DNA from: an uncultured delta proteobacterium
GTDB lineage: Bacteria; Desulfobacterota; RBG-13-43-22
Assembly (NCBI GenBank): GCA_963790475.1
Contig: CAWBOS010000012.1
Span: 192,001 to 256,000, forward strand
Reading direction: 5' to 3'
Length of the DNA: 64,000 nucleotides
The notes under the pieces were generated by a model. The model worked only from the letters and a program-made list of their open reading frames with translations. It was not told where the DNA came from and made no database searches. Below, in pieces: positions 1 to 64,000 of this stretch. The position numbers and the translations under genes were made by a program. Position 1 is the stretch's first letter. The number at the start of each line of letters is the position of its first letter.

Positions 1-379
1 CTGCCTTCGTCTGGTGGAACGAAAAATGGCTGCCGGGGTGGCTCCGGTTTATATGTACCTGTTCCGGTGGGAATCCGATTACAAAGGGTATCTTTTCAAG
101 GCTTGCCATGCCCTGGAAATTCCCTTCGTCTTCGATAACGCGGACTCCTTGCCCCTGACCGGCTCACGACCGGACCGCTATGAATTGGCGGCCATCATGA
201 GCCAGTCCTGGGCAGCCTTTGCCTATAAAGGGGATCCCAGTCATCCGGGATTGCCAAAGTGGCCGGGTTACACGCTGAAAGACAGGGAGACGATGATTTT
301 TGATATTCCCAGCTATACTGAGAAGGACCCCGCCCGACAAGAGCTTGAGGCCTGGACCGGCATGGAAGTAATTCCCTGA
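1..379 (+). CDS. Type-B carboxylesterase/lipase, C-terminal part (begins upstream of window)
   Basis: VYMYLFRW, ACHALEIPFVF (catalytic His motif), WAAFA..GDP..PGLPKWP.Y are typical carboxylesterase C-terminal motifs. Confidence 0.85.
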   Translation, partial: CLRLVERKMAAGVAPVYMYLFRWESDYKGYLFKACHALEIPFVFDNADSLPLTGSRPDRYELAAIMSQSWAAFAYKGDPSHPGLPKWPGYTLKDRETMIFDIPSYTEKDPARQELEAWTGMEVIP

Positions 380-576
380 GCTCGGTCAAACAATTCTTAT
401 TATGTCTTAAGGGCCCGGCGCTCCGGCTCCATGGATAGATAGTTTCCAATTTACTAAAGGCTAATTCTGGGAAGGTCATAGGAGAGCATTTGAGCTTTGG
501 GTTGTCTTCCCATACCAATTATGCTATCATTGACCCATTGATTTAAGGGAAAAAATGATGCCCGTAGGAGGTTACT

Positions 577-861
577 ATGGGGGTTGCAGTAAGAAAGCCA
601 AAGATTCATCCCCATGTTTTTAGAATAAAAGATATTTGTGGCGGAAGAGATATCATAGCTGGAACAAGGATTCCCGTCTGGTCCATTATCAAATGGTACA
701 AGCTGGGTCTATCAGTTGAAGAAGTAATGAGAGAGTTTCCTCAGCTAACACCTTCTCAGGTCCACGATGCCTTTTCTTATTACTATGATAATCCTAAAGA
801 AATTGAAAAAGACATTGTGGAGAACGAAAATGAAGGTCTTCTGAGGGAGAGCATAGGTTGA
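577..861 (+). CDS. DUF433-domain antitoxin
   Basis: ICGG..IIAGTRIPV..I......G....E....FPQLT..QV.DA..YY; RBS AGGAGG upstream. Confidence 0.9.
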   Translation: MGVAVRKPKIHPHVFRIKDICGGRDIIAGTRIPVWSIIKWYKLGLSVEEVMREFPQLTPSQVHDAFSYYYDNPKEIEKDIVENENEGLLRESIG

Positions 862-1064
862 TCAAACTTTACCTCGATGAAGATGTTCCCGAGGCCGTTG
901 CTATGGCTTTGAAATTAAGAGGGTATGATGTCTTAACTACCAGAGAAGCTGATAAAAGGGGGCTTACCGATATTGCCCAACTGGAATATGCTTCTTCAGA
1001 AGAAAGAATTTTGATAACCCATAATATAGCCGATTTCTCTAAAAAGACTGAACGGACCAAATAG
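858..1064 (+). pseudogene. DUF5615 PIN-like toxin, 3'-truncated at the start of a repeat
   Basis: KLYLDEDVP...L..RGYDV.T......G..D..QL.YA....RILITHN.ADF; only 68 aa, and similarity stops where the 1050-1254 repeat begins. Confidence 0.8.
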
Positions 1065-1254
1065 ACAATAATTCCTTTGAGCCTTCTGCCTTGAACTTTC
1101 AGTTCTGAGATTTGGGTCTATAACATTGAACCTTGAACTTAGAACATAGAACTTATCCTTTTAGTTTTTTCTTTGAATTTTGTGAAGTTACATTCCCTTG
1201 CTTTTTAAGTAACTCCCCGGTCATTAGGCCGGTTGAAGTGATAGCTAAGCAAAC
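1050..1254. repeat. Modular intergenic repeat, copy 1 (9-mer/7-mer units plus ~80-bp core)
   Basis: Near-identical to 5904-6123 (GAACGGACCAAATAGAC...TTGTGAAGTT...GTTGAAGTGATAGCTRAGCAAAC). Confidence 0.9.
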
Positions 1255-1365
1255 AATTTTATTTCTTCGAACGAAAAATTTCCAAATTATGTTTAATAGG
1301 AAAATATTCCCCTTTTTCATTGGCTAATAAAATAGAATGATAAGAGAAAAGGTGGTATAATTGAA

Positions 1366-1650
1366 TTGAATATTCGTTATTATATCGATCAGGAAACAGG
1401 ACTCCCCCATATCTATGGACACGATGTTGAGGAAATTGAAGTGGAAGAAGTTCTTTCTAATCCGGGAGAAGATCGACCGGGTCGGGAGGGATCACGAGTT
1501 GCAGTTGGAAAGACATCAGACGGGCGTTTTCTTAGGGTGATTTATATTCCTGATCCAGAGCCAAGGAGTGTTTTTGTAATCACAGCATATGAACTTCGAG
1601 GCAAACCTTTAATCGCCTATCGTCGCCGTAGAAGGAGAAAGCAAAAATGA
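1366..1650 (+). CDS. DUF4258/BrnT-like toxin
   Basis: PHIY.H.V...EVEEVL..PGEDR.G.EGSRVA.G.T..GR.LRVIY.PD.....FVITAYEL.GK; extended -10 TGGTATAAT at 1353-1361. Confidence 0.8.
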   Translation: MNIRYYIDQETGLPHIYGHDVEEIEVEEVLSNPGEDRPGREGSRVAVGKTSDGRFLRVIYIPDPEPRSVFVITAYELRGKPLIAYRRRRRRKQK

Positions 1651-1847
1651 AAGCAAGTGGATTCCCACCAGGATGGGATGCTGAACGTGTGAAAAGGGTA
1701 TTAGCCCATTATGAATCCCAGTCTGAAGAGGAGGCTGTGGCTGAGGATGAGGCTGCATTCGAAGCTTTGGGACAGACCGTCATAGAAGTCCCAACAGAAA
1801 TTGTTCCGGCAATACGCGAGCTCATTGCAAAACACAAAGCAGCATGA
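1647..1847 (+). CDS. Putative antitoxin partner of DUF4258 toxin
   Basis: ATGA overlap with toxin; FPPGWD.ERV.RVL.HYE.Q.EEEAVAEDEAA family usually paired with DUF4258. Confidence 0.75.
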   Translation: MKASGFPPGWDAERVKRVLAHYESQSEEEAVAEDEAAFEALGQTVIEVPTEIVPAIRELIAKHKAA

Positions 1848-1851
1848 AATA

Positions 1852-1910
1852 GCCTATCAAGCGTCTGGAGTTATCCGTGCAAAAACGGCAATTCTGCCTT
1901 TTCGTTAAAT
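1852..1910 (+). other. Degenerate integron attC-like site
   Basis: 59 bp, GCCTATC (approx. RYYYAAC) ... GTTAAAT (GTTRRRY), internal CCGT/ACGG hairpin, 4 nt after the antitoxin stop. Confidence 0.5.
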
Positions 1911-2177
1911 AATAAGTATAAAAAAGGGAATAGATCGATAGGCTCATATAAAATTCGAATCGGCTAAGGAGAAAAATAAGTTGTTTTAGAACCAGCGTCC
2001 CATCCTATTACGCCTCCTGACTCCTAACTCGCCGAACGACGAACGCTCGACGCCTAACGTCCTTTCTCAAAACCCCTCCCGCCTCATTTCTCCCCTCACT
2101 TTGGTCTCTCCCCTATGATTTCGTCTCCGAACTCCGAACTTTTATAGCTTCCAGAAAAAAATCTTTCGAGAAATATA

Positions 2178-2206
2178 TTGACACTAAAGTGCCTTAGTGT
2201 TAAATT
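2178..2206 (+). promoter_or_regulatory. Sigma70 promoter with palindromic operator for vapBC
   Basis: TTGACA-17 nt-TAAATT; inverted repeat ACACTAA-6-TTAGTGT at 2181-2200. Confidence 0.8.
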
Positions 2207-2228
2207 TTACTTTAAAAGGAGACGAACC

Positions 2229-2507
2229 ATGAACCGTAATCAAACTTCCTCTGTCCGATTGAATATCTATCTTCCCGACAAGGCCACCCGACAGCGGATC
2301 AAGTTATTAGCCACCGAGCAGAATGTTACTCTTTCCCATTTTTGCCTTCGGGCCATCGAAGCCCAGCTTTCTGAGGCAGATAAAGAGAAACAAAGACCCC
2401 CATTAAGCAAGGCCGTGGATCGGGCACGGAAATTCCAACGACAGGCCTTCGGGGGACAGGTTTTTCAGGTCAATTCGGCTGATCTGATTCGCCAGTCTCG
2501 AAGGTAG
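2229..2507 (+). CDS. VapB-like (RHH) antitoxin
   Basis: RBS AAGGAG before ATG 2229; RLNIYLP..RQRIK..A.....TLS; SADLIRQSR C-terminus; directly upstream of PIN toxin. Confidence 0.75.
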   Translation: MNRNQTSSVRLNIYLPDKATRQRIKLLATEQNVTLSHFCLRAIEAQLSEADKEKQRPPLSKAVDRARKFQRQAFGGQVFQVNSADLIRQSRR

Positions 2508-2516
2508 GAAAACCGA

Positions 2517-2951
2517 ATGGAACAAAACGTGGTTATCGATGCCAGTCTGGCCGTCATGTGGGCCGTCCCGGAAAACTATTCCGCACGGGCTCTCCTGTTG
2601 GCCGAAACTTGGGATGAAGAGGAGACTCGTCTCTTGGCGCCCTGTCTGCTGTTGACCGAGGTAACCAATGCCCTTTACAAAAGGATTATCCGGAAGGAAA
2701 TGGATTTGCCTAAAGTCCGAGAGGCCCTGGAGGTGATACTGGCTTTCGGAATTGAGATTCTCGATGAGGCCGGCCTCCATACCCTGGCCATCGAGGTTGC
2801 CCTGCAACTGGGACAACAGGCTACCTATGACGCCCATTACCTGGCTTTGGCCCTAATGTACGACTGCCCTCTCTGGACCGGGGACCGACGATTTTATAAC
2901 TCGGCCAGGAAATCATTTCCCCAGGTTCATTGGGTTGGGGAAGGAGGGTAA
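2517..2951 (+). CDS. vapC: VapC PIN-domain toxin
   Basis: VVIDAS..V.W..PE, EVTNAL, YDAHYLALA, LWTGDRR. Confidence 0.9.
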   Translation: MEQNVVIDASLAVMWAVPENYSARALLLAETWDEEETRLLAPCLLLTEVTNALYKRIIRKEMDLPKVREALEVILAFGIEILDEAGLHTLAIEVALQLGQQATYDAHYLALALMYDCPLWTGDRRFYNSARKSFPQVHWVGEGG

Positions 2952-2998
2952 CCTATCAGCTATGAGCTCCTTTTTTTGCCTGTTCCGGCAAAAAAAGA

Positions 2999-3250
2999 TT
3001 GACTTCCCCCCTTTCCCCCCTTTATTTTCTTTGTATTATCTTAGTGTTTTAAACTTTTAGGGCTAAATTTCCTATTTTTTACTAAATGACGAACGAATTT
3101 TTTCTCCAAATCCCTTTGAGCTATGAGCTATCAGCTTTGAGCTCTGATTTCCGCTATGAGCTTTGAGCTCCCCAAATTGTAAAGTCAACATTTCCTTGCT
3201 TTTGAAGTAAGTCCCCGACCAAACGGCCTGTTAAATGGATAGCTGAACAG
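2999..3250. repeat. Modular intergenic repeat, partial copy (pyrimidine module, heptamers, core)
   Basis: 2999-3042 matches 5805-5846; 3158-3250 matches 6027-6122. Confidence 0.85.
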
Positions 3251-3270
3251 ATTTTTTTCAAAAATTAGTA

Positions 3271-3299
3271 TTGAGTATTTTAAAGTGTTAGTTTATAAT
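3271..3299 (+). promoter_or_regulatory. Sigma70 promoter giving probable leaderless mRNA
   Basis: TTGAGT-17 nt-TATAAT, ATG 7 nt downstream, no SD. Confidence 0.65.
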
Positions 3300-3306
3300 T
3301 CTCAAC

Positions 3307-4476
3307 ATGAAATATATTTCCAGACAGATAGAAACCGAGCTCACAAAGGCCTCAAAGAGTTTTTCTGCGGTTATTCTCACCGGACCTCGGAGGGCGGGGA
3401 AGACGACTCTACTTAGAAAACTCTTCCCCCAAGCGGCCTATTATCTGATTGAAGACCCTGATGTAATCGCCCGGCTGCAGAGCGATCCGCGTTCCTTTCT
3501 GGACGACATTCGCTGCCCGGCCATCCTGGATGAAATCCAGAACGTCCCTGAGTTGCTGAGTTATGTACGTTCCCGAATCGATCGTTCTCCGAACAAAAAG
3601 GGACAGTGGTTTTTAACCGGATCACAAGAAGCGCCGCTGATGAGAGGCGTTACGGAATCCTTGGCGGGCAGGGCCGCCCTTTTTACCCTTCTGCCGTTTT
3701 CCCAGCAGGAATCACCGAAGGTTTCGTTACTCAAAGGCGGGTTCCCGGAAGTCCTGGCACGCCCTTCGGCCGGGTCTATCTGGTTTCGCTCCTATGTCCA
3801 AACCTATCTCGAAAGGGATGTCCGATCGGTGACCTCCATCCGTAACCTTTCGACCTTCAGGCGATTCCTTGCACTGGTAGCCAGCCGTTGTGGGCAGATC
3901 TTAAACCGTACCGACCTGGCCGCTCCCTTGGGAGTTTCCGTTCCGACGATCTCTGATTGGCTGAATATCCTGGAGATAACCGGACAGATCATCTTAGTTC
4001 CGCCTTTTTTTGAGAATTTCGGGAAAAGGCTGATTAAGTCACCCAAATTGTACTTTGTGGATTCCGGCTTGGTCTGTCACCTGTTGGGGGTTGAATCAGA
4101 GAAGGGATTGGATCAATCCCCTTTTCTTGGGCCTCTTTTTGAAGGGTTTGTGGCTGCAGAGATACTCAAACAACAAATGGCCTCCGGACGACCCAGGGCA
4201 CTCTATTATTTCCGCGACCAGCAGGGATTGGAGGTCGATTTTATAGTTCCGGCCGGGGACCAGAGGCTTCTTTTTATTGAAACCAAGGCTTCCCGGACCG
4301 TTGTCCCGGCCATGGCCAAACCGATGGAACGCCTGGCCGAAGCAAAAACAAACTATAGGATAACTAAGGCCCTCATTCATCGCGAAGGTAGAGACCAGTT
4401 CCCAACCACGGCCTTAAAAAGCGGAGTGAAGGCCCTGCCGGTGAGTCGTTTGGGGTCTCTCCTGGATGGGAAGTGA
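3307..4476 (+). CDS. AAA_14 ATPase with DUF4143 (COG1373)
   Basis: GPRRAGKTT, ILDEIQ, LTGSQ, ESLAGR, YLERDV, KSPKLYFVDSG, EVDF..IETK. Confidence 0.92.
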   Translation: MKYISRQIETELTKASKSFSAVILTGPRRAGKTTLLRKLFPQAAYYLIEDPDVIARLQSDPRSFLDDIRCPAILDEIQNVPELLSYVRSRIDRSPNKKGQWFLTGSQEAPLMRGVTESLAGRAALFTLLPFSQQESPKVSLLKGGFPEVLARPSAGSIWFRSYVQTYLERDVRSVTSIRNLSTFRRFLALVASRCGQILNRTDLAAPLGVSVPTISDWLNILEITGQIILVPPFFENFGKRLIKSPKLYFVDSGLVCHLLGVESEKGLDQSPFLGPLFEGFVAAEILKQQMASGRPRALYYFRDQQGLEVDFIVPAGDQRLLFIETKASRTVVPAMAKPMERLAEAKTNYRITKALIHREGRDQFPTTALKSGVKALPVSRLGSLLDGK

Positions 4477-4740
4477 GCCGTCTTTCATAAAGAAGAACCC
4501 GTTGATTTGTCGATAATGCTCATCTCTTCCCCCATTATCTTAGGCATTTCAATTTTGAGATTTAAGCATCTTTTTATTCAGAAACCGTTGATTTGTTGAT
4601 AATGCGCAAAGGAGGGAAAAGGCAAAAAAATCTCTTTTATTTCGCTGGCCTTCATTGAGCAAGGTGGGGCATGCCTTCTTGGATAGATAAATGAATGACC
4701 CAAATTAGTTGTTTCTTTGGAAGAGATTCAAAGTCCTGGC

Positions 4741-5202
4741 CTATGCCTGGCCACGTTTACCGCTGACGGTTCTCTCCTTGTGCGGGATGGAGTATTTCTC
4801 CACAAACTCTTTTGGCGAAAGGATGGGGATACTTCTGTAAGTTTTCAAATTCAATAGATGCGGATCGCCGGAGACAACACACTCCACACTTTCATCCGCA
4901 GCACAAGCCAGTACAAAGTCATCATCACGGTCTGGACTAACCGCGTTTGGCGCAGGGACTCCCGGGGTGAGGATGGCAAATGCGCGTAGAAAGTCAAGGA
5001 GAATTTCGGAGTTTTCGGCGGCTTTAGGATATTTGCGAGTAATGTGTCGACGCAAAATGACCTTGCTGAATTCTTCAAGCAAGTGTGCGGATGTGACCAG
5101 TTTGATTTCTTGACGTTGGGCGGCATCCAAAATGGAAGCAGAATATCCAGAGGCAATGATCCCGCTGATCAAAACATTGGTATCAAGAACGACTTTTCGC
5201 AT
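4741..5202 (-). CDS. PIN_3 family toxin (TIGR00305-like)
   Basis: VVLDTNVLISG, D.DDDFVLACA, VVSGD.HLL. Confidence 0.9.
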   Translation of the reverse strand: MRKVVLDTNVLISGIIASGYSASILDAAQRQEIKLVTSAHLLEEFSKVILRRHITRKYPKAAENSEILLDFLRAFAILTPGVPAPNAVSPDRDDDFVLACAADESVECVVSGDPHLLNLKTYRSIPILSPKEFVEKYSIPHKERTVSGKRGQA

Positions 5203-5440
5203 GACTCGTCTTGCGCACCTGGTGCGTTGCTTTGATTGCGTCTTTCATCACTTCTTCTTCGCTGACATGAATGTAGGTTTTGCGAATGGAATTGATCGAA
5301 GATGCGAATCTTAGGGCAATGGCAGGACGGTCGAGATCTTTATCCAAAAGGCGCCAGAGGGCTATTTTCTCCTGTGGCGGCAGTTGGCGCAGAGCCTTTT
5401 TAATTTGATCAAGCGGTAAATCCAATCGGAGGGTGTTCAT
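5183..5440 (-). CDS. Putative antitoxin of PIN_3 toxin
   Basis: Small ORF overlapping toxin start; SEEEV..DAI.A...VR C-terminus. Confidence 0.7.
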   Translation of the reverse strand: MNTLRLDLPLDQIKKALRQLPPQEKIALWRLLDKDLDRPAIALRFASSINSIRKTYIHVSEEEVMKDAIKATHQVRKTSHAKSRS

Positions 5441-5746
5441 TTTCGGTCTCCTTCACGGCATCCAAGCATGTTACCCCGATTAATCAGGCTAAAAACTTTC
5501 AACGCGTTCAATTATTTCAAGACTTAGACAATAAGGTTCTTTATTAAAATAGTATAAGATAAGGAAAAGAAGTGGTCAAGGAGAAATCCAGTCGCCTCTT
5601 CTCCTTTTTTCTGGCTGGTCCGGTTAGTGCCTTTCGCCTCCTGCCTCTTGCCACTCCCCTTACTCTATCCCCCATGCCCTATGCGTCTTGGAGCCCCCTC
5701 ACCCCTCAAGCCTCGTGCCTCGTGCCTCATGCCTCATGCCTTTTAT

Positions 5747-6123
5747 TCGCCGAACGACGAACACTCCTGCCGATCGCAGGCGCCAAACGTTTTTGCCTTT
5801 TTTCTTGACATTCCCCCTTTTCCCCTTTATTTTCTTTATATTATCTTGGGCTATTTGTTTAGGGCTTCTTTTAAACCCAATCAACCCGATCGACCAGATA
5901 GATTGAACGGACCAAATAGACCAAATAGACAATAATTCCTTTGAGCCCTCTGCCTTGAACTTTCAGTTCTGAGATTTGGGCCTTAAACATTGAACCTTGA
6001 ACTCTGAACCTTGAACCTTTTCCCTTTGAGCTTTGAGCTCCCCAAATTGTGAAGTTAACATTTCCTTGCTTTTGAAGTAAGTTATCCGGCTAAACGGCCC
6101 GTTGAAGTGATAGCTGAGCAAAC
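5747..6123. repeat. Modular intergenic repeat, most complete copy
   Basis: Contains modules also seen at 2029-2059, 2999-3042, 1050-1254 and 3158-3250. Confidence 0.9.
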
Positions 6124-6181
6124 CATCTCATACTTCCAGCTGCTAAGTGATAAATAGAGAAGGTCAAAACCTAAAGAATAA

Positions 6182-7044
6182 ATGGTTAAGGCTAGAAATT
6201 TGGAAACACCAATAAAAAATAAAGTTGGCCATACTTATACACGAGCAAAGGTCCCAATCCGTTACCCGGGAGGGAAACAGCGTTTTCTGGACCAGATTGT
6301 TGTCCACATGCCCAAGCCTGAGGAAATAGAAGGTCGCTTTGTGGAGCCATTTCTTGGAGGAGGGGCCGTTTTTTTTGCTATTCAGGCTAAACCCGCTATA
6401 CTAAATGACAAGAACCCAGATTTGATCGATCTATACCGCGGCATCCGCCATGCCCCTTTGATGGTTTGGAAGATGTTCTGCAGTATCCCCCCGACGAGGG
6501 TACCTACTATCAAGTGAGGCAAGAAGATACGAAGGGTTGGGGTGTAATTGACAAGGCAGCCCGAACGCTTTATCTGAATCGCACATGCTTCAAAGGAATG
6601 TGGCGGCAGAACTCACGTGGTATGTTTAACATCGGGTATGGAGGCCAGAGCAGGCGATGGGCTATCACGGAGGATGACCTCATCGCCGTGTCAAAGGCGC
6701 TACGAGGCACAACTCTGCATTGCACTGATTTCGAAGATATTGTCGACGACACGAAGCCAAATGACTTGCTTTTTGTAGACCCTCCATATCACCCCGGTCG
6801 GCGCGAATCCCGGGTGGAACACTATATGTTCTCCCAGTTTACGTTTGAATCCCACAGACGTCTTGCCTATTCATTGAAAAGAGCCACACGTCGGGGAGTT
6901 AAATGGGCGATGACGACATCATCACATCCGGATATAGTAGCCTTTCATAAAAAACAGCGTCAAATACCCTTCAAAGCGGGAGTGGGGGCAGCCCCAGGCA
7001 ACATAACGAGAGAAGCGGGCGAAGTTTTAATATTGAACTACTGA
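6182..7044 (+). CDS. Dam-family (D12 class) N6-adenine DNA methyltransferase, frameshift near 6490
   Basis: RYPGGK, FVEPFLGGGAVF, LND.N.DLI, YLNRTCF.G, VDPPY across two overlapping ORFs. Confidence 0.88.
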
Positions 7045-7055
7045 AGAGGTGGCAG

Positions 7056-9081
7056 ATGAAGCAGTTTTTCGAAACGGCAGCCATGCAAAATCATCCTCTG
7101 CGTATTCTAAAGACTTTCATGGAACGCGAGGACGCCAACGAGAAAGCCAAAAAATACGAGGATATGCGTTTCGTCGGCTATGTTCTCGATATCGGCTATG
7201 ACACTCTCACTATTATCACATCTGACCCTTTCAAGATTGCCGTCGGGGGGATTCCTCGCAATTCCCTTTTGATCATGGCATCAGCGAAGATAGACTCGCT
7301 CCCTCCGCATTTCACACTGCTCAGGGTTCTCGAATCGGCTCCGACACCGCTGTCACAAGAGGTGCAACAAACCTATTTTGAACTGCAAAAAAAGTCTATG
7401 CCAGAACTGGATGTGTTCACTCAGAGCGAACTTCAGTGGGGGGCCCTTAAGACTGCCGTCTTGGGTATGTTCTATCCCCATCCCGAGAAACTTAACGAGG
7501 TGGAATTTTCTGGTGACCTGAACAACTTCGTCAGCGCCCACAAATACCGTGTCTACGCGCCTTGCGACGATCTACTAAATCTTATTGTTAATACCCTTGT
7601 TCGCTCTGAAGGCCAATTCAAAATCGGCAACCTTCGGCTCACTGAGTGCCGCCTACCGTTACCCGGAAAGCCGGGCCCAAGGGTTGATGTCAACGTCTCG
7701 ACTGTCGACTTCACAGGATGTCGGACCGCTATGTTCGGTAAAACTCGCCTGGGCAAGAGTAACGTCGTGAAGCTGATCGCCCAAAGCCTCATCGAGACCC
7801 AATCCAATGTCGGTCAACTTATTTTTGACATAAATGGGGAATACGCCAACGACAACCCTCAGGACAACAACCGCTCCATAGCAAGCGCCTACCGCTCCCG
7901 CTGTGAGGTCTATGCGCTTACAGCAAAGGCCGCAACACCTTCTCGTCCATTGAAACTCAATTTTTACGAATGTCCTGAGAGTTCACTCCCAATATTGGGT
8001 AGCTTATTGCGTCAACATGGACGTCAGTCTGGCTATATACAGAGCTTTGCCAGTGTTGAATTACCATCCATACAGGAAATTAACGATTTGCCAGTTGGCA
8101 ATGACAAAATAAGGTCGATACGCAAACTTCAGATGTATTGGGCGGTTCTAAAGAAAGCTGGTTTTGATGTAGATCAAATGCGATTGCGCAGAGCGGCTCC
8201 ATCCAGCGGGCGCACAAATGGTTTTAATCCTGCTTTCAGTGCCCAACTCAGAACAGATGCGTATCAGCACGCAGGCACCCAGTTATTAGCGAACATAAAC
8301 ACTCTCGACGATCTCGTCGGAGAACTTGAAGTGATTAGTAGGTTTCGCCGAGACAATTCTACCAGTCCATCACTCACGACTGGAAGCAACAACCCGGTGT
8401 TTCAACCTGACGATGTGGCAATACTGGAGTTTCTTGAGCCAGCACCTGGTCGTTCCGGTACAACGATGATCCAGCCATTTCGAATATACCACGACCGGTC
8501 TGCCGGCGACTTCGTCACAGAGGTACTGGCTTATCTAGACGAAGGGAAAACAGTCATCCTCGACCTCGGTAACGCGAATCCAGAGGTCATGCAATACTTT
8601 TCTGACGAATTATCAAGGGCCGTTTTCAATCATCAAGTAGACAAGTTCAGCAACAACAAACTGGGAAATCATTTCATCCAACTTTACTTCGAGGAGGCCC
8701 ACAACCTTTTTCCTCGAAATGAGGATGTGACTACCATTTACAGCCGCTTTGCCAAAGAGGGAGCGAAGTATCACATCGGTATGGTCTACTCCACCCAGTC
8801 CCCTACTACTATAAACAAGGACCTCCTAGCTCAGACAGAAAACTTCTTCATAGCTCACTTATCATCGCGAGACGAGGTTGCCGCACTGGGCAGACTCAAT
8901 GTCGCTTACGACAGCATGCAAGATGACATTCTGTCCGCAAAGACACCAGGCTATATACGCATGCTAACGCGATCTCATAGGTTTGTCGTGCCAGTCCAGG
9001 TCCTTCTGTTCACTCCACCAAAATCAACCACAGGAGAAAAACGCGGCCGCCCCAGCTGCAGTTTTAAGAGGAAAACGCTGA
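7056..9081 (+). CDS. herA: HerA/DUF87 ATPase
   Basis: N-terminal HAS-barrel-like region, GKTRLGKS, IFDINGEY, YFEEAH, STQ; likely true stop is TGA 9079-9081 overlapping the nurA ATG. Confidence 0.85.
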
Positions 9082-10390
9082 TGCCATTTCAGGCAGGCAG
9101 ACGACTACCCGGCGAGAGGGCGAGCAAGATCGGCCACCTTGAGGTGCTGAAAAACCCGCTTGTCCAGAATCTCTGTAAGCAACTCATTGACATCCAGCCT
9201 GACCTTGCCATTCTTGGCGGTCTATGGCAGATATCTCAGATTGAAGAAAAACCTCTCTCCGTTGTCTTTAGCGTAGATGGTTCCTATCAAGTCATCACCA
9301 AAGAAACACCGCCTTACAGTGCTAGAGCCTTCATAAAGACAACTTACTACGCCTCGACCAGCATGCTTTGAATAGAATCGATCACGACGATCCACACCCT
9401 TTTGCTCTTCGAGACATTCTTAGCGATAGTGCCATGCATCACGCTACCGTTTTCCCCCTTCGTCACGTCGAAGTCGCCGGCAAAAATCTTTATGACGCAG
9501 TTCGCGAAATCATCTATATGTCCCTAAAGGAAGATGCTATCCTGGAGTCTCAACCCTATGAGACATTGAAGTGGATCGTTTATAAGAAATGGAATCCAGG
9601 ATTACTAAGCCATATTCCTGACTTTGAATGTCCCCACTGCCAGTGGGGACACGCCACGCTTCCTTATGATGCCGACACCGGCAATTGCCCCAAATGTGGC
9701 AAAGAGATATTGTTGACTGATATGCTAGGTTTCCATCAGGAAATGGCCCCAGATTCAGCTCCCGACACGGTTGCGTCCTCCTATATGGCGATTCATGAAA
9801 CATTAATGCTTTTCACTGGAATCCGGTACTTTTGGGAAGGAAATCGTAATATTCTCAGAAACTGTCTCTTCATTAAGGATGGCCCCTTGTCAATCCGCGC
9901 TCAGTACTCCAAACTTGTTGGCCCTATCCGCCAATTCATTGAATATGCCAGCGCTGCAGGATGCCCCATTCACATCATCGGCCAGGAGAAATCTGGCAGA
10001 TTCTGGGATCATCTATCGCTTATCCGGAATCACGCCCCCTACCCTGCCTATTTTATTCCCGATGATGCCTATATCAAGCAGTGCATCCAACACCGCCCGA
10101 ACCAAGGGTCTCCCTACGGTTTAGACACGAACTATGGCGCAAAGATCTTTCTTAAGCTCAATCCATATCATTCCATGGTCATCAACATCCCCACCGGACC
10201 TCACAAGCCGAATCCCACATGCGGGGACCTCATCGGCTTCGATCGTATATTATCAACTCTCCCGTCGCTTCTCAGCAACCGCTACGAAGGCGCCTTGGTG
10301 CCAGTCGAAATGGCCAACGGAGTAGCGTCACTCTCGACGTACCCATCAGCTAAAATACTCAATATGTTTGCAGAGCGAATGAACGATTGA
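9081..10390 (+). CDS. nurA: NurA-family nuclease with Zn-ribbon, frameshift near 9340
   Basis: Starts MPFQAG..LPGERASKIGHL; VDGS, IKDGPL, IIGQEKSG, PVE.AN..AS; frames join as AFIKT..LLRLDQHALNRID. Confidence 0.82.
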
Positions 10391-10733
10391 CTGCGATGCT
10401 GTCTCAGATAGATGATAAACGTAAAGAGTCTTATTCGATGCATTGATGCCATTACCGCAAGCGCGGGGCCTTAGAAGCCTCAATGAAGATGTTCGGGGAT
10501 TGAAGTATAATGGAGGGTGGGATCATCCGAATGGATTGAAGTCACGGAGTGATTTTATGTTCCAACTTGATGAAGAGAAAGCAGGACTGATTGACAAATA
10601 TTTAATTATATGATAACCATCATTGCCAAATAAAAATAATTCATCTAACTTTTTTTCTAAACGAAGTTATTTAATTTAATACATAAAAATAGGGATGTTA
10701 AACGGTAAAGATCTTCTTAGGTAGATAACATAT

Positions 10734-12046
10734 ATGAGAATCCGAGATGCGATTAGCGGAGATATTGTTCTTGACGATCTCCAGGAATACTGTGTTCGTC
10801 AACCTACCTTTCAACGACTGCATCGGATAAAGCAACTAGGCAACACCTTTCATGTCTATCCCACAGCGACGCACACCCGCTTTGAACACTCACTTGGCGT
10901 TTGTCATCAAATAAAGAGGTTACTATCTCAGCTAGATTTTTTTCCAAAAGATTATAAACTTCAACCTCCAGAATCTAATAAACTTATCGAATTGGCTGGC
11001 TTACTTCATGATATAATACACACTCCTTTTAAACACACATTGGATCGTGACTCAGGGGTTCTCCAGAACCAACCTTAAGGGATGAATATCTAAGCTGAGA
11101 TTTGACCAAATGCAACTTGAAAAAATCTTGTCAACTGATGACGTCAGAATTTCTCTTAAATATTTTATCAACTGAGAATTCATTCGACTTAGAAAAGCCG
11201 TATCTAAGACAAATCATCGAAGATACAATCTCTGCAGATCTTTTGGATTATAGCCGAAGAGATGCTTATTTTACCAGTGGCTGGGGCCGACAATGGGATG
11301 ACAGGTTATATGACCATATTGCCGTTGCGCTATGTAACTTTAAACCATGCCTTGTTGCAAGAATTTCATTTGCCAATGAAAAAGTAACCAGCGCGATAAC
11401 TGAACTGATAAATCTTTTTCAAATAAGGTATATGCTTAACGAACGCGTTTATTTTTACCCAACTAAAATTGCCGCTGACGCTTTATTGGTGAAAAGTGTA
11501 CGTTGTCTGATTAAAGATGAGGAACCTGAGATCTTTCAAAAAAAGATAAAGGATTTTTCGGACGAGGAATTAATTAATTTTCTCATCGCAAATACACCAC
11601 CAGAGATCCCAAATTATGCCCAATTATTAAAAGATCGTAATTTACCAGGCCTAGCGGAAAGTTTTGCTCTTTCAGATCTTCCACAGCCTCAAATAGAGAA
11701 TGTATCTTTGTGTTGTCGTGGCCATAATCGGCTAGTAGATTGGCAAAGATGTGAGGATGCAATTGCTGAAAAAGCTGGCGTCAGTTCTGACAAAATAATT
11801 GTTTATTGCCATGATATTGCGATGCAGAAGAAGAAACCTGATTTTTTAGTCCAAGCCAGTCGTGACTCTGAGCCATATCCTGTAGCAAAATATGAAGCTA
11901 TGATGGGTGAAATCGAAAATATCGCCAAAAAACACGAGAATCTTTGGCGTTGTTATGTCTTTTCCATGGACAGATCTCCAAATATAATTGACAAAGTGAA
12001 GCTATCGGCTAAAAACGTCCTTATGGCTCTTAAGCCAAACAAATAA
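10734..12046 (+). CDS. HD-domain phosphohydrolase (COG1078/SAMHD1-like), frameshifted near 11075-11120
   Basis: FQRL.RIKQLG....VYP.A.HTRFEHSLGV, AGLLHDI.H.PF.H, ADLLDY..RD, R......VY. Confidence 0.85.
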
Positions 12047-12076
12047 GGGAACTCTCTTGATAACGGGAGGTATCCA

Positions 12077-12523
12077 ATGGAAGTAAATATTCCTAGCTCA
12101 TTAACAACTATTCGATTTTTAGAGCTTACCCTTCTGGCCCTCGCAGCAGTCGGGGCTTGCGGGGCTGCTCTATTCACTTGGAGAGCCGCAAGAGCGACCG
12201 CCAAAGCTAATAGAGGACAAACAATACTAATGTGCTTGGATAAGTATATTTCCATAATGAGAGACAAAAGCGAAGCTATCAAAGCAAAAGAGGAACGGCT
12301 TGCTAAAGATTTTTATCGGGAATTATTTGACCTTCATTGGAGTGAATTTCATCTTTGGCACGAAGGAGCAATTCCAAATTCCGTAATGAGTCCCTGGATA
12401 AACAGTCAGGAGCAAAAAACTTTAATTAGGAATGATATAGAACGTAGGTCAAAGAAGGAAACAATATTCAAATTTCTTATGCAAGTAGTTGGAGCGAACT
12501 TAAAGGCGAGATATTTTCAATGA
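12077..12523 (+). CDS. Hypothetical protein with N-terminal TM helix (3' end may be frameshifted)
   Basis: RBS GGGAGG; hydrophobic LTLLALAAVGACGAALFTW followed by a helical domain. Confidence 0.6.
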   Translation: MEVNIPSSLTTIRFLELTLLALAAVGACGAALFTWRAARATAKANRGQTILMCLDKYISIMRDKSEAIKAKEERLAKDFYRELFDLHWSEFHLWHEGAIPNSVMSPWINSQEQKTLIRNDIERRSKKETIFKFLMQVVGANLKARYFQ

Positions 12524-12617
12524 AACTGATTTTTTGTTAATTTCACTGGACACAATCCATATTCGGAAGACATTGTGAATATAAGAAAACTTAAAAGAAA
12601 GACTAAAAGGAATAAAG

Positions 12618-14847
12618 ATGTATGATTACAAAATACATGCTGCACCGCTTTTTTATAGCCGATCAGAATTCGCAATGTGTCTCGAGTTAATTCATTACTT
12701 CTTGCAACTCCCCCTAATGTCGCACTATCACTTCTTGCTCACTAACCACGCAAGGCACATCTCTGCAAGAGCACAACAATCCTCCCAAACTGAATGTTCC
12801 AACAACACATCCATATTCAATTCCACTACACCCTGCCCATGCAAATATTGTGCATACTCAACTCACCCTATGTAGATTGAGCATATTGCTTGAAAATGGG
12901 ATATGCTTTTGTCATACAAACCTATTCTAACATATCAGAAGTGATTTGCTACATCCCTGAACATAATGGGGTCAATCTAATGATTGCTAAAGCTGTTCTC
13001 ATTAATGCTGTGGTTACCCACAAACCAAATCAAAGCTGGAATAAAAACTCCCCATTTATGATTATTATTAGATTAAAAACAAATCTTCCTTCACAAATTT
13101 TTTATTCTTCTTTTACTATTATTTTCGTTTTATAGAATTATTCTGAAGCATCTGATGGTGTTTCATAATGATGAAAAAGCTAAGATAAACAATTATCATT
13201 ATTTAGGTACATACCTTTCAGGATTAATACCTCTCAACTTTAGCACAATCATCAGCAGATTTCAAGCATGTTCCTCTTCACAACACAAAGTACAATATTT
13301 TCCAAGAAACATGAAGTTCATTGCTGGAACTCAACTTGCTAAATTATTGGGAAGAGCTTTACATCATTTCATCATCCATCTTCTATCAAATGCATAGAAT
13401 GAACGGAAAAAGCAATTCGGATCCTTGAAGAAGAATGGAATCATTTGAAAAATATTTTCCATTAATAATCAAAATTATCATGATATCTTGATCGAGGCCT
13501 TTGATCATATTCTCATGAATGCTCTATCAACATATGAGAAACGAAACAACCCCACCGTATATTCATTTTAAGACGACTTTCGATAATTTTATTCGAACCG
13601 GACGAGTTCACTGCGTAGAAGAGACAAGTAGGTGATTTGATAATTCATTTTAAGCTTGATCCCTTGCAGTCTGAAAAACTATCACACTTCTCAAAGTCAT
13701 AGATTTTTACAACTATATACATCCTATTATGTTGCCATCAAGCATCTATGCACCAGGCTTCCCTTTACTTGCCTATTTTCTTTTTGGATCGTTCTTTTGA
13801 GTATAACGGAAAGAAACGATGAACGAATTCAATGGGAGTGAGGGAAATTCGAAGTTGGAATGAGAAGGAAAGGGATAAGAATGATTGGAAATAAAACATA
13901 CTTTTTGTCTGAACATGTAATGTACGAAATGTTATCGATTATCTACCGATTTTGCAAAAAAATATTAATGGCTGTAGCGATTAAATTAATAGGATCTATT
14001 TTTTAATCAAATAAAATAAGGACAACATCATCATTGATTTTGAAATAGCGGGTCGTCTTATCCACTATATCCTCATCATATACAATCTTCGCTGATTTCT
14101 TTATCAAACGCTGCCGGGAGAAGAAGTTGGCGGTGCCAGAAAACAACCTGATAGGATATTTTTTTTATTAAGAACGAATTCCAATCTTTTAATGAATCGG
14201 AGTCACCTTCGTTTTATTACCTTAAATAAAAATATAGAAATTCCCCTTCTACAATTCGATATCACAAAAAGAAGACAGGGAACTACTTTGATTAACAATA
14301 TTCTTTAAAAAGTCATATGGAATATATACCCGCCCGACTTCTTCCTATTCATAACTGCCAATATGATAGGCATATCAAAACTTATGATCAACGAATTACT
14401 TTTAAAAAGATGCAGTTGAAGGAGTTTTCAACCTTCTGGATATGCTCCTTGTTTTATCCATTCATCATTATTAAAATCATCCATAGAGGGCTGTTTTTTC
14501 AAGTCTCTCTATACAATATTTCTATAACCAAAAATAAATAGTCACGTTTTCTCAAGGAGATAAAATATCTGTAAAAAGGGTACATTGGGAAGTAATAGGA
14601 TCCAACTGATGAATTAAAAGTAATGCTTCACTTCCAGCTCAACGAGTTGAACGGCTTACGTAATATAAATATTAAATATGATGCTCAGAGGACATTTCTG
14701 GTTAATAGAGTTATAGGTAAAGTAATAGAAGTTGATGATAGGAGTATTAAGATCAAGCTCCCTTCAAAGCACTTAGGCGCGGTGTTACTCATTGTGATTT
14801 CCTCAATAAAAAGAAAACCTCGAATTCTATGGGTGAATTTCGTCTAA
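12618..14847 (+). pseudogene. AT-rich, heavily disrupted coding region of unknown product
   Basis: Short protein-like fragments in alternating + frames, e.g. EKAIRILEEEWNHLKNIF, HDILIEAFDHILMNALS. Confidence 0.35.
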
Positions 14848-14848
14848 T

Positions 14849-15405
14849 TTAGGAGTACAGGCACGTAGCGATTAAATTGGGGGAAGGAAACTTCAAATTC
14901 ATATTTTGGATTATTTTCTCTGCTTTCCTTAAAATTTTCTCATCTACCTTAAAATTATTACCATCTTTTAATAGTAAAAGATTTATCTTGTCGATTCACT
15001 CCTTCGTGAATTGATCTTATTAATAGTGCAAACCTTCCTCATCACATCAATTAACCCAATGAAATTTACTTGAGTTATCTGGTACGTTACACTCTTCCAA
15101 TCTTATTGTAATTTTAAAAAATTATTATCTTCTAATTTTTCGACTTCCAAATATTTAGGGTGAGCTTATTTCTTTTTGTAGGAAATCCCTCTTTTATTGG
15201 GAAAATTAGATAGGCAAATAAGAGAAGTCAGATTGTTTAATTGCTTTCCAGATAACTGGCTCCCATAGTTCACCTGGAAGAATATCTTTTTGTTCATCCC
15301 AGGCTTAAAAGTATGGCTTTTTATTTAGCAAAAAGTCAATACAACCTCGACTCTGTCTATATCTTCGGAGGCATAACTTAGAAAGATCCTTATATTTTCA
15401 TCCAT
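14849..15405 (-). pseudogene. TIR-domain (TIR_2-like) protein with multiple frameshifts
   Basis: Manual translation: MDENIRIFLSYASEDIDRV...KDILPGELWEPVIWKAIKQSDF...QKEI...IRLEECNVPD...KFHWVN. Confidence 0.8.
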
Positions 15406-15458
15406 TTTATTAAACCGAGTGTTGCTGGCAAAGAAGGGAACCCGATAGTGATTTATTA

Positions 15459-16433
15459 TTATTTCACACTCTTTGTATTTTCAAACCTGAACTTACTGGC
15501 CTTTAAATATTCTTCTATACTTTCCATCGCAATCCATCGTCTATTCAAACTTTCAGCAGTAGCCCCGGTGGTGTTTGACCCGGCAAAAGGATCAAGCACC
15601 ACATCATATTCATCAGAAAGCAATTTGATAAAAAATTCAGGTAAAACAGCAGGAAATCTGGCAGGGTGGATCTTTATCCCGGCCTCTTTGCATTTGATGG
15701 TATAAGGGTCATTGGCTGCATTATTACCGAATCTGAGCAGGTCCGGGGCGGTTTCATCCTCAAAAAAGTTGGCGGGAATAGAGCCGCCGGCGTCAACCTT
15801 ATCAAAGGTTGATCTAATGTTGTGACCGGATGGACGGACGGTTGCGCGGACACCCCGTTGATTTAACCGCATCATGTCCTTGCTGTAAGGCTTCAGCACG
15901 TTCCGGTTATTTGCCTTTGGCCAGGGGGTTTTGGAAAACCACCAGACATACTCCACTGAATCTTTGATGCGAATCCGGCGTACCGTTACCCATTCGGCCG
16001 GCATGGGCATTTTGGCGGGGTTATACCAGAAACATTCCTGCGCCAAATGGAAGCCAACCTCTTCAACAAGGGCAATCAGCAGCTTGAAGTGGTATATGGA
16101 CCGGGTAGGCTCCCCCCGGTTATAGCTTCCTCCTATATTCAGAACAAAGCTTCCATCCTCCCGGAGTATCCTTAAAATCTCCTTTGCAAAGGGGATAAAC
16201 CATGATACATAATCAGATTTTGATACGTTTCCATACTCTTTTTTGAAGTGAAGGGCATAAGGAGGGGAAGTAATCACCATATTGATAGAACCGTCCGGAA
16301 TCCGCCTCATTATCTCTAAGGAATCGCCCCAATAGGCGGCCCCGAAATCGGTTGCATAATAGGGCTTGATATCTGCAATCAGTTCGCGGAAATTTTGCTT
16401 CCTAGCCAAATGATTGAAAATGGAAGTTTGCAT
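15459..16433 (-). CDS. Beta-class N4-cytosine/N6-adenine DNA methyltransferase (M.PvuII-like)
   Basis: [24 protein letters not shown]. Confidence 0.92.
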
Positions 16434-16497
16434 ATGGTCCTCTTTATTTATATTAACACAAAAAACGACAAGATAAAAATATCATATTGGGTTTACA

Positions 16498-16716
16498 TTG
16501 TCAACCAATTTAATTCAAAAAAATATTGACCTCTCCCAGTGGGTATCACAGGCGGAGGCGGCCAGACTGAGGGGCGTTACACGTCAGGCGATTGCCAAGC
16601 TGTGTAGAAAAGGTAAATTAAAAACTCTGGAAATGGGGGATATTCGTTCGTCAACAAGCAGGAAATCCTTGAATTCAAGGATGGGCCGGCGGGCGTCCAA
16701 GAACAAAACATGGTGA
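16498..16716 (+). CDS. Small HTH DNA-binding protein (possible R-M controller), 3' frameshift
   Basis: WVSQAEAARLRGVTRQAI.KL...GKL; divergent from MTase, overlaps REase start. Confidence 0.7.
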   Translation: MSTNLIQKNIDLSQWVSQAEAARLRGVTRQAIAKLCRKGKLKTLEMGDIRSSTSRKSLNSRMGRRASKNKTW

Positions 16717-17396
16717 ATCTACAGGAAATCAAGCGATCTGATAAATGATTGCAGTGATGACCAATGTAGTGAATTACTGCAGTATATCAGGGCCAGGGTA
16801 ACATCCACCCCCTTGAGACAAAACTTGGATGCAAGGCCGAGATCATTCTTGAGGCCATTTCAAGAGCCAGCGACCTCACCTTAAGGGGTATACGTGGTAT
16901 TATTGCTGAAGCGGCCTTCAAAAAAGATGTACTTGAAAGCCTGGCAGGCTGGGAGGATATAAGTACGGAAGGCGATCAGCCCTATGATTTCATTATTCAA
17001 GACAGTATTGGCGCTATCAGAATTCAGGTCAAGATGCAGCGGCAGAAAAACCAACGCCCCATGACCGCAAAAGAAGGCTACAGAATTTTTTCGGCCGATA
17101 AATGGGTCGTTGAGACCCAAAAGACCAGGGGCGGATTAAAAAAGGGCGTAGATACAAGACCATACAGGTTTGATGAGTTTGACATCCTGGCCGTGTCCAT
17201 GCATCCCTCAACAGGAAAGTGGAGCGATTTCATGTATGTTCCATCCAGGTGGCTTTTGCCGAGGAGCGAAAAGGCAAACCTGATCATGAAGTTTCAGCCG
17301 GTGTCAAAACAGGCCGATGCAGATTGGACGGACAACATCCTAACGTGTATTAAACGGTATCGCAGCAATAAACGAAAAACCATTTCGGAGAAGTAA
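16710..17396 (+). CDS. Putative type II restriction endonuclease, PD-(D/E)xK fold, frameshifted near 5' end
   Basis: HPLE..LG..AE.IL.AI, RGIIAEAAF, PYDF, IRIQVK, VETQKTRGG, EFDILAV. Confidence 0.7.
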
Positions 17397-17599
17397 AAAT
17401 CGAAAAATGCTAAGACGGGACAGCCGGTCACTGGGGAAAAAATCTTTTACCTTTGCATTCTGCTCAGTTGATCCGAATTGACCGTATGGGTTGGACATGG
17501 GAGGGGTGGCTCTGGTGCAAAAGCAACTTCACATTTATCCCTATCCCAAATGATTTTGATTTGTACAACAGGTGATGGGAATGGGCTCGCAATCCCGTT

Positions 17600-17740
17600 C
17601 AATGGGCAATTTGGTCAGTTTTACAAATCTCCCTTGCCTGATTTCTTTCTCTCTGGCCTCACAATTTTATTGAGAAATTTTTCATCATGCTCCATTTCAT
17701 AGTCGAACCAATCCTCTTCGTCATGAAATCCAATGCAGGC
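17600..17740 (-). pseudogene. Phd/YefM antitoxin C-terminal remnant
   Basis: IGFHDEEDWFDYEMEHDEKFLNKI...EIRQGRFVKL. Confidence 0.6.
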
Positions 17741-17838
17741 AGAAATTAATTCGCACCATAATGGAAAATAAGAAACCAGTTTTAGAAGGAATTTATTGGG
17801 CCTGGCTTCATCCCTTTTGCTGCCTGATTGGGCGAGGC

Positions 17839-18130
17839 CTAAGCTGCCCTTTTCAAGCTGATCCGCATACCTGCCTTAGTTGCGAGCACAATGAGCATCT
17901 CCTGAGACTCGAATTTCTCCATTTCCCCCTTATTATGTCAAGCTGAGACACGAGATTGGCTGACTTCTAAAATTTTTGCCGCTTCAACCTGCGTCGAGCT
18001 TCTTGCTCTGGAGAAATTGACGAAGATCAGTCATTATCTCGGCAAACCCATTGAAGAATTGCGGCTTCTTCGGGAGGAATCCTGAAATCCGAAAGTAATT
18101 GCCGGAAGATTTAACAATTGACTTTTTCAT
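17839..18130 (-). pseudogene. XRE/HTH_37 (HigA-like) antitoxin, frameshifted
   Basis: MKKSIVKSSGN.F...PPEEAAIL...TQVEAAKILEVSQSRVS...EMLIVLATKAGMRISLKRAA. Confidence 0.75.
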
Positions 18131-18245
18131 ATCTAACCTCTTCCACATTGAACGGCATATAGTTCAAAGCCGGCAGCTCTGCGGGCTTCGTCGGAAAATT
18201 ATGAAGATCGTCCAGACTCGTGCCAACGAAGTTTAGGAGTTTCAT
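18131..18245 (-). pseudogene. RelE/Gp49-like (HigB) toxin, N-terminal remnant
   Basis: MKLLNFVGTSLDDLHNFP...RAAGFELYAVQCG, then the antitoxin RBS. Confidence 0.65.
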
Positions 18246-18446
18246 ATTTAATGATTATATTATATAAGTTTTTATATATTTGACAAGTAAAAATTGTCGT
18301 CAAAACAAAATTTGTGAGACAAGGGGACGATGTTCACGGGATTCAGTAACTTTTTTCTTTTTGGCACAGATGAGGAGACGCTGATGGTGAGACAACTCGA
18401 TTCAATCGTATAGCGGATTTTGATTACAGGCAAAAACTGACAGCCT

Positions 18447-18659
18447 TCTCTCGCCTGTTCCTTTGGTCACTCGAGGCCCTTAGAGTTCTCAGAGAGGGAC
18501 TTTATTCTTCAGGTAAATCGTTGAGTGGGCCGATTTACCGTGATCCCGCTGCCCTGCGGGGCAAATTCGCCGAATGGCGACAACTGGCTTTCATCGCCCG
18601 CCTCTCACCGGCAATGAAAAAATAAGTGCTTCTCCGTGTCCTCTGCGCGCTCTGTGAGA
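18447..18659. repeat. Palindromic element family A, copy 1
   Basis: CAGAG-rich terminal inverted repeats; hairpin loops TGAGTGG and CCTCTCA. Confidence 0.75.
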
Positions 18660-18744
18660 AACACAAGTTTTTGTCCAGCTTTTGTCTGTGTGGGTCTGTG
18701 GGGAAAAAGTATTTATAATAAACAGCTGAAGTATTACGATCGGT

Positions 18745-19418
18745 CTAATCTCCTGAGGGGTAAAAGAGACTTGCCGGCTTCAGCTTCTCCTGGAAGGAAG
18801 GCAACTTCCAGCATATCTTAGGTTCCACGAATAAGGCTTTATAGCCTTCCATATAAATATAAAACAATTTCGAACCGGGGGTATCCCCGGCGTTTCCCCA
18901 AAAAAGCATAAAATAAACCAGGACAGCAAAAATCATAAGAACCGAGACCGGGCCGGAGGTGAGTATTCGAATGACTCCATTTTTCTTCTTGTCACGCCAT
19001 CTCCAGAATAATTCGCCAAGGCAAAGAGACAAGAGCTGGAAGCACGAAAAGTCCTACCGGTGCCGGGCCGAGGGCGTAATAAAAGGATTCGCCCCAGGTA
19101 AAGAAGGCGCTGACCCGCCAGATTTCTTTTAAAGTCCAGGCCAGGGGCACTATTAAAGCCCAAAAAATTCTTTCTATGGTGGAAGCGCCCCGAACATACA
19201 GGAGGCTATAGACAATCAGGCTGCTGAAGATGAGGGTAAAACCCAGCATCGAGTAGAGGATGTCGGCCGCAGTCCGATAGACCTGACCGCTGCCAAACCA
19301 CTCCAGATGGCTGGTCAGAAAATTCAGCACCACCCAGACCCCCAGGGCGATTCCCACCGGTAAGAGCACCCTTCGGCTGAAGGGCTGTCTTTCCTTCTTC
19401 TCTGCTGATCTCAGCCAT
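18745..19418 (-). CDS. Integral membrane protein (frameshifted)
   Basis: Hydrophobic helices across ORFs 18992-19369 and 18745-19032; coupled to sulfatase stop. Confidence 0.6.
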
Positions 19419-20880
19419 TGGCCTTCCTCCTTAAATATTCTTTCATTAAGGCCTGCAATTCCGGAAGGACTTTCTGGCCTTCCGGTGTGGAGATGAGGTT
19501 GTGCATGGTGCGGGGATCTTTTTGGATATCGAAAAGCTCTGCTGGTTTATTATTCCGATATTCCACATAAAGAAAACGGTCGGTTCTCACCGCATCCCAC
19601 TCGGGAACACTGTAGGGAAAATCTTTGAAGTATTCCAGATGGACGGAAGAGCGATGAGAGAAATTATTATTGCCCAATAAAATGGGCACTAAACTCATGC
19701 CCTGCATGGTCCCCGGAGACCTGCAAGCCCGGCCAGGTCCAGGAGTGTCGGCGCCATATCGATACTGAGGGCCAATTCTCCGCTGGTTCTTCCGGGATTT
19801 TTTATTTTTGCCGGATAACGCACGATAAGGGGAATTCGCGTCGCCTCTTCATAGGGGAATCTTTTGTCGATCAATTGTTTTTCACCCCAGAAATATCCGT
19901 TGTCGCTGGTATAAACAACAATGGTATTTTCGGCGATCCCCAAGCGTTCCAACTCGGACAGGACCCGTCCGATCTGCTGGTCCATGGCCGTAATGACCCG
20001 GTGGTAATCCAGGTATTTTTCCCCCACACTGCCTATCACGCCGTAATAGCCACTCCCTTCTTTGCGATTAATCCAGGAATGGTACTCGGGAGGAAGGGTG
20101 CGGCTCACATCGGCATCCTTATAGAGATTTTTTAGTTCGTGAGGCGGGGTAAAGGGCTGGTGCGGGGCCTTGTGGGCCAGATAAACACAGAAGGGACCTT
20201 CCTTTTCCTTGCGGATAAAGTCCAGGGCCAGATCCGTTAAATCCTCGGTCAGGTATTTCCCCTTTCTTTCCGTAACGACCCCATCGATGATCAAAGGACA
20301 GTCAAAATAAATCCCCTGCCCACCGGAAGCGGTAAAGGTAACGAATCGATCGACGGCCTTTCCCAAAAGATTCGGCAGTCTGCCGGGCATATGCCATTTG
20401 CCGAAAAAGGCATTTTTATATCCGGCCTTCTTGAGAAGCTCCAAAAAGGTGACATTCTTATCATTCCAGGGCGTATAATTATTTTTTACGCCGTGGCGAT
20501 GGGCGTATTGGCCGGTCAGGAAACATCCCCGCGAAGGGCTGCATAAAGGGGTCGCGGCAAAGGTGTTGGTGAATTTTACCCCTTCTTTGGCCAACCGATC
20601 GAGATGTGGGGGTTTTGATAAAGGGATGCCCGGTGTTGCCCATGGTATCGGCCCGATGGTCGTCGGAAAGGATAAAGACAATGTTCGGTTTCTTTTCCGG
20701 GATTGGCCCTTTTCCCGCCCCCAAAACCCGGGAGACCAGGCCGAAGTCGGTCGCCCCAACCGCCAGAGCGCCCCCGATGATCTTGAGTGTTTGGCGTCTG
20801 GAGACCTGGTGATCGGAAAATTTGAAGTTCCCCAATAGGAATTTCGTTCTCTCCTTGTGAAGGCTCATTTTCACGCCCAT
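19411..20880 (-). CDS. Tat-exported Cys-type sulfatase (frameshifts near 20605 and 19715)
   Basis: SRRQTLK Tat signal, KPNIVFILSDDH, CSPSR, GKWH, SDNG. Confidence 0.88.
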
Positions 20881-20921
20881 TCCGGGATTCTTTTCGTTAA
20901 AGGCCCTCCGAAGGCCTTTGG

Positions 20922-22146
20922 CTAGTTCAACGTTTGGCGCAGATTCTCACCTCCTGTCATCTCCATTAAAGCTTGCTTTTTCAGATCATCAGGCAGATTG
21001 TGGTTTGCCTCCCGGATGACCACCTTGGGTACGCCGTTGAAAACATGATAGGCCCGATTGAGGACCCGGTCATCCCAGATGGTCTTCAAATCGTTTTTAC
21101 TAAGTCTATCGGCGACGAGGGTCGGCTTCAGACCGCCCAATTTATGGACGACCCAGTAATTGCCCAGCCAGGCTACCAATGGGACTGTTATCGACAAACT
21201 GGCCCTTTTTATCCGCCGGAATATGGTGCCGGTTTTCCAAGCAGCCAGGCCAGGGACACCATGTCGTGGGCCACAACGGATTCGGAGGCGATTACCAGAC
21301 CGATTTCCGGTTGATGAACATACCCGGCATCAGGACCGAAGGTGGTTAGAATTTTATCGGCCGCGGAAATTACCAGACGCTGTTTCTTTACCAGGATTTG
21401 GGCGGTGTTGGCCTCGGCCGTTTTCTCGTGGAAGGTGGAGGCGTCCCGATGGTATTCCAGGCGCGTGTCCGTGCGCCAGTAGCCCACCGCCGCCTTCAGG
21501 CCCAGGCTGGCTCCGGCCAGGACATGGCGGCCGCAACGGGGCATGAGGATGATATGATCGACCTCTTTCAAAATATTGGGCATCATCAGACCGCGCTTCC
21601 AGTTGGTGCCCGTGACCATGGGGTCTTCATAAAAACTGTTCCATCCGCCTTCTTCAAAAAAATGAAGCTCTCCGCCGGCTGTTTGAACTGCAAAGGCCAT
21701 ACCGGAGGTTTCCATGAGTTTCCGTGTGCTGCCGGAAAGACCGTCTTGGTGAGAGTTTTACGTGCTCGATACCGGACATGTCACCCACGATCACCCGGCG
21801 GGCCCCTTTTTCCTTGAGAAGGCTGATAATGGCGGCGATGGCCAGGGGACTGGTAGTGGAAGGATAGGGTTTGCCTGAATTCAGGGCCGGTTTGATGAAA
21901 ACCGAGTCTCCCTTAGATAACCAGGAAAAATCCGTGGCAGCCAGGGCCGCTTCTCGAACGGCTGTTTTTATGGTCTCCCCGGAAGACCCCTTGGGGACTC
22001 CAGCCAGAAAAACCTCTATTTCCTTTTTTGAAATGGGTGGCTTGTCCTTCATGGGGACCCGCGGAGATACCGAAACTCTTGGAATTAGAAAAAACCCCAC
22101 CAACGGTTACCACGGCCACCCCTTTTAAAAAATCTCTTCGTCTCAT
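20922..22146 (-). CDS. DUF362 Fe-S protein with Tat signal (several frameshifts)
   Basis: MRRRDFLK, VFIKP..N, VIVGD, GASLGLK..VG, DMV..A.L. Confidence 0.75.
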
Positions 22147-22321
22147 AAGATCTTTCCTTCAATCACGGTTTCTGGGTAGGATAAATTCGAGTGTTTTGTC
22201 TTAAAGATAAATTGTCATATCGACCGAAGGGAGATATCTTGTACCTTAATTATACTATTAACAGGCTCAAAATAATATCGACAGGCTTCTTCAACACTGT
22301 CCAGTCACACCCCAAAGACGA

Positions 22322-22530
22322 TCTCTCGCAGAGCGCGCAGAGATCACAGAGAAAAATAATTTGTAATTGCCGTTGAGGGGACGGCAATTACAAAAACCTC
22401 GTTGCTACGCAAAGAAATCCCCGCCGGAGGCGTGAGGGGTTTAAAAAATCGCCCTCTCAGCGATTTTATAAAATATTCTTTCTCTGAGCTCTCTGTGAAC
22501 TCAAGCGACCGAAGAGGAGCGGGCGAGAGA
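22322..22530. repeat. Palindromic element family A, copy 2
   Basis: CTCTCGCAGAG...GGGCGAGAGA ends; loops TGAGGGG and CCTCTCA. Confidence 0.8.
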
Positions 22531-22747
22531 CCAGCCTGAAAGCCCCGAAAAAAGAAAATTATGCCTTCACATGTAAAAACAATTATGAGACCCGTTAATA
22601 ATTCAGATTTCTCGCTTTGCTCGAAATGACATATTATACGTCTATTAATGAGACACAACACTAGTTAATTTCTTTATAAAAGGAGCAATCTTGTTTGTCA
22701 ACGAAAACTTACTAAAGTTAATTGTAGTTAAATAAAATAATTTTTGG

Positions 22748-22776
22748 TTGACTTTTTTAATTTGTTTATCTACCAT
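22748..22776 (+). promoter_or_regulatory. Sigma70 promoter of TetR gene
   Basis: TTGACT-17 nt-TACCAT. Confidence 0.6.
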
Positions 22777-22854
22777 GATCTGAATCGGATTATTATCATA
22801 ATTTGATACAATCTGCCCCGAGATTATAAAAATCAAGAGATGGAGTTATAGATA

Positions 22855-23625
22855 ATGAACAGGACCACCTTAAAAGGCAGCAAAAAAGTTCGGGAGCTGT
22901 TGATTCAAAACGAGGTCAAACAGAAGCGGGAAACCTTTATGTTGGAACAGGCTCGAAAAATCAGCGCTGCCGAAGGGCTTCATGCCTTAACGCTCCCCCG
23001 GCTGGCCGAGGAAACCGGTTATTCCAAGCCCACGGTTTATAAATATTTTCCGACCAAGGAAGATTTGATAGTGGCCATTGCCGCTCAATCCTCGGCTATA
23101 CGGGCTTCCTATTATGAGAGGGCGGTCACCTTCCAGGCCAGGCCCCGTGAAAAACTTTACGGGTTCAACGCCTTGAATTTCGGTTTTCTCCATCCCTATT
23201 TCCGTGAAATGCTGGACTTTCATATCAATCGATTAAGTCATCAGGCTGCGACTGCCCGTCAGAAGGAACTTTTTGAAAACGAGAACCGGGTGGTGGAGAT
23301 TATAGCCGGGGTCGTTCGGGAAGCAATTGAAAAAGGTGACTTGAAGCTTCCGGAAAAGATCGATGAATATCAGATTATTTTCACTCTTAGTTCAACGACC
23401 TTCGGCGGATATGTCATGAGGGAATCGGATTCTCCGGTCATGAAAAAATGGTTTGACCGGATTCGTTTCCGGGACGGCGTCTTTGGGGAAATAGTCCTGG
23501 ATGGCCTGGGATGGAAACCGCTCTCTACGGAGTGGGATTATAAAGAAACCAGGAAAAGATTTTTTCAAGAAGTCTTTCCGGAATTGTTGGAGGCTTCAGA
23601 AGTCAAGAGAAAAGCCGCCGGGTAA
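22855..23625 (+). CDS. TetR/AcrR family regulator
   Basis: EGL.ALTL.RLAEE.GYSK.TVYKYFPTKEDL. Confidence 0.92.
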   Translation: MNRTTLKGSKKVRELLIQNEVKQKRETFMLEQARKISAAEGLHALTLPRLAEETGYSKPTVYKYFPTKEDLIVAIAAQSSAIRASYYERAVTFQARPREKLYGFNALNFGFLHPYFREMLDFHINRLSHQAATARQKELFENENRVVEIIAGVVREAIEKGDLKLPEKIDEYQIIFTLSSTTFGGYVMRESDSPVMKKWFDRIRFRDGVFGEIVLDGLGWKPLSTEWDYKETRKRFFQEVFPELLEASEVKRKAAG

Positions 23626-23716
23626 ATTTTGATGGTTTTGTAACAATTCGGTTAAGGTCGGAATTCAGGAACCTTTAAATTACAACCAATATAGCGAGAA
23701 GTGCGGAGGAGAGAAA

Positions 23717-24763
23717 ATGGATAAAGAAAAACTGACCCCATTGGTAAAAAATCTGGTCCTGAGCTCCGGGGCGATTGCCGTTGGGATCGCGACCCCGGAA
23801 ACCCTTGAAGGGGGGCCGCCATCGACAGACCTCACTTATGTCCTTCCGGAAGCCAAGTCGGCCGTTGTCTTTGCCGTTCCCTTGGATCAAGGGGCCATTG
23901 AACGTTTCTTGAAAAAAGAGGATATGGCTTCGGCCAATATCGACAACCGCCGGGTCAACAATATGGCCAGCGGCCTGGCCTTGGAATTGTCGGAGTTTCT
24001 AATTATGAAGGGTTATAAATCCATCCCCCTGGTGGCCAATGCCACATACCGCCAGGACACCCCCAATGGCCCCTATGATGAAAAACCGCCAGTTTCCCAC
24101 CGTTATCTGGCCGTAAGGTCGGGGATCGGGTACTTTGGAAAGTCGGGCAATGTCATCATGGATAAGTACGGGGCGGCTATTATTCTGGCCTCCGTGGTCA
24201 CCGAAGCGGACCTGATCCCCACCGAGCCTTTGCCTCCTGAGGATAATTACTGCGATGACTGTCGTCTCTGCCAGTCGGCCTGTGCCTCGGGGCTGATGTC
24301 TCCGGAAGAGGAAACAACGGTCACCCTGGGAAATGTAAATTTTAATTATTCCAAACGTCGTTCCTATAATCGCTGCGAATACGTTTGCGGCGGATTTACC
24401 GGTTTACACCAATCCGGAAAGTGGTCCACCTGGTCACCGGGGCGGTTCCCGATCCCGGAAAAGGATGAGGATTTCCTGGGAGCCTTGATAAAGGCCGTCC
24501 CCGCTTACCGAAATAGAAAAAAATGGGATTACGGGCTTTACCATGCCCTGGTACCGGGGAACCTCCTGGAATTTACCTGCGGTCACTGCCAGTTCATCTG
24601 CCACCCGGACAAACAGGTGCGTCAGGCGCGTTATAAAATGCTCATCAACAGCGGGGTGGTCATCCAGGACCCCGACGGTACCTTAAGGGCCGTTTCACCC
24701 CAAGAAGCCGAAAAGCACTTATCGAATATGACCCCTGAGCAAAGGGCCTTGTATGAAGAATGA
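23717..24763 (+). CDS. QueG/reductive dehalogenase-like cobalamin 4Fe-4S protein
   Basis: SHRYLAVRSGIG..GKSGNVI...YG..IIL.SV.T, CDDCRLCQSAC, CGHCQFIC. Confidence 0.85.
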   Translation: MDKEKLTPLVKNLVLSSGAIAVGIATPETLEGGPPSTDLTYVLPEAKSAVVFAVPLDQGAIERFLKKEDMASANIDNRRVNNMASGLALELSEFLIMKGYKSIPLVANATYRQDTPNGPYDEKPPVSHRYLAVRSGIGYFGKSGNVIMDKYGAAIILASVVTEADLIPTEPLPPEDNYCDDCRLCQSACASGLMSPEEETTVTLGNVNFNYSKRRSYNRCEYVCGGFTGLHQSGKWSTWSPGRFPIPEKDEDFLGALIKAVPAYRNRKKWDYGLYHALVPGNLLEFTCGHCQFICHPDKQVRQARYKMLINSGVVIQDPDGTLRAVSPQEAEKHLSNMTPEQRALYEE

Positions 24764-24790
24764 TGAATTCGTAAAAAAAGGATATCAGAA

Positions 24791-26029
24791 ATGGAAAATA
24801 TGAATTTAGAAAAGATAAAACAGGACATCAAAGAAATCATTATAACCGCCGGGGCCAAAATCGTCGGGGTTGGAAGCCGGGATCGACTAAAAGATGCGCC
24901 ACCTTCCGCCGACATGAACTTTTGCCTGCCCGGTGCCGAAAGTTGCATCATCTGGGCCTATCCTCTCCCTATGAAAGCCCTGGAAAACTATTTTTCCAAA
25001 AAGGAAAGGATGAGTATAAAAAAAGCCCAACAGTTCAGCTACACCGGGGCCTGGACGACTGCGCGTATTATTTCCAAATTCATTGAAGACCATTCCGAAT
25101 ATAAGGCCTTTCCGCTGATTCCCAATGGGAAATACAGACCCCAGGAAAAAGCCCCCGGGAAATACCGGTCCCAGATGCAGTTTCCGGATTTCTCGCTTAG
25201 GTATGCTGCCGTGGCTGCGGGTCTGGGCCATATCGGTTGGTCGGGAAATCTGGTCACTCCGGAATATGGCGGATCGGTATATCTGGGAGGTGTGCTGACC
25301 ACGGCCCCGCTGGAAGCGGATCCCATGCTCCGGGAAAATCCCTGCAATCGGTGTAAAATATGCGTCAAGGCCTGTACCACCGGTTATTTTCCGAAAGAGG
25401 AAATAGAAGATTACCAGCCGGTCATAATCGGCGGCTTTAAGGAGGAATATTCCAAACGGGGAATTTATGCCCGGTGCGGCATAGGCTGTGCCGGGTGGAC
25501 CGGATTATCAAAGGATGGAACCTGGAGCACCTGGACGCCGGACCACATCTGCCTGATCGATAAGCCGATGGAAAAGGAAAAAGACCCCCAGTATCTGGGC
25601 CAGTTGATGACCACCCTTCTGGTCGATGAGAAAACGCCGAAAAATATCAGGGACTTCAACGAAAAAATTCGATATTCTTTCAACGTCATTGCCCGTGAAA
25701 GTGAAAATGTGGGGCTCCGTCCCCTGGCCTACACCAATCCCCGATGCGGCAACTGTCATTTCATCTGTGTCGGAGATCAAAAGAAAAGAACAGTACTCTA
25801 CAAGATGCTGACTACCTCGGGGAAGATGTATATCGATGAGGAGGGCAGGGAGTATGTCAAAAAAACAGATGTGGAGGGGAAAGAAACCGTTTATTACCCG
25901 CCTCCGGAAGAAGAATTTTTCACCAAAGAAGAATGGGACTTAATCGACGGGATTAGAAATCTCGATGTTTCGGATATTAAGGGGAGCCTTGGTAAACTGA
26001 ACAAATTATTTGAGCTTTACTATAATTGA
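24791..26029 (+). CDS. Second QueG/RdhA-like cobalamin 4Fe-4S protein
   Basis: SLRYAAVAAGLG..GWSGNLVTPEYG..VYL, CNRCKICVKAC, CGNCHFIC. Confidence 0.85.
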   Translation: MENMNLEKIKQDIKEIIITAGAKIVGVGSRDRLKDAPPSADMNFCLPGAESCIIWAYPLPMKALENYFSKKERMSIKKAQQFSYTGAWTTARIISKFIEDHSEYKAFPLIPNGKYRPQEKAPGKYRSQMQFPDFSLRYAAVAAGLGHIGWSGNLVTPEYGGSVYLGGVLTTAPLEADPMLRENPCNRCKICVKACTTGYFPKEEIEDYQPVIIGGFKEEYSKRGIYARCGIGCAGWTGLSKDGTWSTWTPDHICLIDKPMEKEKDPQYLGQLMTTLLVDEKTPKNIRDFNEKIRYSFNVIARESENVGLRPLAYTNPRCGNCHFICVGDQKKRTVLYKMLTTSGKMYIDEEGREYVKKTDVEGKETVYYPPPEEEFFTKEEWDLIDGIRNLDVSDIKGSLGKLNKLFELYYN

Positions 26030-26137
26030 CGAATTTGTAAAAAGTCACCGAAAGCCGCAAGCCAGTATCATGAAACTGTCCAATTTCTTCTGGACCCCGG
26101 CGTTCGCCGGGGTGACGACTTTTTACGAGTCAATCAA
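26026..26137. repeat. REP-like palindromic element
   Basis: TTGACGAATTTGTAAAAAGTC...GACTTTTTACGAGTCAATCAA ends with CCCCGGCGTTCGCCGGGG hairpin; partial copy at 28653-28700. Confidence 0.7.
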
Positions 26138-26204
26138 GCGACGACAACCAAACAATTCAGATAAAGGGTGGCGATCTTTCAGACTTCCTCAGGAAAATTA
26201 AAAT

Positions 26205-27038
26205 ATGAAAAAAATACTGATCGTCTTTCTAATGGTATTGGTTGTTCTGGGGCTGGCCTTGTGGTTTGGGCTTCCGGCCGGGTTAAGGGCCATGGGTCTG
26301 CATCCTCATTACAACGGACCGAAGGTCCAATTTCCGGGGGGCAAGGCCCTGATCATCACCACCAGCCACGAGCGGCTTGGAGATAAGGGATCAAAGACCG
26401 GGGTTTTTGCCTCCGAGATGACCGCCCCCTATTATGAGTTCAGTGATGGCGGGATGAAAGTCGATCTGGCCAGTATCAAAGGCGGCCAAATTCCGATCGA
26501 CCCCCTGTCCTTCAAGTGGTTTATAAAATCAACCTATGACGATCGCTATTTGAAGGATAGTGAGTTTCAGAGGAAAGTCAATCAATCTCTCCGGATCGAT
26601 GATCTCGATTTCACCGGCTACGACATCATCTATCTGGCCGGTGGGTGGGGGGCGGCCTATGATCTGGGCTTCTCCGAAGTGCTTGGGCAAAAAATCAGCC
26701 AGGCCTATAGCGCCGGCAAGGTCATTGGCGGGGTCTGCCACGGTCCTCTTGGCCTGCTCCTGGCCAAGGATGAAAACGGCGCGCCCTTGGTTAAAGGACG
26801 CCGCCTGACCGGGGTTACAGACAAACAGGTCAAGGAACTGGGCATTACTATGACACCCCAGCATCCGGAACGGGAACTGCGCGCTGCCGGGGCACAGTTT
26901 GAAAGCCAAACCGCTTTTCGGGATATCTTTGCCAACCATGTCGTAGTGGACAGGCGTCTGGTGACCGGTCAGAACCAGAATGCCGGGGCCGAGGTGGCCA
27001 ATAAAATGATGATGGTTGCCAAGGGAGGTCTGAGATGA
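26205..27038 (+). CDS. DJ-1/PfpI (type 1 glutamine amidotransferase-like) protein, N-terminal anchor
   Basis: TGV.ASE...PY, AGGWGA..D, GVCHGP, LVTGQN. Confidence 0.88.
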   Translation: MKKILIVFLMVLVVLGLALWFGLPAGLRAMGLHPHYNGPKVQFPGGKALIITTSHERLGDKGSKTGVFASEMTAPYYEFSDGGMKVDLASIKGGQIPIDPLSFKWFIKSTYDDRYLKDSEFQRKVNQSLRIDDLDFTGYDIIYLAGGWGAAYDLGFSEVLGQKISQAYSAGKVIGGVCHGPLGLLLAKDENGAPLVKGRRLTGVTDKQVKELGITMTPQHPERELRAAGAQFESQTAFRDIFANHVVVDRRLVTGQNQNAGAEVANKMMMVAKGGLR

Positions 27039-28549
27039 ACACTAAGTCACCCAAGTCTCCAAGCGAAACGATCTTCCGGATTTTGGCCGGGCTGGTCGGC
27101 CTTTTATTTCTCATCCTCGGCCTTGGGTTTATGACCTTTCCGGACGTTTTTGCCACGGGATTTTCAGTCCAGCCGGCTACCATTCAAGGCCTGAACGCCA
27201 TCAGGGGTGATTTCGGCGGCCTCTTTCTGGGGATGAGTTTTTTTTGCTTTCTAGGGGCGGCAACACGACGTTGGTACTGGCTCGTTGTTCCTATTCTCTT
27301 TCTCCTGCTCATTATTACCGGACGTCTGATCAGTCTTGGCCGGGATGGGTTTTCCCTGACCGGGTTCAGGTCTTTAATCATTGAGGCTGTTTTGCTGGTC
27401 CTTTTGATCGGCTCGACCATAGTGCTCGCCTTGAAAGCCGGGCCCAACGAAAAAGGTTTTAGAATTAATGAAATTTTGAACCTCAAGGTCCTGGTAGGCG
27501 CAGTTGTTGTCGCGGTGATTATCACCGGACTTGTTCTTTCACAGAAAAAGATCGGTTTAGCCTTGGTAAATGGGATTGCGGCCAAAAGTATGGGCACTGA
27601 TGTCATTACCGATCTACCGGACGGGCTTCATGTCGCCCTTTGCGGTTCCGGGTCCCCCTTACCCGATCCGAGACGAGCCTCAGCCTGCACGGCGGTGATC
27701 GCCGGCAAAAACTTCTATGTGGTCGATACGGGACCCGGCAGCGAGAGAAAGCTGGAGCTCATGAGGCTGAATCCCGGAAAGGTGAAGGCCGTTTTACTGA
27801 CCCATTTTCATTCCGATCATATCGGTGATTTGGGTGAACTCATGTTGAAACGATGGACCGGGGGTTCAAGGAAAACGCCTCTGGATGTTTTCGGCCCCAC
27901 CGGAGTCGAAACCGTGGTCAAGGGATTCGATCAGGCCTATTCCCTTGACGATGAATACCGAATTATGCATCACGGTCCGGAAACGGTGCCACCCAGCGGG
28001 GCCGGGGGTGCGGCCAGGACATTTTCTTTTGCGGAAGGTAAGGAAGAAGCGGTCATCATCGATGAAGACGGCCTCAAAGTAACGGCCTTTCCGGTTGATC
28101 ATGCCCCTGTAAAACCGGCGGTGGGTTATCGTTTCGATTATAAGGGACGATCGGTGGTGATCAGCGGAGATACCGCACCCGTTCAATCCCTGCTTAACCA
28201 GGCCCGGGGGGCCGATTTACTGGTGCATGAAGCCCTTCAGCCGATTATGATCAGTAAGCTAAAAGGTATTGCCCAAAAAATCGGCCGTACCAACACCGCC
28301 AAAATCATGGGCGATATCCTCAATTACCACACCTCTCCGGAGGATGCAGCCAGGATCGCCGAGAAAGCCGGCGTTCGTCATCTCCTCCTGACCCACATCA
28401 TACCACCCCTTCCGGTTGCGGATCTCAAGGCGGCTTTCCTGGGCGATGCCAAAAAAATATATCGCGGCCCGATCACGGTCGGAGAAGACGGTATGCTTTT
28501 CAGCCTGCCGGCTGGAAACAAAAAAATCCAGATGAAGTGGCTTTTGTAA
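27035..28549 (+). CDS. DUF4345-like membrane domain fused to RNase Z/AtsA-type MBL hydrolase
   Basis: N-terminal TM helices (NAIRGDFGG); LCGSGSP, THFHSDH, SGDT, HEA, YHT. Confidence 0.82.
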   Translation: MNTKSPKSPSETIFRILAGLVGLLFLILGLGFMTFPDVFATGFSVQPATIQGLNAIRGDFGGLFLGMSFFCFLGAATRRWYWLVVPILFLLLIITGRLISLGRDGFSLTGFRSLIIEAVLLVLLIGSTIVLALKAGPNEKGFRINEILNLKVLVGAVVVAVIITGLVLSQKKIGLALVNGIAAKSMGTDVITDLPDGLHVALCGSGSPLPDPRRASACTAVIAGKNFYVVDTGPGSERKLELMRLNPGKVKAVLLTHFHSDHIGDLGELMLKRWTGGSRKTPLDVFGPTGVETVVKGFDQAYSLDDEYRIMHHGPETVPPSGAGGAARTFSFAEGKEEAVIIDEDGLKVTAFPVDHAPVKPAVGYRFDYKGRSVVISGDTAPVQSLLNQARGADLLVHEALQPIMISKLKGIAQKIGRTNTAKIMGDILNYHTSPEDAARIAEKAGVRHLLLTHIIPPLPVADLKAAFLGDAKKIYRGPITVGEDGMLFSLPAGNKKIQMKWLL

Positions 28550-28846
28550 ATAAAACGAAATCATCTCATTTTTAAAAAACATCTTGTAAAAGGAGACCTT
28601 ATGAAAATTCTAATTACGGCTTTCCGGAATTGCGGTACTCCTTAGAAAACCCCTGGACCCCGGTTTTCACCGGGAAGTCAACCTCTTACGAGTTTATCAA
28701 AAGAATGTGCGGTAGAAAGGAGATTTCAAATATCTTTTATTATGCCGAAAAGAATACCAGGCCCTAGTTCATTATCGCACCGAGGCCCTTCTTGATTCAC
28801 GGCTCTATTGCACCATTCCAAAAGAATAAAGAGGAGGATGTTTATT

Positions 28847-29752
28847 ATGAAAACCTTAAGAACACCGGATGAGCGGTTTAAAAACCTGAAAGATTTTCCT
28901 TTTGAGCCACATTACGCCGAAGTTCCCGATGGAGAAGGCGGCCGCCTGAGAGTTCATTATATCGATGAAGGTCCACGAAACGCAGACCCGGTCCTGCTGA
29001 TCCATGGGGAACCGAGCTGGTCTTATCTTTACCGGAAAATGATCCCGATTTTGATTGAGGCCGGCAATCGGGTCGTCGTCCCTGACCTGGTGGGATTCGG
29101 CCGGTCGGATAAGCCTTCCCAACGCAGCGACTACACTTTTCAAAGCCATGTGGACTGGATGCAGGCCTGGCTCGACCAGGTGGACTTAAAAAGGATTACC
29201 TTCGTTGGCCAGGACTGGGGAGGGGTGATCGGATTGCGCCTGGTGGCCGGCCATCCGGAACGGTTCGCCCGGGTGGTGGTGGCCAACACGGGGCTTCCCA
29301 CCGGAGACAGCCAGATTTCCGAAGCCTTTTTAAACTGGAGGAAGTTTTCCATCGAAGTTCCTGATTTTAATGTCGGCCAGATTATTGCCATGGGATGCAA
29401 GACTTCCCTGGCTGAAGAAGTAATTGCCGCTTATAATACCCCGTTTCCGGATGATACCTACAAGGAAGGGTCCCGAATTTTTCCTTCCCTGGTCCCCATC
29501 ACCCCCGATGATCCGGCATCAAACGCCAACCGCGAGGCCTGGAAGGTCCTTTTGAAATTTGACAAGCCCTTTCTGACCGCTTTCAGTGACTCCGATCCGA
29601 TAACCGGCGGCGGAGATCGGATATTTCTGGAGAAGGTTCCGGGGACCAAGGGTCAACCTCATACCACCATCAAGGGCGGGGGACATTTCCTGCAGGAAGA
29701 CCGTGGTGAGGATTTTGCCCGGGTGATCGTGGAATTCATCAAACACAGTTAA
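28847..29752 (+). CDS. Haloalkane dehalogenase (HLD-I, DhlA/DhmA-like)
   Basis: LRTPDERF, HGEPSWSYLYRKM, GQDWGG, DSDPI, GHFLQED. Confidence 0.92.
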   Translation: MKTLRTPDERFKNLKDFPFEPHYAEVPDGEGGRLRVHYIDEGPRNADPVLLIHGEPSWSYLYRKMIPILIEAGNRVVVPDLVGFGRSDKPSQRSDYTFQSHVDWMQAWLDQVDLKRITFVGQDWGGVIGLRLVAGHPERFARVVVANTGLPTGDSQISEAFLNWRKFSIEVPDFNVGQIIAMGCKTSLAEEVIAAYNTPFPDDTYKEGSRIFPSLVPITPDDPASNANREAWKVLLKFDKPFLTAFSDSDPITGGGDRIFLEKVPGTKGQPHTTIKGGGHFLQEDRGEDFARVIVEFIKHS

Positions 29753-29860
29753 TGCTTTAGATTTAGGAAAATGCATCAATTCAGTTCTTTGAAATAACTG
29801 ATAAGATGCGCTTCTTAAGAATTTATTAAAAACGAATGGCAGAAGAGTAGAAGGGGATTT

Positions 29861-30688
29861 ATGGAGGATCTAGGAAAATATCATGAAATCGGGCGAACCC
29901 TCATCGATAGATTAAAATTAACTACCTACCCGGTGGCTGTCAAAATGATTCGGCCGGAGGAAGAGGTCCCGGAGGCCGCTGTACAACCCTCCCTGGTTTT
30001 TGGCGCCGAAGTCCCGGCTTGTCTGGTTTATACTTATTGCCGCCGGACCGGAGCCTCTTTTTTCCTGACCAAGGACGATATCGCCTGCAAGCCTATCGTT
30101 CTCTATTTTGGCCTGGATGAGGTCTCTGACCCGGATGATTTATACCGGGCCTGGGCCGAACATGCCGGATATAAGAAGAATATGGAATCGGAAAAACAAT
30201 CCCGGGTCTCGGATGCCCGATTTGAACCGTTTCGATTCAAAGGGTTTGTGGTTTCCCCCCTCCATCAAACTCTGGTAAAACCCGATTTAGTGATGTTTTA
30301 CTGCTCTCCCTTAATCCTGTCGCACCTGATTCTGGCCGCCACTTATGACGGGGAGAATATTGTTAGTAACTTTAACGGCATGGAATCCAGTTGCAAGGAA
30401 GGGATCATCCGAACCTTCCTTACCGGTAAATGTCAGGTTGTTTCGCCGGGGATGGGAGACCGGGTGATGGCCGGTGTTCAGGACCATGAGATGTTATTTT
30501 CCATTCCTGAAGAAAAGCTCCGAACGATCGCTGAAAATTTGTTTCTGGCCGGGAACAGATTGAATGATCCGTCTCCCTTTAACATTCCTCATATTGCGCC
30601 CACTATGGGCGCCAATAAGTTATTGGGAAATCAGGTGGAACCGAAGGTCTGGCCAACGCTGCGGGAAAAGCTGAGGCAAAAGAAATAA
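29861..30688 (+). CDS. DUF169 family protein
   Basis: L.L.TYPVAVKM, conserved Cys, PDLV, GDR..AG..D.EM.FSIP. Confidence 0.82.
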   Translation: MEDLGKYHEIGRTLIDRLKLTTYPVAVKMIRPEEEVPEAAVQPSLVFGAEVPACLVYTYCRRTGASFFLTKDDIACKPIVLYFGLDEVSDPDDLYRAWAEHAGYKKNMESEKQSRVSDARFEPFRFKGFVVSPLHQTLVKPDLVMFYCSPLILSHLILAATYDGENIVSNFNGMESSCKEGIIRTFLTGKCQVVSPGMGDRVMAGVQDHEMLFSIPEEKLRTIAENLFLAGNRLNDPSPFNIPHIAPTMGANKLLGNQVEPKVWPTLREKLRQKK

Positions 30689-30702
30689 AGAAAGACCTTT
30701 TG

Positions 30703-30959
30703 CTCTCTCGCCCGCTTCGCTCGAGCACGCAGAGATCGCTGAGAGAAGCAGATTCTTTCATTACGGTTGAGAGGAACCGCAATCAAAAGCCAGTCGGGCG
30801 CTATTGCGCAATGAAGCCTCAGACCAAGAGAGACTTTGTAGGTTGTGCCGGAGACAGGACCGATTGGTCTGAATCTCCCCCTCAGAGATTCAGACTTAAC
30901 TGAACCCGTCTTTCTCTGTGTTCTCTGCGAACTCGAGAGACCGAAGGAAACGGGCGAGA
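30703..30959. repeat. Palindromic element family A, copy 3
   Basis: TCTCGCCCG...CGGGCGAGA ends; loops TGAGAGG and CCCCTCA. Confidence 0.8.
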
Positions 30960-30988
30960 TAAGTTTTTTCTAAAACCAGGAGGTGGCT

Positions 30989-31753
30989 ATGTCTGTGATT
31001 ATGGAAAAAGACGGCCCGATAACAACCGTCATCTTAAGCCGGCCCGAGGTGCGCAATGCCGTAGACCGGCAAACGGCTGTTGCCTTGGCCGAGGCCTTCA
31101 GGACCTTTGAAGCCGATGAGCAGGCCCTGGTGGCGGTCTTTTCCGGAGACCAGGGTCATTTTTGTGCCGGGGCGGATTTGAAAAAACTGGCCGAAGGACG
31201 ATCCAATCAGTTGGAGCCCGTTGGCGACGGGCCTATGGGGCCGACACGGATGCGCCTGAATAAGCCGGTCATCGCGGCTATTTCCGGTTACGCCGTAGCC
31301 GGGGGGTTGGAACTGACTTTGTGGTGTGACCTGCGGGTGATGGAGGAAGACGCCGTGCTGGGTGTCTTCTGCCGTCGCTGGGGCGTCCCTTTAATCGATG
31401 GCGGTACTGTTCGCCTGCCCCGTCTGATCGGCCTCAGCCGGGCACTGGATCTGATCTTAACCGGAAGGCCGGTCAGTGCCGAAGAGGCCTTACAGATAGG
31501 GTTGGTTAATCGGGTAGTCCCCAAAGGTACAGCCCGGCAGGCCGCCCAGGAGTTGGCCCGCCAACTGGCCGCTTTCCCACAAATCTGTCTGCGTAATGAC
31601 CGCCTCTCGGCTTACGAGCAATTCGACCTTTCCTTTGAAGAGGCCATGACCAATGAATTCCGGCATGGGCTGGAGGCCATTGAACAAGAGGCCCAAAATG
31701 GGGCAGCCCGCTTCGCTGAGGGTTCCGGCCGGCATGGTGAATTTGAAAAATAG
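30989..31753 (+). CDS. Enoyl-CoA hydratase/isomerase
   Basis: RNAVD, FCAGADLK, KPVIAAISGYAVAGGLEL, GVPLIDGG. Confidence 0.92.
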   Translation: MSVIMEKDGPITTVILSRPEVRNAVDRQTAVALAEAFRTFEADEQALVAVFSGDQGHFCAGADLKKLAEGRSNQLEPVGDGPMGPTRMRLNKPVIAAISGYAVAGGLELTLWCDLRVMEEDAVLGVFCRRWGVPLIDGGTVRLPRLIGLSRALDLILTGRPVSAEEALQIGLVNRVVPKGTARQAAQELARQLAAFPQICLRNDRLSAYEQFDLSFEEAMTNEFRHGLEAIEQEAQNGAARFAEGSGRHGEFEK

Positions 31754-31780
31754 TAATGCTTTAGCTTTTTATTATATTCT

Positions 31781-32032
31781 TTTTTGCCACAGACACACAA
31801 AGACAAAAACTGGACAAAGTCCTATCTCTCACAGAGCTCTCAGAGTCGCAGAGAAATCCTAATTTATTGATTGCCGTTGAGGGGCCGGCAATCAATAACC
31901 GGCTCATCGCCTAGCCTGCCCCGGACTCGATCCGGGGGCAAACATAGCCCCCGCAGGGTAGCGGGGTCAGGTAAATCGCCTGAAAAAGAACAAGTCGTCT
32001 AACTCATGTCCTGCAGTTGTCTGTGGCAAAAA
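31781..32032. repeat. Family B palindrome enclosing a partial family A copy
   Basis: TTTTGCCACAGAC...GTCTGTGGCAAAA ends; internal loop TGAGGGG at 31878-31884. Confidence 0.75.
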
Positions 32033-32079
32033 GGGAATTGCTTTAGCTTTTTCAAAAAAATAAAATGGAGGTTTTCAAC

Positions 32080-32943
32080 ATGTCCAAAATTCTGGAAATT
32101 CTTGGAAGCAAGTACCCGATCATACAAGGGCCCATCGGTGAAATGAACGATCCCAAAATGGTCGCCGCCGTGTCCGAGGCCGGCGCTTTTGGGATGTTGG
32201 CCCTCGGCTTTGTCCACGACCTGGAAAAGGTCAAACAATTAATCGCAGGGGTCAAAGAGCTGACCGACAAACCTTTCGGCGCCAATCTTATGATCGCCAT
32301 GAATCCGAACAATGAAGCCATTCTGGAGATCTTAGCGGAAGCAGGAATCAAAACCATAACCACTTCTGCCGGAGCTCCCAAGAAAATCTATCCCAAAATT
32401 AAAGAATTGGGCCTGAAGGGCCTGCATGTTATTTTGGCCGCCCCCCTGGCCTTGAAAGCCGTAGAGGCCGGGGCCAATGCCGTGGTCGTATCGGGAGCGG
32501 AATCCGGAGGACTTCGAACCAGCGGTCCCGAGTCCAGCAACATGATCCTGATCCCCCTGGTCTGTGACTTGGTGGACCTTCCAGTCGTGGCTGCCGGAGG
32601 GATTGCCGATCATCGGGGATTTAGAGCCGTCCTGGCCCTGGGGGCCCAGGGTGTGCAGATCGGGACCGCTTTTCTGGCCTCTGAAGAGAGCCCGGCCCCT
32701 CAGGAATGGAAAAAGGCCATCATCGATTGCGCTGATGGAGGCACGGTGCTGCTGCCCAGGCTCGGCATAGCCATGCGGGCTCTGATCAACGATGAGATGC
32801 GCCAAATGATGGCTTCCGGCGTGGATCTCAGCAAGGAATACAAAGCAGGTGATGCCGGCAAAACCTGGGGAGGAGGCCAGATCAGCGCCTTGATTAAAAA
32901 GATCAGGCCCGTAAAGGATATTATCGAAGAAATGGTATCCTGA
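32080..32943 (+). CDS. Nitronate monooxygenase/FabK-like flavoprotein
   Basis: YPIIQG, AVSEAGA.G, KPFGANL, GAESGG, PVVAAGGI, QIGTAFLAS.E. Confidence 0.88.
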   Translation: MSKILEILGSKYPIIQGPIGEMNDPKMVAAVSEAGAFGMLALGFVHDLEKVKQLIAGVKELTDKPFGANLMIAMNPNNEAILEILAEAGIKTITTSAGAPKKIYPKIKELGLKGLHVILAAPLALKAVEAGANAVVVSGAESGGLRTSGPESSNMILIPLVCDLVDLPVVAAGGIADHRGFRAVLALGAQGVQIGTAFLASEESPAPQEWKKAIIDCADGGTVLLPRLGIAMRALINDEMRQMMASGVDLSKEYKAGDAGKTWGGGQISALIKKIRPVKDIIEEMVS

Positions 32944-33083
32944 CCATTACCAAGAAAGGCTACTTGGACAGGGCCCCCTTGGCCGGGAACGAGGGATCTT
33001 GTTCTCCAGGAGGTTTTCCGGGGATAGGCTTGCTGATAAATGGAATTAATGTAACACGTTAGTTATTGGAAAATGAGTTTATA

Positions 33084-33278
33084 TTCACCGCAAAGCCGCA
33101 AAGATCGCAAAGAGAATTATTTTTGTTCAATCCCATGAGAGTCAGGATTGAACAAAACAGCCTTGGCCTCCGGCCAAATAATTCCCCGCAAGGAAGTGAA
33201 GGATATTGATTGCCGGCCCCTCACCGGCAATCAATAAAAACATTTTCTTCTTTGCGCCCTCAGCGGCTCTGCGGTGAA
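33084..33278. repeat. Palindromic element family A, copy 5
   Basis: TTCACCGCA...TGCGGTGAA ends; loops TGAGAGT and CCCCTCA. Confidence 0.8.
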
Positions 33279-33339
33279 AACATTTAATTTCAAAAAGCTA
33301 AATGAATAAAATTAATAATTCCGTTGGAAGGAGGCTATT

Positions 33340-34911
33340 ATGTCGGAAATCTCAGTTCGTAGCAAACCAACCAATTTCCTGGAACTCAACGCGGGGAAAC
33401 ACCCGGACAAAACCGCGGTAATCGGTCCTGACAGGTCCATGACTTATGGACAATTGCGGGAAAGAGCCAGGGCTCTGGCCCGGAGCCTTTACGGCCTGGG
33501 GGTCAGGCCCGGGGATCAGGTGGCCCTCATGACCTACAACCTTCCGGAAGCCTCTGAAGTCTCGACGGCCCTTGTTTATCTTGAAGTAGGCCTGGTTATG
33601 ATCGGTTACCGGATGAAACCGCCGGAAATTGAATACATCGTCGGAAACTCGGATTCCAGGGTTCTTCTTTTTTGGCATGAATTTGCGGATCGCATTCTGC
33701 CCTATAAGGAAAATTTTAAAAAGATCATACCCGGAGGTTTCATCTCCTTTGGAGGGCCTTCTTCCGCTAGTGCCTTGGACTATGAAACCCTGTTTAAAGA
33801 CCCGCCGGAGATGGACCTGGACAACCTGCCCCCGGCCAAACAGGCGGGAACGGCCATGATCTATACTTCGGGAACCACAGGCCGACCTAAGGGTGCCGCC
33901 CGAAAAACAGATTTTACCAATAAACCGGGAGTATTGGATTTCCTGTTTGCCACGATTGGTTTCCTGAAAATGGATCCCGACGAGGTGCACCTGGTTTGCT
34001 GCCCGATTTACCATTCAGCCCCCTCTTACTTTAACGCCGTTAATTTTATCCTCGGTGGAACCACAGTCTACCAACCACGATTTGACCCGGTGCAATTCCT
34101 CGAGCTGGTGGCCAGACATCGGGTTACCTCAAGCCATCTGGTTCCTACCATGATCGTCAGATTGCTCCAGGTGCCGGAGTCGGTCACCCGGAATCTGGAT
34201 CTTTCCAGCCTGCGCACCGTGATTTGCGGGGCGGCACCCTTGTTTCCTGAATATAAGCTTGCCTTTCTGGACCGCTTCGGCGACTGCCTCAACGAGTATT
34301 ACGGGGCCACCGAAACAGGCGTGAACACCTTTATCACGCCCCAGGAGATGCGGGAGCGGCCCAACAGTGTCGGCCAGGCCTTTGCCAATAATGAACTCAA
34401 GATCTTTGATGAACAGGGCCATGAAGTCCCGGACGGAGAACGGGGCGTGCTCTATATGTATAATCCCATTATGATGGAGGGTTACTATAAAAATGAAAAA
34501 GCCACCATCGAAACCTATCGGGGCAACTATATGACGGTCGGGGATGTGGCTGTTCGGGACAGGGACGGGTATATTTACATCGTCGATCGGGTAAAAGATA
34601 TGATCATTCGCGGCGGAGTCAACATTTATCCGGCGGAGGTGGAAGAAGTCCTGGTGGGCATGCCCGGGATAGCCGATGCCGCCGTGGTTGGAAAGTTCGA
34701 TCCGGAGTTCGGCGAAACGGTGGCTGCCTTCGTGGTCCTGGAGAAAGGCTCACCGGTTACCGAAGAAAGTATCAAGGAATATTGTGCCCCGCGTATGGCT
34801 AATCAAAAGATCCCCGTTACCATAGTTTTTTTGGATACGATTCCCCGTACGCCAACAGGAAAAATTCTGAAAAGAGAGCTCCGCGAGGCCGTTAACGTGC
34901 CCACAATTTAA
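33340..34911 (+). CDS. Acyl-CoA synthetase (AMP-binding)
   Basis: YTSGTTGRPKG, YGATE, GDV, DRVKDMIIRGG.NIYP.E, TGKILK. Confidence 0.93.
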   Translation: MSEISVRSKPTNFLELNAGKHPDKTAVIGPDRSMTYGQLRERARALARSLYGLGVRPGDQVALMTYNLPEASEVSTALVYLEVGLVMIGYRMKPPEIEYIVGNSDSRVLLFWHEFADRILPYKENFKKIIPGGFISFGGPSSASALDYETLFKDPPEMDLDNLPPAKQAGTAMIYTSGTTGRPKGAARKTDFTNKPGVLDFLFATIGFLKMDPDEVHLVCCPIYHSAPSYFNAVNFILGGTTVYQPRFDPVQFLELVARHRVTSSHLVPTMIVRLLQVPESVTRNLDLSSLRTVICGAAPLFPEYKLAFLDRFGDCLNEYYGATETGVNTFITPQEMRERPNSVGQAFANNELKIFDEQGHEVPDGERGVLYMYNPIMMEGYYKNEKATIETYRGNYMTVGDVAVRDRDGYIYIVDRVKDMIIRGGVNIYPAEVEEVLVGMPGIADAAVVGKFDPEFGETVAAFVVLEKGSPVTEESIKEYCAPRMANQKIPVTIVFLDTIPRTPTGKILKRELREAVNVPTI

Positions 34912-34918
34912 TTTCATC

Positions 34919-35311
34919 ATGGATGCCATTTTTGCCAATCTTGTAATGATTTTTCATTTCACTTACGTATCCTATATTATCTTGGGATTCGTCTATATCT
35001 GGCTGGGCTTTTTTCTCCGATGGAAGTCTATTTATAATCCGCTCCTTCGGTGGACCCATTTGGCGGCTATGGGGATTGTGATTTTAGAGACTGCTTTTGG
35101 CTTTTTCTGTCCCTTAACGGAATGGGAGGCTAAGCTGCGTCGAGGAGCCGGTCAGTCATTTCTTTATCCCCAGGGTTTTATTCCCCATTGGGTGCACAAG
35201 TTTTTGTATTACAACTGGCCTGACTGGATGTTTGCGGTCATTTACATCGCTTTTTTTGTTGGAATGTGCTTAACGTTTATTTTCATCCCGCCAAGAAAAC
35301 CTGATCGGTGA
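34919..35311 (+). CDS. DUF2784 membrane protein
   Basis: HF.Y, HLAA, CPLT.WE..LR, GFI.HW. Confidence 0.85.
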   Translation: MDAIFANLVMIFHFTYVSYIILGFVYIWLGFFLRWKSIYNPLLRWTHLAAMGIVILETAFGFFCPLTEWEAKLRRGAGQSFLYPQGFIPHWVHKFLYYNWPDWMFAVIYIAFFVGMCLTFIFIPPRKPDR

Positions 35312-35481
35312 ATTCTTCAAAAAGCCCCTGCTATGCTGTCCGGTTTAATTTTTCCTCCGGGATAATCATGTAGACTCTATCCCTTCATCCAGATCTTGGT
35401 CCGATTCTGTGAAATTCTCCAGGACTTCCATTTTTTTGATTCCCGCCTTTGGCAATCAAATGGCCATGTCTGCTCGGCCCT

Positions 35482-36444
35482 TTATTCAGCCTGGGAAGGG
35501 CAATTTCTTTTTAACCAGTCCGTCAGAAAGGCATTCACCTCATTGGGTTTTTCCTGTTGAATCCAGTGCCCGCATTCCAATGTACGGCTCTCCAGATTCG
35601 GGACATATTCCGAAAAATCGCCCCCCTTCGGGACAATGTCGTAGGCCCCGTAGATCATGGCGCAGGGGACATCGATCCGCTGTGGAAGGCCGGAGGACCT
35701 CTCCCAGTTTCGGGTGATGTTCCGATACCAGTTAATCGGCCCGGTAAATCCTCCTTTGCTGAATGCGGCAACAAAAACGTCCAACTCCTTATCCGACATG
35801 AGGGGTTCCCCCGGGGGATCGGTCAGGTCAAGAAGGTTTATCAGGGACACCTTGAAACTGGGTTTTTCCTTTGCTGATCCTGCCTTTCGGTCACCCTGCT
35901 GTCGGCGACGAAACACATTATTCAGAAAGCGTTCGGGATTTCCTGCGAAGGCGGCATCGGCAACTCCGGGTTGCCGGTTAAAATGTACGATATAGTGTTC
36001 CGGCCCGTAAAACTGCTCCAATAGAGCCACCGGGTCGCTATTTCCCCGTGGCGAAAAGGGGACACTCATTCCCACTACCCCGGCGACTCTGTCCGGGTGA
36101 AGCAACGGCATATTCCAAACCACCGGACCACCCCAGTCATGGCCGATAAAAATGGCCTTTCCCAGGCCCAGGGCGTCCAACAGGTTGGCCATGTCACCAC
36201 AAAGATGCTGAATATCATAGGCCTCCACCCCCTCGGGTTTGTCCGTCGCGCCGTATCCCCTCTGGTTCGGTGCGATGACCCGGTATCCCGCCTCTGCCAG
36301 GGCGGGCATTTGAAACCTCCAGGAATAGGCGAGTTCCGGAAAGCCGTGGGCCAGAATAACCGGAAATCCCTCCCCCTGTTCAAAAATTTCCATGTTGATT
36401 TCATTGGTTTTTATTATTTTCGGATCGGGAAAGGCGATAGTCAT
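35482..36444 (-). CDS. Epoxide hydrolase-like alpha/beta hydrolase
   Basis: HGFPELAYSWR, GHDWGG, NWYRN, CGHWIQQE. Confidence 0.9.
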   Translation of the reverse strand: MTIAFPDPKIIKTNEINMEIFEQGEGFPVILAHGFPELAYSWRFQMPALAEAGYRVIAPNQRGYGATDKPEGVEAYDIQHLCGDMANLLDALGLGKAIFIGHDWGGPVVWNMPLLHPDRVAGVVGMSVPFSPRGNSDPVALLEQFYGPEHYIVHFNRQPGVADAAFAGNPERFLNNVFRRRQQGDRKAGSAKEKPSFKVSLINLLDLTDPPGEPLMSDKELDVFVAAFSKGGFTGPINWYRNITRNWERSSGLPQRIDVPCAMIYGAYDIVPKGGDFSEYVPNLESRTLECGHWIQQEKPNEVNAFLTDWLKRNCPSQAE

Positions 36445-36490
36445 TTTTTCTCCTTCCTGGGTTATATTAAGTCAAAGAGTATAAGCAAAG

Positions 36491-36734
36491 GAAACACTTT
36501 AGTTATTTAAAAAATGTTTTGCCACAGACTCACACTGACAAAGGCTGGACAGAAGATCGTTTGCCCGGCCCAACAAAAACGGGCCAGACAAACCAGTTAT
36601 CGCTTAACGGCGAACCTGGTTTTAATGCCCGAAGGGCCTGACAGTAGAAGGAAGACAAGTCGTCTTCCTCATGTCCTGCCTTTGTCCGTGGCAAAAAAAG
36701 GATATTCCCTTTTTTCAAAAAGCTAAAGTGATAC
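36491..36734. repeat. Family C outer palindrome enclosing a family B palindrome
   Basis: CACTTTAGTTATTT...AAAAGCTAAAGTG outside TTTTGCCACAGAC...GTCCGTGGCAAAA. Confidence 0.7.
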
Positions 36735-37075
36735 AAGCAAAGAAATTATCATTCCGGTGTCTGCGGGTCAAGATTTGTTGAAAAGTATTAAGCTGATGTA
36801 TATCATTTTTTTTGATTTACAATCAAAGGAAAATCAGCAGGCAACTCCGGGACCGAATAGAGCCTTCGGTAAAGGACTCCCCAAGACGGAGAGAGAGCCG
36901 AGTGGCCCGAATATTTTTTTGACCGGCCTCTTGGGATGGGTTAATCTGAATCCTTAAAAACGAAACATTCTTTTCTGATGATTGGGGAGTTGAGAGGTTT
37001 CGAATTGAATGGTAATTAAGTCAACCTTTTAAGAATCGTTTTCTGGCCAAATCGGAAACTGTAAAAGGAGGAATT

Positions 37076-37892
37076 ATGGAGAACAAAATGAAGGATCTTT
37101 TTTCCATCGAAGGGAAAATTGCCCTGGTCAGCGGAGGTTCGAGAGGAATCGGTGAGATGATCGCGGCCGGTTTTTTAAGTCACGGGGCCAAAGTCTATAT
37201 CAGCTCTCGTAAGGCTGAGGTTTGCAATGCTACCGCCAAACGGCTGGCCGACAGGTACGGAAAGGAATGTCTTTCGATCCCTGCCGACCTGTCGGGTCTG
37301 AAAGGCATAGAGTCGCTTGTCACCGCCTTATCGGAGCGGGAAACCAGACTGGACATTCTGGTTAATAACGCCGGGGCCACCTGGGGCGCCCCTTTGGAGG
37401 AATTTCCCGAATCAGGGTGGGATAAGATTATGGATACCAATGTCAAGGCTATTTTTTTTCTCACCCAGAAACTCCTGCCGCTGTTACGGAAATGCGGCTT
37501 CATCCGAAAATCCGGCGCGGGTGATCAATATCGGCTCAATCGACGGCATCAAAACGCCGTCTTTTAATAACTTCTCTTACGGACCTTCCAAGGCCGCTGT
37601 GCACCATTTGACCCGTGTTCTGGCTGCACACCTGATCAAAGAACATATCATCGTGAACGCCATTGCGCCGGGACCGTTTCCAACCCCGATGTTGAGCTCC
37701 GGAGTTGGGTTCGGTGGAAAGACTGAAGGAGAAGGTGTGAACTGGGATATGGTGGGTCAAACCAACCCGAGCGGCCGAGTCGGCACTATAGAAGACATTA
37801 GCGGTTTGGCGATTTTTCTCAGTTCCAGAGCGGGCGCTTATGTGGTGGGTCAAACCATACCCTGTGACGGAGGAATGGTCGCTAGTTCCTGA
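37076..37892 (+). CDS. SDR oxidoreductase (frameshift near 37495)
   Basis: SGGSRGIG, NNAG, YGPSKAA, NAIAPG. Confidence 0.88.
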
Positions 37893-37930
37893 TGGTATCA
37901 CTAAAAGAAACATCCGAGAGGAGATAAGAG

Positions 37931-38773
37931 ATGAAAGTGGAGGACTTCAAGGAAATAGTTTACCAGAAGGAAGACAACGGCATCGTCACGGTTACGCTGA
38001 ACATTCCGAAAAGAAAAAATGCTTTGAGCCCGTATACGTTTTACGAGCTTTTCTGGGCCGTGGACGCCATGGAAAAGGATGACTCGGCTGGAATCATGAT
38101 CCTGACCGGTGCCAAAGATCCCGATTCCGACGATCCGACCAAAGAAGCCTTCAGCAGCGGCGGCTATTTCAATCCCGCCTCTTTGGCGGGACTAAGCGAG
38201 GAAGTGAAAGCCCAGCTTGACCTTACGGATATTGCCCAGAAAAAATTAACTTTGAAGATGTGGCAATTCGACAAACCGGTCATCGCCGCCGTCAATGGGC
38301 TGGCGGTTGGCGGGGCCTTCACCATGTGCCTGTCCTGTTGCGATCTAATCTATTGCTCCGAACACGCCTGGGCTTCCTTGCCCTTCGTCGGTTTGGGCAT
38401 CATTCCCGAACTGGCCTCCAGTTATCTGCTGCCGAGATTGATCGGCTTCCAGCGGGCCAAGGAGATCATGTTTTTTGCCGAACGTATCACGGCCCAACAC
38501 CTTTTCGATCTTGGACTGATAAACAAAGTGTTACCCCATGATCAACTGTTGCCCTATGCCCGAGAAAGGGCCCTTAAACTGGTCCCGCCTCAGGGAGCCG
38601 GGTATGCGGTCCGCATGGCCAAGCGGGCCCTTCATCAACCTCTTCTTGCCGCCGTTACTACGGCCCTGGATATGGAAAACAAGGGACTCAATGAGGCATT
38701 TCGCACGGCGGACTTCGCCGAGGCCCTGACCGCCCGGGCTGAAAGGCGGGCCCCGGTTTTCAAAGGCCGGTAG
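37931..38773 (+). CDS. Enoyl-CoA hydratase/isomerase
   Basis: KNAL, FSSGG, KPVIAAVNGLAVGG, GIIPE. Confidence 0.9.
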   Translation: MKVEDFKEIVYQKEDNGIVTVTLNIPKRKNALSPYTFYELFWAVDAMEKDDSAGIMILTGAKDPDSDDPTKEAFSSGGYFNPASLAGLSEEVKAQLDLTDIAQKKLTLKMWQFDKPVIAAVNGLAVGGAFTMCLSCCDLIYCSEHAWASLPFVGLGIIPELASSYLLPRLIGFQRAKEIMFFAERITAQHLFDLGLINKVLPHDQLLPYARERALKLVPPQGAGYAVRMAKRALHQPLLAAVTTALDMENKGLNEAFRTADFAEALTARAERRAPVFKGR

Positions 38774-38834
38774 TAGACCGAACCCGCAAATGGGAATCGG
38801 CCGGTCAGATAATCGCTCTCAATATTTCAAGGGA

Positions 38835-39593
38835 CTAAGGTACCATGGCCACAATCCGGGCCGGTCCGGCACTACCCCCCTTGATCTTCAAGGGAAAGCA
38901 GGACACTTTGAATCCATAGGGGGGTAGTCCTCCCAGGTTGACTAATCGTTCGATCTGGGCATAGGGCAAATTTGCCTGATGGGCGGCCCAGAAAACCCCC
39001 GGCTTTCCGCTGCTCAAGGCCTCTTTAGCCTGCCGATCCAAAGGGGTGTCCCAGCCCCAGGCATCTATACCCATGACTCTGATGCCTTGATCAAACAACC
39101 AATGGGTGGCCCCGGCGGTAACCCCGCAGCCCCGGAACATATAGTCCGGTTGGCCGTAAAAGGCGTCTCTCCCGGTACGCACCATCACGATATCCAGGGG
39201 TTTCAAGGTGTATCGGATACGCTTAAGTTCATTTTGGACATCTTCCGCGGTCATCCCGTCCCCATCGGCTTTGTAGGACATTTCCAGGATCACCCCGTCA
39301 CTGAAAAACCATTCCAAAGGCAGCTCATCAATGGTTTCAGACCTTTTCCCTTGGATTTGACTGTTGTAATGCCAGGGGGCATCAATGTGGGTGGTGCTAT
39401 GGGTCCCCAGATTGGTTATCTTTTCCACTGCCCACCCTTCCCCACGATTTAGAAGATTGGACGGGACATTAAACATACCCTGGATTCCGGCCGCACCCTC
39501 GGTATGGGACTGATATTCTATGACCGTTCGTAAAAACTCCGGAACTCCTTCAGGACTGGGGGCAATCATAGCCGATAAGTCAATGAATTTCAT
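38835..39593 (-). CDS. Cyclase family (kynurenine formamidase-like) metal hydrolase
   Basis: THSTTHIDAP.H, GIDAW..D, QIERL.NL, PLKI.GG.AGPAR. Confidence 0.9.
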   Translation of the reverse strand: MKFIDLSAMIAPSPEGVPEFLRTVIEYQSHTEGAAGIQGMFNVPSNLLNRGEGWAVEKITNLGTHSTTHIDAPWHYNSQIQGKRSETIDELPLEWFFSDGVILEMSYKADGDGMTAEDVQNELKRIRYTLKPLDIVMVRTGRDAFYGQPDYMFRGCGVTAGATHWLFDQGIRVMGIDAWGWDTPLDRQAKEALSSGKPGVFWAAHQANLPYAQIERLVNLGGLPPYGFKVSCFPLKIKGGSAGPARIVAMVP

Positions 39594-39652
39594 AAGGCAC
39601 TCCTCCTTTTAAAATGGTATCTTTTTTAAGGATGATCGATTCAGAATAATCC

Positions 39653-39865
39653 TTATTCTAAGCCATATTTTTCCTTCATTTCAGCGTACACCTGCATTAA
39701 TTTTTGTTCGTGCATTTGCTCTTCTTTCAGGAAATTTCCGAAAATTTCCTTTTCCATTCGGGAAGTACTTTTTTTAATTAAATTCTCATAGAATTCCTGA
39801 GCCTTTCTCTCGTTTTCTACTCCGATTTCGAACAGTTTAAACAGTTCCTTTGTTTTCTCGTCCAT
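39653..39865 (-). CDS. Small ferritin/rubrerythrin-like protein
   Basis: E..A..FY and EE..H..KL diiron half-motifs. Confidence 0.7.
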   Translation of the reverse strand: MDEKTKELFKLFEIGVENERKAQEFYENLIKKSTSRMEKEIFGNFLKEEQMHEQKLMQVYAEMKEKYGLE

Positions 39866-39907
39866 TTTTCGTCCTCCTCATTTTCCTGAGTGCCTTTACA
39901 AGTCGGG

Positions 39908-40768
39908 TTAGTTCTTACCAGGCTCTGGATCTTTCAGCGTCTTGGGGTGCTTCTTTTTCTTCGGGCCGAGTTTCCTGATGTTTTCGGCCGGCGGTAGATC
40001 TTCCGGCATCGTCCCGCCAAGCTCCTGAATGGTTTTTCGAACTTTCTCGCCGACTTCCTTATGGGTAAGGTTAGCCTTTACTTTACCCCTGATCCGGTCA
40101 CGACGGAGTTTTTCCTCGGTCTGAGTGGTCCTGAACAAATTGGCGGCCAGTTCCGTGCTGCCCATGTGGTCGAGAATCTGTTGGCTTTTCTTTAACCCCC
40201 GGCGAAGGTGAATATCTTTAGCCGACAACCCGCCATAGAGGCCGCGATAGCCGTGGTCCTGAAAGATGGCATAATCCTTGGACTCGATGACGCCGGCTGC
40301 CCGGGCCGTACCCGCCAGCCGGATATTGTGCAGCTTCATTTCTTCCCGTAAAAGCAGCCGCCGAACTTCCTCGGTCGTCCTTTCAGAAAGTTCCTGTCTT
40401 CGGGTCTGAAGGGCAAAATAGTTCTGACCCAAAGCGACAATTTCTTTCGAGGGGTCCGCGTTTTGGACGATGAGGTAACAGGCGTACCGGGAAAGCAAAA
40501 CTGTTTTGATGGGCCGCTGCGCTCCACTGCCGATCGTGACCATTTCGGTGACGTCAACGAAATGGTCTTCGATGTGGTGGCCGCTGTTAAAACAGGCCAG
40601 TCGGGCTTTCTCCAGGACGGCCTCAAAGTTTCGATAATCACTGTAACCCAGCACTAAGGCAAAGTCCCGGCTGGACCAGTATTCTACACCGGCTGAATTT
40701 ATTCGCCGGATGCGCTCGAAGGGGGAGAGATCATCGGCCACCGGCATGTTTTCTTTTTCCTGGTCCAT
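39908..40768 (-). CDS. dinD: DNA damage-inducible protein D
   Basis: EYWSSR, LSRYACYLIVQNADP.K, YFA.QTRRQE, LDHMGSTELAANLFR.TQ. Confidence 0.92.
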   Translation of the reverse strand: MDQEKENMPVADDLSPFERIRRINSAGVEYWSSRDFALVLGYSDYRNFEAVLEKARLACFNSGHHIEDHFVDVTEMVTIGSGAQRPIKTVLLSRYACYLIVQNADPSKEIVALGQNYFALQTRRQELSERTTEEVRRLLLREEMKLHNIRLAGTARAAGVIESKDYAIFQDHGYRGLYGGLSAKDIHLRRGLKKSQQILDHMGSTELAANLFRTTQTEEKLRRDRIRGKVKANLTHKEVGEKVRKTIQELGGTMPEDLPPAENIRKLGPKKKKHPKTLKDPEPGKN

Positions 40769-40788
40769 GTTTTCCCTTCGCTGGGAAT

Positions 40789-41355
40789 CTATTTCTGGAT
40801 CAGCTTCTTTCCGATCTCCCAGGCCGCGCCTACGTCCGGTCCGAGTCCCAGATACTTCTTGTCGGGCATGATAAGAACAAAGGGATTTACCTTCCGCAGG
40901 TCAGGGGCGCCCTCAGTGAGGCAGCTCTCTTCACAGTAGGCCGCGATGATTTCCCCGATGAAGAGCTCCTCGGCCGGCAGGTCAACGGTCTGCACCAGTT
41001 TGCACTCGACATTAAGGAGGCATTCCTTGATCATAGGCGCCGTTCCCAGCTTGCCGTAGAAGGTTTCAAATACGGCGGCCTTGTCGACCTTCCGGCCTGA
41101 AACCAGGCCGCAGTAATCGGTCTTCTCGACCATGTCCGCTGAAGGAATGTTCACACTGAAAGTCCCATTCGCCTTCAGTCCTGGGTTGGTATAATGGGCC
41201 TTGTTCATGGCCACGGCCAGATAGGCCGGCTTGGGATTTACCATACTGAACCAGGCCACCGTAAGGTAGTTGGCTTTTCCATCCACGTTGGCCCCGACCA
41301 GGGCGCAGGGCATGGGGTAGTAGGCACGGTCGCTGCCTATTTCAATCTTGGCCAT
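40789..41355 (-). CDS. Flavin reductase family protein
   Basis: YPMP..LV, FSVNIP, DYCG.VSGR, APMIKEC..N.EC, LFIGEI. Confidence 0.9.
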   Translation of the reverse strand: MAKIEIGSDRAYYPMPCALVGANVDGKANYLTVAWFSMVNPKPAYLAVAMNKAHYTNPGLKANGTFSVNIPSADMVEKTDYCGLVSGRKVDKAAVFETFYGKLGTAPMIKECLLNVECKLVQTVDLPAEELFIGEIIAAYCEESCLTEGAPDLRKVNPFVLIMPDKKYLGLGPDVGAAWEIGKKLIQK

Positions 41356-41436
41356 AATATCCTCCTTGATAAAGTGAACGCTGATATTAGTCTAACTCCA
41401 ATATTTCTCTCCGCGTTTTGTAAAGTAGGGCTTCTC

Positions 41437-43614
41437 TCATTCTTTCCTGATCCGGCACAACAGCGCCGTGTGAGGCCAACTGCCGATCTCCGGGCTGCAA
41501 TATTCCGATCCGTCCGGGCAAAGCACATTGGCATTCGATTCGAAGACACTGAAAAGAGTCGGAGCCGCCTCTTCCCTTTCCGGAAACCACCATCCGTGTT
41601 CGGCATCAGCCATGCGCCGGTCGATCCTGTCCGAAAGATGCAGACGCAGACGAATGCTTCCCTGGGGGGTTTCAACCCGAACCCAATCCCCTTCAATCAA
41701 ATTCAGGACGGCGGCGGTTTCCGGGTGCAGGGTCACCAGCGGATCAGGCCGTTTTTTTCTGGCTCCCTCAACCTGCCTCTGTTCCGAGTGGTACATGGGC
41801 ATAAACCGGCTTCCGGTAATCAGGACCAGGGGAAAATCCCGGGTCGATGGAGAATCGTTCAAGGGGCTTTGGGCCATCTCGCGGTAGACCGGCAAAGGTT
41901 CACAGCCCAGCGCCTCGAAAGTGCTCGATCGCAGTTCCACTTTACCCGATGGGGTACCGAACCCATATTTTTTGTAGCGCTCAAATTCCGGCTTTCCGAA
42001 GAGACCGTTTTGTTCCAGGAGCCGGTTGAAGGTCAAACCCAGCGGGGACAGTCTATAGTCCCAGACTTCGTCAATGTCTTTCCAGGGCCAGTGTTCGCTC
42101 TGCCCCAGTCTGACGGCTAACCCCCGCCAGAAATCATAGGTATTCCGCCGCTCAAAAAGGGGCTCGATCCCTCTGGGGCAGGCCACACAGAAGCCCCCCG
42201 TCAACCAGAGCTCGGTCGTCTCCACGGTGGAACAGATGGGAAAAACATAATCAGCCAGGGCGGCGGAAGGCGTAAGAAAGAATTCACCGACGACATAAAG
42301 CTCCAGGTTCATCAAGGCATCATAGGTGTGGCGGATATTTGGCAGGGAAAGCATGGGATTGCTGGCTACCGAGATGGCGGCCGTGACCGGATAAGGTTGG
42401 TGGGTAATCATGGCCTCAAAAACCGGTCTGGCGTGAGCCATACAGGTCATGTCGGCATTTGGGGGACGCATATATTCACGGGGGAGGCGTCGGTTGGCCT
42501 GCTCACTTCTCGACCAGCCCGGGAAGCCAAAAAAAGGATATTGATCGGTCCCCAATTGTTTGGCTCGCTGTTCGGCCGGCAGGATCTCGTTTAATTGCAT
42601 TTCCTCGTCGTTGATGATTTTTCCGACCGGATCGTTGCAGCCCAGAGATTCACCCCCCGGAATGTCCAGATTGCCGGTCAGAGCCTTCAAACAGCATCTC
42701 GCCCTGGCCGCCTGAGTGGCATTGAGGCCCTGCTTGTCCAGACCGAAACCCCAGGTAATGACCGCCGGTTTGGTCATCCCATACAAACGGGCTGATTCGA
42801 TGACCTGCTCCGGAGTCAGCCAGGTGATTTCCGCCACCCTTTGAGGCGTGTAGGCGGCAGCGGCGGCTTTAAGATCTTCGAATCCCACCGTCCAGTTGGC
42901 AACGAAGTCCCGGTCATAGAGTCCTTCTTCAATGATGATCCTGATCCAGCCGAGCATCAGAGCCACATCGGTGCCGGGTCTTATCTGCAGCCAGAGATCG
43001 GCTTTTTCCGCCTCGGCAATGCGGCGGGGATCCACGACCATGAGTTTTGCCCCGTTCTTTTGGGCCTGGAGGATCAGGGGATAAAGACCGATCGGATCGG
43101 ATTGGGAGGGGCCATGTCCCCAAAGCACCACCAAGCGGGTATGCCTGAAGTCCCCCCAGGTAAATCCGCCGTAAGTGGCGTATTCAACCGCCTGAGTGGG
43201 GCACATGCAGACATTATTGACCCCGCAGACATTCGGCGATCCGAAAAGATTGAAAAAGCGGCGTTCATCCCAATGATAGGTCCGCTTGGTGCCGTGGGTA
43301 AAGGCCAGGGTCTCCGGGCCGTGTTTTTGGCGAAGAGCCTCCAGTTTTCCGGCCACTTCATCCAGGGCCTGATCCCAATCCAGACGCTGCCATTTCCCCG
43401 ATCCTCTTTCCCCCTGGCGTTTAAGGGGGTAATTGATTCTACCCGGGTGATGAACATGCTCGGGCATCAAATGGCCTCTGGAGCAGATCCGGCCCCTGGT
43501 TACGGGGTGTTCCGGGTCCCCTTTGACCTTGATGATTCGGCCGTCTTCTATTTCCAGAATCAGACCGCACCGAGGATGGCATAATCCGCAATAAGATCTT
43601 CTGATTTCAGTCAT
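41437..43614 (-). CDS. Molybdopterin/tungsten oxidoreductase, acetylene hydratase clade
   Basis: CGLCHPRC...C 4Fe-4S motif, RRFFNLFGSPN, QLGTDQYPF, TPSGKVEL, HGWWFPE; RBS GGAGG before ATG 43614. Confidence 0.88.
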   Translation of the reverse strand: MTEIRRSYCGLCHPRCGLILEIEDGRIIKVKGDPEHPVTRGRICSRGHLMPEHVHHPGRINYPLKRQGERGSGKWQRLDWDQALDEVAGKLEALRQKHGPETLAFTHGTKRTYHWDERRFFNLFGSPNVCGVNNVCMCPTQAVEYATYGGFTWGDFRHTRLVVLWGHGPSQSDPIGLYPLILQAQKNGAKLMVVDPRRIAEAEKADLWLQIRPGTDVALMLGWIRIIIEEGLYDRDFVANWTVGFEDLKAAAAAYTPQRVAEITWLTPEQVIESARLYGMTKPAVITWGFGLDKQGLNATQAARARCCLKALTGNLDIPGGESLGCNDPVGKIINDEEMQLNEILPAEQRAKQLGTDQYPFFGFPGWSRSEQANRRLPREYMRPPNADMTCMAHARPVFEAMITHQPYPVTAAISVASNPMLSLPNIRHTYDALMNLELYVVGEFFLTPSAALADYVFPICSTVETTELWLTGGFCVACPRGIEPLFERRNTYDFWRGLAVRLGQSEHWPWKDIDEVWDYRLSPLGLTFNRLLEQNGLFGKPEFERYKKYGFGTPSGKVELRSSTFEALGCEPLPVYREMAQSPLNDSPSTRDFPLVLITGSRFMPMYHSEQRQVEGARKKRPDPLVTLHPETAAVLNLIEGDWVRVETPQGSIRLRLHLSDRIDRRMADAEHGWWFPEREEAAPTLFSVFESNANVLCPDGSEYCSPEIGSWPHTALLCRIRKE

Positions 43615-43636
43615 GGCAAAACCTCCCCCTCCACTC

Positions 43637-44164
43637 CTATTTCGGCAGGAATCCCACGTCGAGGCCCGCAAAGTTGTGCTCGATGCCCATCTCGTCCAAG
43701 ATCTGTGATATCTGCCCGCGATGATGGATGCTGTGCGTGATGCTCGTGCTCAAGAGGTAATGGACGGGCACCGCGTCGGGCTTCCCGCCGAACCAGGATA
43801 CCTTGACCGGAGTGACGAAATCGCTCTCGGCGAGACCGGCGATGAAATCGACGGTGGCCTGATCGGCGACTGTGGCGACCTTCTTAAGCTCGGACCATTG
43901 GTCCGCGCTAAGGGAATCACCCTTGGGCGCCTTGAGGCCCTCGGTAGCTTTAAGCGCCGAGGACGCCGCGGGGACGGCCGTGCGTAAAAGACCGTGGAAA
44001 AAGGGGGTTACGCCCAAGGCATGGCAGGCGAGACCGGAGAGACTCTTGTAGTAGCTTTTCCTATTCTCGTTGCGAGCTTCCTCCGACAGGCCGTCCAGCA
44101 AGGCGATGACCGAAGCGTTAGCCCTTTGGGTGTACTTTGCATACATGAGCAGTAGATCTTTCAT
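43637..44164 (-). CDS. DinB/YfiT family protein
   Basis: Y...AN, SL....H, H..HHRGQIS..L. Confidence 0.88.
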   Translation of the reverse strand: MKDLLLMYAKYTQRANASVIALLDGLSEEARNENRKSYYKSLSGLACHALGVTPFFHGLLRTAVPAASSALKATEGLKAPKGDSLSADQWSELKKVATVADQATVDFIAGLAESDFVTPVKVSWFGGKPDAVPVHYLLSTSITHSIHHRGQISQILDEMGIEHNFAGLDVGFLPK

Positions 44165-44321
44165 ACAATACCTCCTAAGTAGAATTTATATTTTTATTAA
44201 TTTTAACTCAAAAATATTCCTCTAACAAATGTAATTTACGAAAACAGGTCGTCCCCTATTTCCTATACCATCCCCGGATTTCCCTTTGCGCTATCTAACA
44301 AAAAAGGATCATCTGCCGGAA

Positions 44322-45872
44322 TTATGGCCGAAAGGTGAAAGTATGGGTGCCGGGCTTAGTCGCCTTTCTGGCCAGACTTGCCCAACGACAGAGTATCGGC
44401 CGCGTTTCCCGCGGATCGATTATCTCTTCGATCTCAAAGAACTCCGCGGATCTGAACGGGGATCGGACCCGGTTAAGACGATCTCTGATCTTGGCCAGGT
44501 GGGCATCATAGTCATCGCTTTTGGCAAGTTCCGCCTTATAGGCCACTTCGATCCCGCCTTCGATCGGCAAAGAGCCCCAGTCACCGGACGGCCAGGCGTA
44601 GCGAAAATGATGACTGCCGGGTTTGTGATTGGCCCCGCCGGCCACTCCAAAGGCCTTGCGGATTACAACGCAGCAGAAAGGAACCGACGATTGCCCCAGA
44701 GCCGCCAGCGCCTGGGAGCCGAAACGAATAGTTCCAGCATGCTCCGCCTCTTTGCCGATTAAGAACCCGGGGCAGTCCTCCAGGTGTATCAGAGGCAAAT
44801 GGAAGGTGGAGGCCAGATCGATAAAACGGGACAATTTTCGGCAGGAATCCGCCGTCCAGGCGCCACCGTAAAAGAACGGGTCCTCAGCAAAAATCGCCAC
44901 CGGAATGCCGCCCAAACGTGCAAAACCACAGATCACCGAGCAGCCCCATTTTGCGCCGATCTCGAAAAAGGACCCTTGATCGGCGACCGATTCAATTATG
45001 GCGCGCATCTTGTAAACCTTACGAGGATTTTTAGGAACAATGCTCAACAGCAGTTCATCTCGTCTTTCCGTGCTGTCTTTTAAATCGCTTAAAGGCGGCA
45101 GTTCATCTACGTTGCTCGGGAGATAGGAAAGAAACCGGCGAACCTTTTGGAAGGCCTCTGACTCGGTATTCGCCTCATCATCGATAGCGCCATTCCGGGT
45201 ATGGATCCGGGCGTCCCCCAACTCTTCTTTGGATACAGTTCCGAGGTTGGCCCAATCCACCAGGGCCGGACCGGCAATCATCATCTGGGCGGTATTTCTG
45301 ACGATAATGGAATAATGGCTGGTGGCAACCCGTGCGGCGCCGATTCCGGCAACCGACCCGAGAGCCAGGGATATGGACGGCGCCACCCCCAGATGGTTAA
45401 CCACGACTTCCCAGCTTCGCAATTCGGGTATGTAGGTGCGACCGGCCATCTCGATGGTCTTCACGGACCCACCCCCTCCCATTCCGTCCACGAGTCTTAT
45501 GTGAGGCAGCCGGAGTTCATAGGCGATCCCTTCGGCCTGGACGCGTTTGGCCGGTATGGAGGCATCGGCGGAACCCCCGCGGACGGTGAAATCATCGCCG
45601 GAAACTACGACCGGCCGGCCATCGATGTCAGCGGTCCCAAAAACAAAATTCGAAGGCATAAACGCCTTCAGCTCGCCGTTCTCGTTGTATTGTCCGCGCC
45701 CGGCCAGTTCGCCGATTTCGTGGAAGGTATTCTGATCTACAACGGCATCAAGGCGTTCCCGTATGGTCAGCTTACCGAATTTGTGCTGACGGGCCACCTT
45801 CTCTTCTCCGCCCATCTGATGGGCTAAAGCGGAACGGGCGTGGAGCTCATCTATTTCTCGATCCCAGCTCAT
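44322..45872 (-). CDS. Acyl-CoA carboxylase carboxyltransferase subunit
   Basis: MGG..KV.RQH..GKLT.RER, DDFTV.GGS, DCPGFLIG, IIDPRETR. Confidence 0.92.
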   Translation of the reverse strand: MSWDREIDELHARSALAHQMGGEEKVARQHKFGKLTIRERLDAVVDQNTFHEIGELAGRGQYNENGELKAFMPSNFVFGTADIDGRPVVVSGDDFTVRGGSADASIPAKRVQAEGIAYELRLPHIRLVDGMGGGGSVKTIEMAGRTYIPELRSWEVVVNHLGVAPSISLALGSVAGIGAARVATSHYSIIVRNTAQMMIAGPALVDWANLGTVSKEELGDARIHTRNGAIDDEANTESEAFQKVRRFLSYLPSNVDELPPLSDLKDSTERRDELLLSIVPKNPRKVYKMRAIIESVADQGSFFEIGAKWGCSVICGFARLGGIPVAIFAEDPFFYGGAWTADSCRKLSRFIDLASTFHLPLIHLEDCPGFLIGKEAEHAGTIRFGSQALAALGQSSVPFCCVVIRKAFGVAGGANHKPGSHHFRYAWPSGDWGSLPIEGGIEVAYKAELAKSDDYDAHLAKIRDRLNRVRSPFRSAEFFEIEEIIDPRETRPILCRWASLARKATKPGTHTFTFRP

Positions 45873-46173
45873 ATTACTCGAATCCTTTCTTCATAAAGGC
45901 CCCTTCCAGCGGACCAGGTTGTTCCGGGGGCGATAATAAATTTTCAACAGACATTGCCTTTCAACGATTTAAGACCCTAGTTTTTTCATTGAATAATTTA
46001 TTATGGGCTTTTTTGTTCGCCCCACGCCGCGGCTCACTCCCACCCCTTCGGGGTGGTGCCTAGTTTCAGCAACCCGTTATGTTCTCTTTTGATGAGAAGA
46101 GTATAATGGGAGAAAGGGATCGGGGCAAGAGGAAAACAAGGGGCGAAGGCCAGGGAGGAGATGGGGATCCTTA

Positions 46174-46335
46174 TTAAAATTCCATTTCCTTTACATCGCT
46201 GGCGATGATGAGGGAAGCCTCGGTCTGGTTTATTATTTCCTCCGGGGTCCATCCGGGCGCGAATTCCCGGAGAAGCAATCCGCTTTCAGTTACTTTAATG
46301 ACGGCGATATCCGTTACGATGAGATCGACACAAGC
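46174..46335 (-). pseudogene. 3-oxoacid CoA-transferase subunit B, C-terminal remnant
   Basis: CVDLIVTDIAVIKVTESGLLLREFAPGWTPEEIINQTEASLII..DVKEM. Confidence 0.7.
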
Positions 46336-46339
46336 CCTA

Positions 46340-46795
46340 GCTGGTAGTCAAAAGGGGCCTCGTTTAATTCCGTCTGTTTCAGGAGGTAGTCCAGAGGAAG
46401 CTCGATCAGGGTTCCACTTCGAAGGAACTCAATTTAAAAGAATAAGGATAGGGGATGATCCCCACGTAGGGGCAGATACGGAAATTGGAGAGAGTGACCA
46501 TGTGGTCCAGTTCTCCCATAACCTCGACGGCATCCATTTCGATCCCGATTTCTTCCTCGGTCTCCCGTAAAGCCGTTGTCAAACAATCCAGGTCCTCAAA
46601 ATTAAAGGCCTCGCCCGGAAAGCAGATCTGTCCCTTGTGATGTTCCACCCTGTCCGTCCGCTTGGTTAAAAGGATATGGGTTTCCCGGTTTTTTTGAAAT
46701 AGGGGAATTAAAACAGCCGAAGGTGCCAGGTCCGGACGGTCGGTTATCCGTTTGCATTTTTTGTTCAGGCATCGTTTAAGTTTTTCTTTTTCCAT
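46340..46795 (-). pseudogene. CoA pyrophosphatase (Nudix, NudL-like), frameshifted/truncated
   Basis: SAVLIPL, LLTKR....EHHKGQICFPG, ALRETEEEIG; C-terminal IWG.TA region absent. Confidence 0.8.
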
Positions 46796-46805
46796 CTTTT
46801 CCGGT

Positions 46806-47570
46806 CTAAGGGGTTCCGTATTCGTGAAGATATTCATCAAACACTTTTTTGAGGGACGCGGAGATCGGCTGCCATTCGCCTTCCACCTGAACCGGGATTT
46901 GCCCGGCAAAGAGATATTCGACCACCTCGGAAATCGGGGCTATCGAATAAACCGCCACCCCGGTTGTGTCGGTGAATTTTTTCAAGGCGTCCTCCCCCTT
47001 TTTCCCCGGAATGACCTTCCCCTCCGAATCATAGCAGGCCGTGGTCTGTTGACGGTCTATGCCCAGACATAAACCCACCACCCGAACCGAGATCTTTTTC
47101 TGCTCTCGTTCCCGATCGATTTTCTGCAGGAGGTCATATTTGGTGGCCATGGAGGTGCCCACATCATCAACGATCCATATCCCGCAGTCATCGAAGAAGG
47201 TGTTGTTGACCATCAGGTTCTTTTGTCCGGAGGCTTCGCCGTAATCTTTCAGCTCTTTTCGGTCGTATTCAAAAAGAATTTCTTTCCGCTGCTCGGTCCA
47301 GAAGTTTATGGCCATGGCCTGGGCAATGGCGCTGCCTTTATAGGAAGGCCCTAAAAGGATATCCACTTCCGGTAACCGGTTCAATTCCAGGAGGCGGCGG
47401 ACAAAAAAAGAACCAAGAGAAAAGCTCAATTTGCCGGTACACAGACGCCCCATATTGACAAAATAAGGACTGGGGCGGCCGTCCTTCAAGATCAGTCCCT
47501 TTCTGAAAAAAAGACAGCCCGTTTCAGCTAAAAAACGGGTGAATTCCTGTTGATAGGGTTTAAGAGGCAT
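46806..47570 (-). CDS. pyrE: Orotate phosphoribosyltransferase-like protein
   Basis: LKDGRPSPYFVN.G, GPSYKG, DRKE.KDYGE, IVDDV.TS. Confidence 0.8.
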   Translation of the reverse strand: MPLKPYQQEFTRFLAETGCLFFRKGLILKDGRPSPYFVNMGRLCTGKLSFSLGSFFVRRLLELNRLPEVDILLGPSYKGSAIAQAMAINFWTEQRKEILFEYDRKELKDYGEASGQKNLMVNNTFFDDCGIWIVDDVGTSMATKYDLLQKIDREREQKKISVRVVGLCLGIDRQQTTACYDSEGKVIPGKKGEDALKKFTDTTGVAVYSIAPISEVVEYLFAGQIPVQVEGEWQPISASLKKVFDEYLHEYGTP

Positions 47571-47572
47571 TA

Positions 47573-48586
47573 TTAGAACCTCCCGGTTATCTGGAGAAAA
47601 AGGCCGATCTGCAGGGCCTTGGCTTCATCTAATGACACCCTGGCCACAGTATTATTAGAAAAAAAAGTGGTATCCGCACCGTCTTGGGCATAGAAATAAG
47701 ACACTCGCCCCCCCCCTTCGATTTCCAGGAATTTCAGGGGTTGGTAAACCAGGGAAATGGCCCCGTCCATTCCTAAAATCCCGAAGTTGTCGGCTTCATG
47801 GGAAAAACTGGGATCTTTTCTTAAATCATCCCGCAGGTTCCATACCCCGTCCCCTTTGTAATGCATAAAAGGAAAAAAGGCCAGGTGGGTTTTTAATCTT
47901 AAAGGATTTATCCCCGACTGGAGGGTATTTGCTAAGGCCACTTCACTCTTGATCCCCAATCGCAACGCGTCCCAGTTAAAGTCATAGCGGGAATCCAGAC
48001 CGGTAATAGGGGTGTTAGTATCCTGACCAGATAAAATGGTCCAAAGGCCATTGGTCATAGTGATATTTTCTTCATAATGCTGCCACCCTATGAAAGGTTT
48101 AAACACCCTGCGGGGGTGAGAGGTGAAAGAAAATGTGGTCTGGATATCAGCGGTCCAGAAGGTCGCGTCTTCGCTGGCATCGAATCGGGACCGTTGAAAC
48201 AATCCACTGGACAGGAAATCGGAATCCGTACCATCTCCCTTCAAGCCTTGGCCTTTTCCATATTGGATACATAAAGAAACATAAGAGTCGGGATGGTTGA
48301 TATCCAGAACCACGAATGGGATACCTCCGCTTATCCCCTTAAATTCCAAGGTCGATCGGCTTCGTCCGTTTTGATCCGGAAAGCTGATTTCCCAGGAGCT
48401 GGTACTACTGGAATAAAGATATCCAAGACCGATATCGACTATGTTCGACGGCTGGCCCCAGATTAAGGACCACCTTTTCGCAGGTATTGAGGGGGAAAGA
48501 GCCTCTTCTGCAGCTTCAACAGAAAAAAAGGCCGCTTGGAGAAACAGTAAGGCCAATATCACGGGGATGAGAACCAATTTTTTCAT
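47573..48586 (-). CDS. Outer-membrane beta-barrel protein (omptin-like)
   Basis: Signal peptide, S.LEF, G.DSD, G.WNLR.D....SF.H.A, C-terminal Phe. Confidence 0.7.
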   Translation of the reverse strand: MKKLVLIPVILALLFLQAAFFSVEAAEEALSPSIPAKRWSLIWGQPSNIVDIGLGYLYSSSTSSWEISFPDQNGRSRSTLEFKGISGGIPFVVLDINHPDSYVSLCIQYGKGQGLKGDGTDSDFLSSGLFQRSRFDASEDATFWTADIQTTFSFTSHPRRVFKPFIGWQHYEENITMTNGLWTILSGQDTNTPITGLDSRYDFNWDALRLGIKSEVALANTLQSGINPLRLKTHLAFFPFMHYKGDGVWNLRDDLRKDPSFSHEADNFGILGMDGAISLVYQPLKFLEIEGGGRVSYFYAQDGADTTFFSNNTVARVSLDEAKALQIGLFLQITGRF

Positions 48587-48801
48587 TATATAACAATACC
48601 TGCGCTTGACTTTTAAGCCCTTTCTTCTATAGTTATTTCAAATTACCAAACATCTGAAGATATTTTTTTAATGCCCCTCAACCTCCTTTTACCGAAGGGA
48701 GCCTTTGGGAAGCTCCCCCCTTAGTAAAGGGAAGCGGGCCGAATTGGCCTTCATCCCGGTGACCAACCGGGGATTAACTTGCTAAATCAGGATTTTTTCT
48801 C

Positions 48802-49969
48802 ATGTCCCTTGGAATCGATTCTTTTTTATCATATCCCCCGGCTGATTTGCAGAATAAACGTTGGGGCCTGCTGTCCAACCTGGCCTCGGTGAATGTAACT
48901 GGATACCATAGCAAAGATCTCCTCCGGGGTAAATTCAAAAATAACCTGAAAGCCCTGTTTTCTCCCCAGCATGGATTCTGGGGCACGGAACAGGACAACA
49001 TGATTGAAACCCCGGATGCTCCGGATCCGGCAACGGGTTTACCTGTTTACAGCCTTTATAGCCACACCCGGAGGCCCACCGACCGGATGATGGAAGGCAT
49101 TGATGTTCTCCTGATAGACCTGCAGGATATTGGGACTCGGGTCTATACTTTTATCACCACCCTGGCCTATTGCCTTGAGGAAGCCCGAAGACTGGGGAAG
49201 GAGATTATTGTTCTGGATCGGCCCAACCCGATTGGAGGAACCGCGGTGGAAGGGAATATCCTTAATCAGGCCATGATTTCCTTTGTCGGGGTCCATCCCC
49301 TGCCCATGCGCCATGGCCTGACCATGGGAGAATTAGCCCGATTGTTTAATCAGGAAATGGGCATCCAGGCCGAGCTCCGGGTGATCCCCATGAAGGAGTG
49401 GGATCGGTCCCGATATTTTGATCAAACCGATTATCCCTGGATCATGCCTTCTCCCAACATGCCGGGTCTATCTACGGCCCTGGTTTATCCCGGTCAGGTA
49501 ATCTGGGAAGGGACCAATGTCTCCGAGGGCCGGGGCACCACACGTCCTTTTGAAGTTTTTCGGGGCCCCGTTTATCGATCCTCAGGAGGTCAAAGACTAT
49601 CTTAAAGATATTTTTTTACCGGGGGTCCGGTTGATTGAGACCACCTTTCGCCCGACCTTTCAAAAATGGCAGGGGCAGGAATGCCGGGGATTTTTCTTGT
49701 GGGTGTTTGATCGGCAGGCTTTTAAACCCTATTTTACTTCCCTGACCTTGCTCCAGGCTGTAAAAACTCTTTATAAGGATGCCTTTCAATGGAAAGCCCC
49801 TCCTTATGAATATGAAACCAGGCGATCGCCTATTGATTTATTGATTGGCGATCAGGAAATTCGACAAGCCCTGGAAAGCGGCCATTCCATCCCCGAACTG
49901 GAGGCCTCCTGGATGGCCGGACTGAACAACTTTCTGCAACTTCGCCAGAAATATCTGCTTTACTCCTGA
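48802..49969 (+). CDS. namZ: Exo-beta-N-acetylmuramidase NamZ (DUF1343), frameshift near 49555
   Basis: LFSPQHG, YSLY, DLQDIGTRVYTF, DRPNP, RHGLTMGELA, PSPNMP, EGTNVSEGRGTT.PFE. Confidence 0.9.
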
Positions 49970-50259
49970 GTTCAAATCCGTAATCTTCCATTTTGACAAA
50001 GCTGGCTGAGGAGTGGACCCTGCGGACCCTGAATACGAGGTGAAGTTCTCAAGCAGTAAGGGGCTGCCTTTTCTTTTCCAATGAATCTCCTTCTTTCGGC
50101 AAAGTCCAGACCCAGATGGTCCAATTTTCTTCAAATGGCTCCCCCCGTTTTTGCCCCACCCTTTTTTACCTTCTTTATTTTATTTTTTTCTTGTTTTATA
50201 TTATTCCCATAGAAAAACCTATCAACTTTTAATCTAAAAATCATGGAAATAGTAATTAT

Positions 50260-51150
50260 ATGAAAATACTACTTGCTACAGACGGCTCAGAATATTCTGG
50301 CAGAGCAGCTAAGTTCCTGACTAACCTTAATTTGTCTTCACATGACGAAATTACCGTACTCCATGTCATAACTGATGTCCCGTTTAGGGATAAAGGGGCG
50401 TCTTACCACGCCAGTCTCAAGCAAATAAAACAAGAAATTGGCGAAAAGATTATTGGAACAACTACAAATATTCTCAGACCGCTCAATACAAAAATTAACT
50501 CTTTGTTGGCAGATGGTTATCCAGGCAAAAGGATTATTGATACGGCAGAAGATCTGAATATGAACATGATTGTCATGGGACCTAAGGGAATAAAAGGCAT
50601 TAAAAGGATTCTTATAGGAAGTGTGACGAGATTTGTAGCTATTAATTCTTCAAAACCGGTACTTATTGTAAAATCTCCTCAGGGAGAACTATCTGGTAAC
50701 TTAAAAGTTCTTTTTGCAACTGACGGTTCCGGTCATGCTACCGAGACAGGAAGGTTCTTAAATTCGATACCTTTTCCTAATGATGCAGAAATAACTGTTT
50801 TGCACGTAATACAATCTGGGTTGGATATACCAGAAAAGTCTAATATAAAAATAGATGAAAGAATGAAAAAGATTCTGACTGAGGTCAAGTCGTTGGCATT
50901 GAAAGAATCGGAAAAGATTATAGAGCAGGCGTGTAAATTTATAGGTGATAAATTTACAAAGGTAAACAGCTTAACAAAAGATGGAGATCCCTCTTTAGAG
51001 ATACTAAATACGGCAACGATGCTAAAAACAGACATAATTGTGGTTGGTGGTAAAGGTATGAGAGGAATAAAAGGAATGCTGGGAAGTGTATCCAGATACA
51101 TTCTTGGCCATTCGGGATGCTCTGTTTTAATAGGAAAGTCAGGCAAGTAG
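50260..51150 (+). CDS. Tandem-domain universal stress protein
   Basis: Two ATDGS...IV.G..G......GSV domains. Confidence 0.92.
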   Translation: MKILLATDGSEYSGRAAKFLTNLNLSSHDEITVLHVITDVPFRDKGASYHASLKQIKQEIGEKIIGTTTNILRPLNTKINSLLADGYPGKRIIDTAEDLNMNMIVMGPKGIKGIKRILIGSVTRFVAINSSKPVLIVKSPQGELSGNLKVLFATDGSGHATETGRFLNSIPFPNDAEITVLHVIQSGLDIPEKSNIKIDERMKKILTEVKSLALKESEKIIEQACKFIGDKFTKVNSLTKDGDPSLEILNTATMLKTDIIVVGGKGMRGIKGMLGSVSRYILGHSGCSVLIGKSGK

Positions 51151-51726
51151 CAATTTTGGGTTCTTTAGGTGGAATTACTGGAGGCTCTTTTCAGCGCCCT
51201 TTGCCAAGCAACTTCTCCAGTTGTAGCAGTTCACCGTCTCGGGTTGGAATTCTCCCCACCAAAGAGCACAACTATTTGCGTCCAGTGGAATCCCAACTAC
51301 TAGTACTTCAGCACAAGCACATAGACGCAGGTCTGAAACCAGTTCCGGAGGCAGGCGATCCCCGATACTCCGAGATGCTTTCCTCACTTCTTCAATTTTT
51401 TGAAGACTGATTGAAGGATTTGCAGTCATCCAAATATAGGGTCGTACTCCAGGCCGGCGCAACATTTTCGACAAAGCATTGATGTTGTCAGACTCCTGAG
51501 CAACTCCTGGTAAACATAATCCCCTCGCCACATTTTGCAGAATGACATTCCGCATAAAGATTCCGCAAGCAGTATAGAAGAAATGCCAGCTTCACGCTCT
51601 AGGCCGGGTAGTTCAACCATCTCTCTCTCATATTTTTATTAGTATTCCTCAATTTTAGTCCAGCTTCCAAGCAAGAGCAGGATGTGAAATATCCTATCCA
51701 ATGGAATATCAGTTCATGGATTTTAT

Positions 51727-51862
51727 TTGACTTTTTGATTATTAAAGTATAGAGATTTTTACGTAATATTAAACTGTTTCATTGTCTAACAACCTTACAG
51801 ATAAGGAGTGTCAATGGAAGAAAAGGCCCCATTTCTCTGAAGAGTGATGGGGTTTTTTATTT
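51727..51862 (+). ncRNA. Candidate sRNA/attenuator: promoter, hairpin and intrinsic terminator (copy 1)
   Basis: Homologous to 60047-60182; CCCCAT...ATGGGG-TTTTTT terminator. Confidence 0.5.
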
Positions 51863-52083
51863 TGATCTCGGTGATCTACCATAAAGTACAAATTACTGAA
51901 TGTGGATCTTTTTGTTTGAGCTAACCATCTTTGAGGCAAGAAGATGCAGTGTCCCAAGTGTCAGACGGAGAATCCTGAAGGCATAAAATTTTCTTATCTG
52001 AGGAGAAATCTTTTTGGTCAATATTCTATTGTAAATCCAAATTTTTTGTATAAGCTCATCTTGTAAAAAAGGGAGGTACAACC

Positions 52084-53250
52084 ATGGAACAAGCGCTGTC
52101 GGGATTTAGGGTAATTGACTTTGGACATTATATCCCTGGGCCCTACACCGCCATGCTTCTGGCGGAGCAGGGTGCCGAGGTGATCAAGGTGGAAAGACCG
52201 GAGGGTGATCCTGCTCGAGGGGATCCCGGTTTCATGGTCTGGAATCGCAGTAAGAAGAGTATCAAACTGGACCTGAAGAAAAATCAAGCCGTAAAAATTG
52301 CACACGAACTGATCAAAAAAGCCGATGTGATTATCGAAAATTTCCGGCCTGGCGTAGCCGACAAACTCGGCATAGGATTTGAGAAGGTCCACGAGGTGAA
52401 CCCCAAGGCGATCTATTGCTCCATCTCCGGTTTCGGACCGAAGGGGCCATACCGTGACCTGCCGGGCTGGGATCCTATGGTGGGAGCCTTGTCCTGCGCT
52501 TTTGTCGAACATGGAGGCGGAAGGGAATGTCCGCCTCTGTACCTGGTCAATCCCCTCCCAAGCCACTATACCGCTTTTATGGCCGCCTTCAGTATCACCA
52601 CGGCTCTAATCGCCCGTGAATTCACCGGACAAGGTCAACGCATCGATATTTCTTTGTTCGCTTCTATGCTGGGCGCTGCCAGTATGTTCCTGGTTGATTT
52701 TGCGGGAAGGATTAGGATCCCCTTCACCGATCCGCAGGGGGCCATGCCGCTCTATAAGTTCTATCAGGGGAGTGACGGGAAATGGTTTTTCCTAGGGTTG
52801 GGGAATGTGACTTTTCTTACCAAATTCGCTATCGTTATGGAACATGAGGAATGGTTGGCCGATCCCCGCTTCGAAGGCGCTCCCTTTTTGATATTTCCTC
52901 CTGACAGTGATGAGATTATCTCCATGTTTAAGGAGATTTTCGCCACAAAAACTCGGGACGAATGGTTGGCCTTCCTGCGATCGGAGGATATCCCCTGCGC
53001 GGCCGCCCTGCCGGTAGAGGAATTTCTCGATGATCCCCAGGTGATGGCCAATGATATGATCGTTGAAATGGAAGAACCTGGTCTGGGGACGGTGCGGGAG
53101 ATGGGTATCCCCGTTAAACTCAGAGGAACACCAGGAGAGGTAAAAGGCCGATCACCAAAGCTGGGGGAACATGCCCATGAAATCTTGACCGGCCTCTTGG
53201 GTTATTCAGAAGAGGAGATAGCCGCTTTCAAAAAAGAAGGTCTCTTATAA
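52084..53250 (+). CDS. Family III CoA-transferase (CaiB/BaiF)
   Basis: L.G.RVIDF, GAEVIKVE, NRSKKS, ENFRPG, SISGFG..GP. Confidence 0.92.
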   Translation: MEQALSGFRVIDFGHYIPGPYTAMLLAEQGAEVIKVERPEGDPARGDPGFMVWNRSKKSIKLDLKKNQAVKIAHELIKKADVIIENFRPGVADKLGIGFEKVHEVNPKAIYCSISGFGPKGPYRDLPGWDPMVGALSCAFVEHGGGRECPPLYLVNPLPSHYTAFMAAFSITTALIAREFTGQGQRIDISLFASMLGAASMFLVDFAGRIRIPFTDPQGAMPLYKFYQGSDGKWFFLGLGNVTFLTKFAIVMEHEEWLADPRFEGAPFLIFPPDSDEIISMFKEIFATKTRDEWLAFLRSEDIPCAAALPVEEFLDDPQVMANDMIVEMEEPGLGTVREMGIPVKLRGTPGEVKGRSPKLGEHAHEILTGLLGYSEEEIAAFKKEGLL

Positions 53251-53263
53251 GAGAGAAAGGAGG

Positions 53264-54466
53264 ATGACCATGCACCCTCTCGAAGGTATCAGGGTTCTTG
53301 ATTTTAGTACCATGCTCAACGGCCCGTACGCAACGATGCTGCTTTCCGATATGGGCGCTGAAGTAATAAAAGTTGAACCGCCGGATGGTGATTCCTGGCG
53401 AGCCGTGGGAGGAGGCTTCATTGCCTGCAACCGGGGTAAAAAAGCCATCTGCCTTGATCTGAAAAAAGACGAGGCCAAACAAATCATATATTCTTTGATT
53501 AAAAAAAGCGACATCCTGGTGGAGAATGCCCGCTGGGGGGTTTGGCATCGACTCGGTTTGGATTACGATTCGGTGGTCAGGGAAAAACCGGATCTAATCT
53601 ATGTCTCCGTTCTGGGACATGGATCCACGGGTCCTTTGTCGGAAACACCGGGATATGATCCCCTGCTCCAGTCCCGCAGTGGTGAAAGCGTCTCCCAGGG
53701 AGGCCTGGGAAAACCCCCGGTTTTTCATGCCATACCTCTTAATGATTTGGCTACGCCCATGCTGGGGGCCTGGGGCGCTGTTCTGGCCCTCCTGGCCAGG
53801 GTTAGGACCAAGACGGGAAAGGGACAGAACGTCGAATCATCCCTGACCAACGCCTCTATAGCCCTGCAGTCGGGTAATTTTATTGACTATGCCGGAATCA
53901 ACCGAAAATACCCCGGAGGACCGGGCATAAAAGGATTGAGTTCAACCCACCGGTTATACCAAACCAAGGATGAGAGGTGGATCTTCATTATGTGCTATAA
54001 ACCGCAACATTGGTCCAGTCTCTGTCAGGTTTTAGGACAGGAAGAGTTGCTCTCCGATCCCCGATTTGAAAATGAGCAAAATCGCAAGAAAAATGACGAA
54101 TCTTTGTTGAAAATTTTTACTGAGACCTTTAAAGGCAAGACCTATGAGGAATGGGTGAGCGCCCTTTCAAAGGCGGATGTGCCGGTTGCTCCGGCCCAAT
54201 CGGCTGAAGAGGTGATCAGGGATCCGCACTGTGACGCCAATAATTATTTTGCCGAGATCCAGGACCCGGAGTTCGGACCGGTAAGACTACCGGGAGTTGG
54301 ACCTCAATTTTCAGAGATGTCCGGAATCATTCGTCGCGGGACACCGAAGCTCGGCCAAAATACGGACGAAGTTTTGAAAGAATTGGGCTATACTGAAGAA
54401 CAGATCAATGTCCTTAAAGATAAACGGATCATTTTCCAGGCTGATCTGTCGAATTCTCAACCATGA
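53264..54466 (+). CDS. Family III CoA-transferase (CaiB/BaiF)
   Basis: LEGIRVLDF, GAEVIKVE, NRGKK, PGYD, PLND catalytic Asp. Confidence 0.92.
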   Translation: MTMHPLEGIRVLDFSTMLNGPYATMLLSDMGAEVIKVEPPDGDSWRAVGGGFIACNRGKKAICLDLKKDEAKQIIYSLIKKSDILVENARWGVWHRLGLDYDSVVREKPDLIYVSVLGHGSTGPLSETPGYDPLLQSRSGESVSQGGLGKPPVFHAIPLNDLATPMLGAWGAVLALLARVRTKTGKGQNVESSLTNASIALQSGNFIDYAGINRKYPGGPGIKGLSSTHRLYQTKDERWIFIMCYKPQHWSSLCQVLGQEELLSDPRFENEQNRKKNDESLLKIFTETFKGKTYEEWVSALSKADVPVAPAQSAEEVIRDPHCDANNYFAEIQDPEFGPVRLPGVGPQFSEMSGIIRRGTPKLGQNTDEVLKELGYTEEQINVLKDKRIIFQADLSNSQP

Positions 54467-54556
54467 AAAACATAGCCAGAAGAAGGGAACTCATTTATTC
54501 TTCACACCCTGGCCTTCGAATGATCGCTAAAAGCCCTCTTCGTCATTCCGCGCTTG

Positions 54557-54699
54557 GAGACTGTGTCGCAATTACTTTTTTTGTCATTTCGTGCAAGCGA
54601 AGCGTAACACGAAATCCAGTATTTCCAATAAGTTCTGGATACCGGCTTTCGCCGGTATGACGTCTTTTATGGCACTTGCAGTAATTGCGACACAGCCTC
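54557..54699. mobile_element. MITE with 19-bp TIRs and TTG target duplication, inserted in a REP-like palindrome
   Basis: GAGACTGTGTCGCAATTAC / GTAATTGCGACACAGCCTC (1 mismatch), flanked by TTG on both sides. Confidence 0.75.
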
Positions 54700-54887
54700 T
54701 TGACCCGGAATCCATCCTGCCTTTGGCGGACCGGTTTTCACCGAGACGATGTCTGTACAGAGCTCTTAGCGCAGGTTTGTGTTCTATCGACCTCTGAATC
54801 CTCACCGGCGAACCGGGTAGATCTGCGGTAATGGACATTACCTTAAATCGTCCCGGTAACGCCGGTGTCTTTCAAAGCGTAGAAAGA

Positions 54888-56093
54888 TTAGGCGTCGTAT
54901 CTCCCTACAATCGCCACTGCCGCGACATTCCGAAATGGTGCCCCGCCCAGATTATGGGTCAGGCCGAATCTGGGATTATTGAGCTGTCTTTCACCGGCCC
55001 GGCCATGGAGCTGCAGGTACATTTCATACAGCATGCGCAGACCGGAGGCACCGATGGGATGCCCAAAGCACTTCAATCCGCCGTCCACCTGACAGGGGAC
55101 CTGGCCGTCAAGATCGTAAAACCCATCCAGCACATCCTTCACGGCTTGACCCCGGGAGGATATTTTCAGGTCTTCCATGGTCACCAGTTCGGTAATACTG
55201 AAGCAGTCGTGAACCTCCATCATACTGATTTCCTGCCGGGGGTTGGTGATTCCGGCCTCGGCATAAGCCCGGTCCGCCGCCTTATCGGTGGTGACGAAAT
55301 GTTCCCCCTCCCATTCATCGTATTCCATTTCATAGCCGTTGGAAACGGCCAGTTGGAGGGCCTTAACGGAAACGAGATTCTTTTTTCCCATTTTTTTGGC
55401 GATCTCCGGCGTGGTGACGATGGCACAGGCCGAACCGTCTGATACACCGCAGCAGTCGAAGAGTCCCAGGGGATCACTGATGATTGGCGCGTTCAAGATC
55501 GTCTCCATCGATACCGGATTTCGCAAATGCGCCTTGGGGTTCTTGGCCCCGTTTTGATGACTTTTCCAGGATACATGGGCGATGGCCTCTTTCAATAAAT
55601 CCCGGCTGATGCCGTATTTGGCCCGATAGGCACTGGCCAGTTGGGCAAACATGCCCGGGGCGGTCATATTGGGAGAGGTCATATTGCCCACGGTTATCTT
55701 CCCACCGCTACCGGGCAACCCGCCATAACCCACATCCTTGAGTTTTTCCACTCCCAGGGCCAGACAGATATCGTAGGCCCCGGAAGCGACGGCATAACTG
55801 GCCGCACGGAACGCTTCCGTACCGGTCGCGCACATATTTTCATTTCGCGAAACGGGAATATTCGGCAGACGAAGCGTCATCGGCAGGGGCAGTGCGCTGC
55901 CGCCTACACCATACTCCGGAGAATTGGTCCCGAGCCAGGCCGCCTCTATTTCGTTCTTTTCAATGCCGGCATCGGCCAGACATTCTACAAAGGCTTCCAC
56001 CATTAAATCTTCACCGTTGCTCTCCCAGCGCTCCCCGAATTTTGAGCATCCCATGCCCAGGATAACCACTTTGTCTCTTATTCCTGTAGCCAT
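54888..56093 (-). CDS. SCP2-type thiolase/acetyl-CoA acetyltransferase
   Basis: ENMCATG, DG.AC, EVHDCF, GHPIGASG, HNLGG. Confidence 0.92.
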   Translation of the reverse strand: MATGIRDKVVILGMGCSKFGERWESNGEDLMVEAFVECLADAGIEKNEIEAAWLGTNSPEYGVGGSALPLPMTLRLPNIPVSRNENMCATGTEAFRAASYAVASGAYDICLALGVEKLKDVGYGGLPGSGGKITVGNMTSPNMTAPGMFAQLASAYRAKYGISRDLLKEAIAHVSWKSHQNGAKNPKAHLRNPVSMETILNAPIISDPLGLFDCCGVSDGSACAIVTTPEIAKKMGKKNLVSVKALQLAVSNGYEMEYDEWEGEHFVTTDKAADRAYAEAGITNPRQEISMMEVHDCFSITELVTMEDLKISSRGQAVKDVLDGFYDLDGQVPCQVDGGLKCFGHPIGASGLRMLYEMYLQLHGRAGERQLNNPRFGLTHNLGGAPFRNVAAVAIVGRYDA

Positions 56094-56161
56094 AATTTTC
56101 TCCTTTGCAGTTTTAAAAAATTCATTTGTTCTTGAGCCTCCCCCCATTCTTCAACGGTGGA

Positions 56162-57622
56162 TTAGGCCTTTCTGCTATGATCGGGGGCAGCTTTCCAGAA
56201 ATATCCGGTAAAACCCCGTTTAGGATCGTGATAATTTATCCGGAAGGTCATCTTCATGGGCACGCCGACCTCTATATCATTCAGGGAACAGTCGGTAAAA
56301 TCAGTCATGGTCCGTCCGCCGCCTTCAAACTGAATCATGCCATAGATAGCCGGAGGATCCAATGAAGCAGCCAGGTTATCCGCTGTAAAGGTCACCACTT
56401 TGGCCGGTCTGTCGGCAAATTCGTAGTCTACCAAGGAGTCAACCGCTCCGCAATCCGGTTTAACACAGATTCGCTTGGCCGGAATCTGGGCTGTTCCGCA
56501 GGTGGTGCACTTACCCCCTACAAATCCCAGGATATATTTCCGGTTTCGGTATAGGGAGGAAAGCCCGGTACGATAATCCTGATCCCCCCTTCCACCCAGG
56601 TCGGTTTCGATGAGATTATTGTATTGGAGCCACTTGGTATAAGATTCCTCGGTCTTTTTGTTGGCCAGATATCCGGAAATTCCTGTCCTGGACGACGGCT
56701 TCATGATGTTTTCGGTCGCCCGAAAAATCAGGGCGGTAGCCCCCTGCCCCATTCCGGCCACCAGTAAAATATCACCGGGTTTGGCTGTTTCCAGCTCTTT
56801 AGCCAGCATGACCAAGGGATGCGCCACCCCACACTCGCCTACCTGGGCCTCCAGTGTATCGGCCAACTGATTCGGCTTTGCGCCCACGGAACCTGCCAGT
56901 TTGGCGTTAATCCGTCCGAAAATACAGGGAAAGATCATTTTGGTGATATCTCCCACCGCAATGCCGGTCTTTGCCATCGCCCCTTTGAACACCTCGGGAT
57001 ATATCTTGGAAAAACCTTCATCCCTTACCCAGCGTTGCTCCCAGTTATAGTCAAATTTCGCCTCTTCACCCCGGTAATGGTCGACAAAATCAATGGATGT
57101 CGAATAACCGCCCAGATATTCGGCGATCAGGTCATTATCACCCACCACCAGCGCCCCCGAACCGTCTCCGAAAAGCATTTCCTCGTTTGACGCGGCCTTG
57201 GTTCGCCGTTTATCGGAAGCGGTCACCAGGATCCGATGTTTATCCCCGCCCTTAACCACTTCCAGGGCCGTCATCAAAGCCGTCGTCCCGGCTTTAAGTG
57301 AAGATGCAAAATCGGCTGAAGTGATGTCGTCTCTGAGGTTCAAAGCGGACTTTACAACACCGGCATTGTCCCGGTCACTAAAAGGTAAAGTGGTCGAGGC
57401 CAGATAAATACCATCTAATTTTGTTTTATCCACACCCACCAGGGCGTCCCGGCTCGCCGAAACGGCCATGGTCAGGCAGTCCTCATCCCAGTTGGCCATG
57501 GAACGCTCACCGCGGGCCGCTCCTAATAGTCCGGGAGCAAACCAGCCCATGTTTTTGGCAACAGCCGCCCGGCTCAACCGCATCCGGGGGATATAACCGC
57601 CATATGAAACAATACCAACCAT
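56162..57622 (-). CDS. HMG-CoA synthase/KAS III-like domain fused to DUF35 (Zn-ribbon + OB-fold)
   Basis: YGGYIPR.RL, DED..TMA, GDG.GA; C-terminal CTTC...C...C and FWKA.P. Confidence 0.88.
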   Translation of the reverse strand: MVGIVSYGGYIPRMRLSRAAVAKNMGWFAPGLLGAARGERSMANWDEDCLTMAVSASRDALVGVDKTKLDGIYLASTTLPFSDRDNAGVVKSALNLRDDITSADFASSLKAGTTALMTALEVVKGGDKHRILVTASDKRRTKAASNEEMLFGDGSGALVVGDNDLIAEYLGGYSTSIDFVDHYRGEEAKFDYNWEQRWVRDEGFSKIYPEVFKGAMAKTGIAVGDITKMIFPCIFGRINAKLAGSVGAKPNQLADTLEAQVGECGVAHPLVMLAKELETAKPGDILLVAGMGQGATALIFRATENIMKPSSRTGISGYLANKKTEESYTKWLQYNNLIETDLGGRGDQDYRTGLSSLYRNRKYILGFVGGKCTTCGTAQIPAKRICVKPDCGAVDSLVDYEFADRPAKVVTFTADNLAASLDPPAIYGMIQFEGGGRTMTDFTDCSLNDIEVGVPMKMTFRINYHDPKRGFTGYFWKAAPDHSRKA

Positions 57623-57997
57623 ATCAACTCTCCTTTCTGTTTTGATGAATCTGAAGAATTATTCCTCAAGAGACCAACGTTATGATTCGTGAATCCTCTT
57701 GTTCCTGGTCCGTTGAACCATTGTTGGAAATCCTTAAGGTGCAATGGATCAGATTTCAAAGGTCTCCAGGGGTAAGTTATCTTTTTCAACGAATCCTCCC
57801 CTTCTCAGAGGAGAATACCCCTATCAACGTAGATGTCAACTTTCTTGTTAAGCCAAATCCCAAAAATCATTCCTAAGGCATTTATCATAATCATTGGATA
57901 AAATATCCAGTTTCTTTCATCGATGAACCGGGGGCGAAACGGGTGTTTCAATTACTAACGCTGCAAAAATTTAAGTTAAGAAGGATTGAGATATTGT

Positions 57998-58657
57998 TTA
58001 AAACTCACCCGATGTCGAACCATCAAGAGGGATCGCTCGAAAATGACCATGACGTAATTCTCTTACCAGATCCTCACTTGTATGAAAGGTATTTTCAAAC
58101 TCTGTCGCGCAATTCAAGAACCAGTCCCGATTGGCGTAATGGGCATCACTTCCTCCGATTCCCCTCAGGTCGGTTTGTTTAATCAGGGCTGCCGCCTTTT
58201 GGTTTTGCTCTCCTGAATTACTCCCGTTCAGTTCTTCGATAATACTGACCTCGTCCAATTGAATCTCATCCTTGGTCAAGGCCCGGCCGTAGATAGAACT
58301 TCTGAAAGGATGGGCCGGGATGGCGATTCCACCGCAATCGTTAATGGTTTTGATGACTTTTTGACTATTGAGATTTCTCCGGGACACATCGACCTGCTTG
58401 AGAAAATTGGTAGTGATTCCATAAAGCAGCAGATGGCCAAGATTCGTTTCCACTTCAACCCCCTGTAGAATCAAAACATCATATTGATCACTGATTTTCT
58501 GATAAGGCATTTGTTGATCATAAAGACAATGCTCGGTAATGACCAGGCCGTGAAAGGGGTGATATTCACGATATCGTTTAATGAGGCGGCAATAGGTCTC
58601 CACGGTTGCCGATGAATCCCCGGATGCCTGGGTGTGCACATGCATATCGATGATCAT
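57998..58657 (-). CDS. PHP-domain phosphoesterase
   Basis: DMHVHT, ITEH, GVE, GHLL, PAHP, GGSDAH. Confidence 0.9.
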   Translation of the reverse strand: MIIDMHVHTQASGDSSATVETYCRLIKRYREYHPFHGLVITEHCLYDQQMPYQKISDQYDVLILQGVEVETNLGHLLLYGITTNFLKQVDVSRRNLNSQKVIKTINDCGGIAIPAHPFRSSIYGRALTKDEIQLDEVSIIEELNGSNSGEQNQKAAALIKQTDLRGIGGSDAHYANRDWFLNCATEFENTFHTSEDLVRELRHGHFRAIPLDGSTSGEF

Positions 58658-58663
58658 GTTTGG

Positions 58664-59563
58664 TTATTCGATACCCAACACCTTCAAACCTTGTCCCAGG
58701 GTATTCGGGGCAACGTCTAACAGCTCATCAACCGTCCACCGGCCTTTTTTATAAATAGTCCTTTCCAGCACAGGTTCCGAGTAAAGGCTTATCTCTCCCC
58801 CAAAGACGTTGAAGGTCCGCCCGCTGATGTTGCCGGCCGCTTTTGTACATAGGAAAATGATGAAAGGTGAAATATCGTCGGGCTGATTGGCCTCCACCCT
58901 TTCTTTGATGTCGGTTAAGCCGGCCCTTTCCCAGTTGGCGATCAGTTCGGGACTCATGGTCAGCCGAGTGGCTGCCGTCGGCCTGATGGCGTTGCAGGTC
59001 GTATTATACTTGGCCATATCCCGGGCGATCTGGCGGGTAAGTCCGATAATCCCTTCCTTGGCAGCGCCGTAGTTGGCCTGTCCAAAAGTCGACCCCAGAC
59101 CGGCCGAAGAGGAGGTGTTGATAATTCGCCCCCACTTTTGGGCCCGCATATGCCGGCTGGCAGCCCTGGCACAATAAAAATGCCCGTACAAGTGGACCTT
59201 TAGCACAATGTCCCATTCTTCATCACTCATATTAAAAACCATGCGATCCCTCAGAATTCCGGCATTGTTTACCAGAATATCGACTCGACCAAAATTGTCC
59301 ACGGCGGTTTGGATAACCCTCTCCGCACTCTTGGCCTCGGCAACGGAATCAAGGCTGGCAATCGCTTCTCCTCCCGCAGCCTTAATCTCATTGACTACTT
59401 GCTGGGCGGGACCTGCATCGCTCCCAACACCATTGCCACCACCACCTAAATCGTTGACCACGACTTTGGCTCCTGCTGCGGCCAGGGCCATAGCCTCGCC
59501 TCTTCCGATACCACGGCCTGCTCCGGTTACGACCGCGACTTTTCCTTCCAATACTTTAGCCAT
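58664..59563 (-). CDS. SDR oxidoreductase (3-hydroxyacyl-CoA dehydrogenase-like)
   Basis: TGAGRGIG, VVNDLG, NNAGILRD, YGAAK. Confidence 0.92.
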   Translation of the reverse strand: MAKVLEGKVAVVTGAGRGIGRGEAMALAAAGAKVVVNDLGGGGNGVGSDAGPAQQVVNEIKAAGGEAIASLDSVAEAKSAERVIQTAVDNFGRVDILVNNAGILRDRMVFNMSDEEWDIVLKVHLYGHFYCARAASRHMRAQKWGRIINTSSSAGLGSTFGQANYGAAKEGIIGLTRQIARDMAKYNTTCNAIRPTAATRLTMSPELIANWERAGLTDIKERVEANQPDDISPFIIFLCTKAAGNISGRTFNVFGGEISLYSEPVLERTIYKKGRWTVDELLDVAPNTLGQGLKVLGIE

Positions 59564-60046
59564 CCTGCATCCTCCCTTTTTTGTTTATTTTCAATCCCAT
59601 GAATGCGGAAAACACAAAGTCCGTCCAACTGAATGATTGCCCTGACGACCCCAATCACTTTGGTAAGATCATTTATACACCGAGAACTAATATTCTGCAA
59701 TGCCATTGCCTTCGTTTCCGTCAAGGCTGAAAGGAATCTATATTTCCGATTTCGGATTTCGGATTGTGGAATTCGCCACCCCTTTAGATCCCGATTTCAA
59801 GCAGCGGGCGGGTGCCCGGCAAAGCAATCTTCGTGGGACAAATTGCAAGAAGCCGGCCGGTGATCCTGCGCGGCCTTCCGTCCTTGGTTGTCCCGATCAG
59901 TCGCATGGTGTGGTGGAGGCCAAATCGTTGTCCATAAGAATCAGGATCAGCATGCAAAATTTGAATAAGCTTAACCAGAATTCAAAGACCTGCCTTTTTA
60001 AGGTCACGTTTCGATAATAATCAATGAAAAAGATGGTTGAAATTAA

Positions 60047-60182
60047 TTGACTTTTTGGGGATTATGCGGTTAAAATTTCTTCCTATTCTAAAAAGGCTTT
60101 CTTGTTGGCAACCCTTAAGAGGAGTTCCAATGGAAGATTAAAAAACCCCATTTCTTAAATAAAGAGATGGGGTTTTTTATTT
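60047..60182 (+). ncRNA. Candidate sRNA/attenuator (copy 2)
   Basis: TTGACT-18 nt-TAAAAT, hairpin, CCCCATTTCT...AGAGATGGGG-TTTTTT; homologous to 51727-51862. Confidence 0.5.
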
Positions 60183-60244
60183 CGACTTAGGTCCTGGGTT
60201 GTAAAAAAGAAATAAAAGAAAGGTGTTTAGGGAGGCGGTTTTCA

Positions 60245-60577
60245 TTGAAACTTTCAAAGATATCGTGGTTACTTTTTGGGATTATTTTACTCGCTATTCA
60301 ACAAGAACAGGTATTAGGAGGTAGTAACAGGGAGATTTCATCTTCTGCATTTAAGGACAGAGAGAAGATCCCAATTCAATATGTCATGCCTGGAGCGGGC
60401 GGGAAAAATATTTCTGTTCCCCTTTCCTGGAAGAACATTCCTTACCAGTTCACCCTCTATGCCTTAAGTCAGGAGAAGCTTAACCTCGGGGCAAACACCT
60501 CGCTCTCTGCTTTTAAGAAGGCCTTAGAGGGAAAGATCCTGGGATCAACGACACTCACAGGAAAATATGGACGTTAG
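60245..60577 (+). pseudogene. YbhB/YbcL (PEBP) family protein with internal deletion
   Basis: ISSSAF....IP..Y....GKNISVPLSW.NIP joined directly to Y.FTLYAL; the D.D..HW...Y.GP.PP core is missing. Confidence 0.75.
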
Positions 60578-60708
60578 GAATTGAGGTCTGGCGTTCACTT
60601 AATTTATTCTCTTCCCATTAAAAAGCAACCTTTTGTCAAAAAATGTGGAAGTTCATATTGGCCTCAACTTTTGAAGGGAACCAAAAAAGTATCGGAAAGG
60701 AACGAATC

Positions 60709-61548
60709 ATGGGGAAATTAGAAGGTAAAGTGGCTATTGTGACTGGAACGAGTCGAGGTATCGGTAAAGCCATATCCAAGCTCTTTGCGGCTGAAGGGGC
60801 CAAGGTTTTTTGCGCCGCTCGCACCCTGGACGAAGGGGAGCATGTTTTCGAGGGTTCTCTTAACACGACAGTTTCAGAAATCCAGCAGGCCGGAGGCACT
60901 GCTTTAGCCGTACAGACCAATACAGCCTCCGAGAATAGCTGCATTCAGCTTGTTCAGACTGCCAAGGAAACCTTTGGCCCTGTCGATGTCTTGGTTAATG
61001 ATGCGGCCCTTATTTATTTTATCCCCATTAAAGACATGGGAGAACATCAATGGGATCGTTCTTGGGCAGTCGGTCCTCGTGCTGTTTTTATCCTATCTAA
61101 AACAGTGCTGCCGGCTATGATCGAACGCCGGAGCGGAGCCATCGTCAATATTTCTTCCGGCGCAGCGATTGGCCCAGGGCGCGGCCCTTATCAACCAAAT
61201 GCGCGAGGTAGTACCAAGTATGGGGCGGAAAAAGCGGCCATAGAGCGTTTCTCTCAAGGACTTGCTGAAGAGGTTTATTCTTACGGTATTACCGTGGCGG
61301 CTTTGTCTCCTTCGCAGGTAGTGGTCACTCCAGGCACAGTCTATTTCAAATTAACTGCCCCGGAAAATCCGGACGACGAGCCCCCGGAGATCATGGCCAA
61401 AGCAACCCCCCTTCTTGCTACCGAGCCGCTTGACAAAGTTACCGGCCTGGTCACTTATAGCCAGGCCGTTCTCAAGGAGTATGGCTGGATCAGCAATGGT
61501 AAGGGCATCGGAATAGACCGACCGGGTAGTGGATGCAGCCAGCGGTAG
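60709..61548 (+). CDS. SDR oxidoreductase
   Basis: TGTSRGIG, LVNDA, NISS, YGAEK. Confidence 0.9.
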   Translation: MGKLEGKVAIVTGTSRGIGKAISKLFAAEGAKVFCAARTLDEGEHVFEGSLNTTVSEIQQAGGTALAVQTNTASENSCIQLVQTAKETFGPVDVLVNDAALIYFIPIKDMGEHQWDRSWAVGPRAVFILSKTVLPAMIERRSGAIVNISSGAAIGPGRGPYQPNARGSTKYGAEKAAIERFSQGLAEEVYSYGITVAALSPSQVVVTPGTVYFKLTAPENPDDEPPEIMAKATPLLATEPLDKVTGLVTYSQAVLKEYGWISNGKGIGIDRPGSGCSQR

Positions 61549-61692
61549 CCGAAGGGGAAGGAGCTATAAGGGGGTCTAGAAAACTAATAGATTTGAAGAC
61601 CACAAAGGATTTACGATGATCTGTCCCAAGTGTCAACCCAACCTTCCTGACGGACAGGACATCATCCTGGTCCGAACTTATAAGGACTCATA

Positions 61693-62499
61693 TTAATCTC
61701 TTGCCTCGTTCCCAACTTTTTTAAGGGCTTTTTTAAAATCTTCTTCTCCGGGATAGGCCTCTCTTCCCAAACCCATCATGCTTTGATGGGCCAGGATCAG
61801 ACCCAGACGGCCGCAATCCGGAAGGGGCCGCCCCTTGATCAATCCCGCTAAGAATCCGGCGGCAAAAACATCTCCGGCCCCGGTCGTATCCTTGGGCTGG
61901 ATAATTTCAGCCGGCAAGTCCCAGGTTTCAGCGCCCTGAACTATGAGGGCTCCCGCCCCGATTTTCTTGATAACTAATATTTTCGTGCCGATGGATTGCA
62001 CTGTGGCTATGGCTTTCAGCAATGGGTATCCGGTTAAAATCAGCAATTCTCCTTCGGTGATAAATAAAATACTACAGTGGGAAAGAAGAGGGGTAAGGGC
62101 GATCAATCCCTGCCGGACATAAACTTCACCGGGATCAAAACTGATCCGCATCTTTCCGGACATTTCTCCGGCTAACCGTTCCTGGAGCTTGAGTCCTTCC
62201 CCGGGCAAGGAAGTCAGGTGCATTATGGAAAATGAGCCGATTTGAAAACCCATCTTGGCCAGGCAATAGGAGGCATTGGCCGCACTGCCCCCGCCGCTTT
62301 TGGAAATCAGGCGGGCCTTTTCCTTCAGAATTATTTTTAGTTTTTGAATTTCTTCCGAATCGGTCAACAACCAGGCCCGCCTCCACTTGCCTTCCGGGTA
62401 AAATGGTTGCAGAAAAGAGAGGTCAGCCGCTTCATAGATATAGTCTACATTCAGGGAACTTATTCCCACCACATCCTTCATTCCTGATCGGTTGGTCAT
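61693..62499 (-). CDS. PfkB family carbohydrate kinase (central segment apparently missing)
   Basis: GGSAAN, SFDPG, DTTGAGDVFAAGF. Confidence 0.8.
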   Translation of the reverse strand: MTNRSGMKDVVGISSLNVDYIYEAADLSFLQPFYPEGKWRRAWLLTDSEEIQKLKIILKEKARLISKSGGGSAANASYCLAKMGFQIGSFSIMHLTSLPGEGLKLQERLAGEMSGKMRISFDPGEVYVRQGLIALTPLLSHCSILFITEGELLILTGYPLLKAIATVQSIGTKILVIKKIGAGALIVQGAETWDLPAEIIQPKDTTGAGDVFAAGFLAGLIKGRPLPDCGRLGLILAHQSMMGLGREAYPGEEDFKKALKKVGNEARD

Positions 62500-63602
62500 T
62501 TTAGATATTCCTTAAAGGCAATCCAGTTATGGCGAATGTTTTCGGAAAAATGCCCCTTGTTCCATTGGGCGATCATTTCTTTTCTCTTTCGGGCGGCGTG
62601 GTTTATGCTGTGCCCCAGATGTTCAACCAGTTCTTGCTCATAGTTTTGCAGTGGCTGGAGATTTCTCCGGCGAACAGCCTCGGCCGCCGCCTCGCCGGCC
62701 ATTTCCCCGGAGATAAGGGCATTCCCCACCCCGGCCCCGGTTATGGGGTGACAGGTCCCGGCCGCATCCCCGGCCAGGATCATGTTTTCTTTCCGGACCC
62801 TGGTCAGCCCCCCGACCGGGATTAATCCTCCTCCCCGGCCCATGATCTGATTTTCAACCGACCCTTCGGCCACCCTTTCCCCTACAAATTTTGTGAGGAC
62901 TTCAGGCAATCCTTTATCCAATGCAGGGTCGATTCCCACTCCCAGGTTGGCCATCTCCCCTTTGGGGAAAAGCCATCCATATCCTCCGAAAAGGTAGGGT
63001 CTAAAATAAACCCGGATGTGATCCAATGGCCTATTTAAGGGAACCCGGATCTGGGCGGCAATCAAATAGTTCCCCGGTTCATTCCCCATCCATCGGACCA
63101 CTTGAGAGGAAGGACCATCAGCCCCGATAATAATCCGGCTGGAAATCGTAACCGGTCCATCTTTTCCCCGAGCAGTGACCGTCCCTTCGGTCATGACCTG
63201 GGCCTGAAAACCGGTTTTTATTTCGGCCCCGGCTTTGACTGCCAGATCGGACAGTTTCCGATCCAGCCGATCCCGATGGATCATAAGGCCGGGTGCGGTC
63301 ATTTCATTTACCAATTTCCCTTCAACGTAGGTTTGCATCGACCGGACCGGTTGCACCAGAATTCCGGAAGACTCTAAATCCACATAACGATAGATAGGCA
63401 GAGGGACATACTCAGCACAACGGACAGGCAGACCGACGGTCTCCCTCCGTTCCAGAAGGATGACCTTGAACCCTTTTTGGGCGGCAAACCGGGCGGCGGT
63501 GCTTCCTGCCGGGCCGGCCCCGATGACCAGCACATCACAGGACCATGGTTGATTTTTTGCCATAATTACAATTGATTTGGGTTTTTCTTTGTCGGCATTC
63601 AT
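62496..63602 (-). CDS. Geranylgeranyl reductase family FAD oxidoreductase
   Basis: GAGPAGS, R..LD..L, GADG..S, GYGWLFPK, GDAAG..HPITG.G. Confidence 0.9.
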   Translation of the reverse strand: MNADKEKPKSIVIMAKNQPWSCDVLVIGAGPAGSTAARFAAQKGFKVILLERRETVGLPVRCAEYVPLPIYRYVDLESSGILVQPVRSMQTYVEGKLVNEMTAPGLMIHRDRLDRKLSDLAVKAGAEIKTGFQAQVMTEGTVTARGKDGPVTISSRIIIGADGPSSQVVRWMGNEPGNYLIAAQIRVPLNRPLDHIRVYFRPYLFGGYGWLFPKGEMANLGVGIDPALDKGLPEVLTKFVGERVAEGSVENQIMGRGGGLIPVGGLTRVRKENMILAGDAAGTCHPITGAGVGNALISGEMAGEAAAEAVRRRNLQPLQNYEQELVEHLGHSINHAARKRKEMIAQWNKGHFSENIRHNWIAFKEYLK

Positions 63603-63765
63603 TTTATATGCTTTAAATCAAAATACAATTCTTTTGTGAATTTTTGACAGCCGCTTACTTCAAGATAATCAGGATAGGTGTCGGCAATGAAAAACAGCTT
63701 GTCTTTTCTCTGCGGAATCTGTTAGAATAGTCTTAATTTTGGTCAACCAGAATAGGAGACTGTCC

Positions 63766-64000
63766 ATGAAAACCCTTTCATTGTCAGAGGTGAAGATGAA
63801 ATTGAGTAATCTGGTGGAGGTGGTGAACTCCACCGATGAGGAGATTATGATTACCAAAAACGGGTCACCGGCTGCTGTCTTGATCAGCCCGGAAGAATTT
63901 GAAAGCCTGAAAGAAACCATCGCCGTCAGGTCAAATGCCGAGTTGATGGAGGAAGTCAGGAAAGGCCTTAATGATCTAAAAAAGAAAAAAGCGGGGCTCT
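63766..64000 (+). CDS. Phd/YefM antitoxin (runs off window end; not in ORF track)
   Basis: RBS AGGAG; MKTLSLSEVKMKLS.LV......EEIMITKNG.PAAVLIS.EEFESLKET. Confidence 0.88.
   Translation, partial: MKTLSLSEVKMKLSNLVEVVNSTDEEIMITKNGSPAAVLISPEEFESLKETIAVRSNAELMEEVRKGLNDLKKKKAGL

Follow-up and report, generated by a model that had tools for sequence, protein, structure and literature searches.

A mobile cassette of a Dam-family methylase, a HerA-like ATPase and a NurA-fold nuclease looks like a methylation-based cousin of TdpABC

In archaea and Deinococcus, DNA end resection is carried out by HerA-NurA pairs. In thermophiles, relatives of both proteins belong to the three-gene TdpABC system (PDB 8wet, 8wfd, 8y1k), which comprises a modifier, TdpC, that is a phosphorothioation enzyme of the PAPS-reductase type, a NurA-fold nuclease (TdpB) and a HerA-like hexameric ATPase (TdpA). 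The Tdp mark is said to block both translocation and cleavage on self DNA, a result reportedly due to An et al. in Nat Chem Biol, 2025. The cassette described here likewise combines a modifier, a HerA-like ATPase and a NurA-fold nuclease, but its modifier is a D12 adenine methylase, and no PAPS_reduct match is found among the 66 open reading frames scanned. The gene order also differs, being modifier-ATPase-nuclease here and modifier-nuclease-ATPase in TdpABC; a Cys4 zinc ribbon is inserted in the nuclease, an insert that the TdpB-like protein (0 cysteines) does not have; and the EGRK motif of TdpA reads EGAK.

Several other systems share single components with the cassette. SIR2-HerA (Nezha) and DUF4297-HerA also use a HerA hexamer as an effector platform in phage defence; their effectors are SIR2 or DUF4297 and they include no modification gene, whereas the effector of the cassette is a NurA-fold nuclease. 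DpnII-type GATC systems have a methylase of the same family, but its restriction partner is a small PD-(D/E)XK-type endonuclease instead of an ATP-driven ring translocase with a NurA-fold nuclease. In DndFGH and the 'HerA/FtsK capture' systems, as outlined in passages of PMC10853773 and PMC12839542, a HerA/FtsK pump feeds invader DNA to a nuclease. The architectures given in those passages differ from the cassette (DndH fusions, Orc/Cdc6, D5 helicase, PglZ), and a D12-methylase/HerA/NurA trio is absent from the passages on HerA, Dam, methylase and NurA; the main text of PMC10853773 never uses the term 'NurA'. The Thermus thermophilus element ICEth1 carries, in the relevant sections of PMC5365140, an operon of Tth111II, the NurA-like TTC1878 (377 aa), TdtA (TTC1879, 568 aa) and a PF01555 methylase (TTC1880). 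DNA donation ('transjugation') is lost or falls strongly when TdtA or the NurA-like gene is knocked out (sections of PMC5365140 and PMC7767461). ICEth1 and the cassette both pair a NurA-like nuclease with a HerA-family ATPase and a methylase, which in ICEth1 are co-transcribed on a mobile element (PMC5365140, same sections). By that description, however, ICEth1 encodes its nuclease ahead of the ATPase and has, downstream, a methylase from a different class; the operon is accompanied by a type IIG enzyme and an integrase, and its assigned role is DNA donation. No type IIG enzyme or integrase lies beside the trio studied here, and none recurs in 80 related loci. No named system matching the trio was found among the PADLOC 2023 models or in the literature searched. 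The first-pass annotation, which did not recognise the trio as a named system, was correct in that PADLOC-DB 2.0.0 holds no model for the nuclease, which has no PADLOC match; characterised relatives do exist, however, in TdpA and TdpB.

The cassette lies on the plus strand of the analysed stretch of 64,000 nucleotides (the window), with the D12/Dam-family methylase at 6182-7044, the HerA-like ATPase from 7056 to about 9081 and the third gene at 9081-10390. As assembled, the open reading frames are 6182-6517 and 6466-7044 (the methylase halves), 7056-9371 (HerA) and 9368-10390 (third gene). These coordinates bear out the boundaries first annotated for the trio and the 11-nt gap between methylase and HerA (7045-7055). 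The TGATG overlap proposed for the next junction is found at 9079-9083, but its TGA is a stop only in the +1 frame, which is open from 8968. All three genes are interrupted as assembled, each by a one-base frameshift; the first-pass annotation makes no mention of these interruptions. Alignment of an intact methylase (from locus L006) with the window by tblastn places the methylase frame switch at 6479-6492, with no residues lost. Homology to intact HerAs stops at about residue 654 and the +1 frame closes at the TGA at 9079-9081. The assembled HerA frame continues beyond the point where it should end and runs, still in frame, through the opening 87 codons of the third gene. The catalytic motifs are kept: motif I and DPPY in the methylase, Walker A and B in the ATPase, and the candidate catalytic motifs DGS, E, KDGPL and QEKSG in the nuclease. 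The features, in order, are:

6182-7044, plus strand: D12/Dam-family N6-adenine DNA methyltransferase, split as assembled into 6182-6517 and 6466-7044
6479-6492, plus strand: methylase frameshift site, one base missing at 6479-6480 or in the C6 run 6487-6492
6571-6645, plus strand: DNA-contact hairpin region YLNRTCFKGMWRQNSRGMFNIGYGG, aligning with FNGL..R.N...FNVP.G of DpnM and Dam
6778-6789, plus strand: catalytic DPPY motif, read in the sequence and kept in the clade alignment
7056-9081, plus strand: HerA-like hexameric ATPase/translocase (PF01935), its frame continuing to 9371 as assembled
7734-7763, plus strand: Walker A motif (FGKTRLGKSN), with G228, K229, T230, R231, G233, K234, S235 and N236 invariant in alignments A1 and A8
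8757-8768, plus strand: EGAK motif (EGRK in TdpA), with E568, G569, A570 and K571 invariant in alignment A1
9013-9078, plus strand: loss of the HerA reading frame through a single extra base within this stretch, candidate site the A5 run 9037-9041
9081-10390, plus strand: NurA-fold nuclease with inserted Cys4 zinc ribbon (TdpB-like), in two frames, 9081-9341 and 9344-10390
9342-9345, plus strand: nuclease frameshift site, one base missing, the switch falling between ...AFIKT and LLRLDQ... relative to an intact homologue
9629-9697, plus strand: zinc ribbon of two CxxC pairs, at residues 88 and 107 of the frame that starts at 9368

Both halves of the methylase match PF02086 (Pfam; profile positions 1-62 and 82-232 of 253), and an intact homologue (L006:5144-5989) scores 190.1 bits on TIGR00571 'dam', for which the cut-off is 114.85. 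The translation also contains the SAM motif FVEPFLGGGAVFF and DPPY. Its assignment to the D12-class adenine methylases is upheld by these family features, and the stretch quoted at first pass, YLNRTCFKGMWRQNSRGMFNIGYG, is present in the translation. The nearest solved structures are DpnM (2dpm, E 4.1e-36) and then E. coli Dam (E 2.5e-21). DpnM, E. coli Dam and T4 Dam are GATC enzymes. From these solved relatives, GATC may be guessed as the mark by analogy. Several hairpin residues differ between DpnM/Dam and the cassette methylase, so GATC specificity is not established. The hairpin region is at least 80% conserved among the methylases of 75 cassettes, which fits one fixed mark that would be read by the highly conserved motor.

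The ATPase contains the DUF87/HerA central domain (PF01935, E 9.6e-12, Pfam), and its residues 1-654 are 85% identical to intact homologues of about 670 aa. The Walker A and Walker B motifs (GKTRLGKS and FEEAHN) are invariant in the clade and the fold matches HerA hexamers, in agreement with the initial HerA/DUF87 call. The closest solved protein is TdpA, both by profile (E 1.3e-32) and in Foldseek (E 3.4e-26 vs 5.8e-18 for the next HerA). The EGAK motif had been singled out as a departure from the usual EGRK. It is real but is a clade-wide feature rather than a defect: A, G or S occupies the Arg position in 10/10 non-Tdp relatives, and R is found only in the TdpA-like protein. The Arg of EGRK has an arginine finger role. 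Judging from the alignments, this role may be taken over by R564, which lies six residues upstream and is at least 90% conserved in all relatives compared. The ATPase also carries a helical insert of about 220 residues.

Relative to the intact 435-aa protein of L006, the nuclease is 70% identical in its first frame and 82% in its second. The AlphaFold2 model of that homologue (pLDDT 94.7, pTM 0.92) aligns best with TdpB in VIA-align (Z 20.8, rmsd 4.4 A, 317 residues aligned) and then with NurAs, at Z 15.4 (S. solfataricus), 12.9, 12.8, 11.4 and down to 10.3, while the next fold (Argonaute PIWI, EndoV) has a Z of at most 8.5. The top 11 Foldseek ranks are likewise TdpB and NurA entries. At the sequence level, the Pfam NurA profile PF09376 matches neither the window pieces nor four intact homologues, and 0/37 clade members match it at E <= 10. 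Profile comparison with archaeal NurA is weak (probabilities 2.3%, 3.7% and 18.8%) and sequence likeness to TdpB falls short of significance (E 0.68 and 3.8). A TdpA-like ATPase and a TdpB-like nuclease thus adjoin in the cassette, the TdpB likeness being one of structure only. Homologues in sister clades do attain the PF09376 cut-off of 21 (L106, 21.0 bits; L118, 22 bits), the domain is precomputed on 81/120 among the L118 relatives listed, and hhalign joins the cassette nuclease clade to the clade of L118 relatives with a probability of 99.94% (E 3.9e-37, 420 columns). The NurA (RNase H-like) fold of the third protein is thus confirmed in the predicted structure; the earlier NurA call holds by fold and not by HMM.

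Among 78 family members, the putative catalytic acids and their neighbours, D67-G68 (of DGS), E241 and D268-G269 (of DG.L), are at least 90% conserved, and all are present in the window copy. At low probability, hhalign pairs the E...DGPL stretch of the nuclease with the E...DGSL stretch of archaeal NurA. Three of the zinc-ribbon cysteines, C185, C204 and C207, never vary in alignment A2, and the fourth, C188, is at least 90% conserved there. A modelled complex of HerA residues 1-225 with the nuclease scores 0.67 vs 0.00 for the best of three controls; the same mark is attained by 58/80 solved complexes and 2/110 mismatched pairs, and the runs have a contact agreement of at least 0% and a partner pLDDT of at least 80. 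The model supports, short of showing, binding of the nuclease to HerA. Because HerA-NurA and TdpAB complexes are already solved, its pass may reflect likeness to them.

The surroundings of the trio include a PDC-S01 candidate ATPase (E 1.2e-103) and a second type II methylase (E 3.5e-110), together with a weak dGTPase-like match and PIN-domain genes, and give moderate support to the defence island proposed at first pass. Elsewhere, a known defence gene lies at most 4.5 kb from 8/23 sampled loci (PADLOC, E <= 1e-15). The PADLOC 'HerA' matches of the ATPase are weak (best E 2.5e-18, C-terminal part only), and structural matches to SIR2-HerA and DUF4297-HerA are also seen.

Confirmed relatives of the cassette occur in at least 172 of 185,579 species genomes (one per species). 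In the best 80 loci the order is methylase-HerA-nuclease, with the methylase directly upstream of HerA in 79/80 and the nuclease directly downstream in 75/80; contig ends explain four of the five nuclease misses and the sole methylase miss (153 nt of upstream DNA). The methylase co-occurrence for which a neighbourhood survey had been suggested is thus borne out. The flanks vary, no further gene family being recurrent in them (the largest is found at 6/80 loci). HerA is 58-87% identical to the window copy across bacteria and archaea, and a tree of 70 intact HerAs with 21 phylum labels requires 33 label changes against a minimum of 20. A search of 13 genomes of the same genus gave no match better than E 1.2e-13. 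From these sequence comparisons, the cassette is clearly horizontally mobile. Intact copies are present in two cultured hosts, Meiothermus hypogaeus DSM 23238 and Aeribacillus pallidus NRS-2058.

In the sister clade (413 confirmed metagenome stretches), HerA and a NurA-like gene are followed by a beta-class (N6_N4-type) methylase in 74/80 metagenome loci. The six without a methylase have at most 203 nt of downstream DNA, so that 74/74 loci with enough DNA carry one. Other arrangements include a downstream D12 methylase (L116), a module on a haloarchaeal plasmid (L123), another in a Vibrio temperate phage, adjoining the phage integrase (L107), and a Tdp-like locus with a PAPS-reductase-type enzyme (PF01507), a 375-aa protein and HerA (L115). 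The five module types require four changes on the HerA tree, the minimum possible. Judged by these loci, one modification enzyme can stand in for another beside a homologous HerA/nuclease pair. In a related clade on cyanobacterial plasmids, an HTH gene accompanies the pair and the annotated flanks (5-6 kb on each side) contain no methylase, which indicates that the pair can exist without a linked modification gene.

The cassette is probably a self-contained, mobile, restriction-modification-like defence system: methylation would label self DNA, and DNA without the label would be destroyed by a HerA/NurA motor-nuclease. The Dam-family methylase would mark host DNA at one conserved motif. The HerA-like protein would assemble into an ATPase ring, load on double-stranded DNA and pump it, and the NurA-fold nuclease, docked to the ring, would degrade DNA that lacks the mark. 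Methylated self DNA would be spared because the mark would block loading, translocation or cleavage; two inserts, the zinc ribbon in the nuclease and the helical segment in the ATPase, are candidate methyl readers. Complex formation between HerA and the nuclease, unmodified DNA as the target, an anti-phage or anti-plasmid role and methyl reading are thus all parts of the scheme that we infer. Since motor and nuclease are both nearest to TdpA and TdpB, the cassette, as far as sequence and predicted structure go, looks like an undescribed, methylation-based cousin of the phosphorothioate-guided TdpABC and is not unrelated to known systems. A base methyl group lies in the major groove and not on the backbone, so the Tdp sensing mode cannot simply be transferred. 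The restriction-like function proposed at first pass is in part supported, by linkage, flanks, PADLOC and fold, but had to be qualified because Tdp relatives exist and the window copy is frameshifted. More broadly, and tentatively, the cassette may belong, as a single branch, to a large and so far unnamed superfamily: ring-translocase restriction systems that couple a motor-nuclease to any writer of a self-mark (D12 or beta-class N6/N4 methylases, or the Tdp phosphorothioation enzyme), its methylase branches reading a base methyl while duplex DNA is threaded, perhaps through the nuclease zinc ribbon.

Three other functions can be considered for the trio. Mobile-element machinery for DNA processing or export, as proposed for ICEth1, with the methylase protecting or marking the transferred DNA, would accord with the evident mobility of the cassette and with the need for TdtA and the NurA-like gene in DNA donation (sections of PMC5365140 and PMC7767461). 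It is improbable, as the trio is not accompanied by an integrase, a relaxase or a type IIG enzyme, and flank families reach at most 6/80 loci; moreover, the nearest solved relatives come from a restriction system, and the ICEth1 order and protein sizes, compared by description in those sections, resemble TdpB/TdpA and not the cassette clade. Less credible still is housekeeping resection of double-strand breaks by HerA-NurA, with an orphan Dam methylase alongside by chance. The archaeal and Deinococcus pairs that resect DNA ends do show the same two folds, nuclease and ATPase, in adjacent genes (NurA Z 15.4-10.3, HerA Foldseek E about 1e-17). The cassette differs from them in that it lacks a Mre11/Rad50 partner, is linked to a methylase, is sporadic and mobile, and has a zinc ribbon inserted. 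No Mre11/Rad50 family is found among the 66 window frames (Pfam), in line with the absence of mre11/rad50 nearby reported at first pass; relatives number at least 172 in 185,579 species genomes with none found in 13 genomes of the same genus, the phylogeny is scrambled, methylase linkage is strict, and TdpB is a closer match than the canonical NurAs.

A defence or addiction module whose methylase is not a self-mark, acting instead as an epigenetic regulator or in an antitoxin-like manner, with HerA-NurA triggered by some other infection cue as in SIR2-HerA and DUF4297-HerA, is also unlikely. HerA-based defence systems that have no modification gene do exist (PDB and PADLOC matches; a review table in PMC12948488), as does the methylase-free cyanobacterial clade. 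The closest relatives are nevertheless TdpAB, and the HerA/nuclease pair is found with either of two methylase classes or with a phosphorothioation enzyme, as would be expected if any covalent self-mark sufficed.

If the restriction-like function holds, HerA/NurA restriction would be widespread and not a thermophile curiosity tied to phosphorothioate DNA, spanning at least 172 species and 21 phylum labels in the cassette clade and 413 metagenome stretches in the sister clade. Mechanistically, a ring translocase that grips the DNA backbone would have to be reconciled with sensing of a methyl group on a base. Discrimination of self from non-self by a base methyl during duplex threading, should it occur, is undescribed for any restriction system. 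The high conservation of the cassette makes it attractive for structural work. For annotation, its genes are now labelled 'ATP-binding protein', 'DUF87' or 'hypothetical protein', and the defence-finding model sets of 2023 miss them.

Whether the window copy works depends on the frameshifts being assembly errors. The window cassette is more probably mis-assembled at its three positions, although a recently inactivated, dead remnant is a serious possibility. With three frame lesions in 4.2 kb, compared with five split genes in the other ~60 kb, the cassette is more densely disrupted than the remainder of the window, and the decay may be real. Against decay, there are no in-frame stops, no known or candidate catalytic residue is lost, and identity to intact relatives is 82-85% (70% in the first nuclease frame). 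A homopolymer run (C6, A5) is a candidate site for two of the lesions, the third falling at a TT doublet, and at least five ordinary window genes are split likewise (a sulfatase, DUF362, an HD-domain gene, SDR and NamZ); the homopolymer sites and these split genes point to assembly indel errors. Lesions occur in 6/80 other loci as well, mostly single (L007, L033, L036 and L075); L044 has several, and L028 is uncertain.

The three closely packed genes form a cassette that we rate as a putatively methylation-guided relative of TdpABC. As read from the ORFs, and with frameshift sites placed by comparison with the intact reference cassette L006 of a Phycisphaerae MAG (74-85% identical to the window) or with other homologues, the cassette is laid out as follows:

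6182-10390, + strand, trio of three closely packed genes
6182-6517 and 6466-7044, + strand, gene 1, D12-class adenine methylase in two overlapping ORFs (PF02086)
6479-6480 or the C6 run 6487-6492, + strand, methylase frameshift, 1 base missing (against L006)
7056 (start), + strand, gene 2, HerA central domain (PF01935, E 9.6e-12), 11 nt after gene 1
9013-9078, + strand, HerA frameshift, 1 extra base, with the A5 run 9037-9041 as candidate site (against homologues)
9342-9345, + strand, gene 3 frameshift, 1 base lost (against L006)
9368-10390, + strand, long ORF of gene 3, which ends at 10390; no Pfam, NCBIfam or PADLOC family beyond weak zinc-ribbon matches

The start of gene 2 bears out the 11-nt spacing described in the first-pass annotation, the TGATG seen there at the gene 2/gene 3 junction is located at 9079-9083, and the methylase hairpin, DPPY and EGAK motifs that it quoted are all found in the translations. 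The two ORF halves of gene 1 match PF02086 positions 1-62 and 82-232 of 253. In gene 2, the frame matches intact homologues to residue 654 with no stop after it, and the +1 frame, open from 8968, terminates at the TGA of the TGATG, which places one extra base within 9013-9078. As assembled, the gene 2 ORF reads through in frame into the first 87 codons of gene 3. The trio has no in-frame stops, and all catalytic motifs are intact. Just upstream of the cassette lie short tandem repeats (5704-5741, 5910-5930 and 5981-6039) with the units CCTCATG (x5.4), GACCAAATA (x2.3), CCTTGAA (x5.6) and CTTTGAG (x2.3).

A Pfam scan of the window ORFs found five ordinary genes split in the same manner as the trio:

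10734-12046, HD-domain gene directly downstream of the cassette, two ORFs (HD, then HD_assoc_2)
19411-20759, sulfatase gene, frame change
21209-22103, DUF362 gene, frame change
37076-37892, short-chain dehydrogenase gene, frame change
48802-49969, NamZ gene, frame change

Indel errors or real lesions therefore occur outside the trio too, and the split genes reflect either assembly indels or a genome with many pseudogenes. With 3 lesions in its 4.2 kb, the trio is more densely hit than the remaining window (5 in about 60 kb). As a proxy for frameshifts, tail-overlapping same-strand ORF pairs counted genome-wide do not set this genome apart (11.9 per 100 kb vs 14.3 in 80 comparison loci), and the two sequencing runs found contain just 5-6% (0.05-0.06) of the sequence words. 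For the three trio frameshifts we lean towards assembly error. The HD-domain gene also has a weak PADLOC dGTPase match (E 6.6e-7).

The linkage of the genes is strict across distant hosts. A HerA search through 185,579 species, each represented by one genome, confirmed 172 relatives, and neighbours were counted in the best 80 of these 172 loci by tblastn with the pieces of the window's trio. The methylase lies directly upstream of HerA in 79 of the best 80 loci, which favours the restriction-like system proposed in the first-pass annotation; in the exception, 153 nt precede HerA. Immediately downstream, the third gene occurs in 75/80; of the five misses, four break off within or at the HerA gene and one, L044, is degraded. 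Identity to the window ranges over 58-87% for HerA, 52-82% for the main part of the third gene and 31-80% for the methylase pieces. Lesions, mostly one each, occur in six of the 80 loci: HerA is truncated in L007 and L044, the methylase is split in L036 and L044 (which has several), the nuclease is short in L033 and truncated and shifted by about 1.4 kb in L075 (8000-9400), and L028 is uncertain. Besides the trio no recurrent flanking family was found, the largest occurring in 6/80 loci.

The hosts carry 21 phylum labels, archaea included (63 labelled rows of 70 intact HerAs), and a quick HerA tree needs 33 phylum-label changes where the minimum is 20. In the 13 genomes of the same genus that were searched, no match was better than E 1.2e-13. 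The complete trio is present on 4 of 2.9 million viral contigs, and therefore the cassette is not mainly phage-borne. When 150 of 441 flanking ORFs, from the first 23 loci in list order, were compared with PADLOC, matches at E <= 1e-15 lay within 4.5 kb in 8/23 loci, a count that excludes the methylase fragment belonging to the cassette itself in L013. These matches comprise type I and IIG restriction-modification, Kiwa, SoFic, an HNH enzyme, RecD-like/Cas4-like/CapP, mad3 and a HEAT-ARM model.

An intact homologue of the methylase scores 190.1 bits on TIGR00571 'dam' (cut-off 114.85). Among solved structures it comes nearest to DpnM (E 4.1e-36), followed by E. coli Dam (E 2.5e-21) and T4 Dam. 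In 75 cassette methylases few regions are as well conserved as the DNA-contact hairpin, which suggests one fixed specificity. Because the hairpin differs from DpnM and Dam at several positions, GATC as the target is only a guess. For the ATPase, TdpA is the nearest solved protein both by sequence (profile E 1.3e-32, next 1.7e-13) and by predicted structure (Foldseek E 3.4e-26 vs 5.8e-18 for the next HerA; model pLDDT 75.2). Walker A and B are invariant in alignments of the clade, as is EGAK. In a wider alignment the third position of this motif is A, G or S in 10/10 non-Tdp relatives and R solely in the TdpA-like protein, and the Arg six residues upstream of it is retained in all aligned relatives. 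The ATPase contains a helical insert, at about residues 277-495, that does not align to TdpA.

The third protein was called NurA in the first-pass annotation, a call that stands by predicted fold and fails by all sequence routes to NurA. Profile searches of solved structures returned nothing significant (TdpB once, E 0.68), hhalign probabilities against 20 archaeal NurAs were 2.3% and 3.7%, and hmmsearch against NurA in both directions scored below 8 bits. Pfam, NCBIfam and PADLOC yielded just zinc-ribbon noise. As a lead only, an ESM Atlas feature search (score 0.96) pointed to NurA-labelled clusters, in which 14-29% of members bear the NurA label. For the L006 protein, the AlphaFold2 model from a 78-sequence alignment (pLDDT 94.7, pTM 0.92) ranks TdpB first in Foldseek (E 3.7e-9), then the Pyrococcus, Thermococcus, Sulfolobus and Deinococcus NurAs. 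VIA-align gives Z 20.8 for TdpB (rmsd 4.4 A, 317 aligned), Z 15.4 for S. solfataricus NurA (4.8 A, 251 aligned), 12.9 to 10.3 for other NurAs and at most 8.5 for the next folds. In the 78 family members, conservation is 90% or higher at D67-G68, E241, D268-G269 and E304-K305. The protein carries an inserted Cys4 zinc ribbon (CxxC at 185 and 204), whereas the TdpB-like protein has zero cysteines.

HerA-NurA complexes have solved structures. A complex prediction for HerA residues 1-225 and the nuclease scored 0.67 (best of 3 controls 0.00), with contact agreement of at least 0% between runs and partner pLDDT of at least 80; the score mark is reached by 58/80 solved complexes and 2/110 mismatched pairs. 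The model supports binding, short of showing it, and the predicted interface involves the conserved N-terminal helix of HerA (residues 1-16). Because HerA-NurA and TdpAB complexes are already solved, the pass may reflect mere likeness to them.

Related modules carry other modification enzymes. The third protein is homologous over its full length (hhalign 99.94%, E 3.9e-37, 420 columns) to the nuclease of a sister clade, which is named NurA by NCBI and carries Pfam NurA on 81/120 among the matches listed. This clade comprises L117, L118, the haloarchaeal plasmid L123 (DUF87, nuclease homologue, DNA methyltransferase) and the metagenome loci L125-L204, and its nuclease has the zinc ribbon. With the sister-clade nuclease as query, 413 metagenome stretches were confirmed, from which 80 loci were kept and scanned with local HMMs, the methylase HMM being built from five sequences (four Pfam-assigned to PF01555). 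A beta-class (PF01555-type) methylase directly follows the nuclease in 74/80 loci and the other six have at most 203 nt downstream, so that linkage is as strict as in the window's trio (74/74 loci with enough downstream DNA); in 69/80 the gene directly before the nuclease is a HerA, and the other 11 have at most 260 nt upstream.

Searched with the HerA query, 60 further genomes from the order to which the Meiothermus host belongs yielded four relatives (L115-L118). L116 encodes HerA, the nuclease homologue and a downstream D12 methylase, and L117 and L118 encode HerA, the nuclease homologue and a PF01555 methylase, L118 adjoining BrxC/D, a DEAD helicase and TerB. L115 has a PAPS-reductase-domain protein, a 375-aa protein and HerA, the layout of tdpC-B-A. 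In the Vibrio temperate phage PQ189353 (L107, 1-5751), a HerA-like gene, split into two ORFs in the record, comes right after the integrase; a nuclease homologue (E 4e-29) accompanies it, while the D12 methylase is encoded on the other strand. The locus resembles a version of the system carried by a prophage. The cyanobacterial plasmids of Nostoc (L106) and Tolypothrix (L124) encode an HTH regulator, DUF87 and NurA. Their annotated flanks contain no methylase, and in Nostoc an AbiTii-domain protein (E 2e-42) follows. Of the 37 rows in a HerA tree, 16 are clade-A loci, 14 come from the 80 sister-clade loci and 7 are others; the split Vibrio HerA and the Calothrix plasmid are excluded. On this tree the five module types need 4 changes, the minimum possible, and the beta-methylase group forms one side of a branch with support 98/95.

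TdpABC, the one characterised member, is described as a phosphorothioate-based restriction-modification system; tdpC by itself writes the mark, whose consensus is G(ps)ATC (PMC12914056). PDB titles describe TdpAB bound to AMPPNP and DNA. The Tdp mark on self DNA reportedly blocks translocation and cleavage. By restriction-modification logic, any covalent self-mark would suffice while the same motor-nuclease pair is retained. By analogy, the HerA ring would thread DNA and the docked nuclease would cut it unless the cassette's methyl mark were present, the zinc ribbon and the helical insert being candidate readers of a methyl group in the major groove. A less likely role of the trio is in DNA transfer: DNA donation by Thermus ICEth1 depends on a NurA-like gene, the HerA-like tdtA and a PF01555 methylase, which share a transcript with a type IIG enzyme (PMC5365140 and PMC7767461); however, no other typical component of an integrative conjugative element travels with the trio. 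A housekeeping repair role of the HerA-NurA pair fits poorly with the sporadic, scrambled distribution and with the missing Mre11/Rad50.

PADLOC-DB 2.0.0 has no model for any of five nuclease partners tested, in line with the first-pass annotation, which recognised no named system, and its 'HerA' matches to the ATPases are weak and partial only. The sister-clade nuclease likewise lacks a PADLOC 2.0.0 model. No description of a D12-methylase/HerA/NurA defence trio was found in searches of open full-text articles, nor in the available text of two comparative-genomics papers on HerA/FtsK-based systems (PMC10853773, PMC12839542). A 2026 review table lists DUF4297-HerA and Sir2-HerA as the only HerA-based systems (PMC12948488).

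Around the cassette, the window contains no tRNA gene as an integration-site marker and no excess of promoter-like (9 vs 7.0 in shuffles) or terminator-like sites (4 vs 4.8). Upstream, an AAA_14/DUF4143 ATPase (3307-4476) matches the PADLOC candidate system PDC-S01 (E 1.2e-103), and small genes form a toxin-antitoxin-like cluster (577-5440):

577-861, DUF433 gene
1366-1650, DUF4258 gene
2517-2951 and 4741-5202, PIN-domain genes, with a small ORF beside each

A low-GC stretch (10000-16500, 36-40% vs about 48-53% elsewhere), rich in short ORFs without Pfam match, ends at an intact PF01555 type II methylase (15459-16433, PADLOC E 3.5e-110) whose neighbours include no recognisable endonuclease. 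Farther downstream, a Bro-N domain protein of a phage-associated family (39908-40768) lies among metabolic genes.
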